From Botryllus schlosseri (lineage: Eukaryota): a stretch of 64,000 nucleotides of DNA. The notes under the pieces were generated by a model. The model made no database searches. It was not told the DNA's origin and was given only the letters and a program-made list of their open reading frames with translations. Each line of letters starts with the position of its first letter. Within the stretch, counting starts at the first letter, position 1. The stretch is taken from contig CM119371.1 in the NCBI GenBank assembly GCA_051294905.1, positions 31,808,001 to 31,872,000 on the forward strand. Reading direction: 5' to 3'. Below are positions 1 to 64,000 of this stretch, piece after piece. The translations under genes were made by a program, and so were the position numbers.

Positions 1-461
1 GTTATGTTTAGGACACCGAACCTTTTGAGCAGTGATTTTTTGGACACACATCCTGGTTTCTTTGGAGCCCTGGCCCTGGAGGAACTGATGTTGTCGTTTT
101 GGCAGAGGCTTCAGTGCAGTTTTACTTGCAGCCCCCCAACAGATGATGCCGTATTGTAACTTCGATTGGAATAACGATTTAAAGAGTATCAGAAGGACAT
201 GTAATCTCTAAGGCTGCTATGTCACAGACTGATTTATTATGTGACGCGGCCCATTTTCAATAGACAATGACAAGACCATCTACTTTTTTCATGGGCATTA
301 TACCTGACATTTAATTGTGGATCTTTTAATCATCTATGTCAGGTAGTTTGCTGATAGAATCAACGCATAAATCATTGGTTTGAAATGAGTAAATACAGAT
401 TTACTGTATCACGTCTAAATCCGTATTTTCATTCAATAAGAAGCAATCTATCTTACTGCAG

Positions 462-586
462 ACCAACAGACAACGGCGGGAATCATAACTATTGCCGAAA
501 TCCCGACAACGACACGCAAGGAGTGTGGTGCTACACTAGAGATGCAAATGTGAGGTGGCAGTATTGCGACGTTCCACAGTGCGAAG
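462..586 (+). CDS. Exon: second half of kringle 1 ([33 protein letters not shown])
   Basis: ctgcag acceptor, G|gtaaag donor, kringle consensus. Confidence 0.92.
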
Positions 587-3500
587 GTAAAGTGTAGCAA
601 TAAAGACACACTCCTACGCACCTGCAAAATCTATCTATATATTCCATAATAAACGATCTATATAATTAAAGAGTTCGAATGATATTTATTCATGACAGAG
701 TAGAGGTCAGTGATTCCCAACCGTGCCTTTATGCTTGCCTTCGTGCGGCTCGCATTGACCCCTATAAATTTCACGAACGTATAATAGACACATGGTGCTT
801 GTTTATATAAATAGTTCCCGTCGATTTTTATATATCAGAGTTAAAGTAGCAGACAAGACTAGAATCAAACTCGTCACATACCGGATATATCTTGCGTTCT
901 ACTGATAATATATATTTGTAGATTGATTCGGTGAAGAGCATATTAAAATAATGGCTTATAGGCTAGGGTTACCTTACCATATTTTTGTTTCACAAATTTC
1001 GGGCGCTCTGCAGCGCCTACTAGCGGATTTCAAATTGAGGTGTGAGCACATTGTAGATCAATATGACGTCACACCAGAAACACTTTGTCCATCGATCCGG
1101 TTCAGGAGTATGTGGTTGTGTATTTTAAATTGTAACCAGGGCCGAAGCCAAATTTTTCAGCCCCCTCCCGCCCAAATAAACAGTCATTTTGGGCCCGCCG
1201 TATATGGGTTATTCGATGCAACTTCTGGGGGCTAACCATATCCATCTGGTCGTTAAATGATTTGAATGAATTTTTTCGATAATATTGGCTCTTCCATATA
1301 TTACTGTATAATTTTGATCCTCTCTCCGTCCACAGGATCAGAGTTATCGGTAGAGCTGGTGCAGGATGGTGACTTCGAAAATGCAAGAAGTGTAATTGTG
1401 CATCGTTAAATCATGTTCATGTCAGGCCGATAAGATTATTTATCAGCCTGATGAGCACTGCCGAGCTATATAAACACCGCACATCCGGTGGTTTCCAACC
1501 ATTTATCGTCGCGACTTCATTTCCAATTTGAAAATGTGCCTTGGCCCAGCTCAAAATTTGATGAGCTTATTACTAATTAAAGGTCGGCACATTTGCCCAG
1601 ATTTACTCACGGCCTAATTTGGAAGCTAATTACGTTCAACATCTTCACGAACCCCAGAATAAAGGCAAACTACCCCCAGGTTTAGAACCACCATCTTTTA
1701 ATAAAGCATCCAAGCAGCCTAAACCGACTCTATGAATATACCGTTATCTTGTAATTCCGATTACAATTAGACTTCTTTGTGTAAATGAATGTTATTTTTT
1801 TAATTATTTTTGATCGCAGTTTTTGCAAGGGTGGTAGTCTCCATCTTAATACCAATATATATGATACTAAATCGCGCGCAGCGCAAAGAAAAATATCATG
1901 TACCATAAATTTGTCCAAAAATAATCTTCTGTATGTTGATTTACGAAAAAATAATGAGCTAATTACTTCAAGCTTTCGAAATTCCGGACATTTAGGCATA
2001 TTTTAAAAATTCCTCCCGGACGCAAGTTTTAACAGTGAAGTTCTGGACATGTCCAGGAAATTCCGGACGTATGGCAACCCTATTATAGACAAGCATACAT
2101 TGCAATCCATCCGATATTACTCTGTTTATGTTCACCATCAACAATTTGCATCGGTTATTGCAGCATTGACAGATGCAGATTGGCGAGTGAATGAAACTGT
2201 AAATGCACACCATTACTACAATGTAAGATATGTGTCAATATGTGATACCTCTTCATTAGGGCTGTTCAAAAATAACTTTTTTTCTTGAATCTTGCTGGTT
2301 ACTTGATTAAATCGTTAGGTTGCCTTAAAAAACGACGCATACCAAATTTGAATTCATTCCGACAAATATTCGCGGGTTACGTAGAGTTTGAAAATTTTGG
2401 ATTTGCCCAAAAACGCAAAAAAAAATTTTTCTCCAATTTTTTTGCCAACCCCATGAAATTGTTGGGCTGTCTTCAAAAACTATGCAAAACAAATTTGACT
2501 CAATTCCAAGCCGTAGAAGCGGAGTTATTCCAGTTTTTCGGTGATAATTCTTGGATTATCCACCAATCAAGGATAATCCCAGAATTATCGAATAAAAACT
2601 GAAATAACTCCGGTTCTACAGCTTGGAATTGAGCCAAATTTGTTTTGCCTAGTTTTTGAAGACAGCCCAACAATTTCATGGGGTTGGCAAAAAAATTGGA
2701 GAAAAATTTTTTTTTGCGTTTTTGGGCAAATCCAAAATTTTCAAACTCTACGTAACCCGCGAATATTTGTCGGAATGAATTCAAATTTGGTATGCGTCGT
2801 TTTTTAAGGCAACCTAACGATTTAATCAAGTAACCAGCAAGATTCAGGAAAAAAAGTAATTTTTGAACAGCCCTACTCTTCATACACACATATAGACTCT
2901 TATGTTTCACCCAGATAACATGACTTCCGGGAAGGCTTCTGATTTTCACTATATTACCTATTTTTCATCATACCGTAGCGACGTTTGTGTAATGTCGATT
3001 ACACCTTATTCTGAACCTCTTAATTTCACCTAAGGTAGAAAGCGACAATCATCTCCAGCATTTTCCTGTCTTCTCAATTCACGATGCGTTTTGACCGTAC
3101 GCAATTACGAAGATAGGTTTGCTGGCCTAATTAATGAAGGAGTCTTTATCAGCGATTCTGCCACGGATTGATAAATATCGACCGTGAACAGTAGGCTATG
3201 CGGAAAGTTGCATGAGAGCATTGTGACAGCATTCATTTCAGGGAATTTGTGTTGTGATGTATTGCGCATGACGTAACGTCGACATAGCTACCAACCAATT
3301 CCGCGCTTCACACACTATGCCTCAGTGAAAATAAGTATCTAATTTGCACCGTTAAATAGTTGCAGAATCGCCTTGCATCGTGTGCAATGGGAGAGATTAC
3401 GAAGGAACCGTCAGCGTTACGCGAACAGGGAAAACTTGTCAACGATGGGATTCTGATACACCGCATTCGCATATGAACCATCCTGCAGCTAGACCAGGTT

Positions 3501-6500
3501 TGCGTTTTAGACACTGTGGTTTCGAACCGTCAATCATTCAATTATAGAGTGGGAAGTCATTTCGTGGTTAGCTGCTGCGCAACTACTTCCTTCGCTTCCT
3601 GAAATCTCATGATGTTACAGCACTGTATCGGTAATTATGCCCACAGATATTACTGGTCTTCTACTAAGAACAAGCCATTACAGTCGCGGTAAATCTACAA
3701 TCATACGGAATGGCGATGAGGTCGATATTCATCTTCATTAGTAGCTTCATACAGAAATTTAATATGTTATAATGATTTGAATAGTTATATAATAGCCATA
3801 GACTTTGATACTTTTATAAAAATTGCTTAATAATGATGATTCATAACCGAAATGAATATAATTCCCAAATAGAAGTAAAAATGTATTGCAGGAATACGAC
3901 CTTGCCATAAGTCAGTCAGTTGTACCATCTTGGATATAGCCCACATACATACACTTTTTTATATGAATGACTATAGTCATTCGCCATATATGACCAAGCC
4001 GCAGGTCTCGTCTATTTTCTATTAACTCACTATTGATTTCACTAGCACCACTCCGACATTTTACGTGGTTACAATTGATTATGAACCGTGGCATCAATTT
4101 TCGCAGGTGACAATTTGGCGGAGAACTACTGCCGGAATCCAGATGGTGACTTGAAGCCATGGTGCTATACAGTGGATGAAACGACGAGATGGGAGTATTG
4201 CGAATTCGATATGTAAGGAACATGCTGCAAATTAGGCCTTGGCGGAAAGAATTCTCGTAACACCGGCAAACAAGATATATGGATACTAACTACAGAGTAC
4301 AGCAGGGGTGGCCAACCTGCGGCCGCAGAAGGAAATTTGTGCAGCCGTCAACACGTTATTCAATTGTAGTATGTGTTAGCGGCCGTCGACATGCAAATTT
4401 AATTTACGAATTGACTAAAGAATTTTCGTGAGATTGAAATTAATCTTGAAATTTTCTTCGCGCTGCGCGCGATTCAATATGACTTCATTTTTCAGTTTTA
4501 ATATAGAATAGGGTTACCATATTTCAGCAACCCAAATTCCGGACAGTCTTGTGCGCCCACTAATGGATTTCAAAATGGGTTATGACGTCACTCCAGCAAA
4601 GCTTTGTTCATAGAACAGAGGTGGTCATGGTCCGGTTCAGGAGTAGCCTACGTGGCTGTGATTTTGAGCCCACACTATAGGGTAATCGATGTAACTTCTG
4701 GGGGGGGGGGGTTGCTTGCTGTGTGAATCTGGTTTCTATATGCATCTGCTCGTTGAATTATCTGAATTAATTCTGTCAATAATATTGGTCGTTCCATATA
4801 TCACTATATAGATACTACTCTCCGCCCACATGATCAGAGTTAGCGGTAGTGCTGGTGGAGGATGATGAGTTCGAAAATACTGGGAGCGTAATTGCATATC
4901 GTTAAGTCATTTTCATGTCATACCGATAAGATTGTTAATCAGCCTTATGCCGGTGCGCACCACAGACCTTTATAAACACCCCACATCCAGTGGTTTCCAA
5001 CCTTTTATGATCGCGACTCCGTCTCCAATTTGAAAAATGTCCCGTGGCCCAGATCAAAATTTTACGAGCTGATTACTAAAAGAAGTCGGCACCTTTGCCC
5101 ATACTTACTCACGGGCTATTTGGGAAGCTGATTACGTTCAACATCTTCGCTAACCCCAGAAAAAAGGCAAACGACCCCCCCCCCCCCCGTTAGGAACCAC
5201 TATCTTTGAATAAAGCATTTAAACGGTATTAACGATCTCTAGGAATAAATACCGTTTTCCTATAATTGCGATTACAATTTAGCTTATTCCAGTAAATGAA
5301 GGTCGTTTTTATTTAAAATTTATGGCAGTTTTTGCGAGGGTGGTAGTCTCCATATTAAAATCAATAAATGTGGTAGCAAATCGCGCACAGCGCGAAAAAA
5401 TATCATACATCAGCATAAATATTCCCAAACAATATTGTTTTTATGTTGATTTACGAAAATAAATTATGAGCCAACGTCAAAATTCCGGACATTTGGCATA
5501 TTTTAGAAATTCCTCCCGGACGCTACTTTGAACAGGGAAATTCCGGACATGTCCGGGAAATTCCGGACGTATGGCAACCCTAATATGGAAGCGCCCTTGC
5601 AATCTGAGCCCCACAGTAGACGCTAACAGCACAGTAAAATCATGCGCCCCATATAGAAAAACCAACTTGGAATGGTGTAGGCCTACTCCTCATGAAAGAA
5701 CTTTGTTTATGGTACGTTTGGAAGATCCTATACCTTTCCACTATCATGATGGAAGGTCAAGAAATAACACCGTGCATCAAAGTGACCAATGACAATTGGC
5801 CCAACCGAAGATGCATCATCATTTATACCTCAACCAAATTTTCGACAGCACCCCTTCCATCAACTTTACCTGTGAATCTGATCACATGCGCTGATAAAGG
5901 AATACATAGTTGATAGTAAAATGTGAAATTAGTAATAATAATGACTAAATTGATTCGTGAATCTGTGAAAATTTTCGCTCTTCGCGCGACCGTCACGGAT
6001 ATCGGTAACTATTCATAACATGACCACGACCGCTCGTGATTTCAGTGCGTATAGTAAGCCAATTGGAAAAAAGTAGATCAGTTCGTATTTCACCGGAAAT
6101 GGACATGAACAGTTTAACATAGGTATTTGGCGTCCAGTTAGTTCATTACGGCCATGTCAAAAAGGTTGGCCAACCCTGGTGTTACAGTATCATGCATTTC
6201 GACTGTCTTTAGTCAGAAATTACCATCGCCAACTATTTGTTGCGTTTACATGCAGGACTCCCAGCCTTGTGTCTCGCCGATACGTATGGGAACCATGCTC
6301 TGGTTAGCATTCCTATGGCGAAATCGAGTATACCTGACTGATTTGATTCCGAATCGATTATTTGAGTATCAATAAATCGATGTTATGGATAATATTGAAA
6401 GTTAAAATATGTATAATTGTATATTTCATGCTACTACAAAAAGATAAGGCCATTACTACTCCACCTACAGATGATTTACTATTTTACGACCGTACTTATT

Positions 6501-9500
6501 TCATTTCACTTTGTTATATAACTGCGGGTTGGTCACGATTTCACAAAAATGTCATTTCCACAAACGTGCTTCCCCACATTATGGATGATGTGATGCGAAT
6601 GATTGAGGTTGCAAGTCTTCCGCGCGGGACTGTATACAAGTCACAAGGTTTCAACTCAATATTTTATATCACTTTTACGGTTTTGAGTCGAGTCAAGTCG
6701 AGTCATTTTCAATTCACCGCCGAGTCAAGTCCGAGTCCGGGTTATTGAGCAAAGGGTCGTGTCCGAGTCATAGTGTTGTGACTCGAGTCCGAGTCCAAGT
6801 CATTGTTCACTGTTCAGATTTGTGTGAAAGTCATGTTCTGCCCGCTTTTTCAACTGTTCGGGGTATATACAATGCTTGGCATCCATAATACAGTAATTTT
6901 TTGCACCCTTAACAGTTTCTGGCCCTATTTCCAATTACCAGTAGCCTATACTGATTGACGAAATACAAATAATTTGCTAACTTTACTATTCTTCGAAGTT
7001 ATAATGTAAGGTGTGTGGCATGGGATGCATCAGTTCACTACTCGAAAAACCCGCCACACAATATACTCGACTACAATCACTACAATTCATATTCGAATCA
7101 TTTTGCGCGCGCTGCGTTAATATATGCTAGGCACTTCTGCTTCTGCCCCAAACGAAGTTGAAATTGACGTCACCTTTTACAGCTGCCGTGATGACAGTGG
7201 AAATCCAATCGTTCCCGAAATAAAGAATACAACTGCATGTTACGTGGGCAAAGGAAACAACTACAGGGGCAGAGTCAGTACGACGATATCCGGTCGGACA
7301 TGTATGTTATGGTCGAGTCAGACACCGCATGCCCAATCGAACACACCGGAAAACTATCCGTGCAGGTACATTAACAATGTACTGCCAATACTAGCAGAGT
7401 ACATTGTTGCACCAAATAACTTCAGAATTCGAAATGTCTCTTTCTTTCGCGATTTAAAGTCGAATTAATAATGATAGTCATTCTTATTGGATTGTTTATT
7501 GAAACTGTAAGTGGATGACGCAAAGTGTTTCAAAGGGTGTATATTAGTAAATATTTTTCTTGAAATCACCAGTCGCTATGCTGACAACTGTGTGCACTTC
7601 GACATCTACTTGTTGTATGCAACATTTTGCGTTTTGGATTGAGGGTATCCGGAGTAGGCCTCATCTATTGGTTCATTTTCTGACATCAACGAAATCATCT
7701 CCCTCCGCACGAATGCCATTGAAACAAATCTTGAGAAATCCAATTCCCAGTCTGCTTGTGTACCCTTGAGTTCATGCCGTTCCATGGACTTGAATATTAA
7801 ATGGTCGTTACCTTTAAAACATCGAATATTCACTTGTGGAAGTACAAACAGTAGACCATGTCTGAATAAGATCACATATACAATAATTGTCAAAGATACG
7901 TTGATCCGTCCCAAAATGTATCATCTCGCTTTCATATATCATATTCGCCACTATATACAGAGGTACGAGCATATAGTTGCAATGTGTCTATTATAACCGT
8001 GTTAGTTTTTTGATACTTGGATGCAGTCGAGCGATACCGATCGTTGTTCGGTTGCAAAGATATGCACTAATTTGGAATTAAAAATCATGGATTTGAATAT
8101 TTTGACTGAACTTGAATATACGATGCTTCGGAACTTGACTTAGATAAAGACAGAATTTCTTAACCTAATAATCGTGACGTTCGGTGTGACCTTTTAGTGG
8201 CTTGCTTTTCATTACTGAAATAGGGCTGGGATTCAAAACATGATTCCAAATCAATTCAGGATTTTAATTGGATCTTTGATGTAATCTCGAATCTGAAATA
8301 ATAAGTATTGAATACGTCGGTTATTCGTGAAGCATGTACTGCGCGTATCTATACTGCCTAATATTAGGGTTACCATACGTCATCTTTTATCAGATTTTTG
8401 AAAATTTCCTCCGAGGATGCCTAAATGTCTTCCTTTTTGAGATTTTGTCCTTTTTGTTGAAAATTTAGTTTATACATAGGGCAAAATTCGATTGAGATAC
8501 AGTAAATCAGCACTGAAGTAACGCTCCAGTGGCTATTTCTGGAGCTGAGCCGGTAGGTTGACCTTTTTTTTAGTCAACCAACTAATAATGTGAAAGAAAA
8601 ACCGTATTTTGGTCGCCGAGCGAGAAAGTCGACCCTTTATTAGTCAACCGACCTCGAAGTTGGAAAAATTTACCATTTTTTGAGGATTTCCCTCTGCTAT
8701 TCTCAGTTTCAAAATTTTGAAAAAGTGTCCTCCTTTCCCGATTCCAAATTATGATAACCCTACCTAATATAACAAACACTTAAGAGGCTCTTCAGAAATG
8801 GAAATTTGATATATCTCTGACCCACATACTCTTTACCGGGCGATTTTAGTCAAATATGTTTTTCTACAAATATTTAGCGGGCTTGATTTTAACTACTGTC
8901 GTAACCCGTCTTCGTCTTACGACGAGGGACCATGGTGCTACACGACCGACCCTACCATGCGATGGGAGAAGTGTGCAGTACCGAAATGCGGTCCGGACGG
9001 AAGACCTCAAACAACGACTACAACAACAACAACAACCACTGCGAGGACCACAAGACCACCGTCGCCTAGTAAGTCCTTTAGTTTGAAATTTGTAATTGAA
9101 AAAAAACTGATGCATTGCGGTACGCGTCTTCGTGAAATGATGCCCAGTTCTGAAATCACAATTACATGCGAAAACGCCAGTAGCCTACTCAAGTCATTAG
9201 ACCAGGGGTGGGAAAAGTACGGCCCGTTGCAGAAAATCCACGACAAACGTTATAAAAATGTCGAAAGTATTAGTAGTAAAATTCGAATTAATGCAACCCT
9301 GGTAAGGTGCCAAATAAATCTACAGAATTAATAAATTGTTCGAAACAATAGTAAATTATGTTGCTGTCGTCTTCACAAAAGAATGCACTGGCAAGTTAAA
9401 CTCACTGTGCACACTGTGTGTTCTGAAGCTAAACCAAAATAAGCAATCGCTGTTCACACATTCATATTTCCATCCTGTTCTAAGAATTGACACAACCTAC

Positions 9501-12500
9501 ACCTTCATCCCCATAGAACAAATAGGTTATTGAGCAGGGGCGGGCAACTTCTCCAGTCGGCGGGCCGGATATGGGAAAATGAAGCACTTGGCGGGCCGGA
9601 TTACGGAATATATACATTATACCTCAATCGCGTATTTATCCACCTATACCAGGAATCCATTTTATTTAATGTAAACTTCAAGTTTAAAGCATATAGTCAG
9701 AACAGTATTTACTGAATATATTTACAACAGCTATTGAAGTCAATCAGAGATCTGTGATCGTTTAATATTGTCAATTAGTTTTTTGAACTCTGGTTGCATG
9801 TCGTATGTGGAACACTGAAACACTGAAAGACTGATCGCGAACATCAGTTATATTGGAACGCGACCTTCCTCGTTAATGTTCGTGGCATTGTAGGGATCAA
9901 GTCACTACCATCGAGTCACAAGTCATCTCGAGTCATTGCACATTTTGACTCGAGTCAATTCAAGTCAAGTCACTTGATTTTCAAAGGTGACTCGGGTCAA
10001 GTCAAGTCAAGTCACTCTATATTTGGAGGTGACTCTAGGCAAGTCAAGTCAAGTCAAGTCGAGTCACGAGTCAAGTCACGAGTCAAGTCACGAGTCAAGT
10101 CACTAGTCAAGTCAAGTAGAAATTTCAAAGTACTAGACATGATTCGAAGTCATTACATTTTGCTGTTTTAAATACAGATGAAGTACCCATTTATTCGGAA
10201 TCGACGAACCAATAAACAGTTTGTTTGTTTGTTTTGAGATATTCATGGTGTTTGTCGACTACTACGGTCATTTACACCAGGGCCAATATTCTTCATATTT
10301 ATTCCTCAACTTGCCGACTCGCACGGCCCATTTCTAGGCTTTGCGTAAGACACCGCTTATACGCGGATTAAGTAGCGACGAGTAATGGAATGAAGAGTTG
10401 ATTTTACTCGCGAAAGGCGCTATATCGCTCACGCATACGCAGAACTGCTCAACTACGGAAGTATAGCAGTGTAGCCTCAGTCTTTAAATTTCAGCCAAAA
10501 CACAAGATAACATACAAAACCTCAGAATGTTTAAAAATGATCTAGTTCAATAAGCTACCCACCTACCTATCCACGATATATAATTATAAACGTATGGGCG
10601 ATATTCGTTTGATTTAAATTATATACAAGAGGGTTGGTTGGGGTGAGCAAGTTTACGACAACGTAAGCTGTTATATATAAGCTCCGATCAGTGTTGTTGG
10701 CGATCAATTTATTTGTGATATAACAATAGAGGCTCGGCGAACTTATGCAAGATACAGCGATCTAGCCAACATCAATTACTTGATGACTTTAAATTTACTC
10801 GTAAATTTTTCTTCGATACGAGTCAATCTGCATTTCTGAAGTGTCGAGTCAAGTCAAGTCATCTTTTCAAGGTGACGCGAGTCAAGTCAAGTCATACGAA
10901 AAAGGTTACTCGAGTCATCCCAACACTGGTTCATGGTAGAAAATGTAAGTAGACCGGAACCGAGCAAGTAATTTAATGTCCATCTTTCCCAGGTTCGCAA
11001 ACTTGGATTCATTCTATGACGCATAAAATTTGTCAATACATTCACAATAAAATTTCACTTTCAGAGTAAAAACTCTCGGCGGGTCGTACAAAATCCCTTC
11101 GCGGGCCGTATGTTGCCCGCCCCTGTTATTGAGGATGGCTAACTTATAGAATCTCGTTAATGTTTTTGACGCGTGTGCGTTTTCATATATAATATATATT
11201 TATAATCACCAGGTTTTCGGTTGCAATATAATTAAAGAAAAGATATCGTTTCGGCTTCCCCTGCGGATTTTACTATATTGTAGGGTCACCATACGCCCGA
11301 AATTCCCGAACAGGTCCTGAATTTCACTGTTTAAACTGCGTCCGGGAATGCTTGAAAGCGGGAATGCTAAAATACGCTTAAATGTCCGGAATTTTGGAGT
11401 CTTGACGGGAGCTCGAATTTGTTTCGTAAATAAGCAGGAACAATATATTATTTTAGGGATGATTTATATGCTACTTGTACTTTTTCGTCACGCTGCGCGC
11501 AATTTAGTTTGACATATATTAATTTTAATATGGGTACCCCCGTCCTCGCAAAAACTACAATCAAAAGGAAATTAAAATCTCCATAATATACTGTAATATG
11601 AATAGTAATCTCAGTTGTAAGAGAACGGTATATTACTAGTGTTCGTAAGGCCATTTGAGGCTTTAGTCAAAGATAGTGGTTCTCAACGTGGTGTCGTTTG
11701 CCCTTTTTTGGAGATCGCGAAGATGTTGAACGTAATGAGATTCCAACATAGACCGTAATTCCGGGCAAAGGTGCTGACCTTTTTTTAGGAATAAGATTAC
11801 CAAATTCTGATTCGGGCCATGGAAGATCGGAAATTGAGTCGCGACCATGAAAGGTTGGAAACCACCGAATGTGCAACCTGCTGGTTGCGGGCCGGCATTG
11901 CGGCTCATGAATAGTCTCATCCGTGTGATATGAACATGATTTAGCGATGTGCAATAAAGTTTCCTGTATTTTGATGTCATCACCTCCACCAGCTATATCG
12001 CTAACTCTGATCACGTGGGCTGAGTGAGGATAACATTTTGTAGTGATGTATGGAACAACCAATATTATTGACAGAATTCATTTACAAAAGTTAACAAACC
12101 AGGTGAGAAACCAGATGCATGTAGTAAGCGTCCCGGAAGTTATATTGATCTCCTTATAGTGGGCCCCAGGCCAGTATTTTAATGGGCTGAAAAGTGTCGT
12201 TTCGGTCCTGGCTACATCACACAACCACTTTCTGCACCGACCTAACAGTATATCAGGGCTGTCAAACACACTACCGGTGGGCCAGAGAATTTCATCCGCC
12301 TGTTGCAGACCAAATGAGAATACCGACCCTAGCAATCACTAGAACTCAATTATAGAGATGGCCCAGTAGTAACTCGCGAACTAGTAGTAGTTTGTTTGTT
12401 TGTTTTGGGGTATTCATGGTGTTTGTCGACTGCTGTGGTCATTTACACCAGGCCGATATTCTTCTTATATTCCATAACTGCCGACTTATAGCACGGCCCA

Positions 12501-15500
12501 CCTCTAGGCTTTTTGTAAGACACCGCTGACGCGGATGAGGTGGCGAGGAGGAGCCTAGGTAAACCTCCAACACTTAGGTATCGGAATTCGGAAGTCGACC
12601 TCGGTCGGACTCGAACCTGCACCCATTGGTGTTGCAGCCGCGAATTATACCACTGCACTATCTCGCCACTTACCTAGTAGTAGTAATTCACGACCTATGT
12701 TTAAAAATCCACTCAATAGCAATTGCAATCAATAGGCAAAGCTTTTTTAGTGTGACGTCACTGTATCCATAGCTCATTTGAAAACCCACTTGTAGGTGCT
12801 AAAGGGTGTCCGTAATTCGGGCCACGAATATATGATAACCCTACTAGAGTGTGGCCTGACTATGGATGCAGCCATCGGGCTGAAATGTTTGCTCACACCT
12901 ACAGGTATACGAAAATTTCACTGTTTACAAAAGTACCATTATCAAACTAACTATCGGGTTACAGCAGCAACCAGGGTGTTGAATATGAGTAGGCTACGTC
13001 TGCACGTCTATGCCGGTGGATATTATATGTAGGAAAGCTAACCAATAACAGTGTCTCAGTGGTTAGGTTTCAGCTTATCCAAGCACGCGGGTTCGATATC
13101 TAGTGAGTTTCGCTCGCCATGAATCCAGCCAATGAGCGAAAAACTGCCGATCCCAAGGTCGCATGAATATGCGGGGTCGTGGAAGGAAAGTACTGCCAAA
13201 TACCTCTTTGGATAACTGAGAACTATGCACACTGCACAGTAAGAGATGATCCGTTGCAGCAACCCCACGCAAGGCAGAAGCGCAATCCCCTCTCACTCCG
13301 CGGCCCCATTCAAATTACAGTATCCGCTTAATCCTTATGACAAACGTACACGATACACCATCAAAACACTGTTAATGGGTTTTGTATCGAAAGGTAACGT
13401 TCCCAATTTTGTAAATTTTCAGGAAACTGTGGCTCGCCGGTGATCGAACCCAATGTCAATGTGCAGTCTGAAGTGGCGGACTCTCGTGTCAGGCAAGTAA
13501 CCGACCAACAGAGATGAAAACAATGCCCCAATTCATGAAAAGAAAAAATAATGTTTTTTCAAAGCCATGACGTCACGAATATTCAATTGTGACGTCATAA
13601 GGAATTGACATTGACAATTCAAAATATAGGGTAAATATAGCTCCTTTGACGAAATATCTGTACTATAACTGTTGAGCCGACTATTTTGAGGGTTCAAACC
13701 ATCCCATATCGATATACCTCGTCTAAATAGGGTAGTAATTGTGCATAGGCTGATACAACATGTGTTTTAAAAAGTATTTACACAATTATTGCATAATTTT
13801 ACAACTTAAAAAACACAATTATGGTTTTTTTTCAAAAAGGCCTTTGTTTAAAACACCATTTGTTTCAAATCCAACCCTTGACTGAATCATTCCTTCGATC
13901 TGCGATACGCAGAGGTAGTCAGAGTAGTGAACGTTGGTACTCAAATCAAAGTAGAAGTAGGGATTTACAAGACCTGTCTCATGACTCTAGTAGTTAATCT
14001 GAGGTATCAACACTTTCGAAATCTCAAGATGCATCTTCAAGACTAACGAACAGTAAGTAGGTTACATACCCAGCTATCGTTTCACAGAGTGTATTTCACG
14101 CGGTTCTTATGGCAATTTCTGTCGTGAAATTGTCGAAAACTTATCCCGAAACTACTTTCCTATTTCTCAAAATGGATATTGTAAATAGTGAATAGTTTTG
14201 CCATGGCCTTAGCAGTGTACAGGTAGGCCGATCATGATCATATATGACGCTTTAAAGACTGAATTCGATTGAATGCCTGGCAATTTCATAATTTCCGACG
14301 CCACGTTCTTCTTGCGGAATGTACGCCCTTTCATCAAACATTTTCCTCTCACATATTGGGTCTGTACTGTCCAACGTCATATCTTATTTGTCTATGAACA
14401 ATTCCCTCGCTATAGAAACTGTTCAAGCAAAAGTGGAAGTCGTTTAAAATTGGTCATAACCACTGGAGTTAGTAGTGCAGGCTTTGCCAACTTGAGGCTA
14501 GAGTACTATGAAAACGTAGGCGCACTACGTTACACAACGTTGGGCAATTATTTTTCTTGGCGTGCCAAATGTGCAGCAGAATATACTTTGACGGGTCGAA
14601 ACAGAAGTTTAGACTGTGCGGTGCCTTGTCTAGTTTTACTTCCAAATTGAAAGTGGTGAATTACATTATTAATACATGCGGCCAGGTGGATATGATAATA
14701 TTAGGCTTCGTCCTGAGCTATGTATGCTTTAGTAAAATATCCTTACTGTTTTGCTAACTTCGTTAGCAAGTCTGTCGCATCAGCCGAGTATATGTATTTC
14801 ACTGCATGATTTTTCTCATAATGTCGACTCAAATTATAATCCTTAACCAAGGAGATCTGCTCGGTGGTCATTATAGACCAGTTTACAGCCGACTCCGGTA
14901 AACAAATAAATGTATACATAGTGCTCCAAATCTTGTTGAAACGTCGGCCTTCCGTCGCACCTTTCATTGCTGGACATATTATCGTTTATGAATGAGGATA
15001 ACCGTTAATCACGTGCACTGAATGCATTATTTTACGAATTAGGAGTCGGAAACATATGACGTAAGAGCTTAATGCACAGACCTTGTAATTCCAAATGTTA
15101 TAATGGTCACAAGCAAGATTTGAACTTGAATATGGAAACAGGAACATATCACTTTATTTGTTACGGCACACTCTGCTATATTGAACATTGGTTTGGTGCA
15201 CAAGGCCGTAGTTGCTAAGCACCATAATACCCAATATACATACATATATTGACCGCGGGTCACTCATACGACGTACACTGAAAAAAAAAATTACCTCGAT
15301 TTACCGCGAAATGTCTGGAAGCAGGGTGGCCAGCCACTTGGCAGTAATATAACATTACCGTCACTCAATGTAAATTCAACTTACAACCGTCCGGTAATCA
15401 AACTTTACATGCCAGACTGTAATGTTACAGTCACCTCTGGTATATTCAATCTACATTTTCTTCTGTAAATTTACCACCGAGACTGTAATTTTACCGCCTT

Positions 15501-18500
15501 ACCTACCTACCTACAACCCTACATGCTGTCCTTGCAAACCAGATTACATGCCAGCTTGTAAATTCACGTCTCAGCCTACATCCATACCTATCCCAAAGCA
15601 ACGCGATGCCAAAATACCGCAAAAGTTTCTTCACGCTCTCAAGACGACATTAGGACAACTGTATATTCATTCATGATTCACGATGGAGGTATAATTCTTG
15701 TTTAGGAGGCATGCAAATATAGCACGAGTGGTCCCAAGAAAAGGTGAATTAATTCCAACGCCGGATAAACTTCCAATTGTTTCTTTTTCTCGTCTTCATT
15801 CCTTCTGTGTGACTAGTATCTTGCAGTTCCACTAAAAATGATTCATGCGTAAGTCACTATACTAAGCCAAGTTGCTAACCTAGACATGACTTATAAAGAC
15901 TAAGACAAATAGGCTAACAAAAATATAACAATTTTTGAAGTACCGGTACTGGTACATTGTGAGTTGACGACTCCTCATTTGACATGATATAGCAGAGATT
16001 CATGACTTAAATGATCAATGTATTGAAAGAAAAGGTTCCTCATTTGATGCGGCATGTGAGCCAAACATCCAGCAGTGGATGAAAACATATCTAAGCTATG
16101 ACCCGATAAATGTCAATAACAAGCTAACAGTTTCAACTACTCCGCGGCAGAGTATGTGGTGTCGCAGGTCATTATACAAGTCGACTAATATCCCAAAATA
16201 GAACTGAGAATGGGGCGACTGAAATATTTAAATCATGAAACCAAAGTCATCCGGGTGGTGTGCACAGTCGTAGATATTCACGGTAACTAATACTATACAG
16301 TAGGCTACTGTACCTTTTACGATGCGCATCCCATTCATCAGTCCTGAGAATCTTCAACGAAAGTCTCTACTTTCTTCAATCACAAGTCACAAGCTTCGCA
16401 CCGTCAGCCTTAGCATGCCCAAAGCTCAATATTAATGGCCGACCAGTCGGCTACTCGGCTCGACACGCAGACGACTTTGAAATCAGTGATATTCATCCGC
16501 TCACATATGCCACCAATAATATTTACTGTCCACGTTATAATGTTCAATCCAGGTTGGTTTTTCATACAGAAACATCCATCAACACCTATAGTCCCTTTCT
16601 TTTGCATCTAATTTCGTATATATTAATATTTATTGCTCCACGTGTGGTTCCCTACTTACTTACCAAACCGGACGCTATCTGTGATGTCACAGTTGATTGT
16701 TGGTTGTTTACTACGAATCTCAGAAAAACCGCAACGCGCAACCTAAGGTAACCTATTATATGTCGCCGTGTCTGCCATTAAGAAATGGTCAATTGAGCCT
16801 GCTGCTGTGCTGATATTTCTAGTTTCAGGAATAAGATTATATATCCTAAACTGATTTTTGTAACTCATTAGCCCTATCTGTTACAAGAAATTTAACCGCC
16901 GAGACCGACCGTGTAGCCATAGCCTTATAATATAATGTCTATGGTGTAACTATACATTGTCAGCTGCTTCTTGCACTCAACTGTGCACTATACCGAAATT
17001 GGTTCTAGGGTCAACCAGTTCCGTGTGACCTAATCCTGTCTCGCGAACGAGGTTGAATCAAGTCAAATCGCAACAAGAATGATATCACAGTGACATGCAC
17101 TTCCACGTATCCACTGGTTGCTGGGGCTTGGAAGCTAATCAATTTTGCCAATAGCTTGGTAAAATGCCGTAGCGAGTAACTGTCAGTAACCTTGGGAAGA
17201 AATTCTGGTAACTTGACTTAGCAGCTAAATTAATGTAATATTACATATCAAAATATAAAATGACAAGCTACACGCTGCTATTGGCTACGACCGGTAATTC
17301 GTTGTAAAATTTACAGAAATTTCTTTGTAAATCTACCAGATTTTTTTGTGTGTACGTCGGTTACGTAATCACGGTACTTAAAATAAACTAGACTTCAAAG
17401 TTCACGCTTTTCCTGTTTAGTTTATATAACACAGCCCACAGTTTTAGTCCGCTCATTAACATTAATAAATTTATTTTATGTTATAAAACTTTTCGCGGGT
17501 CGGTCAGAATCACGTCGCGGGCCGCATTTGGCCCGCAGGCCGCACAATGTCCAGGTATGACGTTACTGAACATCTTTGCATACAAGTTATGTCACTTCAC
17601 TCCACTCCAAAGTTGATGTCCCAGTACATAACTAACAGGATTGAAATATACAGTTACGCCGTGAATCTTGACTAAGCCCCTACTTCGCAGGATCTTGGGC
17701 GGCAGCTACGCCATGCACGGGAGCTGGCCTTGGATGGCGAGTATTCGAGTGACGTTTCGGCCGGACGATTCACATTTCTGCGGCGGTACCCTCGTCGATC
17801 CGAGATGGGTTCTTACAGCGGCGCATTGTCTAGACGACGGTACTTCGTAAGTTTCAATCCCGGGCCTCTAGCTGAAGTACCACAGGCGAAATGCAAGGTG
17901 GAAATACTATAGACACTCTTCAGTAGAAGACAATAGTGTTCGAAGTAGTCAGAGTTGGTACCCAACGTAGAAGTAGAAATAACGCCTTAAAGTTATACTC
18001 AATTACAAGTAGAAGTGCGAATTCCAAGACCTATCAAAATCGCTTCAAGTGAAGAGAGAAATTGATAGAGAAATAATAAAGTACGCAGTTTAAAAAAGTA
18101 GATTTGGAATTGAGCAATTTATCGGAGGTAGCTGCAACCGAAATCTCAAGATGTATCTTTGCGACAGACAAAAAATTATTAACGACGCTACATACTAAAG
18201 AGGATTTGTTTTTAGACTACTTCTCGTTTCCCATTAAGAGTTTTAGACAAAACTAAGTATTTTATATAATTTGGATTTTAAAAAGTATAAATTAGTTTTG
18301 GGGTAAGAAATTCCCACAAGAGCCGAGTGAAATAGGTCTTGTATCATGGTAACTGAATATATTCTCGAAGAATATACCGATATATAGTCTAATTAGCTAT
18401 TTTTCGTTAGCTTCGAAAACGCATCTTGCAATTTCGAATTATTAATCACCTCCGATTACCTATACTAAACGTATACCAACACTTGAACAAAAACAGTACT

Positions 18501-21084
18501 TAATTTAGTACTTTTCATTCCGTCGTAGTTTTCTCTTCCACTTGAATTAGCTTTGGCATGAATTGAAACTGCTACTTTTACTTCTAATTTAGTGGAAATG
18601 CAGGGCTCTACTTCTACCTCTGCTTAAGTAGTAACCGTGACTATACTATGACTACCTCTTTTGTCGTCATCCAGAAACACCCCGCAGATAATTTACCACG
18701 AATATTTCAGCGCTAGACTTCTGCTCATTCGAATGGGTCATCACGTTGGCAACGAGCCACAAGCTCAGTCGAGACACGTGCTGAATTATTATATCCACGA
18801 AGCATATTCCAAGACTAAAGTCATCAACGATATCGCTTTGATCGAACTGAAATCTCCGTTCGTATTGACTGATTACGTGATGACCGCCTGCCTGCCGCAC
18901 CCCGAATACATCGTACCTGGAGGCACGAAATGTGTGATTTCCGGGTGGGGGAGGACATTCGGTGAGTGGTAACGATTGGTTGCATGACGATAGTGTATAG
19001 AAGAACCCTATAAAGACAGATATATCATTTGAAGAGATTCTTGATGGTACAGAATTTTAATATACAATTTAGTAATACGTTCCTATTGACACGATCCGGA
19101 ATATTTTCGGCTGACTCTCCTTAGGAGTAATCGTCAGCAACTACAGTGTATAATAAAATAAAGAGAACATTGTATATCAACAATCGTATCCATGTTGGTA
19201 TCAATATCGCACATAACATTCTCTTCGATTCTCTACTAGTTGCTGACGATTACCCCTGACGTGTGCCAGCCGAAAATATTCGGGTGTATTTCAAAGCAGA
19301 TATATTACTCATTTATTCTCACTAGAGATGAATAGTGATACACGTGGTATCAGCATAGATATGGATGACTATTTCTAAAACCGGATTTGAAAATAGAATT
19401 TGGATAGTTCTTCTGTTTATTCCGAAGGTTGATTTAGACCTTGACGCTGAATTTCTAAAGACTTCCATGTGAAGCTTTGGAATAAAATCATTACCGGATA
19501 TGGACTTGGGGCATGATACACTGTAGAATCTCGGATGAAAAATAGTTGTCTTTATCAGATTTACAATATAGCGTAGGGATCAAATCTTACCATCGGCCAT
19601 TTTGGGGGAACATTATGCTTTCTTTTGCCCTTTTTATTTTATCTAATTGAAAAGTCGATATATATATATATATATTATGCTTAGAGAACGTTTTCAACTA
19701 GTGAAGTAATCACATACATAAGTCCTTGTTAACTTGTGCCATATTTTCGCGCCTTAGTGGGCCGGTTGAGGAAAACAGAACCAACTCCATCCTTGGGATA
19801 TATTTCCATATGAATTTGTTGTGTTTGACTCGTATTCACCTATTGGAATCAGTATGAATGCGGAATTTCTCATCAGATGTAACCTTTTTAAACTGATTTA
19901 CAGCCTAAGCTAGGGTAGAAATCGATTGTTGTGGAAGAAATGAGTTGCCAATTTGGAATTACAAAGGGATTTGCATCCCATACCCAAAAAAGATCTGCAT
20001 TTGAAAATATTCAATCCTATCATCCCACTGCTTTTTAGGCTATAATGCTCACCAAGAGCGGATTGAAATTCTCTGCACCTCAAATGTTTGAAATGTTTTC
20101 AAGATGAGGTTACTTGCACATTTAGACCCTTCCCATAACGACGCGCTAAAGGAGGCTATCACGACTGTAAACGACTATAGGACGTGTCTCCGTTTCTCGC
20201 ATCGTCACATGCTAGACAGGACGCAGATGTGCGCTGGTGAACCAAACAGTGGTCAAGATACCTGCAGGGTAATGGATTCGTTGCGTGAATATAAATATGG
20301 TATCGGCAGGGGTATAAACAGCTTAGTGAAGTAAAGAAAACGACGTAATGGATCTTTATTGCTTCAAAATTAATGTTATATCAAATATATCGATGACGTG
20401 GCTGTGTTGCGAAAAGTATTTACCTCGGAGCTAGAAAGCTCGTCGATATCTTCATTGCTTTATTACTTATTTGTATTGATTTCAAACTGATGTCTGAGCA
20501 CACAGATTGATGTGATACTGTTATGTGAGGTAAATGCCTAGTCCAGTTCCACCTATGAATAATAAACATATACTTATTACATACTGTTGTGAATTATATA
20601 ATTCACTGTAAAACCATGTGGATATAAACTCTGGTATGAGGCTATGTCGTTGTACCGAATAGTACCACTGAATTAGTAATAGTGATGCTACATATACATA
20701 GGCTAATAAATTGATTATATGATCAGCTTGCTCTCTTGTGGTGTTCTGTCATTTAGAGGCTTTGTAGCTAGAGTTTTTGTTAAAACATATTGCTGGGCGA
20801 AGGAAATGAGTTGGCTTTCTAGACAAGACTTTGGCCAATACGAGATATCACACCCACATAATGAATAAAATCCTATCATGAGCGGTCCAAATAACCCATG
20901 AACAACGCGTTCTATTACGCAGGGAGACAGTGGCGGACCGATGTCTTGTTTTGACGGCGAAGCATGGACCGTACAAGGCGTGACATCTTGGGGTAGCTCG
21001 TGCGAAAACAAAAAGGGCAGCTACGGAGCTTACACAAGAGTGAGCAAATATATCGACTGGATCAATGGGCATATTGACACATAA
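462..21084 (+). CDS. Plasminogen-like kringle serine protease, 5'-incomplete, 10 exons in window: 462-586, 3366-3497, 4107-4212, 7183-7365, 8878-9068, 13423-13492, 17691-17846, 18711-18961, 20126-20268, 20923-21084
   Basis: Hand-spliced exons join in frame at AG/GT boundaries plus one GC donor. Kringle motifs NYCRNPD, WCYT, RW.YC occur three times. Activation site R-ILGG; catalytic TAAHC, DIAL, GDSGGP; Asp189 in QDTC; stop TAA 21082-21084. Confidence 0.93.
964..2082. mobile_element. Non-autonomous hAT element (MITE), TAGGGTTACC/GGCAACCCTA family
   Basis: TIRs; 8-bp TSD ttataggc/ttatagac; related copies at 4509, 11281, 55308, 56715. Confidence 0.85.
2257..2875. mobile_element. Foldback (near-perfect palindromic) hAT MITE
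   Basis: The element is self-complementary along almost its whole length; perfect 8-bp TSD CTCTTCAT. Confidence 0.92.
3366..3497 (+). CDS. Exon: first half of kringle 2 ([35 protein letters not shown]...)
   Basis: ttgcag acceptor, G|gtttgc donor, phase 1-1; not in the ORF track, read by hand. Confidence 0.9.
4107..4212 (+). CDS. Exon: second half of kringle 2 ([34 protein letters not shown])
   Basis: tttcgcag acceptor, AT|gtaagg donor; phase matches both neighbours. Confidence 0.92.
4303..6178. mobile_element. hAT MITE (CAGGGGTGGCCAACC TIR) containing the nested 4509-5582 element
   Basis: TIRs; uninterrupted relative at 44069-44756. Confidence 0.8.
4509..5582. mobile_element. hAT MITE, TAGGGTTACC family, nested
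   Basis: TIRs; TSD atatagaa/atatggaa. Confidence 0.85.
7183..7365 (+). CDS. Exon: K2 end, linker and first half of kringle 3 ([31 protein letters not shown]...NYPC)
   Basis: ttttacag acceptor, AG|gtacat donor. Confidence 0.92.
8365..8762. mobile_element. Short hAT MITE (TAGGGTTACCAT TIR, GTCCT-rich subtermini)
   Basis: Perfect TSD CCTAATAT; relatives at 46495, 50736 and near 63894. Confidence 0.88.
8878..9068 (+). CDS. Exon: second half of kringle 3 plus poly-Thr linker
   Basis: [33 protein letters not shown] followed by a Thr run; tttag acceptor, A|gtaagt donor. Confidence 0.92.
9886..10928. mobile_element. hAT MITE with (CAAGT/GAGTC)n subterminal repeats, nested
   Basis: Imperfect TIR cattgtaggga/tcccaacactg; TSD gttcgtgg/gttcatgg. 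Confidence 0.7.
10220..10370 (-). mobile_element. 5'-truncated copy of the tRNA-derived SINE
   Basis: Aligns by eye with the 3' part of 12391-12673, including the (AAAC)n tail. Confidence 0.75.
11281..12843. mobile_element. hAT MITE, TAGGG family, containing a SINE
   Basis: tagggtcaccatac...tatgataacccta; similar to 964-2082 and 56715-57811; TSD decayed. Confidence 0.7.
12391..12673 (-). mobile_element. Full-length tRNA-derived SINE
   Basis: Minus strand: A box TAGTGCAGTGG, B box GGTTCGAGTCC, (AAAC)n tail; TSD CTAGTAGTAG. Confidence 0.85.
13423..13492 (+). CDS. Exon: activation-peptide region ([23 protein letters not shown]), GC donor
   Basis: ttttcag acceptor; CGxP motif supplies the inter-chain Cys; AG|gcaagt donor completes the Arg codon before ILGG. 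Confidence 0.8.
15276..17352. mobile_element. Probable non-autonomous CACTA/EnSpm-like DNA element
   Basis: CACTGAAAAAA...TTTTTTGTGTG ends flanked by TA within a palindromic target CGACG-TA-CGTCG; subterminal TTACC/GGTAA motifs. Confidence 0.5.
17691..17846 (+). CDS. Exon: protease N-terminus with His57 ([17 protein letters not shown]...HFCGGTL...WVLTAAHC)
   Basis: Trypsin His motif; ttcgcag acceptor, gtaagt donor. Confidence 0.95.
18711..18961 (+). CDS. Exon: protease with Asp102 (NDIALIEL...TACLP...CVISGWGRT)
   Basis: tttcag acceptor, gtgagt donor. Confidence 0.95.
19031..19310. mobile_element. Degenerate inverted pair of Penelope 3' ends (pLTR) in a protease intron
   Basis: Matches 33215-33367 and 34240-34330, including hammerhead-core remnants. 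Confidence 0.75.
20126..20268 (+). CDS. Exon: protease (LKEA...C...[14 protein letters not shown])
   Basis: tttag acceptor, gtaatg donor; contains Asp189. Confidence 0.92.
20923..21084 (+). CDS. Terminal exon with catalytic Ser195 ([53 protein letters not shown])
   Basis: tacgcag acceptor, GDSGGP, stop TAA. Confidence 0.95.
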   Translation, partial: GDSGGPMSCFDGEAWTVQGVTSWGSSCENKKGSYGAYTRVSKYIDWINGHIDT

Positions 21085-22224
21085 TGAGAGCAACAGGAAC
21101 TTGGGCTACGGAGCCGGTTTATATTGCCGGATTCCACATCCACCCGCACTTCAATTCTAGTGAAATATATTGTGTTATCTACTACTGCTATTATAATCTA
21201 TTACACAGATTGAGTTACGGTTAAGCTTGATATTCGTGTTATGTTGCTGTCATAAATGCGTAACAGGTAGAACACCGTTTTAACTGCGTGGGGGAAAGCT
21301 GTCATGGATGCGTCGCCTCGATAAAACACCTGATTTACTGCGTGGATAAGCCCTCATTGTAGGAAGATCATCGCATATTGGTTTCATATTGCTTATATCG
21401 CTTAGTGATCTCTAGTTTATTATAACAGGCTTATTCTCCAACGTTGTTGGTATTGAATCACGATGCAGAACAGATCAAAGAGATTTAGCCTATTGTCTAG
21501 CTGGATCCTAGTTTTCTGAATTGTTTTGAACGTCACAGTGAAAGGGAAATTCTACAGTATATTTCTAACTCTAAATTTCATATGTCGACGAATTCAAGAC
21601 AGCGAAATACCTCCGCGCCATTCGCGACAAATTGTAGAGGCATTCTTGGGTCATTCTATTACACGCGGGGCAACTTTGAGAGTAAGTTTAGGAAGAGATT
21701 TTTCCATCCTAGTTAATAAATGATTTTGAATACAAATTGCTAATCATGTCAGCGAGATGCCTATATCAGTGTCAATTTTGGTCCTTGGCGTCAATGACAC
21801 GAATAGTGAGCATGACTGAACAGTTTATTGCGATATTTCCGGATACGGAAAACATAAAGAATAGGCTGAAAGTGCGATTTTCTCCCCACGTACGAATTTT
21901 ATTCATTCATCGCAATTTTGCGGAAAGAAAATATAGGAAGGCGAGAAGTTGTAAATTGATCACGACAAAATATCCAGCTGAGGTATTGCGTGACCAAAGG
22001 CATTTAGCATGTTACCTTCGAAATCATAGCTGAGAACATTGATTAATTAATTAATGACTTTCATTCAATCACTGCCATATAATAGCCTACATATATATAT
22101 ACAGCAGAGTTGGAGTAATTACATTAAATGAGTTCAATTAAAATTGCAAATACAAGTACACAAGCGAGTGGCGCAGTTGGAGCGCCAGCGTCACGACACT
22201 AATGACAGGGGTGCGAATTCCGGT

Positions 22225-22354
22225 CCTTTCCAATTCTCTACTGGTTGCTGACGATTACCCACGACGAGTGTCACCCGAAGATATTCAGGCTCATTTCAAT
22301 ATGTATATACTAATAAATCGTATATTGAAGTTCTGTACCTCCAAGAAGCTCTTC
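22225..22354 (+). mobile_element. Penelope 3'-end (pLTR) fragment with degenerate hammerhead
   Basis: Matches 34255-34350 and the GAAGCTCTTC terminus seen (reverse-complemented) at 33215. Confidence 0.75.
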
Positions 22355-24109
22355 AGCCCAAATACGAATTATAATTGATCCAACTCTGATATACAGTTGA
22401 CTCGGAGACTTTTAGTACGCTCACTTTTCGCCGAAGCAGCGGCGTTGTCCGGATTAAGCGTAAATCAATTGATCAATCAATGAAAATCCATGAATGGCAT
22501 CTGCTCTATACTGCACTAATTGGCACTGAGCGCATAAAATGCGCAAGAGTGAGTTATACCTTCAGATTGCTTGTATGCGGGACCGAAACTGCCGTACCCC
22601 TAATTTGGGGGGCGAACTCGAAAGGATACCAAAATTATATCGCGAATGAACATAAATTATAAAGTTTTTTATTATTTATGCTACTGTTTTAAAATTTTCT
22701 CGCCCGTTGCGCTACTTAATGTGGCAAACTATCTTGCTTATTGGGTACCCTTCCACCAATAAGAAAAGATATGCGTGATTTATAGAAATAGGCATTTCGT
22801 CGTCGGCAATTACCGCGCCACGACACATTAAGAGAAGACATATGAAGTCTAGGCCAACATGCAGTGGCGGCTCGTCCTATAGGGCAACTGGGGCATTGCC
22901 CCACCTAAAATTCTGTTCAGTAACAATTTAACCATTTATAGACGCACAGCGCTCAATATATACCGAGATCACAGCGAAACCCGCGTTCTTCTTGTGCTTT
23001 CGCTTGCAAATGCCCATACATAGAGAAGTCTCTGCGAAAATCGAATTCTCTTCTGTGTTTTCGCTTTGTGAATGCCTAGCCGGGGCTTGCCCCGGTAGCG
23101 CTCATAACAAGCTTTCACTATCTATTCTCTCAAAGCCGCGCACAATTAGGAAACGGTGATATACTCTCTCCTATTCGTAAAATTGCCGAGCAACCGGGGC
23201 ATATATGCCTGTCGCCCCTAAGGTGTGATGCAACAATCGTATCTATATTTGAACTCGGATACCGTGATATGCGTTGAGTTGACCTTTGCTGGTATAGGTC
23301 GATTTTGATGGTGTTTCACACCATGATAATTCTTGAAACTTGGTATGTCATGTCGTGATGGTGGTATTTAACACTGTCCTAAGTTTCAGGGTTTCTACTC
23401 AAAGTTTAGGGTAGTAATTCCGTTTCCAAAGTCGAGTGTGTGCTGATCCGTCATGTATCGCAAACATATTTCACGCAAAGCCGGTATTGGTCTCCATTAA
23501 TTTTAACGATGCTCCTTAGCTAGATCCGTCATGAGCTTTTACATGGTATGTCTTGATTTTAGTATCGAACGCTGTGCCAAGTCTCAAGGTTGGCACTCAA
23601 TGATTAGGGCAGCAATTTCGTTATCAAGTTCGAGTATGGTAGAGATGTGCGCTGATCTGACACTTAGCCTACCTAACGCATTGCGGATTTCACGCAAAAG
23701 CCGGTGTATCTGTGTTCCATACTGAGATAGGTGATGAGATGATGATATCATGAAACAGTTTACTAACATCCTCGGTTTGCATTCAAATATTTAGTTTTAT
23801 TTTATATTCTCCAATGTCAATTTCACCGTGGAATGGTGGCCTTCGGGCCATTTGCTCACAATTACAACCCCTGTCAAGCGCGATAGCTGTTTCGTTTTCG
23901 ATGGCGGCTAACAGCTTATCGCTTGATCAGCCTATTCCTCAGTAAATTTTACGCAAAATTCGGCGTTGATCAATTCGTATTAATTTTGACAGTGTACCAT
24001 ACCGAAAACGGTCATGAGGCTACTTCTCGATGATTTCATGTAAGTAGTATAGTAGATCAGTCGCGAATCGCCATTGTGGCTTATGGGCGGGGTGGCGAGC
24101 TAACGAGAA

Positions 24110-24290
24110 ACCGGGGGTGGCGAGCTAACGTTTTCTTCTTATGGCGGGGGTGGCGAGCTAACGTTTTCGTCTTATGGCGGGGGTGGCGAGCTAACGTTTT
24201 CGTCTTATGGCGGGGGTGGCGAGCTAACGTTTTCGTCTTATGGCGGGGGTGGCATGCTAACGTTTTCGTCTTATGGCGGGGGTGGTGATT
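24110..24290. repeat. Subterminal 33-bp tandem array, about 5 copies (GGCGGGGGTGGCGAGCTAACGTTTTCGTCTTAT); mirror at about 39905-40085
   Basis: Directly visible. Confidence 0.95.
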
Positions 24291-24343
24291 CGTACTTTCA
24301 GACCCCTCTCTCGGCCGTGATTCGTCATGGGTTCTTATGGACG

Positions 24344-24550
24344 CGTACTTTTGGGTATAGGCTGCGGTGGTGACTCGTATTGAAAACTCGTGGTCGTGAG
24401 TCGTACTTTTGGGTATAGGCTGCGGCGGTGACTCGTATTGAAAACTCGTAGTCGTGATTCGTACTTTCGGGTATAGGCTGCGGCGGTGAATCGTATTGAA
24501 ATACTCGTGTTGGTAAGTCGTAATTTCAGGTATAGACTGTGGTGGTGATT
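24344..24550. repeat. Subterminal 58-bp tandem array, about 3.5 copies; mirror at about 39645-39851
   Basis: CGTACTTT recurs at 24344, 24402 and 24460. Confidence 0.9.
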
Positions 24551-25004
24551 CGCCTGTCGTGTATTCTTACGGGATCTGTGGTGATTCGCCATGTGTTCTT
24601 ATGGGTGCGGTCGTGATTCGCACTTTCAGGCATCTCTCGCGTGGTGTTGAATAGTCACCAACAATAACCGCACAAACGGAAACGTGGCTTGCAAGAGGAT
24701 TAAGCAGTGCGTGCGACCTATATTTCGAATGACCTGCGCGCTGAATTGTTTCCCATGCAGCTGTGTGCTACTATCGATTATTACACTATTCCATTCAGTG
24801 TGAAATAGTTTGATCGTAAATTATTATACATGATGTCGTAGTTTAGTCGTGTCAAATGTCCGATCGTGTTCTCTTTCCTCGCTATTGATTGCTACCTGAA
24901 TAATACTTTCGGCTTATTCACACCGCTGTTTCGCACCTACAGAATAGTGTGCTGTTCACAGTCACAACAAGAATCACAAGTATACACATTTACACATTCG
25001 TTTA

Positions 25005-25436
25005 TTACTCTGAAATCAAACTCTTCACAAAAGCACGCACAATCGTATCATTCACTTTTTTATCATCGCGAAAATTATTCAAGTATTCCTCGGCTGAAAA
25101 TCCTTGTGCTCTTTTTATCAAGAATGCAATAGCATGATCTCCACACACATCTGAAGTTTTACTCTGTAACTGTTTCCCAGTCACGGAAAATTCATCCGGC
25201 TCCAGGAATTGGAATATCTGAGGCTTTAGTGGTCCGAAACCTAGTGAATCATGAAAATGAGTATCCTCATCTCTGTACACCCAGTGAGACCCAGGCAAAC
25301 TCGATTCGTCGTAATTAATGGTGATAGCGAATTTCCCGTCAGATGGTTTCTTTGGTAACTGGTCTACTAGATAAGTTCCTAGATATAGACTTTGTGTGTC
25401 AGGGTGGTTATAGAGAATATCATTGATCTCGCTTAT
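25005..25436 (-). CDS. Maverick/adenovirus-type (C5, adenain-like) cysteine protease, left-arm copy; ATG start not found
   Basis: LPGSHWV (His), HDSLG (Asp), QLQSKTSDVCG (Gln, Cys); the frame stays open upstream through YLGTY.VDQLP...INYD. Confidence 0.8.
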   Translation of the reverse strand: MSEINDILYNHPDTQSLYLGTYLVDQLPKKPSDGKFAITINYDESSLPGSHWVYRDEDTHFHDSLGFGPLKPQIFQFLEPDEFSVTGKQLQSKTSDVCGDHAIAFLIKRAQGFSAEEYLNNFRDDKKVNDTIVRAFVKSLISE

Positions 25437-28400
25437 TCAAAAAGGTGTGAAATAATTTTAAAATCCTGCGACCGCTCACAGGGTAATGCTCCAGACATAG
25501 CGATCGCTCATGATTTGGTGTTACAGACATACCGATCGCTCACAAGGTAATATTTCCGTAATTAGTTTGTCACAGAGTCGTCGCAGACGGTGATTCGTAA
25601 ACCAACAATTTGACACTTTCTGGTGGTCGCTATATGTTTTGACACTTCGGAACGTGGTCGACTTTAGTTGTATGATAACAATCATGCGAATATACAAGTA
25701 ATGTGTCAATTTGTCAACTTGAAATGAAACTCACTAAACAACTCAAGTTGATTCGTATCTTAATGTTTTAATTCGGTACAACTCTGATCCTTTTAGAAAT
25801 TCTTTTAATGCGATCTTTTGAATCGACCGTAACCTGAATATTACTGACGCCGACTTTCAGCCAGATCGAATTATTCGCACATTCCGCGTCGCTGTTTTCA
25901 CACCTATAGAATCAACACCAACTATAACTCTACAAGAATCAAGAATCACAAGTATGTGCATTATACAGTTATTGTCTTTATCAACTTGAAATCAAACTCT
26001 TAACAAAAACACGCAACTTATCATTTGTCAACTCTATCATGAAAATCCTTGAACCCGTATCATTAAGAGTGTTATAGTACGGCGTCGGAATCCACTCGCG
26101 AGATGTACTAAAGGTAAATCCAGATAATCCAAAATGAAATATTTGGACTTTGACATAGTCTGAATTGAAATAGATTGACAAACATAACTACCAACTTTCC
26201 ACGTACCATTTCGATATTATACGCACATTGATTTGAAACAAGTAATGAAACATTACAACTCTATTCACGATTCGGCTTTCCGTTTGTCAATGACAAATTT
26301 TAACATCTTACCATACTCAAAAGAATTATTCATAACATTAACCGGTGTTAAAAATATAGTTTTCACTTACTTGATTATATCACTACAACTCGCAAACTTG
26401 AATTAATTCGTCCTGGTTGTATTCATATGACCGATAATTTTTCTCCAACTGTAAAGGTCGGCCAGATCTACTACAGGTAAACTGAGATAATCCAGAATGA
26501 AATATGTGGACTTTGACATAGTCTGAATTGAAATAGATTGACAATCATGACTACCAACTTTGATCAAGTCACATTTCAAGATTATACTTTGCAACAATCC
26601 TTGAAACTGACAACTCTATTCACGACTCCGTTTCCGTTTGTAAAATAGAGTTTCAGAAATACTATCACTACGACAACTCAACATTTTAACATCTTACCAT
26701 GCACAAAAGAGTAATATACAAAAACCTTGGTAAGTCAATCCGTTTGTAGTAACTCACCAAACCAAAACAAAAAGTGTCCGTATGAAAAGTAGACAAGACT
26801 ACGCGAGTAATCACTACAACCCACAAACATACCAACTCAGTTGTATCCATATCCCATATATTTTATTCAACTGTAAGATGAAGTAATTACTACTCGGCGC
26901 GCGACTTGAGATTAACATGTGTTTTGAATATACGACATTTGAAAGTCTGACCAACGTAATTAAGAATTCATTTCTTACGATCAAACGCCGGTGTTACATT
27001 GAAAGTTATCATATTGTAAACATAAGGATTGACACAGTGATTTGACATATGACGTATATCTTGTACTACTCGACCATGACTTGATTATTAAATTATTCAC
27101 GGTAATTAGACTCGGTGTTTTGGTAAATGTTATTATGACAGCAACAAACTTTTCACTACCATGGTTATTAAAACATCAATTTGTAAAACTAGACTTACAT
27201 GTGCGAAATGTTCTTGATTGGGAAATTATTCCGGATTGGTACAAAACAATCGTTGTATTGCAGACAACAGAAAATACTTTAAAAATCCAATCGTTTATAG
27301 GACTAAAGATGAAACAACAATATCGGTATTATTACACTCAACAACCAGTACAATTATTAAAATCCGTCGTTTGCGATAACCGGCGCTAAAGATGTAATAA
27401 TTCCATTATTCATACATTGAACACCTGATACAAAATGCTTTATTATCACAATTCGTAACGAGTAATTGAAACGACTACGTGTGGAGTTAGTATATCACAA
27501 TATCGTTACTATTGAATCCAACAATTGATACGATTTATTGTCAGAATTTGTGACAGCGAATTGAAACATCCTTACCTTACGGAGTGTGAAAATATCGCCT
27601 TAGGTATCGAGTACCAGTAGAAGCGGATGAACAATACTTAATTCGTGACTCGTTGCTGTACTTGCTAAATGTAAAATATTACAAGGTTACACTCTAAGAT
27701 CTTGATCAGCACAAGAGCAATTTGGAATATCATTACTGGCTGCAACCTATTCTACTAGATAAAACTTACGGCAATAATAAAATCAAAATATGTGCTACAC
27801 TGAAATCTACAAAATGTGATTGTATTGTTGTTAGTGATCATACATTATCATATGAATATTCTAAAGTAATTATAATCATAAAAACCAAACCGCTGAAAGT
27901 CATTACCACCACAAAAACAATTTGTATGATATTCACCAAACGCATCCCGACTCAGTATACAGAAATTATTTGTAGAGTGCATACCGACAAAGAAATCACG
28001 AACACAACCAACACCGAAAATGATAAACACGTTTCGCGTTACTATTGATACAAGTTCATTTCTATCGGCGAAATAAATGCCACCACAAAACTCAGAGCAT
28101 GCAAAGGTCTTGATTGATATGCATTTCGATTTGTGTCTTATGATACCAGCAAGCATTTTAGACATATTACGAATTGTTAAACCAAAGTCGTACGTCCGAT
28201 TAATAGTTGATTGGAAACTTGTTCACGTACCTCAATCATTACAGAAAAGTATAACACCATTGTCCGACAATCTTTTACAAAAAGGATCGAAACCAAGTCA
28301 CTCAAAGTCGTTGCCGTCACATAAACAATTTGTACGACATTTGCTAAATGCGTCCTATAGTTAGGTGTACTAGAAATATTTGTAAAACACACTCCGATAA

Positions 28401-29849
28401 AGAAATCAACGAAAAGATATCCTACACCTAAACCTGGTAAAACCAGTTTGCACTTTCTGTTCATTAGTATGGTATCCATTTCCTTTCGTCAAACTAGATG
28501 TAATCATAGTCACTAAAGAACTTACTTGGACGTATGCTTGAATTCTAGACATAGTTCTGATTTGTCCGACACAAGACCCAAGAACAACCCTAGTTTCAAC
28601 CGAGCACACATATCCGAAATATCACACACTCCGCTATTCCTAAAGCGCAAACACCCGATACAAAATATTACTTGTTGTGTTGTTGCGGTATCATCTTCAC
28701 AATATCACACACAATACAAATGATGGGTATGTGTAACATGCTATCGACTTGAATCACACCAACATGGAAGAGGATTTACTCACTCTTTACATAACGATAT
28801 CGACCAACATCACGTCGGAGTGTATCGTTTTTTCTAGATACAAACTACGCTAGCGTAGCGGAAAATAATTTAGTGTAACAAAAACAATTTTCACTCTCTT
28901 GACTTATGAAAACAACAGACGAGTCTTCATTCAATATTTTGTTTGTGTCAACTAGTTACTTTGCATGATACGACTGATACCCCCGCGACTTTTTCAGATC
29001 ACAATATGAAAGATATTTACATCACACAAAATACTCAACTTGATATTCTCATACTATACTAAACTGCGGAATGGTTGGTCATGGTCAGACTCTACAAAAT
29101 GTTTTGATATCGTTTTTTACACGAATGGTCACGCATCTAAATATTCAAATAATCCAACACACAACTATAGTACTTACAGAAATATCATAGTTCTTGTAAC
29201 AAAGTTGTATGAATATACTATTCAATTGTATATTGAAGTTTTCTACCTCCAAGAAGATCTTCAAAGTTGTATGTGTACAATGTATATCGCGAGTCCTACA
29301 CATTCATGATATCCACCCGAGTTTGACTTTTAGTAAACACTATACCGACATCGCGACATCTTTAAAAATTAAAATCACGGTGACTGCTTGAGAGACCTAC
29401 CAATGATATCGCAGTAATACAGTTACTTCCACAAAAGAGTATGTATTCGACTTACTTTCCACAAATCTAACCCACAAAACAATTTACTTTGCTAACAAAA
29501 AGTGCTGAGTCATCAAGTGATTGTCCTAGCAACAAAACAGCTAAACATTTTAGTAACACTATATCCACATCATCGAGTTGTGCGAGTAGATTTACATGCG
29601 GTCTTGTGGTTTTAATCGAAGTACACAACACGGTCTAATGTAGAGCCATCTCTATTGTACAGCAACTCGGTAATCGAAATGCATTAAAATTTAAACAACG
29701 ATCTTGTTTCATCACGCGAAAAATATCTTTACTGTCGCGACACTCTGATACTCTGCACAAGATGTGTAAATCCTTTTCACACTCGTAATAGTATCCCAAT
29801 GGCTACCGGCGACAACGTTTAACAACACCAACGACACTAAACATACGAT

Positions 29850-30375
29850 ACCTACCCAAGTAAAATTTCCATTTTCCCCTGGAGGTCAGCCGTTACCTGA
29901 GTAAAAATACCATCATTCTTTGGAGATTTATCGTTTAATCAGAGTAACAAAACATTTTCACTTGGGGGTCTATCGTTTCCAAGAGTAACAAGCCCCCTTT
30001 CCTTTGGAAATATATTTTTTCCCTGGGTAACAAACCTTTTTCACTTGTAAATATATTTTTCCCTCGGGTAACAAACCTTTTTCGCTTGGAAATATATTTT
30101 TCCTTGAGCAACAAACCATTTTCACTTTGAAATATATTTTTTCCCTGAGCAACAAACCATTTTCACTTGGAAATATATTTTTCCCTGAGCAACAAACCAT
30201 TTCACTTGGCGGGTCGTCGTTTACCTGAGTAAAATATCATTTTCCTTTGGAGATCCGGCGTTTACCCATTGTAACAATACATTTTCACTTGGAAATCTGT
30301 CGTTTACCTGAGTACCGATACCGTTTTCACTTGGAAATCTATCTTTTCCCCGGGTAACAGTACCATTTTCGTTTT
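29850..30375. repeat. Degenerate 40-41 bp tandem array (TTTTCACTTGGAAATATATTTTTCCCTGAGCAACAAACCA), about a dozen units; mirror at about 32680-33200
   Basis: Directly visible; explains the repetitive FPSE ORFs. Confidence 0.9.
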
Positions 30376-33278
30376 GAAAACTGACCACCACACCGGCCAA
30401 TTTGATATTTTTGTATATTGTTACAACAGACAGTGACAAAATATACACCAACAACGACTCCGATGCATTTGTGTAATCGCATACTCACTTGTTCTGGTGC
30501 ATCCCATCAAAATCGACGGTTAGCCACACACACACACACACACACACACACAATAACAATGCGCTATTTCGATATGACTGCGATGTCCGGGTCCGTGCTT
30601 TAGATTTTCCAGAAGCAATCCGTCTAAAGTTGTAATCCCCCGACTTTGTTAACTGGTTGATACACGGATAACAATCTTCGGAAAATGTGGGAATGCATGC
30701 TACCCATCGTGCTAACGATTCCAGGTTACTTGTAAATAATTTTCTTGCTCACCCTATACAGATTATACGTACAGGGATATGTAGCGGTAATAGGTTTGGT
30801 CAATACATATCGCCCCATTCAGTATGGAATTACAAACCCAATACAGGTCAGTTCATAACCGGATCCGGATATTCAATGCAAAGCGATAAAGCAGAACCAA
30901 TGACCAAATGTAATTAAACATGTAGATTCACAACCCTTGATTTTTTTTCGTGAAAAATAACAATACATATCGAATATATTTTACGATTGTTCAACCCTAC
31001 CAAGTATTCACGTAAATGTGGTTTATGACATTACATACAATGTGTCGGTGTACAAATGTTGGGTGTTTATGCACACATCGGTACGACCTATACACAACAT
31101 CATCATACCCTCCAGAACTTCGTTATTGCATCGCGAGGTCAATAAAATCAATTTTGTATATTCAATCGGTGGCATAGACGACGGAAGGCTTGGAGATCCA
31201 ATGTAAAATTCAGACAAACAAACGGATATATTTGTCCATCTTGGTATTCACTCAACTACCATTGGTGCTCTCGATACAGCGAACGGTACAGTATGCAACG
31301 CATATCATTAGAGTGATATATCCACAGGTAAATATGGGGCCTGGTCACAATAATTGTATCGAGATTTAACCCAGATTACTATCCGTTCACTGATTCACTC
31401 GATGGTTTTAGCAACTTGTAACAACACAAGATAGACACGACTGGAATTACTAATATTCATAATGTTTATGATAAGTGTCGTTACCGATCGTGCACTAAGT
31501 CGACATAAATATTCGAAAAATCGGATATCACTACTCTCAACACCGGTGATTCGGTTTAAGTTTGAAATCGATTTGGTAATGTAATCCAAGGTATGTTTCT
31601 GTGGGATCTGCTAACCTTTACGAGAGAGTGCTGTCTCTTTGACATATGAAACAATTATTATCAACCACACCTTGTGTGCATCGATTTGTCGGCGTCGTAC
31701 AATTATTGTGGCCAGGCCCCATATTTACCTGTGGATATATCACTCTAATGATATGCGTTGCATACTGTACCGTTCGCTGTATCGAGAGCACCAATGGTAG
31801 TTGAGTGAATACCAAGATGGACAAATATATCCGTTTGTTTGTCTGAATTTTACATTGGATCTCCAAGCCTTCCGTCGTCTATGCCACCGATTGAATATAC
31901 AAAATTGATTTTATTGACCTCGCGATGCAATAACGAAGTTCTGGAGGGTATGATGATGTTGTGTATAGGTCGTACCGATGTGTGCATAAACACCCAACAT
32001 TTGTACACCGACACATTGTATGTAATGTCATAAACCACATTTACGTGAATACTTGGTAGGGTTGAACAATCGTAAAATATATTCGATATGTATTGTCATT
32101 TTTCACGAAAAAAAAATCAAGGGTTGTGAATCTACATGTTTAATTACATTTGGTCATTGGTTCTGCTTTATCGCTTTGCATTGAATATCCGGATCCGGTT
32201 ATGAACTGACCTGTATTGGGTTTGTAATTCCATACTGAATGGGGCGATATGTATTGACCAAACCTATTACCGCTACATATCCCTGTACGTATAATCTGTA
32301 TAGGGTGAGCAAGAAAATTATTTACAAGTAACCTGGAATCGTTAGCACGATGGGTAGCATGCATTCCCACATTTTCCGAAGATTGTTATCCGTGAATCAA
32401 CCAGTTAACAAAGTCGGGGGATTACAACTTTAGACGGATTGATTCTGGAAAATCTAAAGCACGGACCCGGACATCGCAGTCATATCGAAATAGCGCATTG
32501 TTATTGTGTGTGTGTGTGTGTGTGTGTGGCTAACCGTCGATTTTGATGGGATGCACCAGAACAAGTGAGTATGCGATTACACAAATGCATCGGAGTCGTT
32601 GTTGGTGTATATTTTGTCACTGTCTGTTGTAACAATATACAAAAATATCAAATTGGCCGGTGTGGTGGTCAGTTTTCAAAACGAAAATGGTACTGTTACC
32701 CGGGGAAAAGATAGATTTCCAAGTGAAAACGGTATTGGTACTCAGGTAAACGACAGATTTCCAAGTGAAAATGTATTGTTACAATGGGTAAACGCCGGAT
32801 CTCCAAAGGAAAATGATATTTTACTCAGGTAAACGACGACCCGCCAAGTGAAATGGTTTGTTGCTCAGGGAAAAATATATTTCCAAGTGAAAATGGTTTG
32901 TTGCTCAGGGAAAAAATATATTTCAAAGTGAAAATGGTTTGTTGCTCAAGGAAAAATATATTTCCAAGCGAAAAAGGTTTGTTACCCGAGGGAAAAATAT
33001 ATTTACAAGTGAAAAAGGTTTGTTACCCAGGGAAAAAATATATTTCCAAAGGAAAGGGGGCTTGTTACTCTTGGAAACGATAGACCCCCAAGTGAAAATG
33101 TTTTGTTACTCTGATTAAACGATAAATCTCCAAAGAATAATGGTATTTTTACTCAGGTAACGGCTGACCTCCAGGGGAAAATGGAAATTTTACTTGGGTA
33201 GGTATCGTATGTTTGAAGAGCTTCTTGGAAGTACAGAACTTCAATATACAATTAAATAGTATATTCATATTGAAATGA

Positions 33279-33312
33279 ACCCGAATATTTTCGGCTGACA
33301 CTCGTCAGGGGT
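33279..33312 (-). ncRNA. Minimal type I hammerhead ribozyme in the Penelope pLTR (mirror copy)
   Basis: Exact reverse complement of 34285-34318. Confidence 0.7.
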
Positions 33313-33784
33313 AATCGTCAGCAACTAGTAGAGAATTGGAAAGAACATTGTATATCAACAATCGTATCACAAAATATGACGTCACCAGCATGAAATTTCG
33401 AATGAGAGAACGTTCAATGTACTATTTTTAGGTGATACACGAACTCCTTTTGTTGACAGAGTTTTGGTTGGTGTATTTTGATAAAAGTTGATTCCAAGGC
33501 ACACAAATGGAATTGTGAACGACCTCGACCTACGATTCGAAATCGGTCGTCTCGATAATTATTCGCACAAATCGGATTATCCAACAGATGTTTGCCGATG
33601 GCAGAATTAATGGCCTTTGATCGATCAGCATCAATCTTAAGTGGATGAGTTAAGGGTGAGCTTTTCACATCGCGTGACGCACGTGTTCTGATAAATCTGG
33701 GGACATGTTGGTTTATGCGGTCCTGCAGACGTCTTGACGTTCTTCCCACGTAGCCACAATCACAGTGGCACCTATATTCGTACA

Positions 33785-34183
33785 CTACCTGCACTTCAAC
33801 AAAGTAATGTAGTGTACGAATATAGGTGCCACTGTGATTGTGGCTACGTGGGAAGAACGTCAAGACGTCTGCAGGACCGCATAAACCAACATGTCCCCAG
33901 ATTTATCAGAACACGTGCGTCACGCGATGTGAAAAGCTCACCCTTAACTCATCCACTTAAGATTGATGCTGATCGATCAAAGGCCATTAATTCTGCCATC
34001 GGCAAACATCTGTTGGATAATCCGATTTGTGCGAATAATTATCGAGACGACCGATTTCGAATCGTAGGTCGAGGTCGTTCACAATTCCATTTGTGTGCCT
34101 TGGAATCAACTTTTATCAAAATACACCAACCAAAACTCTGTCAACAAAAGGAGTTCGTGTATCACCTAAAAATAGTACATTGA
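33785..34183 (+). pseudogene. C-terminal GIY-YIG endonuclease fragment of the Penelope ORF (inverted copy at 33414-33788, minus strand)
   Basis: SNVVYEYRCHCDCGYVGRTSRRLQDRINQH...SAIGKHL...LESTFIKIHQPKLC; no RT domain present. Confidence 0.9.
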
Positions 34184-34284
34184 ACGTTCTCTCATTCGAA
34201 ATTTCATGCTGGTGACGTCATATTTTGTGATACGATTGTTGATATACAATGTTCTTTCCAATTCTCTACTAGTTGCTGACGATT

Positions 34285-34318
34285 ACCCCTGACGAGTGTC
34301 AGCCGAAAATATTCGGGT
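34285..34318 (+). ncRNA. Minimal type I hammerhead ribozyme in the Penelope pLTR
   Basis: ACCC-CUGACGA-gugucagcc-GAAA-AUAU-UC-GGGU: stem I ACCC/GGGU, palindromic stem III AAUAUU, UUC cleavage triplet. Confidence 0.72.
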
Positions 34319-37300
34319 TCATTTCAATATGAATATACTATTTAATTGTATATCGTATGTTTAGTGTCGTTGGTGTTGTTAAACGTTGTCGCCGGTAGCC
34401 ATTGGGATACTATTACGAGTGTGAAAAGGATTTACACATCTTGTGCTGAGTATCAGAGTGTCGCGACAGTAAAGATATTTTTCGCGTGATGAAACAAGAT
34501 CGTTGTTTAAATTTTAATGCATTTCGATTACCGAGTTGCTGTACAATAGAGATGGCTCTACATTAGACCGTGTTGTGTACTTCGATTAAAACCACAAGAC
34601 CGCATGTAAATCTACTCGCACAACTCGATGATGTGGATATAGTGTTACTAAAATGTTTAGCTGTTTTGTTGCTAGGACAATCACTTGATGACTCAGCACT
34701 TTTTGTTAGCAAAGTAAATTGTTTTGTGGGTTAGATTTGTGGAAAGTAAGTCGAATACATACTCTTTTGTGGAAGTAACTGTATTACTGCGATATCATTG
34801 GTAGGTCTCTCAAGCAGTCACCGTGATTTTAATTTTTAAAGATGTCGCGATGTCGGTATAGTGTTTACTAAAAGTCAAACTCGGGTGGATATCATGAATG
34901 TGTAGGACTCGCGATATACATTGTACACATACAACTTTGAAGATCTTCTTGGAGGTAGAAAACTTCAATATACAATTGAATAGTATATTCATACAACTTT
35001 GTTACAAGAACTATGATATTTCTGTAAGTACTATAGTTGTGTGTTGGATTATTTGAATATTTAGATGCGTGACCATTCGGGTAAAAAACGATATCAAAAC
35101 ATTTTGTAGAGTCTGACCAACCATTCCGCAGTTTAGTATAGTATGAGAATATCAAGTGGAGTATTTTGTGTGATGTAAATATCTTTCATATTGTGATCTG
35201 AAAAAGTCGCGGGGGTATCAGTCGTATCATGCAAAGTAACTAGTTGACACAAACAAAATATTGAATGAAGACTCGTCTGTTGTTTTCATAAGTCAAGAGA
35301 GTGAAAATTGTTTTTGTTACACTAAATTATTTTCCGCTACGCTAGCGTAGTTTGTATCTAGAAAAAACGATACACTCCGACGTGATGTTGGTCGATATCG
35401 TTATGTAAAGAGTGAGTAAATCCTCTTCCATGTTGGTGTGATTCAAGTCGATAGCATGTTACACATACCCATCATTTGTATTGTGTGTGATATTGTGAAG
35501 ATGATACCGCAACAACACAACAAGTAATATTTTGTATCGGGTGTTTGCGCTTTAGGAATAGCGGAGTGTGTGATATTTCGGATATGTGTGCTCGGTTGAA
35601 ACTAGGGTTGTTCTTGGGTCTTGTGTCGGACAAATCAGAACTATGTCTAGAATTCAAGCATACGTCCAAGTAAGTTCTTTAGTGACTATGATTACATCTA
35701 GTTTGACGAAAGGAAATGGATACCATACTAATGAACAAAAAGTGCAAACTGGTTTTACCAGGTTTAGGTGTAGGATATCTTTTCGTTGATTTCTTTATCG
35801 GAGTGTGTTTTACAAATATTTCTAGTACACCTAACTATAGGACGCATTTAGCAAATGTCGTACAAATTGTTCATGTGACGGCAACGACTTTGAGTGACTT
35901 GGTTTCGATCCTTTTTGTAAAAGATTGTCGGACAATGGTGTTATACTTTTCTGTAATGATTGAGGTACGTGAACAAGTTTCCAATCAACTATTAATCGGA
36001 CGTACGACTTTGGTTTAACAATTCGTAATATGTCTAAAATGCTTGCTGGTATCATAAGACACAAATCGAAATGCATATCAATCAAGACCTTTGCATGCTC
36101 TGAGTTTTGTGGTGGCATTTATTTCGCCGATAGAAATGAACTTGTATCAATAGTAACGCGAAACGTGTTTATCATTTTCGGTGTTGGTTGTGTTCGTGAT
36201 TTCTTTGTCGGTATGCACTCTACAAATAATTTCTGTATACTGAGTCGGGATGCGTTTGGTGAATATCATACAAATTGTTTTTGTGGTGGTAATGACTTTC
36301 AGCGGTTTGGTTTTTATGATTATAATTACTTTAGAATATTCATATGATAATGTATGATCACTAACAACAATACAATCACATTTTGTAGATTTCAGTGTAG
36401 CACATATTTTGATTTTATTATTGCCGTAAGTTTTATCTAGTAGAATAGGTTGCAGCCAGTAATGATATTCCAAATTACTCTTGTGCTGATCAAGATCTTA
36501 GAGTGTAACCTTGTAATTTTTTACATTTAGCAAGTACAGCAACGAGTCACGAATTAAGTATTGTTCATCCGCTTCTACTGGTACTCGATACCTAAAGCGA
36601 TATTTTCACACTCCGTAAGGTAAGGATGTTTCAATTCGCTGTCACAAATTCTGACAATAAATCGTATCAATTGTTGGATTCAATAGTAACGATATTGTGA
36701 TATACTAACTCCACACGTAGTCGTTTCAATTACTCGTTACGAATTGTGATAATAAAGCATTTTGTATCAGGTGTTCAATGTATGAATAATGGAATTATTA
36801 CATCTTTAGCGCCGGTTATCGCAAACGATGGATTTTAATAATTGTACTGGTTGTTGAGTGTAATAATACCGATATTGTTGTTTCATCTTTAGTCCTATAA
36901 ACGATTGGATTTTTAAAGTATTTTCTGTTGTCTGCAATACAACGATTGTTTTGTACCAATCCGGAATAATTTCCCAATCAAGAACATTTCGCACATGTAA
37001 GTCTAGTTTTACAAATTGATGTTTTAATAACCATGGTAGTGAAAAGTTTGTTGCTGTCATAATAACATTTACCAAAACACCGAGTCTAATTACCGTGAAT
37101 AATTTAATAATCAAGTCATGGTCGAGTAGTACAAGATATACGTCATATGTCAAATCACTGTGTCAATCCTTATGTTAACAATATGATAACTTTCAATGTA
37201 ACACCGGCGTTTGATCGTAAGAAATGAATTCTTAATTACGTTGGTCAGACTTTCAAATGTCGTATATTCAAAACACATGTTAATCTCAAGTCGCGCGCCG

Positions 37301-38758
37301 AGTAGTAATTACTTCATCTTACAGTTGAATAAAAAATATGGGATATGGATACAACTGAGTTGGTATGTTTGTGGGTTGTAGTGATTACTCGCGTAGTCTT
37401 GTCCACTTTTCATACGGACACTTTTTGTTTTGGTTTGGTGAGTTACTACAAACGGATTGACTTACCAAGGTTTTTGTATTTTACTCTTTTGTGCATGGTA
37501 AGATGTTAAAATGTTGAGTTGTCGTAGTGATAGTATTTCTGAAACTCTATTTCACAAACGGAAACGGAGTCGTGAATAGAGTTGTCAGTTTCAAGGATTG
37601 TTGCAAAGTATAATCTTGAAATGTGACTTGATCAAAGTTGGTAGTCATGATTGTCAATCTATTTCAATTCAGACTATGTCAAAGTCCACATATTTCATTC
37701 TGGATTATCTCAGTTTACCTGTAGTAGATCTGGCCGACCTTTACAGTTGGAGAAAAATTATCGGTCATATGAATACAACCAGGACGAATTAATTCAAGTT
37801 TGCGAGTTGTAGTGATATAATCAAGTAAGTGAAAACTATATTTTTAACACCGGTTAATGTTATGAATAATTCTTTTGAGTATGGTAAGATGTTAAAATGT
37901 GTCATTGACAAACGGAAAGCCGAATCGTGAATAGAGTTGTAATGTTTCATTACTTGTTTCAAATCAATGTGCGTATAATATCGAAATGGTACGTGGAAAG
38001 TTGGTAGTTATGTTTGTCAATCTATTTCAATTCAGACTATGTCAAAGTCCAAATATTTCATTTTGGATTATCTGGATTTACCTTTAGTACATCTCGCGAG
38101 TGGATTCCGACGCCGTACTATAACACTCTTAATGATACGGGTTCAAGGATTTTCATGATAGAGTTGACAAATGATAAGTTGCGTGTTTTTGTTAAGAGTT
38201 TGATTTCAAGTTGATAAAGACAATAACTGTATAATGCACATACTTGTGATTCTTGATTCTTGTAGAGTTATAGTTGGTGTTGATTCTATAGGTGTGAAAA
38301 CAGCGACGCGGAATGTGCGAATAATTCGATCTGGCTGAAAGTCGGCGTCAGTAATATTCAGGTTACGGTCGATTCAAAAGATCGCATTAAAAGAATTTCT
38401 AAAAGGATCAGAGTTGTACCGAATTAAAACATTAAGATACGAATCAACTTGAGTTGTTTAGTGAGTTTCATTTCAAGTTGACAAATTGACACATTACTTG
38501 TATATTCGCATGATTCTTATCATAAAACTAAAGTCGACCACGTTCCGAAGTGTCAAAACATATAGCGACCACCAGAAAGTGTCAAATTGTTGGTTTACGA
38601 ATCACCGTCTGCGACGACTCTGTGACAAACTAATTACGGAAATATTACCTTGTGAGCGATCGGTATGTCTGTAACACCAAATCATGAGCGATCGCTATGT
38701 CTGGAGCATTACCCTGTGAGCGGTCGTAGGATTTTAAAATTATTTCACACCTTTTTGA

Positions 38759-39190
38759 ATAAGCGAGATCAATGATATTCTCTATAACCACCCTGACACA
38801 CAAAGTCTATATCTAGGAACTTATCCAGTAGACCAGTTACCAAAGAAACCAACTGACGGGAAATTCGCTATCACCATTAATTACGACGAATCGAGTTTGC
38901 CTGGGTCTCACTGGGTGTACAGAGATGAGGATACTCATTTTCATGATTCACTAGGTTTCGGACCACTAAAGCCTCAGATATTCCAATTCCTGGAGCCGGA
39001 TGAATTTTCCGTGACTGGGAAACAGTTACAGAGTAAAACTTCAGATGTGTGTGGAGATCATGCTATTGCATTCTTGATAAAAAGAGCACAAGGATTTTCA
39101 GCCGAGGAATACTTGAATAATTTTCGCGATGATAAAAAAGTGAATGATACGATTGTGCGTGCTTTTGTGAAGAGTTTGATTTCAGAGTAA
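38759..39190 (+). CDS. Maverick/adenovirus-type cysteine protease, right-arm copy; ATG start not found
   Basis: Open from 38759 after a TGA: ISEINDILYNHPDTQSLYLGTYPVDQLP...GSHWV...HDSLG...QLQSKTSDVCG. Confidence 0.8.
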   Translation: MSEINDILYNHPDTQSLYLGTYPVDQLPKKPTDGKFAITINYDESSLPGSHWVYRDEDTHFHDSLGFGPLKPQIFQFLEPDEFSVTGKQLQSKTSDVCGDHAIAFLIKRAQGFSAEEYLNNFRDDKKVNDTIVRAFVKSLISE

Positions 39191-40521
39191 TAAACGAATG
39201 TGTAAATGTGCATACTTGTGATTCTTGTTGTGACTGTGAACAGCAGACTATTCTGTAGGTGCGAAACAGCGGTGTGAATAAGCCGAAAGTATTATTCAGG
39301 TAGCAATCAATAGCGAGGAAAGAGAACACGACCGGACATTTGACACGACTAAACTACGACATCATGTATAATAATTTACGATCAAACTATTTCACACTGA
39401 ATGGAATAGTGTAATAATCGATAGTAGCACACAGCTGCATGGGAAACAATTCAGCGCGCAGGTCATTCGAAATATAGGTCGCACGCACTGCTTAATCCTC
39501 TTGCAAGCCACGTTTCCGTTTGTGCGGTTATTGTTGGTGACTATTCAACACCACGCGAGAGATGCCTGAAAGTGCGAATCACGACCGCACCCATAAGAAC
39601 ACATGGCGAATCACCACAGATCCCGTAAGAATACACGACAGGCGAATCACCACCACAGTCTATATCTGAAATTACGACTTACCAACACGAGTATTTCAAT
39701 ACGATTCACCGCCGCAGCCTATACCCGAAAGTACGAATCACGACTACGAGTTTTCAATACGAGTCACCGCCGCAGCCTATACCCAAAAGTACGACTCACG
39801 ACCACGAGTTTTCAATACGAGTCACCGCCGCAGCCTATACCCAAAAGTACGCGTCCATAAGAACCCATTACGAATCACGGCCGAGAGAGGGGTCTGAAAG
39901 TACGAATCACCACCCCCGCCATAAGACGAAAACGTTAGCATGCCACCCCCGCCATAAGACGAAAACGTTAGCTCGCCACCCCCGCCATAAGACGAAAACG
40001 TTAGCTCGCCACCCCCGCCATAAGACGAAAACGTTAGCTCGCCACCCCCGCCATAAGACGAAAACGTTAGCTCGCCACCCCCGGTTTCTCGTTAGCTCGC
40101 CACCCCGCCCATAAGCCACAATGGCGATTCGCGACCGATCTACTATACTACTCATGTAACAGTGTACCAAGTTTTCGGCTTTCATCCACGTATTTATTCG
40201 CTAATATATTTTCCGAAGGCGATTTTGCAGCAGACATATAGACAGTAGACACTATAGACCGTAAGCCGTATGTGTCGTGTGACAATCTCCAGCCTCAAGG
40301 TCAAAATCTCCCAAGCTGTTCCGGGACCGAATTTCCGAGGCTGCTATCCGTAGTTCTTCAGAATGATGTTTTGGATTCAATATGACATTTCCTTGTCCAA
40401 TCTATGAGAGAACAATTGCGTATGTGTCCGAACTCGTTGACCTTTCCAGTAAGGCATACGCAATCTCTCGATTTATAGTCATTTCCATTTCTGCAGATAA
40501 GTAGTCAGGTCAAGTGCGAAC

Positions 40522-40865
40522 ATGAATCGTGTTGAATCTTTGCTCCGTACGCCGTTTAGCCAGCTGCCTTTAGAGCAAAAATTAGAGGTAAAGCGACTAG
40601 GTCCGTATCAGCCTAGAAATTGCCCATTGGTCCAATCGTACGCCGGAGGAAAACGCACTCGTGCCTTTTCTTCAGCGCATTTCGATAAAAATGAATGGCT
40701 TACTTATAGCGAGGATAAAAACGCCTTGTTTTGCTTTTACTGTCTTTTATTCGACAGTGCCGGTACCGGAAGCAGTGGCTCTTGTTGGAACAAAATTGGT
40801 TATCGCGATCTGAAGCATTTGTCAGAGCGTGTGAAAGCGCACCAAAAATCCAAAAATCATTGTTT
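40522..40865 (+). pseudogene. N-terminal TTF-type zinc-finger fragment of a ZMYM1-like hAT transposase
   Basis: RLGPYQP...RAFSS.HFDKNEWLTYSEDKNALFCFYCLLF...W.KIGYRDLKHLSERVKAHQKSKNH; catalytic region deleted; right TIR about 100 bp downstream. Confidence 0.85.
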
Positions 40866-42435
40866 ACGGGAAATTCATGTGACCATCATGAACGTTGAAA
40901 AACGCTACTGTGGCGTCATATTGATAACAAGTCGCTTGCGGCCCTTGCCCCACCACCCGATATTGTCACGAGCCGCCACTGCCAACATGGAATTCCAAGA
41001 AATGTGCCAAAAAGATCGGCAGCAAGAAAACTTTGCCCGGAAAGGACTGCCTTATGCTGACCGAAAACTAGTCGGGCGCCTAAATGGCTGACGCCAAATC
41101 TTCCTGTTCTGACAATCTGAACCCTACAGAACAAATGTCATCCCGCAGAGAAAAATCGTTTGTCGGTGAAGAAATACGAATTTGGAATCGTTAGGGTATT
41201 TTAGTTTAGAGTTTAGTACGGTTGAGCAATTTTAATATCGTTCGCCTATAGCAGACAGGAGGTCACGAAAAAACAACATGTAACGAAGTATTTATATGAG
41301 CAGCCCACCCGAGTATGGTTAATTAAATACGTGTCCTAACTTTTCCAAGACAACACCTCACTCAGCTCTACCGGTAAATTTGATTACTTGGGCTGAGAGA
41401 GGCTGAAAAATTAAATCCCAATTAATATGCAATAACATATATTAATGACGTATTCAATCACGGATTAGGGAAAATTTTGCGCTTAGCGTGATTAGACTAG
41501 ATAAAGTCACTAACAGAGTAAAATCAATTACAAATAAATACAAATTACAAATAATGGTGAAAAATCAATAAAATGGGGGGTCTGGGGAAGGAAGCCACCC
41601 GTTTGGAATATCATCTTATGGAAGGTCCAATACCAACATTTTCGGGTCTGACGAAGTGCTTTTTCGGCCCTGCTTGTAAGGTACAGTATGTTGACACCAT
41701 TTTATTCAACAAATACTGTATAGGCTCCTGTATTACTGTGTAACACACACACATATAGTGTTAACCGCGCAGTACTAAGCCATGCAGCAAGGGTTGAAAC
41801 GGTATTTTCGCTAATTCTGCTCAATTTACGGGTATATACCGCTTTTACAATCTCGGGGGCTGGAAGGAGAACATGAAATCTCACATCAGTATGTTGAAAA
41901 GAGTGTCTGCTTATCACGAAACATTGAGACATTGAATACTCTTGTGAATTTGTGCTGCACCTGAATCATAAAAACAGCTCTTGATTGATTCGTTTATCGG
42001 TAGAGACTATGATGCTTTATATACAGAATGATTATAGTTGTTGCTCAGCTAGTTTAATAACAATCTACTTTTGTTGGTCGAATTACGATTCTCTTTGATA
42101 TGACCCGGCAGAATATCAAAATGATGTTCAGTCAGTGGACACTGATTAATATTTTTCTGACCTTGATGCAAGTCAAAAGCCAGGAAGGACATTTCATATA
42201 CCGTCTGCATTGTCAACCATTTGGTAAGATATATGATATTAATTGCAGAATCAGCATACAAAAGTCTAGTATAGCGGAAATTTATGGCTCGTAATCAAAA
42301 TAATAAATGTAATAACTTTTATCCCGCATTCAGAAATCGAGTAATATTTAGATCGACTTACCAACTTTGACGATATCATTGACGAGGAGCTGAAATTTGA
42401 AAATTGGCCAATTGTTCCCAGTTATCACCCGATAA

Positions 42436-42709
42436 CAGGGGTTCCCAAACTTTTTATGGTAGTGACACCAAATTTCGATTTCAAAGTGTTTCGTGACCCC
42501 ACATCTCAATTTGTCGTGTAAATTACTACGTGTTTATTTACGTGATTATTACGTGTATTATATTGTTGATATAACACTATACCTGTCATTTGTACTTTTC
42601 CCGAAAGGATACATAACCATCCGATTGGTATTTAATTTTCATCTCCGCAACCCCACAGAATAGGTGAACAACCTCATTGGGGTTGCGACCCCTAATTTGG
42701 GAACTCCTG
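42436..42709. mobile_element. hAT MITE inserted in receptor exon 2
   Basis: CAGGGGTTCCCAAA TIR; TSD cccgataa/ccctataa; absent from copy B near 58770. Confidence 0.85.
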
Positions 42710-43403
42710 CCCTATAACTATAGTTAATTTGTTACTCACGTCGTATGGACTTCGTTGCATTATTTTCAGAACCGGTGATACAGGCTGTTCGGACAAATTT
42801 TTCTGCAACTCTCGTGAGTAATTGCCGGGACGATAGCAGCAGATTTCCTTGTGAGATGGAATACAGATTTCATAACGGAGTTGAAGTATCCGCATTGGAA
42901 ATTCATACATCCCCTGATGGGCCGCAATATAATCAAGAAAAATATGCAGGAATGATATTCAACTATACGTGGATGATCAAAGAAGATGGTCGAAAATATG
43001 TTATCTTTAATCTAACGATATCTTCATCTGATGAACCAGTCACTCTTCATTTACAAAGTCGATATGAGTCAAATTGTCTCGGAATTCAAAACGTGATATC
43101 AATAAATTTTAAAGGTTAGAAATTTACCATTGCGTCCTACGAAACCTGTTTTTAGTAGTCATACATGTTTTTATACCGTCGTTCAACTATAATTATTTTT
43201 GATGAACCCGTCGTTTTGTTGTTGTTCCATATTCCTGGTATTTTGAGATCAATGTTCATTTTTTCAAAATGTTTCCCAAGCTTCCACACTATTGGGCGAC
43301 TCATTGTCGCTCATGGCTTCTGTACGACACCGCTTACCCTTAATATCCCTATAGGTTTTCCCATGTAATCCCATAAGGATTCAGTTACTAGCAGCTTCTG
43401 AAG

Positions 43404-44980
43404 CAGGGGTTGGCAACATACGGCCCGCGGGCCGGATCCGGCCCGCGAAGGGATTTTGTCCGGCCCGCGGACAGTTTTTCGTCTTACATGATAATGTGGC
43501 CCGCCGGCCCCAGTCTTCCGAGATTCCCCACTACTTGCTCACATACATTTTAGTGATTGTATGTTTTTATACATATGTATGTACAGCGAGCGAGGGTGGA
43601 GCTTACGCGTAAGTTCGTCGAAGCGAGAAGACTTGCATTATCGGCATTTACGATGCACTGAACCCTAATGTCATTTGTGATAATAATGGTGTTCGTCGAC
43701 GACAATGGTCAATTGGTCATTTACACCAGGCCGATATTTCTTATTTTTGATTCCGTAACCGCCGACTTGTAGCACGGCGCACACTTCTAGGCTGTTGTAA
43801 GACACCGATTATGACAGGTGTCGCCAACTGAAAACGGGTCGCGGGCCAATTTCAAATTTCAAGGCCGCGGTCCGCATGAATTCAATATCGAGATAGACAG
43901 GCCGCACAGTTTAACAACCACGCTATCTCGTCACCTACTTAACCCTTATGCATTGATATCTTGGTAAATTTGGGGTACCGGGCTTATTGAACGCCTTGAA
44001 ATCTTAATGATGGATTGCACCGTGTGTTGATTGATCAGAGAGAAGCAGATATGTTGGTACCTGTATGACAGAGGTGGTCAACCTGCGGCCGTACAAGCAA
44101 ATTTGTGCGGCCGTGGACAGTCTGGACACGTAATTCAATTAGTAGGTGTTGGCGGCCGTCGACGTATAATTTGAATTTACGAATTGACTCCCGATTTCTT
44201 GAAATATTTTTATTATTCTTGAAAGTTTCTTCGCGCAGTGCGCGATTCAATGCGACTTTATTTTTCGATTTTAATATAGTTGCGCACTTTACAATCAGAG
44301 CCCCACAGTACAGTTGCGAACAGATGCGCCACATATAGAAATATCAACTCGAAATCGTGTTCTCTTCACTATATCGACAATCCTGACGGGAGGTCAAGAC
44401 ATGCAAAGAACAGCATGCAACAAAGTGACTAATAATAATTGGCATGCCCTGACCGACCCTCCACCAACTCTACCGGTGAATCTGATCACATGGGATGAGA
44501 AATAATATGTAGAACTACTAATTTTAATGACGAAATTCATGAATGAATCTGAAAAAATTTTCGCGCTTGGCGCGACTATGAACAGCCTGCATTATTTAAT
44601 AGATTAGTACGGAGTTCGCCGGAAATGGACATAGACACTTTAACATGAGTATTTGGCGTCCTGCTAGTTCATTACGACTATTCCCTGGAATGCGGCCGTA
44701 GGCTACATGAGTAGTCGAAATGCGGCCGTGACTGGCAAAAAAATTGGCCACCCCTGCTGTATGACAGTGCTGATCTCAAATCCCCATTATCTTCGTCATT
44801 ATTGGCGAGAAATGGCTTTGAAGTTGTATTGCTGTCGTTAAAATACATTCATTAAATACGATTTATTCCTGGTATACGTGGATAAATGGGCGAATAATGT
44901 ATCGATTCAGCAATCCGGCCCGCCAAGTACTTAATTTTCCTATATCCGGCCCGCCGACTTGGAGAAGTTGCCCGCCCCTG
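43404..44980. mobile_element. hAT MITE with nested SINE fragment and nested MITEs
   Basis: CAGGGGTTGGCAAC/GTTGCCCGCCCCTG; TSD ttctgaag/ttctaaag. Confidence 0.85.
44069..44756. mobile_element. hAT MITE, nested
   Basis: Perfect TSD CTGTATGA. Confidence 0.9.
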
Positions 44981-46494
44981 TTCTAAAGTGTTGTGGTGGA
45001 TTGTTTCGCAAATTGGGTTAGATTGCACACCAAAAAGTGCACAAATTCAGAGATGGTATAATAAGTAGTCAGTGTTGGTACTCAAGTAGCAGTAGAAGTA
45101 ACCCCGTATATTTCTACTCAATTAGTATAGTGAAGTATAGTGATTTCCAAGACATGTCAAAACTACATCGATGAGAAAGAGAAAATGTAATTTCGCAAAA
45201 GTACTCAAGTAAATAGTGTCTAGAAGTAGGTTTACTTGTGAGTTCGCATACTTCTAGCAGTCTATCGGATGTTGCTTCTTTAGAAATTGTCGGATGAATT
45301 TTCGTGACCGGCACAAAATGATTAATCACGATAAAAATGTGTGCAATTTTCGAAAGTATGCTCCATTACCGTGATACAGTTGCTAATTCTTGCAATAGTT
45401 ATTACAATTGAACACATAAATTTGATGAAAAATAACCCAAACTACTTTACACTTTCAAGTTACCAAGAGTAGTATCTGATTGATTTGCTTACAAAACATC
45501 CAGTAGAAGTAGAAATATGGGTATAACAACATAACAAGTCGAGTAAGTATTTCAAGTAAGGAAAATGTACTCCGGAAAAATAGAAATACTTCGTTACTGA
45601 CCACCTCTGTGTCATATTGGATTGATGCATCCGCACGATAGGCAGAAGTAGGCACTCTTGGAGGTATGACAGTTTGTAGCCTGTTTGACTGATAGTGATT
45701 ATAGAATTATCGCCATGTGTATTCTCGCCTGGACGATTTAGAAGCATTGGTATTTTATCCCCATATCTCGCACAGTTGATAAATTGTATCAGTATATTAA
45801 CGATTAAACTTGATCCGTATTTAGGTTGTGACCATCGTGCGAAATTTGGATCTGTTCCGACCAACTCGAATATCTCCAGATATCTTGACGTCGGCCATAT
45901 ATCCTGTAACGATGTACGCTGTATGCTGTACGCGGTCGGGCGGTATTTAGCAACGGTTGTGAAGCAGTTCAAACGCAATGTCTAGCTGATGCTACATGGA
46001 ACGATGTCAATAACATAACTTGCCTGTATCGTGAGTAAATATTTACTACATGCATGATAAGTTCACGGTTCTTCTGAGCCTGTTCCGTGGAAGTCACGTG
46101 AAGAGCATCGAGTACAGGAGAAACAGTTGGATGTAGGCCTATTATAATTGCGACCGGGAACGATGATTCGAGTATACTCTAATCTGAATCGAGTATTAAT
46201 TCTAATGATTCGAGTTGATGATAGTGAAAGGTGCTGTTTTCGAGTACTGAAATTATACGCTCCTTCCTACTTAGCACTTAATTAATCAACAAGAATTGAT
46301 AGTTCCGATAGTATTTTCCACTATAGCAGCTTGAAATATCGACTGATCGTATCGTAGGATTCGTAACATCTGGAATTAGTAGTACAAATTTACACAAATT
46401 AGTAGAAATAACATTTCTGTGAAGCCTTAAACAACCTATAAAGTGCTAATTGCAATGATAGGCATGGTTGATAAAATATCAAATTATCATTATT

Positions 46495-46920
46495 TAGGCT
46501 TACCATATTTTGGAAATCTAAAAAGAGGACATTTTCCAGTAATCTGCAACTTGCAAAACCGGAGTAGAAATCCCAAAAACCGGTGAATTTTTCCCACTTT
46601 GTGATCGGTTGACTAAAAAAAAAGGTCATCTTTTCCGCTCAGAACTCAAAATACCGTTTTTCTCTCCAGATTGCTAGGTGGATGCCTAAAAAAAAAAAGG
46701 TCATCTTTCCGCTCAGAGCTAAAATCACCGTTTTCACTTCGAAATACCCGCTCCTAGTTTGCGGCATATCACTCGCAATTTGCTCTAAATCTGACCTAAA
46801 TTTTCAAAAAAAGAGGACAAAATCTCAAAAGAGAGGAGAAAAGGGCGTCCTCCGAGGACACTTTCAAAAAAGTCAAAAAAGAGGACAAATCCTCTTAAAA
46901 GAGGACGTATGGTAAGCCTA
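46495..46920. mobile_element. Short hAT MITE (TAGGCTTACCATA TIR)
   Basis: TIRs; ATCATTAT on both flanks. Confidence 0.8.
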
Positions 46921-47960
46921 ATCATTATCGTGATGTGTAACTGGCATTATATTTTTTGTGGACTCAAAAAAGGTACATATTTCAAGTTTCCCCATCTTCC
47001 AGTCATGAATATATATCAATATTTTGTTGTTTGGACCAGTTTTTTTCCAGCCGTGGAGTTTAACTCAAGGAGGAATTTTATGACGTCAGGGAAGTAGGCT
47101 ATTTCATGAAAATTGAATTTTTGCCACAGCAGCTACTGCCGCTTGGTAGCCTGATACATAGTTTGTGATCTTCCTGCATCCTGTTTATAATCCTCCCATT
47201 ATTGTTAAATGACTAGCTTTATGCAGCAATCAATGCGGAGCTGCGCATCAATGGCAATCAGTACAGCGAAACGGTGAATTTGACTTACAGCCATACGGCA
47301 CATGGAAATAATGCAGTCTTGTTGAACTGTTCTACAAAGGATGAAGCACCGGGCGTAGTGACAAAATTTATACTGAACAACACATTGGTGAATATCTTAA
47401 TTTCTTCTGAACGCTGAAAATGTTTTAAAGAGATTATCTATAGGAAGTTCAGTTTAACGAGGAAATATGTACGAATACGTTTTCATAGTAGGCCTATATC
47501 AACGATAATTGTGACACGAAGACAACATTATCATTTTATTACTCTTACTACAGTTGAACAGATCTTCCATTACTCTTCATCCTAATCTCAATCGGAAGAA
47601 CATATCATGCTATTTCGAGAATGATTTCGTGAAATACTTTCACCAATCTACCCATAACTACTCGTCTATATCTACATTAAACATCCTATGTGAGTATAAA
47701 TTCGTGGATATTGACGTGATCCCTAAGAAAAACTGTGTCTTTCTCTTCAGTCGGACCTTATCCACCAAAGGGTTTGGATTCGCTTTGCTCATTTCCGAAC
47801 GGATCGATAGCGTTTTACTCCAACCCACCAGCTACAGGAATTTGGTTATCGCTCATAAAAGGTATTGATTTCATTATACAGTTACTCAAGAAATTTTTAT
47901 GTTTTTCATTTCTGGTACACTGAATCAGATCTCCATTGAGGTATAGATGAGCATGAGCAT

Positions 47961-48566
47961 TAGGGCTGTTAAAAAATAACCTTTTTTCTGGATTCCAGCC
48001 ATTCAGTGATTAAATTGTCAGGTTACCCTAATAAACGCTGCACACCAAATTTGGTTCAATTTTAACAAGTATAGGGCTCCGCAGATCCAATTAAAATTTT
48101 TAATTAATACTGGAAAATTAAAACAAAATTCACATTTTACTGTCAACCCCATGAAATTGTTGAGCTGTCTTCAGAGACGATGCAAAACAAATTTGACTCA
48201 ATTCCAACCAGTAGAAGCGGAGTTATTGGAGTTTTTCGTTGATAATCCTCGGATTATCCACCAATCAAGGATAATCCGGGAATTATCAACGAGAAACTCA
48301 AATAACTCCACTTCTACTAGTTGGAATTATCTCAAATTTGTTTTGCATCGTCTTTAATGACAGCTCAACAATTTTATGGGGTTGACAAGAAAATTTGAAA
48401 TTTTTATTTTTCTTATTTCCCCTACTAAATTAAAATTTTTAATTGAATCTTCGGAGTCTTATACCTGTCGGAATTGAACCAAATTTGGTGTGCAGCGTGT
48501 TTTAGGGTAACCGGACAATTTAATCAGTGAATGGTGGGAATCTAAGGGAAAAAAGTTATTTTTAAT
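47961..48566. mobile_element. Older foldback MITE related to 2257-2875, right tip missing
   Basis: Same TAGGGCTGTT end and central GGATTATCCACCAATCAAGGATAATCC; imperfect palindrome. Confidence 0.8.
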
Positions 48567-49092
48567 ATTTGGCAATGAAGTGCCGCAAATGATAGATTAT
48601 GACATGTCACACATATAGTGAATATTTTCGTTACTGCTTACAATACATCGATGACGTAATTCGTGACTGTAATCTATGACAATGATACAGAATATTGTCG
48701 GTTTGATCAGTACCGGAGTATCCGTAATTGTAAGATTTAAGTTCAAAACAGCACTTATTCGAATTTCCCATCCATGGACAAAAATTAGAGGTAAGGAGAT
48801 TGGTCACCTGACAAATTGATAGGTAGCTATAGTATACTTGATAGTAGAAACGTGCACTAAATATGACGTGGTCTCGAATTAAAATTAGAGGTGTGAAAAA
48901 CATTTAGGCAGTATCCATTTTCCACAGCTCCTTGAGACTACATCATATTTAATGCGCACTGCGCCTTTGATAATGACATATTTTCAAGGAGATGCAGAAG
49001 TGCCAAGTACCATTACGAAGTGCTGCGGGCGGATGTACGGCGTTCACGGGCAAATGATCGAACCGCGTAACAGTGTAAGGAAAGATCTATAT

Positions 49093-49215
49093 CAGTGGTT
49101 CTCAACCTTTTGGTCTTCGCGGACCCCTTTTGTACCGTGACGAACCCCGCGGACCCCCTCAAGTTTTAGTTCAAATGTAGCTCAATTATCGTGGACCCCC
49201 GGTTGAGAACCACTG
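49093..49215. mobile_element. 123-bp hAT MITE inserted in a receptor exon
   Basis: TIR CAGTGGTTCTCAACC; perfect TSD ATCTATAT. Confidence 0.92.
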
Positions 49216-50468
49216 ATCTATATTATGATAATCCCAATATCGTGGAAGACTTGGATTGTTATTCTACTCAGCTCAAAGACGCCGTGAATTTGAGTCTACG
49301 AACAAATCTTTCGGGACACGAATATTACACGGTGGTGCCCTGCGATAACATGACAACTGTTTCAGGTATCTCTATTTCGAAACTTGTAGGCTATTTTACT
49401 GGATTCAAATCAAGAATTAAAGGCTACTATTACAAATCCAGGTGACTCGTTGCTAATTCCCATTGCGTGTGTTGGAGCGGCCTTGCTATTAATAGCGATC
49501 GGTCTCGTCATAATATGTTGGAAGCGATGCGGTCAAGGTAAACATGAAAAAGTCAGTCAGTCAAAAGTCATTGATGCTATTTAACTTCATTTCAGCGCGC
49601 CGAATTGCAGAAAACCCGCGCAATGATGGCGGTAAAGTTGAAATTAGCAATCAAACTCATGGAACATTAGATTACGATAATGTGGAGCCAAAATCATACG
49701 AACAAGTTATGAACCCACTTTCTGGAACAACATACAGTGAGCAAAGTGACACGGCAGTATATGAAGTATATTCAGTTGAGCATAACAGGACTGAGAAAGG
49801 TCTGTTCCCGAACTGCACTATGTAGAGCCGTAGCCATGTACCGAAATCCAACTGTGTCCCCTCTGTTCTTAACTCTGTCAATATTGCATCGTCATCTGTT
49901 TTACTAAGTCACAGATGATTAGTAACATAAAGTAATTGCTGAAATGAAATGAACGGTAAAAAAAGAATATCCCTAGTCCCTACAATATATCCAATTATCC
50001 ATCCTGGCTACCCATATGCCAATAACTAATAAGTCTCTGTTAACACTTACAGGTAAAAACAAGTCTCAAGAGCCGACTGGGGACGCTAAGGCTCTTTATT
50101 CTGTCGCTTACTAAAGAAAATGAAAAACAAATAAAAGGTAACATCACAATCCGTTGTAACCATAACGATCAATGGTTTATTGTGCCAAGATAAAAATAGT
50201 ATTTGGTTTTATTCCTAATAACGCAATATTGGCTGGAATTAGCCTACTTATATTGGAAAGATGGTAGCTATAGTTATGTTTTTTTGATTCTCAAGTATAT
50301 GTCATGCTGGAAACTAACCGGTGGAAGTGTTCAAAATTAAAAGGCTTGTAGTGCGGCAAGTTGTCTAACATTCGTGCCGAAGGAAAATTACCATCGTAAG
50401 ATTCGAAAATGAACTCTATCAAAAATACACAGTTGCTCCTCCATAACACAAAACTGTAAAAGTATTCA

Positions 50469-50590
50469 CTGGGCGACAGTGGCGGGACGATGTTTTGCTT
50501 TGAAGAATAGGCGTCTTGGGGCATCTCGTGCGAACAAGAGAGTGTGAAAATATATCGACTGTACCAGTGGCATATGGACATATCATGAGA
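50469..50590 (+). pseudogene. Old degenerate copy of the protease terminal exon
   Basis: GGCGACAGTGGCGGGACGATG...TCTTGGGG...CTCGTGCGAA...AGAGTGTGAAAATATATCGACTG resembles 20923-21090, with deletions and a stop. Confidence 0.65.
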
Positions 50591-50735
50591 GAAGCCGGAT
50601 CTCAAGTTAAATATCAAATTTCAGATTTTGTATGCACTTGCTTCAATTTCATTGACATACATTGTGCGTACAATTACCTATACACGAACTATTGAATACA
50701 CATATTGTCCATTTTCCGTGTTTGGATGTGTTACC

Positions 50736-51176
50736 TAGGGTTACCATATGTCCTCCTTTTCGAGGATTTGTCGTCCTTCTTCAAGAAATTGAAAATGTCC
50801 TCCGAAGACGCCTAAATGTCCTCCTTTGGGCAATTCGTCCTTATTTACAGATTTTACAGCTATGCTAATGGACAGTGTCAATTGAAAATCGGCCTAAATG
50901 ACGCGACATATAGGTGATGCGGACGTTCGAGCGAGTCATTCGAGAGTCGAATCAGATTGACGACCTTTTTTCTTTTAGTCAACACAAGAGCAGTATCGTG
51001 AAAAGTAAGTGGGGAATTCGGGAGTCGAGTCGATATGGTGACGTTTTTGTCTTTAGTCAAATCAGTACTATTGGTCGAAAAATTTTCGACATCACCAGTT
51101 TTCATTTCCAGTACTAGAGCTTACTGAATATTTGAAAGGAGTCCTGTTTATCAGATCTCAAAATATGGTAACCCTA
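50736..51176. mobile_element. Short hAT MITE
   Basis: TAGGGTTACCATAT TIR; perfect TSD GTGTTACC. Confidence 0.9.
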
Positions 51177-52969
51177 GTGTTACCAAGGTAAAGAACCACC
51201 TATAATATACCTGCGCTGCTATTTTACATCAGACCTATAACCTTGTTTTATGGTGCCTGGTCTGCACAGGCACAGCTCGAACGTTTTATTTAGTAATACG
51301 ATTCTGAGGGTATCAGAAATCGGTATTTCCCGGTAAAGGCCTGAAGTTTCGACGGATATGAGAATCCGTCAATGGCGCTTCCAGAAAGAGCGTCAGTGAT
51401 GAAAATCAGCGGAGTTAACCTTGTGATGACTAGATAACTATGCAGGCTCCACGAGTTCAATTCTCACCGGTAGCCGAAGCGTGGAAGATTTATCTGGTCT
51501 CCTTATCCTTTATGTCGCTTGTTATTATGGCGAAAACACAAAAAGTCCTGAAAAAGACCCGATGAAGAAGCTACTCAGAGAAGCGAATGTATGTACAGTA
51601 CAAGACTCTCTATTATAACACTCTAAAGAGAACGTCTGCAAAATAAAGATTAGCATCGAATAATTGACATGGGGCACTAGGCCGAAGCGGGTGCCCGATT
51701 AAGAAACCGTAACTGGCCGTTTCGGCATCCAGCTGTCCTATCTATTCATTGCATCGCATTGTGTCTTGTGGATCGTGTTAGGCTACATTGTGTTTGTCTT
51801 GATCGGATGGAAATGTATAATCTGAATATTATTTCGATTATTACATGGTGTTATACGGATTATTATTGTACCCAGGCCTTCCGCTTTATAGAAACGAGGG
51901 GTTCCGCGAGCCAGTCTCAGCGGTGTCATGGAGGTTAAGAAAGACACACTCAACTCAAACGTATGATTTGTATGGATAAGCCCATCTTGGTCATCATTGG
52001 TCGAGGCAATTAGGCTCCATCCGTAGTCACATTATGGCAGTTGTGGTATAGCACCTGTCCTGCGCAGTGGCTTACGCAAGGGAGGTTGCAGTCTGGAATC
52101 GAAACCCTGACATTCTGAAATGCTGGTTCTATCCTGTCCCCAATATTTATAAGCTCATTTGTAATTAAGCAATATGTTTCAGCCTACGTTGCTGCGTTCC
52201 GAGCGATACGATGACACTTTCCAAGGTGAAGCCTCGCACTTCTGAATTGGTATCTGAATGGATACAGCAGAAGTCTCACTGATCTTCAATAAATATCCCT
52301 TATAATGATTTTGTTTTGCGTGGAAATTATATGGTAATGATATCGCTATTTTGGTACTCTGTTGATGCATAGTTCATTTTGTGGACCAGTAGACTGATCT
52401 ATAGAAATGTATTAGATACCTACATTTAGTTGTGTATTGTGGTCGATTTTTGCTTTTAGGAATTTGGGAGGTCGCGAAGGCTTACGGATTAGCGTAGGTG
52501 TTTCGCTGGTTAGTAAAGGTTAAGAACCACTACCCTCTGATTACTCAAGAGGATATGTTTTTAGACTACTTCCCCTTTTACATGAAGTGTTTTAGGCACG
52601 AGTAATTGCTTTGTTTGCTTCACTTTTATACATGAACTCGTCATAAGAACCGTGCAACATAGCCCCTGTATCGCGGTAACTGAAAATATTCCCAAAGATT
52701 CTACCCACGTGTAATTACACATTTTCCGTTACTAATTTCGATACATCCTGAAATTTCGAAAGTAATCACCTCCAATTAATTGCTAAGCGTAGGCATTTCG
52801 AACCCTCGAATAAATCTACTATATTTAAAGTGTAAACTATACTTACTTGAGTAGCCTACTTAACATTCTTCCTCATGCTTTCTTCTACTTGAATCGGTTT
52901 AAAGGGGCTTTGAAAATTGCTTCTTATGCTCCTAATTGGTTATAAATGTACGGCGTTCTATGTCTATAT

Positions 52970-53571
52970 CAGGAGTCACCAACAGGTGGCCCGCGACCTG
53001 ATTTGAGATTTCGAAAGAACGCTTAGTAAAGCATTTTGAATTGCTGAAATTGCTTTCAGTTTCAAAATATCTTTGTTGCTGTTGTTTCAAAATAAGCTAA
53101 TTTCCTGTGCCAAGTATCGCTATTACTCACTACCTGGCACTGCTTGGGCGATAGTAATAGCATTCCATGGAGGTAGAATTGGCGTAAACGCGTAGAAAAT
53201 GACTTACGGCTATCCCACATGATAAAGTTTTACGAGGAGGTAGTTTTCCAGCAAGTACAGTGTCTAGTCAACTCCAATAACGAATCTTTAGACGGTGAAA
53301 AAAGTTGTCTGGAACCGTGCTCATAGCTCATAGTTCAAAATAAAATGAAAGTGATGATAATGATATGTTACTGGTTGTATTTGTATTTCTTCTGGTAATT
53401 ATATGACCGTCGCCCATGGTAGAGAGTATAGCGTTGTACTGACGTGGAGTTTTAAAAACATTGGTGTTAAACTGTGTGGCCTATTTTATCTTGATATTGA
53501 ATTCATGCGGCCGGCGGCCTCTACGAAACTTGAAAAGTGGCCCGCGACACGTTTTGAGTTGGCGACCCCTG
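52970..53571. mobile_element. hAT MITE next to the left edge of the duplicated block
   Basis: caggagtcaccaac/gttggcgacccctg; TSD gtctatat/gtctgtgt. Confidence 0.7.
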
Positions 53572-53574
53572 GTC

Positions 53575-53719
53575 TGTGTCTTGTTTTAACGGGCAAGCAT
53601 GGACCGTGCAAGGCGTGACATCTTCAGTAAGCTCGTGCGAAAACACAAAGGGTAGTTACGGAGCTTACGCAAGAGTGAGCAAATATATTGGTCGGATCAA
53701 TGCGCATATCGACTCATAA
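53575..53719 (+). pseudogene. Duplicate of the protease terminal exon, lacking GDSGGP
   Basis: [45 protein letters not shown]; followed by a copy of the plasminogen 3' flank. Confidence 0.85.
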
Positions 53720-54659
53720 TGAGAGCAACAGGAACTTGGGCTACTGAACCAGTTTGTATAGCCTCATTTCGCCTTCACCCACCCTTCGATTTTAATGAAA
53801 TATATTGTATTATTTACTATTGCTATTATTATCGAATACACAGTTTGAGCTTCGGTCCAACATGATATTCATTTTATGTTGCTGTCATGAATGCGTCACA
53901 GGTACAACACCATTTTAAATGCGTGGGTATAAGCTGTCATGCATGCCTCGCTTCAATATAATACCTGATTTACTTCGAGGATAAGCCTTCATGTATCCGC
54001 GATTGCAGGAAGACCATCGCATCGTAGTTTATTATTGCTTAGTGATCTCTAGTTTACTATAACAAGCTTATTATCAAGCGTTGCTTGGTATTGAATCACG
54101 ACGCAGAACAGATCGAAGAGTCTTTGCCTATATTATCAAGCTGGATGCTCGTTTTCTGAATTGTTTTAAGGTGACAGTGGCGGGGAAATCCTAGCGTGTA
54201 TTTCTAACTCTAAATTTCAAATGTCGACTAACTCAAGACAGAGATATACTTCTGCGCATTCTTCGGTCATTCTATTATACGCGGGGCAAGTTTGTGAGTG
54301 AGCTTTTGAAGAGATGGTTTTCATCCTAACAAACTGTTTGGGATATAAATTGCTAATCACGTAGAGGAGGTACCTATATCGATATTGTCGGAATCGGAAA
54401 ACATAAGATGACACCGCACGTGCGCTTTGATCCTCGCATATAAATTTTATTCATTCATCACAATTTTGCTGGACGGAAAGACGTAGCCAGAAAAAAAAAT
54501 TGGGAAAGAAACTTTGAAAATGCAGGGAGGGGAGAAGTTGTAAATTGATCACGCTAAAATATCCAAGTGAGGTATTGTGTGACCAAAGACATTTTTCACT
54601 CGCCTGGCTACACGCCCGTCGCCCGTGCTAGTCGCAGTAGTATTATATGTATAGGATAT

Positions 54660-54792
54660 TCTTTTCCATTAGGGACTAGTTGGTGCCGATTACCCCTGAC
54701 GAATGTCACACGAAAATAGTTGGGTTTACTTAAATATTATTATATATTATTCAATTGTATATTGAAGTTCTGCGCCTGTAAGAAACCCTTCG
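54660..54792 (+). mobile_element. Degenerate Penelope pLTR fragment
   Basis: gattacccctgacgaatgtcacacgaaaatagttgggt...ttgaagttctg. Confidence 0.65.
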
Positions 54793-55307
54793 TATATATT
54801 TTAGCTTCGAAATCATAGCTGAGAGCCTTATTCAGGTAATTAATGACTTTCCTCTTATCACTGACATATAAATGTATATATATAGTCGACTCCGCTTAAT
54901 TCACACAGTTTTCTTCTCTCACTTTTTGCAAAATAAAGCGGAGAAACCGCTTTGTTATTTTAAATCTATGCAGCTGTTCTAAAAATTTCTTCGCCGTAGC
55001 GCGATTTAATGTTGCTAGCTCTCTTGCTTTTCGGTTACCTTCCCACCAAGGAAACATATGCAAGATTTATAGAAATAGGCATTTCAGCGTCGGCCATTAC
55101 CGCGCCACGCCACGAAACGTCAAGACATATGAAGTTTAGGCCAACATGGGACTCCGAGAAGTGTGCCTACAAGATCGGCAGCAAGAAAACTTTCCAACAA
55201 AAGGACTGCCCTTATGCTGACCGAAAACTAATTGGGCGCATAAATGGCTGGCCATTGGCCAATCTTGATTTCCTGACAATCTGAAGCCCACAGAACAAAG
55301 TCTAGTA

Positions 55308-56428
55308 CACGGTTGCCATACGCCCGGAATTTCTCGTACATGTCCGGAATGTGACTGTTCAAGCTAGCGTCCGGGAGGAATTTCTGAAATATGCCAAATG
55401 TCCGGAATTTTGAAGACTTGACGTAGGCTCATAATTTTTTCGTAAATCATCATAAAAACATTACTTTTGGGACTATTTATGCAGATGCATGATATTTTTC
55501 TTCGCGCTGCGCGCGATTTACTATCACATTTGACTTGATTTTAATATCGGGATTACCACCCTCGCAAAAACTGCAATAAAATATAAATAAAAACAACCTT
55601 CATTTACTGGAATAAGCCTAATTGTAATCGCAATTATAGGAGAACGGCATGTTCCTAGCGACCGTTAAGACCGTTTAAATGCTTTATTCAAAGATAGTTG
55701 TTCCAAACGGTGGGGTCGTTTGCCTTTGTTCTGGGATTTGCCAATTACTTGAACGTAATCAGCTTCCGAAATAGACCATGAGTAAGTCTGAGCAAATGTG
55801 CTTACTTCCTTTAGTAATCAACTCGTCAAATTTTGATCTGAGTCAGGGAAGATTTTCAAATTGGAGATGGAATTGCTACCATTAAAGGTTGGAAACCACT
55901 GGATCTGGGGTGTTTATAAAGCTCCGTGCTGCGCACCGGCATAAGGCCGATAAACAATTTTATCGGTAGGACTTGAACATGACTTAACGATGTACTATTA
56001 CGCTCCCTGTATTTTCGAACTCATCATCTTCCACTAGCTCTACCGCCAACTCTGATCATGTGGACGGAGAGTAGTATCTATAGAGTAATGTATGGAAATA
56101 CCAATATCATTGACAAAATTCATTCAAAAAATATAATGACCAGATGCATATAGCAACCAGATTCATATAGCAAGCACCCCACCAGAAGCTGCATCGATTA
56201 CCCCATCGAGTGGACTCAAAATCCTTGTTTATTTGGGCGGGAAGGGGCTGAAATCATGTGCTTTCGGTCCCGGTTACACGACACACAACCACATACTCCT
56301 GAACCAGATCGTGACCACCTCTGGTGCATGAGCAATGATTTGCTAGTGTGACGTCATAACTTATTTGAAATCCACTAGTGGGCGCTGAAGAGTATCCGGA
56401 ATTTGGGCGCAGAAATATAGTAACCCTA
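55308..56428. mobile_element. hAT MITE, inverted relative of 4509-5582
   Basis: Perfect TSD GTCTAGTA. Confidence 0.88.
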
Positions 56429-56714
56429 GTCTAGTACGTTTGAGCAATTTCAATATCTTTTGACTACAGCAGACAGGAAGAGATCACGAAATAACAACAT
56501 GTAACGAAGTGATTATACCAACAGAACAGCCCACCCGGAAATGTTTAATTAATTATGTGACCTAACTTTTTCGAAATAGCACCTCACTCAGCTCTACCGG
56601 TAAATTTGATTACGTGGGCTGAGAGAGACTAAAAAATTGAATCCCAATATATATGCAATAAGAAATATTAATGACATATTCAATCATGAATTAAGGAATA
56701 TATTGCTACTACCG

Positions 56715-57811
56715 TAGGGTTGCCATACGTCCGGAATTTCCCGGACATGTCCGGAATTTCACTTAAAAATCTGCGTCCGGGAGGAATTTCTAAAACATGC
56801 CTAAATGTTCGGAATTTTGAAGGCTTCAAGCAGGGTCAATTTTTTTCGTAAATCAACATAAACAGTATTATTTTCAAGCAGATTTACGCTATTCAAAATT
56901 TTTCTTCGCGCTGCGCGCGAGTCAATGCGTCGTATGATGATATTGGTATGGGCACCTAGCACTACTCTCGCCGAAAATGCAATCAAAATAAATATAAATA
57001 TTATATTATAAGATATAACGGTATATTCCTAGAGTTGGTTAAGGTCGATTGGATGCTTCTGTCACAGACGGGGGTTCCAAATCTTGGGTTCGTTCGCCTT
57101 TATCTGGGGATCGCGATGATGTTGGACGTAATCGGCTTCCTAATCCGTTAGATAAGTTTGGGAAAGCTGAATTTTTTTAGTAACCCGCTTATCAAGTCTT
57201 GAGCTTTGCCACGTAACATTTTCAAATGGGGAATGAAGTCGCGACCATAAAAGGCTGGAAATCACCGGATGTGCAACCTGTTGGTGCATTTTACAATGGC
57301 CTAATACATGGAAGAATCAATGCTATTGAGAGAATTCATACATAAAATTTAACAGCCAAATAGATATAGTAAGTGCCCAACAAGTAACATCGACTACCCT
57401 ATGGTGGCCTCAAGATCAGTGCTTTTTTGGACGAAAGGGGAAGGGGAGAAAAAAATTTCTTTCGGACCTGATTAAAACACTTAAACACATAACCGCACCA
57501 ACCGCAGGGCTCTCAAACACAATCCTGACAGGCCAGACACGGCCCGCCAAATGATATCATCCAGCCCGTACGTAGAGGAATCTATTGTAGACCCTAGCAA
57601 GTAGCAATCACCAGATCTCACATTACAGATGGCCCAATTCATGACCTATGTTCCACTCCATTCCTGTATAGAGTATAGTGTATACAGTCGATGGGCAATG
57701 TTTGTTATTGTGACGTCATATTGACAGTCAATGTGGTACACCTCATTTTAAAATCCGCTAGGGGCGCTAAAGAGTGTCCGGAATTTGCTTCACAAAAATA
57801 TGGTAACCCTA
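56715..57811. mobile_element. hAT MITE, TAGGGTTGCC family
   Basis: TIRs; TSD tactaccg/tactagcg. Confidence 0.88.
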
Positions 57812-58422
57812 TACTAGCGTGATTAGGCTAGAATAAGCAAAGTCGCCAGCTAACTGAGTAAAATAAATGTCGCTCACAAGTAATGGTGAAAACAATCAAT
57901 AAAATAGAGAGTCTGGGAACGAAGATACAGATGATTTTAAGTGCAATTTTTTGCTTTTGTGACGTTCACTAGCATTTTGGCCGGAGGCATGGATTATTCG
58001 GTATCCAAATTAGGCGTATTCGACTGTATATAAAATGCTATACAAGCACTTTGCAAGTAACTCGTCGCTTTTACTGTGGTTGTACACGTCATATGCAAGG
58101 TTCTTCAGTTAGGAAAAGCATGCGAAACAGAAATTCTGCCAAATTTGCTGGTATATCATGCTTTCGCAATATAGGGACCCGGAAACAGTACCTGAAATCT
58201 ATCATCAGCACACTGAAAAAAGTTTCTGCCTATCACGAAGTCATTGAGACGTCGAATACGATTAAGAAATTGTGCTTCTCCTGCTGTTACTTAAAAACTG
58301 CTCTTGATTGATTCGTTGAACGTTTGAGACTATGATTCTATATATACAGAATGATTATAGTTTTTACTTATCTAGTTTAATAACAATCTACTTTTGTTGG
58401 TCGAATTACGATTCTCGTTGAT

Positions 58423-61400
58423 ATGACTCGGCAGAATATCCAAACGATGTTCAGTCAGCGGTCACTGATTATTATTTTTCTGATTTTGATGCAAGTCCAA
58501 CGCCAGGAAGGACATTTCACGCACCGTCTGCAGTGTAAATCATTTGGTAAGATATATGATATCAATTTCGCAATCAGCATACTGCAGTCTAGTAGAGGCA
58601 AAAATCGAACACTTGTGTAATTTAAATATTTGATCAAAATAATAATTGTAATAACTTTTAGCCAGCATTCTGAAATCGAGTAAAATTTAGATTTACCTTC
58701 TGACAAACCTTGACCACTCATGGTGAGGACTTGAATATTCAGAATTGGTCGCTTTTTAGGAGTTATCAGCCTAGCAGGATAGTTGCATTAAACTCCACAA
58801 TAACTTCGTTTCATAATTTTTCAGGACGCGTGACACAAGCTGTTCGCACAAATTTTTCTGTCACTCTAATTAGTGATTGTAAGGAGCGAGACGACAGCTA
58901 TGGTTGCGAGATAAAATACAGCATCCACACGGGAGTTATAGGAGACGCATTGCAAATTACGACATCCCTTGACAGTCCAAGAACGGATATTACAAGGCAT
59001 GCAGGACTGATAATCAGATATGAGTGGACGATTATCAAAGATGATGGTCAAAGATCGGTTATGTTCAATCTAACCATTTCTTCATCTGATGAACCTGTCA
59101 CCGTTCATTTGAAGACTAACTACCAACTAAATTGTATCGAAATGCAAGACTTGGGATCAATAAATTTTAAAGGTCAGAAATTTTCACTGTATTCTAAGAA
59201 AAACATGTTTTTATTGGTCATATATTAACTTTGTGCAGGTGAGCTTTGGTAGACCTACACATACCCTATGCATGTTGCGCTATGTAGATTTATTTCCGCA
59301 CTCTTAACACTTTTTTGTTGTTGTTATGTCCCATATTCCAGGTGTTTCGACATAGATCATTTTTGACAAGGATGATATTCTACTTATGTTTCCCGAGCTG
59401 TCACACTATACGAGAGTAGCCTACGGCCCATTTTCGTTGTAGGCACGCGCTTAGGCTAATGGGCCCCATACCGTGACTAATAGTCCGATACGTTTTCTCC
59501 TGAAATCTCATTAGGATTCAGGTATTGAGTGCTTATATATTGTTTGAGTGGATTGTTTAGAACATTGGGTTAGATCAGAGGTCTCAAACACGCGGCCCGC
59601 GAGAGCATTTTGTGCGGCCCGCGACGGCATTTGGGAATTTCAAGTATTCTTCAATATATTCCAGTGCCACATATCTTTTTTAGATATAAGAACTTGAAGT
59701 TCAACCTAAAACTGCTATAAAAAAATAAAATCTCAACAAACTACACTATCACGTCATCACTTTAAAAAGCTACAATGCGGTAGAAGATCAGCTATTACGT
59801 AACATTTCTAGTTCATGGTGATAAAACATGACCCGTTGATGATTCGTGACTGAAAATATTGTGATTTGGTTTTGTGCGATCTTTCGTAAAATTACTCGAT
59901 TTCGGATTAGCTTGGTGATTAAATAAAAATGACTCGAGTTGAGTCGAGTCAAAGGTTAAATCGGATAAGGACTTGCGATGAGGAACGGTGACTTGGCAAT
60001 CCTACGGACGTAACAATCTATGAAACTGTCATGAGGAATAGCAATATATCAAAAGGTGGTAGCTTGCGTTGCGTAGGGTATATATATAGCTATCTAATCA
60101 GGTCAGTATGGTATCCATTGGCATTATGTGACCCCCGTGACGTATAGTTGGTTACATGCTAGGTGTTGTCTGCTCTCTTTATCCATGTTATTATCGGTGG
60201 CGAGTAAAGTAGTAGTACGCTCCGCAGCTGTAACACCAATGAATTCATCGGCGATTGGACATTTCTATTCTTAACCAGGGTCCGTAGACCACTTCGGGGT
60301 ACGGAGCACCACATCACGGGGTACGAGATGCATTGTGGAATTAGGCCTATATGCTGGGGAATATTTTCTTGACCAATTTACTCAACTGGAAAATGGTCTT
60401 CGTGCTGCGCGCGATATCACGTGTAGTGGCTTTCTAATATTAATATAGGTACAATCAGAAATCGTGTTGAAAATGAACAGGAGCTACGAGAAATCTTATT
60501 GGAGGCACGAGGGGTACAATCGCTAAGGTTATAAAACAATGCTATTACTATGGCTCAATAATGATTATATTCATATTGTTATTGATATGTTCCAATAATA
60601 ATCGAAGGCAAAATCTGACGCTGATTTAATTTGACTTTGGCAGTGACATAGTAACAATAGCCTACTTATCACGACTATATCAAAACCCGGATTAGGCTAC
60701 ACCACTCAAATGCTCTGGTATCAGATCAATATTCAGTAGATTTTAAAATATTGTACATAAAATTGTGGCACGTCAAAGGTCCACTAGCTGCAATATTATA
60801 ACCCGACAGTTTGACGATGTCATGATCAACGCTCCCTGTAATTTTTGACACAACTGCCCAGACTCACCAACTCACTGTGCAGACTGAAAAAAAGGTCATC
60901 ACTTAGGATTTTTTGTGCGCAACTTAGATTTCCTGTGCGCAGAGACCTTGTCAGCACTGCGCATTTGCGCACGCGCGCAGCTTAGAGGGAAAATTGGTCA
61001 CAATGCATCCTCTCGCATGATGTCTATTACTCATTATTTTAACAAATAATACAACCCGGCATAAAATCAATTTTATTCAAATATTTGAAAATATGTTTTT
61101 TTCCATGTCGAGCGTGAATAGTACAATAGTAAATGACATATTTATGATGTTTCTGGAATGGCTGTCTTCAAGCTCCCGTCAAATAAGGCCTACTTGGAAA
61201 TTCTGCGTTGAATATCCCTATTATTGGTGTTGCGGCCCGCAGCGTCATCAAAACTAGGAAATTGGTCCGCGAGTCCGTTTGAGTTTGAGACCTCTGGGTT
61301 AGATTGTGACTCCAACAGTGTAACAATTCAGAGGTGGTTAAATAGGGACTCAGCGTTGGTATAGCCTGTTCGAGAAGAAGTAGACTCACCCCGTATATTA

Positions 61401-63442
61401 CTACTCAAGAACAAATAGAAGTATAGTGATCCCAAGGCAAGCCAGAACTACTTCAAGTGAAAATATAAAATGGGGACCTGAAAAGTACTCAAGTAAGTAG
61501 TTTTAAAAAGTAGATTTGGTCGAGGGGTCGCATATTGTGCCTTTTCGTGACCAACGGAATATGACTAATAATGCAACAAATAGCCGTTATTTTTGAAAAT
61601 ATGTCTTGCTATCGTGATACGCGGACTATTTCGCCTAGTGGCGATTACAATTTCATGCATTAAATAGATGCAAACATACCCCAACACTACTCTTTAACAA
61701 TACAAAGGGTCAACAGTAGGGGCTTGCCGAGAAACTGTTAATTAGAAGTTGAAATAGCCATTCGAGTAAGCAGGTCAAGTAGCAAAAATCTATCTGGGCA
61801 CTCCAAAAAAGTAGAAGCACTTCGTTGCTGACCACTTCTGTGTAATATTCGATTGGTCAATCCTCGCCATAGGCACACTGGCACACCTTAGCTCCTCTCG
61901 GGGATATAGTATTTTGTAGCGTAGCCTGTGCTAATTGGTAACTGCTATAGCTACGTCCATCCATCAGTGTTTCAGAAACTATCACTCTGTATGTGACATC
62001 TGTATGTCTGCTCTATCTATTCGGCCTTGATATTTCAACCGAATGGTTCACAGCTGATAAATTGGAAATTGGATCCATCCAACTATTAATGTTGAGTTAT
62101 AAAGTGATTCGTATTTAGGCTGTGACCATCTTACGGAATTTGGATCTATTTCAACGAGCTCGGAAATTTCAAGATATTTAGACATGGGCCGTATATCCTG
62201 TCGAGATAAGAATGCCGTGGGCGGTCGGGCGGTATTTAGCAATGGCAGTGAAGCAGTTCAAACGCAATGTCTTGCTGATGCTACGTGGAAAGATGTGAAT
62301 AACATAACTTGCCTGTATCGTGAGTAAATATGGACTCAAGTCTTCATTGAATTTAGGTTCTGGCCTTGTTTCTTGATCATCTTAGTTTGAAGTCACATGA
62401 AGAGTTCCGAGCACCAGACCAGGCAGGGGTTCCTAACTTAAGGGTCACAACCCCAGTGGGATCGTTTGTCTTTGTCTAGTGGTCGCAAAGACCAAAAATA
62501 ATAACAGTGATAATTACAAGAATGGTTGTTAACCGGATGCTATCAGTACCTCATTCTTGACAATTTTAGTTCGTTTTTTTTTATTAAAATGAAATAAAAA
62601 TCGACCTGGATGCGATCCTGGCAAACTGTGCAGATCAATCTAAGTGTCATTTTAAATCGTCACCTATCATATCGTAACCCTGGCATCTGATATCACTATG
62701 CAGAATAAAATGCCGGGTGAATAGAAATCAACAGGAGCAGAATATTCCCTTCCAGGAATACTACAAGTGACCGGTTGCGCTATGTTCAGAATGGACCTCG
62801 GACATATGAGCATGAGCGTGCGACATTATAGCATGCGACACTACGTCATGGAACAATTGAGCATGCGGCGGATCAGCATGTGGATTATATTACTGGTTAA
62901 GGGTGGGTTATGGATGGACTTATGGCTGGGTTAGGGTTATGCTTGGTGTTAGGATATATATAAAGGTTAATTTCAGGGCTATGTTTCGGGTTAGGGTAAG
63001 TTTTTAGGTTATAAAGTCACATGATGAAGTGACGCAAGCTCATGTGTCCCATGCGGAACTGTCGTTTTCCATTGTGTCGCATGCTTTATACGTTGCTATA
63101 TTCTTGAATCTTGATAGAGGTAAGTTGATCACTTCATAATTGCATAGACTTATTGCTGCTACTGCGCACAAACTCACCAGCTTTCAACATCGCTCTATAA
63201 AGTATAAGCGATAGTCAGTGATCTTCCTGCATCCTGTTTATAATTCTCCCATTGTAAAATGATTAGCTTTGTGCTTAATAGCAATCAATGCGGAGCTGCG
63301 CATCAATGGCAATCGGTACAGCGAAACTGTGAATTTGATTTACAACCAGTCGACTAATCACAATATTGCGATCTTGTTGAACTGCTCTATAAAGGATGAA
63401 GCAACGAGCGGAGTGGCAAAATTTATAATGAACAACAAACTG
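58423..63442 (+). CDS. Type I membrane receptor, copy B, 3'-incomplete. Exons about 58423-58546, 58691-59172, 62119-62319 (Sushi/CCP), 63267-63442 (Ig-like first half)
   Basis: Signal-peptide-like exon 1; intact phase 1-1 Sushi-like exon GCDHL...RISC...QTQCLADATW...ITCLY; possible frame break at the start of exon 2. Confidence 0.6.
59576..61296. mobile_element. hAT MITE with nested repeats
   Basis: CAGAGGTCTCAAAC TIR; perfect TSD GGTTAGAT; absent from copy A near 45016. Confidence 0.9.
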
Positions 63443-64000
63443 GTCAGTATCTTAATATCTTCTAAAAGCTAAAAATGTATATAAAAAATGACTTATCCCC
63501 TACAAGGTGATAAACCAAACTGATGGGGGGCATCATCTCCCAATTCTTTTTAACGCGACTTCTCAGCGAAGTTTTTTGTACTGTTTAGTGATTGAGCTTT
63601 CCTCACATAAACCACGCCAGGCGCGAAAAATATCAATCATTCATGGTTGAATCGGACTATATGATCGGGAATTGCATATATATTGTTGTTGATTTTCTTA
63701 GCCTCTCTCTGCTCATGTAATCAGATTTACCGCCAAAGTCGAGTGAGGTGTTCTGGAAAATGTCGGCCCCCTAAATAACAATCAGAGCAAGTTTTCAAAC
63801 TTTGGTGACTTTCTTTACAGCTTCCGACAGCTTCCTAAATACTCAGAAATAATGTAGTATGGTGTTTTAAGCTGTTTGTTAGAATCTTATATCCAGGGTT
63901 GCCATACCGTCCTTATTTCTAAGATTTGTCCTTATTTTGAAGGGCCACGTCTTAGAAAACTCAAATGTCCTTACTTCTAAGAAATGTCCTTATTTTCGAC

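Follow-up and report, generated by a model that had tools for sequence, protein, structure and literature searches.

What kind of element is a 16-kb segment of DNA whose two halves mirror each other almost completely, and how does it come to have such halves? We addressed this question at a locus on contig CM119371.1 of Botryllus schlosseri, analysed within a stretch of 64,000 nucleotides (hereafter the window). Near-identical halves of this kind are a rare clue to the copying mode of Maverick-like elements. An inverted-repeat search and an alignment of arm against arm revealed a palindrome that spans the whole length of the element (16,110 bp, positions 24043–40152). The element starts with AGTAGTATAGTAG from position 24043 and ends with CTACTATACTACT up to position 40152, i.e. 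with termini of the form AGTAGT.../...ACTACT, so that terminal repeats of the AG...CT type are combined with a perfect 6-bp target-site duplication, CATGTA, on both sides (24037–24042 and 40153–40158). Unique sequence flanks the element at either end. The clean integration, the Maverick ends and the duplication were all found exactly where a preliminary description of the locus had placed them. The left arm (24043–31358, forward strand, 7,316 bp) is 99.2–99.4% identical to the reverse complement of the right arm (31698–40152, reverse strand, 8,455 bp including an insert), and a unique central loop of 339 bp (31359–31697) lies between them, in agreement with the inverted repeat of about 7.3 kb proposed earlier. 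Single segments of the inverted repeat are 98–100% complementary, and over the 7,316 aligned bp the arms differ by 34 substitutions (0.46%) and three small indels of 6, 4 and 1 bp. An inverted repeat of such length and identity cannot have arisen by chance.

The insert occurs in the right arm only (33215–34350, 1,136 bp) and is flanked by a 12-bp duplication, TATCGTATGTTT (33203–33214 and 34351–34362). It is a later insertion and consists of a head-to-head pair of 3' fragments with arms of 545 nt. Each half contains a frame of 162 aa for which Pfam gave a weak match to GIY-YIG that missed the threshold (E 0.027). The C-terminus of a longer frame at another place in the genome, 860 aa in length and with an RVT_1 domain (E 7.8e-9), shares 96% identity with it. 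A reverse transcriptase followed by GIY-YIG is the Penelope-like layout, supporting the Penelope identity already assigned to the insert; of such a retroelement, only the 3' part is present, in two head-to-head copies.

Long palindromes are among the known errors of long-read libraries, and a fold-back chimeric read or a wrong join between repeats might mimic the structure. Such an assembly artefact is difficult to reconcile with the unique flanks and the perfect 6-bp duplication around the element, with the 34 differences between the arms, with a 1.1-kb insert in one arm that has its own 12-bp duplication, or with the occurrence of the same architecture at at least 20 other loci. In addition, loop and arm boundaries are present in contigs of other sequencing runs. 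Public contigs containing the loop came from four runs of four studies, although the run best matching the loop may be the assembly's own sample. Among these short assembled contigs, one of 85 nt (31309–31393) spans the left loop junction, and one of 399 nt corresponds to 31329–31727 and takes in the loop with 30 nt of arm on either side. On the right, these 30 nt are one short of the criterion for a bridged junction, so that the left junction alone qualifies. We regard the artefact as close to refuted and assign it next to no probability.

Among ten relatives with the same terminus that were fetched from the genome, a single element was non-palindromic (C1:30838413–30854242, 15,830 bp). It has terminal repeats of 887 bp and the duplication CACGGG, and it encodes DNA_pol_B_2 (PF03175, E 1.5e-7), rve (2.3e-16) and Chromo (4.4e-9). 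A further frame resembles double-jelly-roll capsid clusters (Atlas 0.98); as the family is found on 14–30% of the cluster members, this match is a lead only. Polymerase loci of the autonomous type were detected at at least 54 positions in the genome (70–100% amino acid identity), most of them open. Autonomous partners, which the preliminary description had proposed to look for, therefore exist. The ends of the palindrome are homologous to this autonomous element of the same genome, as would be the case for a non-autonomous derivative. Compared to the one fetched autonomous copy, arm positions 1–1388 (24043–25430 in the left arm, forward strand) are the sole matching part, at 88–92% identity, and they correspond to the right end of the Maverick with terminal repeat and protease gene. 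Identity to the right end of this pPolB/integrase element (L028) is 88.5% for positions 1–243 and 91.9% for positions 512–1388, and the first 16 nt of the window element are the terminus of the autonomous Maverick. Inward of the matching part, each arm has 5.9 kb of family-specific sequence, which carries no coding signal and has no counterpart in the single fetched autonomous copy. Derivation from a Maverick is thus apparent for the outer 1.4 kb only, and the earlier view that one end of the element had been duplicated into the arms had to be given up.

Subterminal tandem repeats occupy 24112–24552 in the left arm (33 bp x 5.3 at 24112–24285 and 58 bp x 3.6 at 24344–24552) and 39643–40083 in the right arm, again with 58-bp and 33-bp units. 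The autonomous copy has the 33-bp units in its terminal repeat as well (arm positions 70–243 match L027/L028 repeatedly). The subterminal repeats are probably binding sites for helper replication or integration proteins. Arrays of a 41-bp tandem repeat are located further inward (29853–30370 and 32683–33157), as is a non-coding module of 3.1 kb (26466–29546) with its mirror copy in the right arm (34655–37729). This module is 94–96% identical across eight arms of four full-length siblings, compared to 75–87% for the adjoining sequence; its longest frame has 124 aa, and searches against Pfam, Rfam and for tRNAs were without match.

PMC3014272 names a 6-bp duplication together with terminal repeats several hundred bp long as typical of Polintons. 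The window element shares with autonomous Mavericks/Polintons the AGTAGT...ACTACT termini (first 16 nt), the 33-bp subterminal repeats and the 6-bp duplication, and the adenain-like protease lies beside the right terminal repeat in the autonomous copy just as it does at the ends of the window arms. In contrast to the autonomous element, however, the inverted repeat spans all but a loop of 0.2–1 kb throughout the family, and about 80% of each arm is non-coding and absent from the autonomous copy. The long inverted arms, rich in tandem repeats of 33, 58 and 41 bp and devoid of a transposase, would also be expected of an unrelated foldback-type DNA transposon that is Maverick-like at its tips only. 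FB elements of Drosophila have very long inverted arms with tandem repeats, which are often non-coding and can form hairpins, and their target duplication is 9 bp. Their arms consist mainly of short repeats and their ends are unrelated to Mavericks, whereas 6-bp duplications and Maverick ends were found in the window, in eight of nine siblings and in the autonomous copy; FB-type ends or a 9-bp duplication were not found in any of these. Moreover, the outer 1.39 kb including the protease fragment is 88–92% identical to the end of a pPolB/integrase element, and the first 16 nt are identical to those of the Maverick, with 6-bp duplications in both. We therefore consider a foldback origin highly improbable. 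Foldback elements are mentioned in passing in PMC6431247.

The only recognisable coding sequence of the arms is an adenain-like (clan CE) protease frame, present at 25005–25436 on the reverse strand and at 38759–39190 on the forward strand. Both copies have 143 codons without an ATG and differ from each other by 2 aa. The frame shows 93% amino acid identity to a frame of the autonomous copy (L028:6249–6812), H, D, Q and C are invariant in the alignment with relatives, a profile comparison with the ASFV S273R protease gave an E of 8e-5, and in the Atlas it falls into Peptidase_C5 clusters (score 0.97, TM 0.92). The frame is, however, interrupted just upstream of the position aligned to the start of full-length relatives. 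Together with the lack of any ATG, this identifies the frame as a gene fragment, so that one adenain-like frame per arm stands as previously described, but not as an intact gene. No remnants of pPolB, integrase, packaging ATPase or double-jelly-roll capsid genes were detected in the window by tblastn with all autonomous-copy frames of at least 90 aa (E <= 1e-3), and the 18 arm frames yielded zero Pfam matches above thresholds, consistent with what had been noted before. By the same searches, neither a pPolB gene nor an rve integrase gene was found in the nine palindromic siblings. As genes for replication, integration and capsid are all missing, the palindrome would have to be moved in trans, as had been suggested; common ends and equal duplication length suggest mobilisation by the proteins of a putative autonomous helper. 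The palindromes thus appear as abundant, almost gene-free hitchhikers that bear the ends of a virus-like Maverick.

The other nine of the ten fetched elements are giant palindromes, with arm identities of 98.1–99.9% over the main aligned blocks. The 6-bp duplication is perfect in seven of these siblings and matches at 5 of 6 positions in one, and all differ; for the ninth, the terminus was not found. The further palindromic copies with duplications of their own that the preliminary description had envisaged are present at different loci. Using the 250 bp adjoining the loop as query, the window-type junction, with plus and minus copies 336–339 bp apart, was detected at at least 13 loci including the window among the best 40 matches scored. 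As only the best 40 candidates were scored, the genome-wide copy counts are lower bounds: the 339-bp loop has at least 40 full-length copies with 96–100% identity (best 40 of 422 candidates), and about 40 copies of a 983-bp loop, which belongs to another subfamily, are among the matches listed, with 92–100% identity. Two additional pairs of termini have the loop exactly midway between them. The loops of the window and of C12a are 97% identical, loops of 880–980 bp are 74–94% alike across subfamilies, and a 59-bp patch is equally far from the end of the arm in the 339-bp loop and in loops of roughly 950 bp. The loops are thus homologous though the arms of the subfamilies differ by up to about 25%. 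The palindromes consist of two near-identical arms of 6–7 kb around a unique loop of 0.2–1 kb, and the arm ends vary by subfamily: next to the same inner module, the window and C8 carry the right-end protease gene, and C12a carries a left-end frame of 215 aa. Mavericks are clustered in this genome: on C7, two palindromic elements are separated by 1.5 kb, and a 0.3-Mb stretch of C3 contains several.

Given such clustering, the palindrome might consist of two separate Maverick-derived insertions, head to head. The locus has a single pair of termini and a single duplication rather than one duplication for each arm, the inner arm ends are not termini, and an identical 339-bp loop joins the arms at at least 12 other loci. 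Two independent insertions are refuted by this common junction, and we give them practically no credence. Since junction and loop are common to at least 12 other loci and loops are homologous between subfamilies, the architecture is old and inherited, and a one-off snap-back accident, as proposed initially, is inconsistent with the recurring junction, the at least 40 loop copies and the nine palindromes among ten relatives. We consider it likely, with regard to both anatomy and family status, that the window holds an integrated copy of a multi-copy, non-autonomous family of whole-length palindromes derived from a resident Maverick/Polinton.

In a maximum-likelihood tree of the 3.1-kb module, the two arms of a copy were sisters in all six copies analysed (100/100), with shared private branches (0.011–0.067) far longer than the tips of the arms (0.0007–0.004). 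A 316-bp indel is absent in both arms of the window element and present in both arms of C12a; it is also present in the C7a and C3a left arms. The same pattern of sister arms with long private branches, as well as the same indel state in both arms of a copy, would result if the likeness was kept by gene conversion within each chromosomal copy without involvement of replication, a model taken from large sex-chromosome palindromes and the plastid-genome inverted repeat. However, one-sided insertions of 0.7–2 kb remain in seven of the nine copies, and those of different copies are mostly unrelated to one another. Divergence and length difference between arms increase together (n = 9): the arms are 1 bp apart in length in the copy with 0.10% divergence and equally long in the copy with 0.16%, and those of the seven copies at 0.41–1.2% differ by 691–2,069 bp, a split of 2 against 7 among 9 copies with an exact probability of about 0.03. 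Exact symmetry in the two copies whose arms are most alike is easier to explain by decay of initially identical arms than by continued homogenisation, and the 34 differences of the window element are evenly spaced along the arm, without long identical tracts. Gene conversion is thus an unlikely explanation. Sister arms, together with symmetry in the least diverged copies only, indicate that the arms seem to have been identical at the moment of integration. LTR retrotransposons behave similarly, with repeats that are identical at integration and then diverge, as arm divergence here tracks structural decay; their repeats are direct and the enzymology is different, while the palindromes are DNA elements with inverted repeats.

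Identical arms would be expected if every cycle of replication rebuilt the palindrome from a single arm, a proposal to which we give an even chance. The protein-primed polymerase of the helper would initiate at the terminal origins, and the displaced self-complementary strand would form a hairpin, or the palindrome would be split into hairpin-capped halves. The following round of synthesis would restore the full palindrome from effectively one arm, so that each new copy would begin with identical, symmetrical arms, like the LTRs of an LTR element. The helper integrase would insert the palindrome, generating the 6-bp duplication, and once in the chromosome the arms would decay separately, each collecting substitutions and insertions of its own, of which the Penelope-like insert of the window is an example.

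The family was probably founded when a one-ended replication product underwent snap-back (copy-back). Snap-back or copy-back defective genomes of RNA viruses and AAV are built on one genome end and, like the element described here, are symmetric palindromes over their whole length, with two identical origin ends and dependence on a helper. Incomplete particles of adenovirus contain further defective genomes of this kind, on which Daniell and Mullenbach reportedly published in 1978. Snapback genomes of AAV are covered in PMC8235507, and PMC13506859 describes snap-back defective genomes as symmetric palindromes; in PMC1855051, inverted chimeras account for >85% of 475 with the strand-displacing phi29 polymerase. 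In its geometry the window element would fit a snap-back genome, but helper sequence makes up only 1.39 kb of its 7.3-kb arm. The viral genomes form afresh with every infection and are not passed on. In contrast, copies of the palindrome are integrated in the germline genome, their arms are mostly non-helper sequence, and junction and loop recur at 13 or more loci, with homology between subfamilies; new template switching in each replication episode was thus not apparent at these loci.

Alternatively, the terminal inverted repeats may have grown inward stepwise, with one end copied from the other in a panhandle until a small loop was left, and no single snap-back would be needed. Maverick terminal repeats do vary (887 bp in the autonomous copy), and those of butterfly polintons reach about 2 kb with hexon and adenain genes, according to 10.1101/2025.02.07.637071. 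As in the window element, the adenain gene is thereby present twice per element; in contrast to the palindromes, whose repeat takes up 12–14 kb of an element of 13–16 kb and leaves no core, butterfly polintons are autonomous and retain a full unique gene core. The subfamilies with a right-end protease or a left-end 215-aa frame beside the same inner module likewise agree with stepwise growth and indicate that ends were exchanged with autonomous elements. However, no intermediate occurs among the ten fetched elements, in which the repeat comprises either 887 bp or the whole arm, and the inner arms, having no relation to the autonomous element, are not simply its genes pulled into the repeat. 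We rate stepwise growth as rather unlikely. Stepwise growth and snap-back involve the same fold-back pairing and the same present-day biology.

Our literature search found no published account of a whole-length palindromic architecture for a Maverick satellite. As noted previously, the palindromes are close in size to the autonomous element. Their narrow range of about 12–15 kb, compared to 15,830 bp (nine palindromic copies against the single fetched autonomous copy), suggests that length has been under selection to match the capsid.

The window (C1:31808001-31872000) comes from a genome assembly of 495 Mb in 219 contigs. The palindromic element starts at position 24043 with AGTAGTATAGTAG, ends at 40152 with CTACTATACTACT, and is abutted at both ends by the target-site duplication CATGTA. 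From either terminus its inverted repeat extends inward without a break, as far as 31358 on the left and 31698 on the right, and a loop of 339 bp separates the arms. Comparison of the two arms yielded 34 substitutions and three small indels in 7,316 bp (0.46%), distributed evenly over the arm length. An additional 1,136 bp in the right arm (33215-34350) are flanked by a separate 12-bp duplication. The preliminary description had given the same termini, CATGTA duplication, inverted repeat and loop, and had named a Penelope insert; it was correct in its structural part. An 11-nt word occurring in both flanks (23990-24042 and 40153-40180), ACAGTGTACCA, was rejected as being at chance level (E 0.43). 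A short way to the right of the element, an open frame of 196 aa without a Pfam match is located at 40501-41091 on the plus strand.

The stop-to-stop frames of the window arms are short. None of 18 arm frames scored above the Pfam thresholds, and neither Rfam at its gathering thresholds nor a tRNA search matched anything within 23500-40700. A single piece of a gene is recognisable in each arm, a protease frame of 143 codons located at 25005-25436 (minus strand) in the left arm and at 38759-39190 (plus strand) in the right arm. Full-length relatives of this frame have 147–149 aa, and H, D, Q, and C do not vary across the alignment, the profile of which matches the cysteine protease S273R of ASFV (E 8e-5). 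In the Atlas, the closest relative falls in Peptidase_C5 clusters of Preplasmiviricota (score 0.97, TM ≤0.92). Taken together, the invariant residues, the profile match and the Atlas placement support the designation as adenain-like. The identity of the protease was taken from the profile match and the Atlas; an AlphaFold2 model was poor (mean pLDDT 55.5) and was left unused, and in single-sequence searches of solved structures the best match of the protease reached only E 1.5. The window frames have no ATG; an interruption lies just upstream of the aligned start of the relatives, and two residues are missing behind the catalytic His motif, all of which indicates that these frames are fragments. 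Thus, the proposed adenain-like protease in each arm was borne out, in the form of a start-less remnant.

The terminal 300 bp were compared with the genome, and 78 matches were listed from the best 40 of 1,318 candidates that were scored. Many of these occurred as plus/minus pairs at a spacing of 12–16 kb. Ten such elements were retrieved as two halves each, and the unjoined halves were compared. Giant palindromes make up nine of the ten, their arms being 98.1–99.9% identical over the main aligned blocks. The 6-bp duplications of these relatives, all mutually different, are perfect in seven of the nine and match in 5/6 positions in another; for the remaining one no terminus was found. The search that had been proposed as a check of the preliminary description therefore returned both an autonomous partner and further palindromic copies with different duplications. 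All copy counts are lower bounds, and six more candidate copies were left out.

The autonomous partner (C1:30838413-30854242, on the contig of the window) is 15,830 bp long, has a terminal repeat of 887 bp and is flanked by the duplication CACGGG. Its frames include DNA_pol_B_2, rve and Chromo domains, and one of 432 aa resembles double-jelly-roll capsid clusters in the Atlas, which serves as a lead only. Eight of its frames had no match in PHROGs, and Pfam returned weak, sub-threshold matches only for its putative ATPase and other frames. Its polymerase occurs at no fewer than 54 genomic loci, the majority with open frames of 1,200–1,300 aa, indicating that helpers, i.e. autonomous Mavericks that would supply proteins in trans, are plentiful. 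A further protein-primed polymerase lineage with 70–76% amino acid identity and open frames of about 1,130–1,306 aa (C11:4968498, C13:17135682, C8:28213854, C1:27341168, and C1:27769941) represents a second Maverick family in this genome.

The arm matches the autonomous element only at arm positions 1–1388, counted inward from the terminus. Positions 1–243 are 88.5% identical to either end of the autonomous element, and positions 512–1388 are 91.9% identical to its right end, through the protease gene. When all frames of the autonomous copy were compared with the palindromic copies by tblastn, just two genes matched: the protease, present in the window, C8 and C3b (palindromic copies are designated by their contigs), and a left-end frame of 215 aa, present in C12a, which had no match among solved structures in a single-sequence search. 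The sub-terminal part derives from the right of the autonomous element in some palindromic subfamilies and from the left in others, while the interior is common to the palindromic subfamilies, family-specific and non-coding. Within this interior, a module of 3.1 kb is 94–96% identical between copies, and the adjoining sequence merely 75–87%. This mosaic of arm segments points to segments having been exchanged between co-replicating elements.

The loop and its junctions recur throughout the genome. The loops of the window element and C12a are 97% identical, and a patch of 59 bp is common to the window loop and the 940–953-bp loops of three other copies, at an equal distance from the arm boundary. 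Loops of further subfamilies (878–983 bp) are 74–94% alike, and one loop of 210 bp is a deletion derivative; no frame is conserved across the loops of the subfamilies. At least 40 full-length genomic copies of the 339-bp loop were found at 96–100% identity, and about 40 copies, as a lower bound, of the 983-bp loop at 92–100%. With the 250 bp adjoining the window loop, 26 of 40 scored matches formed 13 plus/minus pairs 336–339 bp apart, window included; partners of the other 14 may be among 200 unscored candidates. This recurrence across copies and subfamilies indicates that the palindrome is the normal form of the family and no accident at the window locus. The preliminary description had proposed a defective snap-back Maverick, with one end duplicated and moved in trans. 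The palindrome is real and the core idea proved a good one, but 13 junction pairs and nine palindromes among ten relatives do not agree with a single defective genome. We conclude with high confidence, in regard to both anatomy and family status, that the element belongs to an established Maverick family that is abundant, palindromic and non-autonomous.

Independent data were available as assembled contigs of public runs. The loop was found at 90–100% identity in contigs of four runs from four studies, of which the run with the best loop cover may be the assembly's own sample. One contig of 85 nt bridges the left loop junction, and another of 399 nt comprises the whole loop plus 30 nt of each arm; at the right junction, contig cover on the arm side is only 30 letters. 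A loop with 30 nt on each side is what a 31-mer graph yields for a unique loop between inverted repeats. No contig spans both arms and three runs have no cover in several bins, gaps that say nothing against the structure. At eight loop positions nearly all contigs, in all four runs, differ from the window letter, which would be expected in a multi-copy family with the window copy as one of its variants. Thus, these contigs support the loop junction, not the full span.

For a maximum-likelihood tree, the 3.1-kb module was taken from the left and the right arm of six copies. Each copy's arms came out as sisters (6/6 cases, 100/100), with shared private branches of 0.011–0.067 compared to arm tips of 0.0007–0.004. 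Topology and branch lengths indicate that changes private to a copy occur in both of its arms. Similarly, a 316-bp segment (arm position 5504/5505; window 29546/29547 and mirror) is missing in both window arms and present in both C12a arms, and C7a and C3a also have it in their left arms; the indel junction is clean, with 2–3 nt of microhomology. Arm lengths and substitutions were tabulated for the nine copies with known termini. Arm divergence and arm-length difference were 0.10% and 1 bp for C15, 0.16% and 0 bp for C8, 0.41% and 691 bp for C3a, 0.46% and 1,139 bp for the window element, 0.52% and 1,175 bp for C7a, 0.58% and 1,190 bp for C12b, 0.66% and 1,232 bp for C3b, 0.78% and 1,338 bp for C7b, and 1.2% and 2,069 bp for C12a. 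The two measures were in perfect rank agreement (n = 9), several length differences being close together. A split is therefore the safer statement: both copies below 0.2% divergence are exactly symmetrical, as opposed to none of the seven above 0.4% (exact probability about 0.03). The one-sided arm pieces of different copies are mostly unrelated insertions, also unrelated to the insert of the window element. Arms that are kept alike by continuing conversion in place fit these data less well, since asymmetry accompanies divergence and exact symmetry is confined to copies below 0.2%. The data fit elements that were symmetrical with identical arms at integration and decayed afterwards. From such a start we infer, with moderate confidence, that a single template serves to rebuild both arms in an extrachromosomal replication cycle.

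Protein-primed, strand-displacing replication would provide routes for this rebuilding. Being self-complementary, a displaced palindromic strand would fold to a hairpin, the stem end of which would restore the origin; alternatively, the nascent 3' end might switch onto its own strand. Adenovirus mini-chromosomes with one origin regain the second through fold-back repair. Phi29 polymerase, a related strand-displacing enzyme, is reported to form chiefly inverted chimeras in vitro (PMC1855051). Total length minus arm-length difference is about 12.2–15.0 kb in the nine copies, and the two pristine copies have 13,602 and 13,607 bp compared to 15,830 bp of the autonomous copy. A non-coding passenger at about 80–95% of helper length, based on one autonomous copy, suggests a packaging constraint. 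When helper-dependent adenovirus genomes are undersized, they are packaged in multimeric form. If transcribed through, the palindrome would give a hairpin RNA of 6–7 kb covering the helper's ends and protease, which could trigger RNA silencing of the helper. Tentatively, and at somewhat less than an even chance, we read the family as a record of how Mavericks replicate: each cycle would have a one-arm hairpin as an intermediate, either a displaced strand that has folded or a half-molecule with a hairpin cap, and the whole element would be rebuilt from one arm, so that arms identical at integration act as a clock. The family would then be a heritable satellite of a virus-like transposon, constrained by capsid size, and a defective snap-back genome turned into a stable germline lineage, possibly with the RNA silencing noted above.

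Replication and packaging of Mavericks/Polintons have so far mostly been inferred from gene content, and most non-autonomous DNA transposons are short and arose by deletion. At 13–15 kb, a non-coding passenger is unusual. Gene-less passengers that keep only the ends, are palindromic over their whole length, have arms apparently identical at birth and reach about 80–95% of helper length provide testable genomic evidence for end-initiated replication via fold-back intermediates and for a limit on size set by packaging. Dating of insertions from arm divergence could work, and such palindromes pose a risk to assemblies and to genome stability. Copies of about 14 kb each, numbering at least in the tens and perhaps in the hundreds, amount to a visible share of the 495-Mb genome. 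Among published elements, Polintons typically have a duplication of 6 bp and a terminal repeat of 584 bp (PMC3014272), butterfly elements have terminal repeats of about 2 kb that contain hexon and adenain (10.1101/2025.02.07.637071), protist virophages have terminal palindromes of 52 nt, and snap-back genomes are defined as symmetric palindromes (PMC13506859). A review on giant transposons (PMC6431247) contains no comparable case. In the literature covered, which is incomplete, we found no description of whole-element palindromic Mavericks; an earlier one may exist.

Several further observations concern the distribution of the copies. Among 11 target duplications (ten elements and the window), five start with CACG (CACGTT twice, CACGTG, CACGGG) or CATG (CATGTA) and most have a central CG, which hints at a target preference. 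Palindromic elements also cluster: two are 1.5 kb apart in C7:17655052-17685880, and at least four terminus pairs lie within 0.27 Mb in C3:33143453-33411399. In a separate related copy at C8:19530501-19542900 (retrieved as L033:3278-8000 and L036:1-1229), the arms extend no further than arm position 4218. A segment of 584 bp, itself an imperfect palindrome, forms the centre of this copy and is not in any other retrieved locus; the right arm is truncated and the duplication unreadable. This copy may be an independent snap-back that incorporated foreign sequence.

The insert in the right window arm (33215-34350) consists of two 545-nt halves arranged head to head, each with a 162-aa frame that has a weak GIY-YIG match in Pfam. 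This frame belongs to a highly abundant family, with 9,351 candidates at first look and, among the best 150 that were scored, about 150 matches at 94–100% amino acid identity; among the matches scored the longest frames (860 aa) contain a reverse transcriptase domain. Based on this domain and the weak GIY-YIG match, the insert is Penelope-like. Many copies of the family occur in minus/plus pairs 0.3–4 kb apart, indicating that head-to-head pairs are common. Outside the element, 133 nt at window position 22223-22355 are 90% complementary to the edge of the insert (33214-33346) and are a further fragment of the same family.
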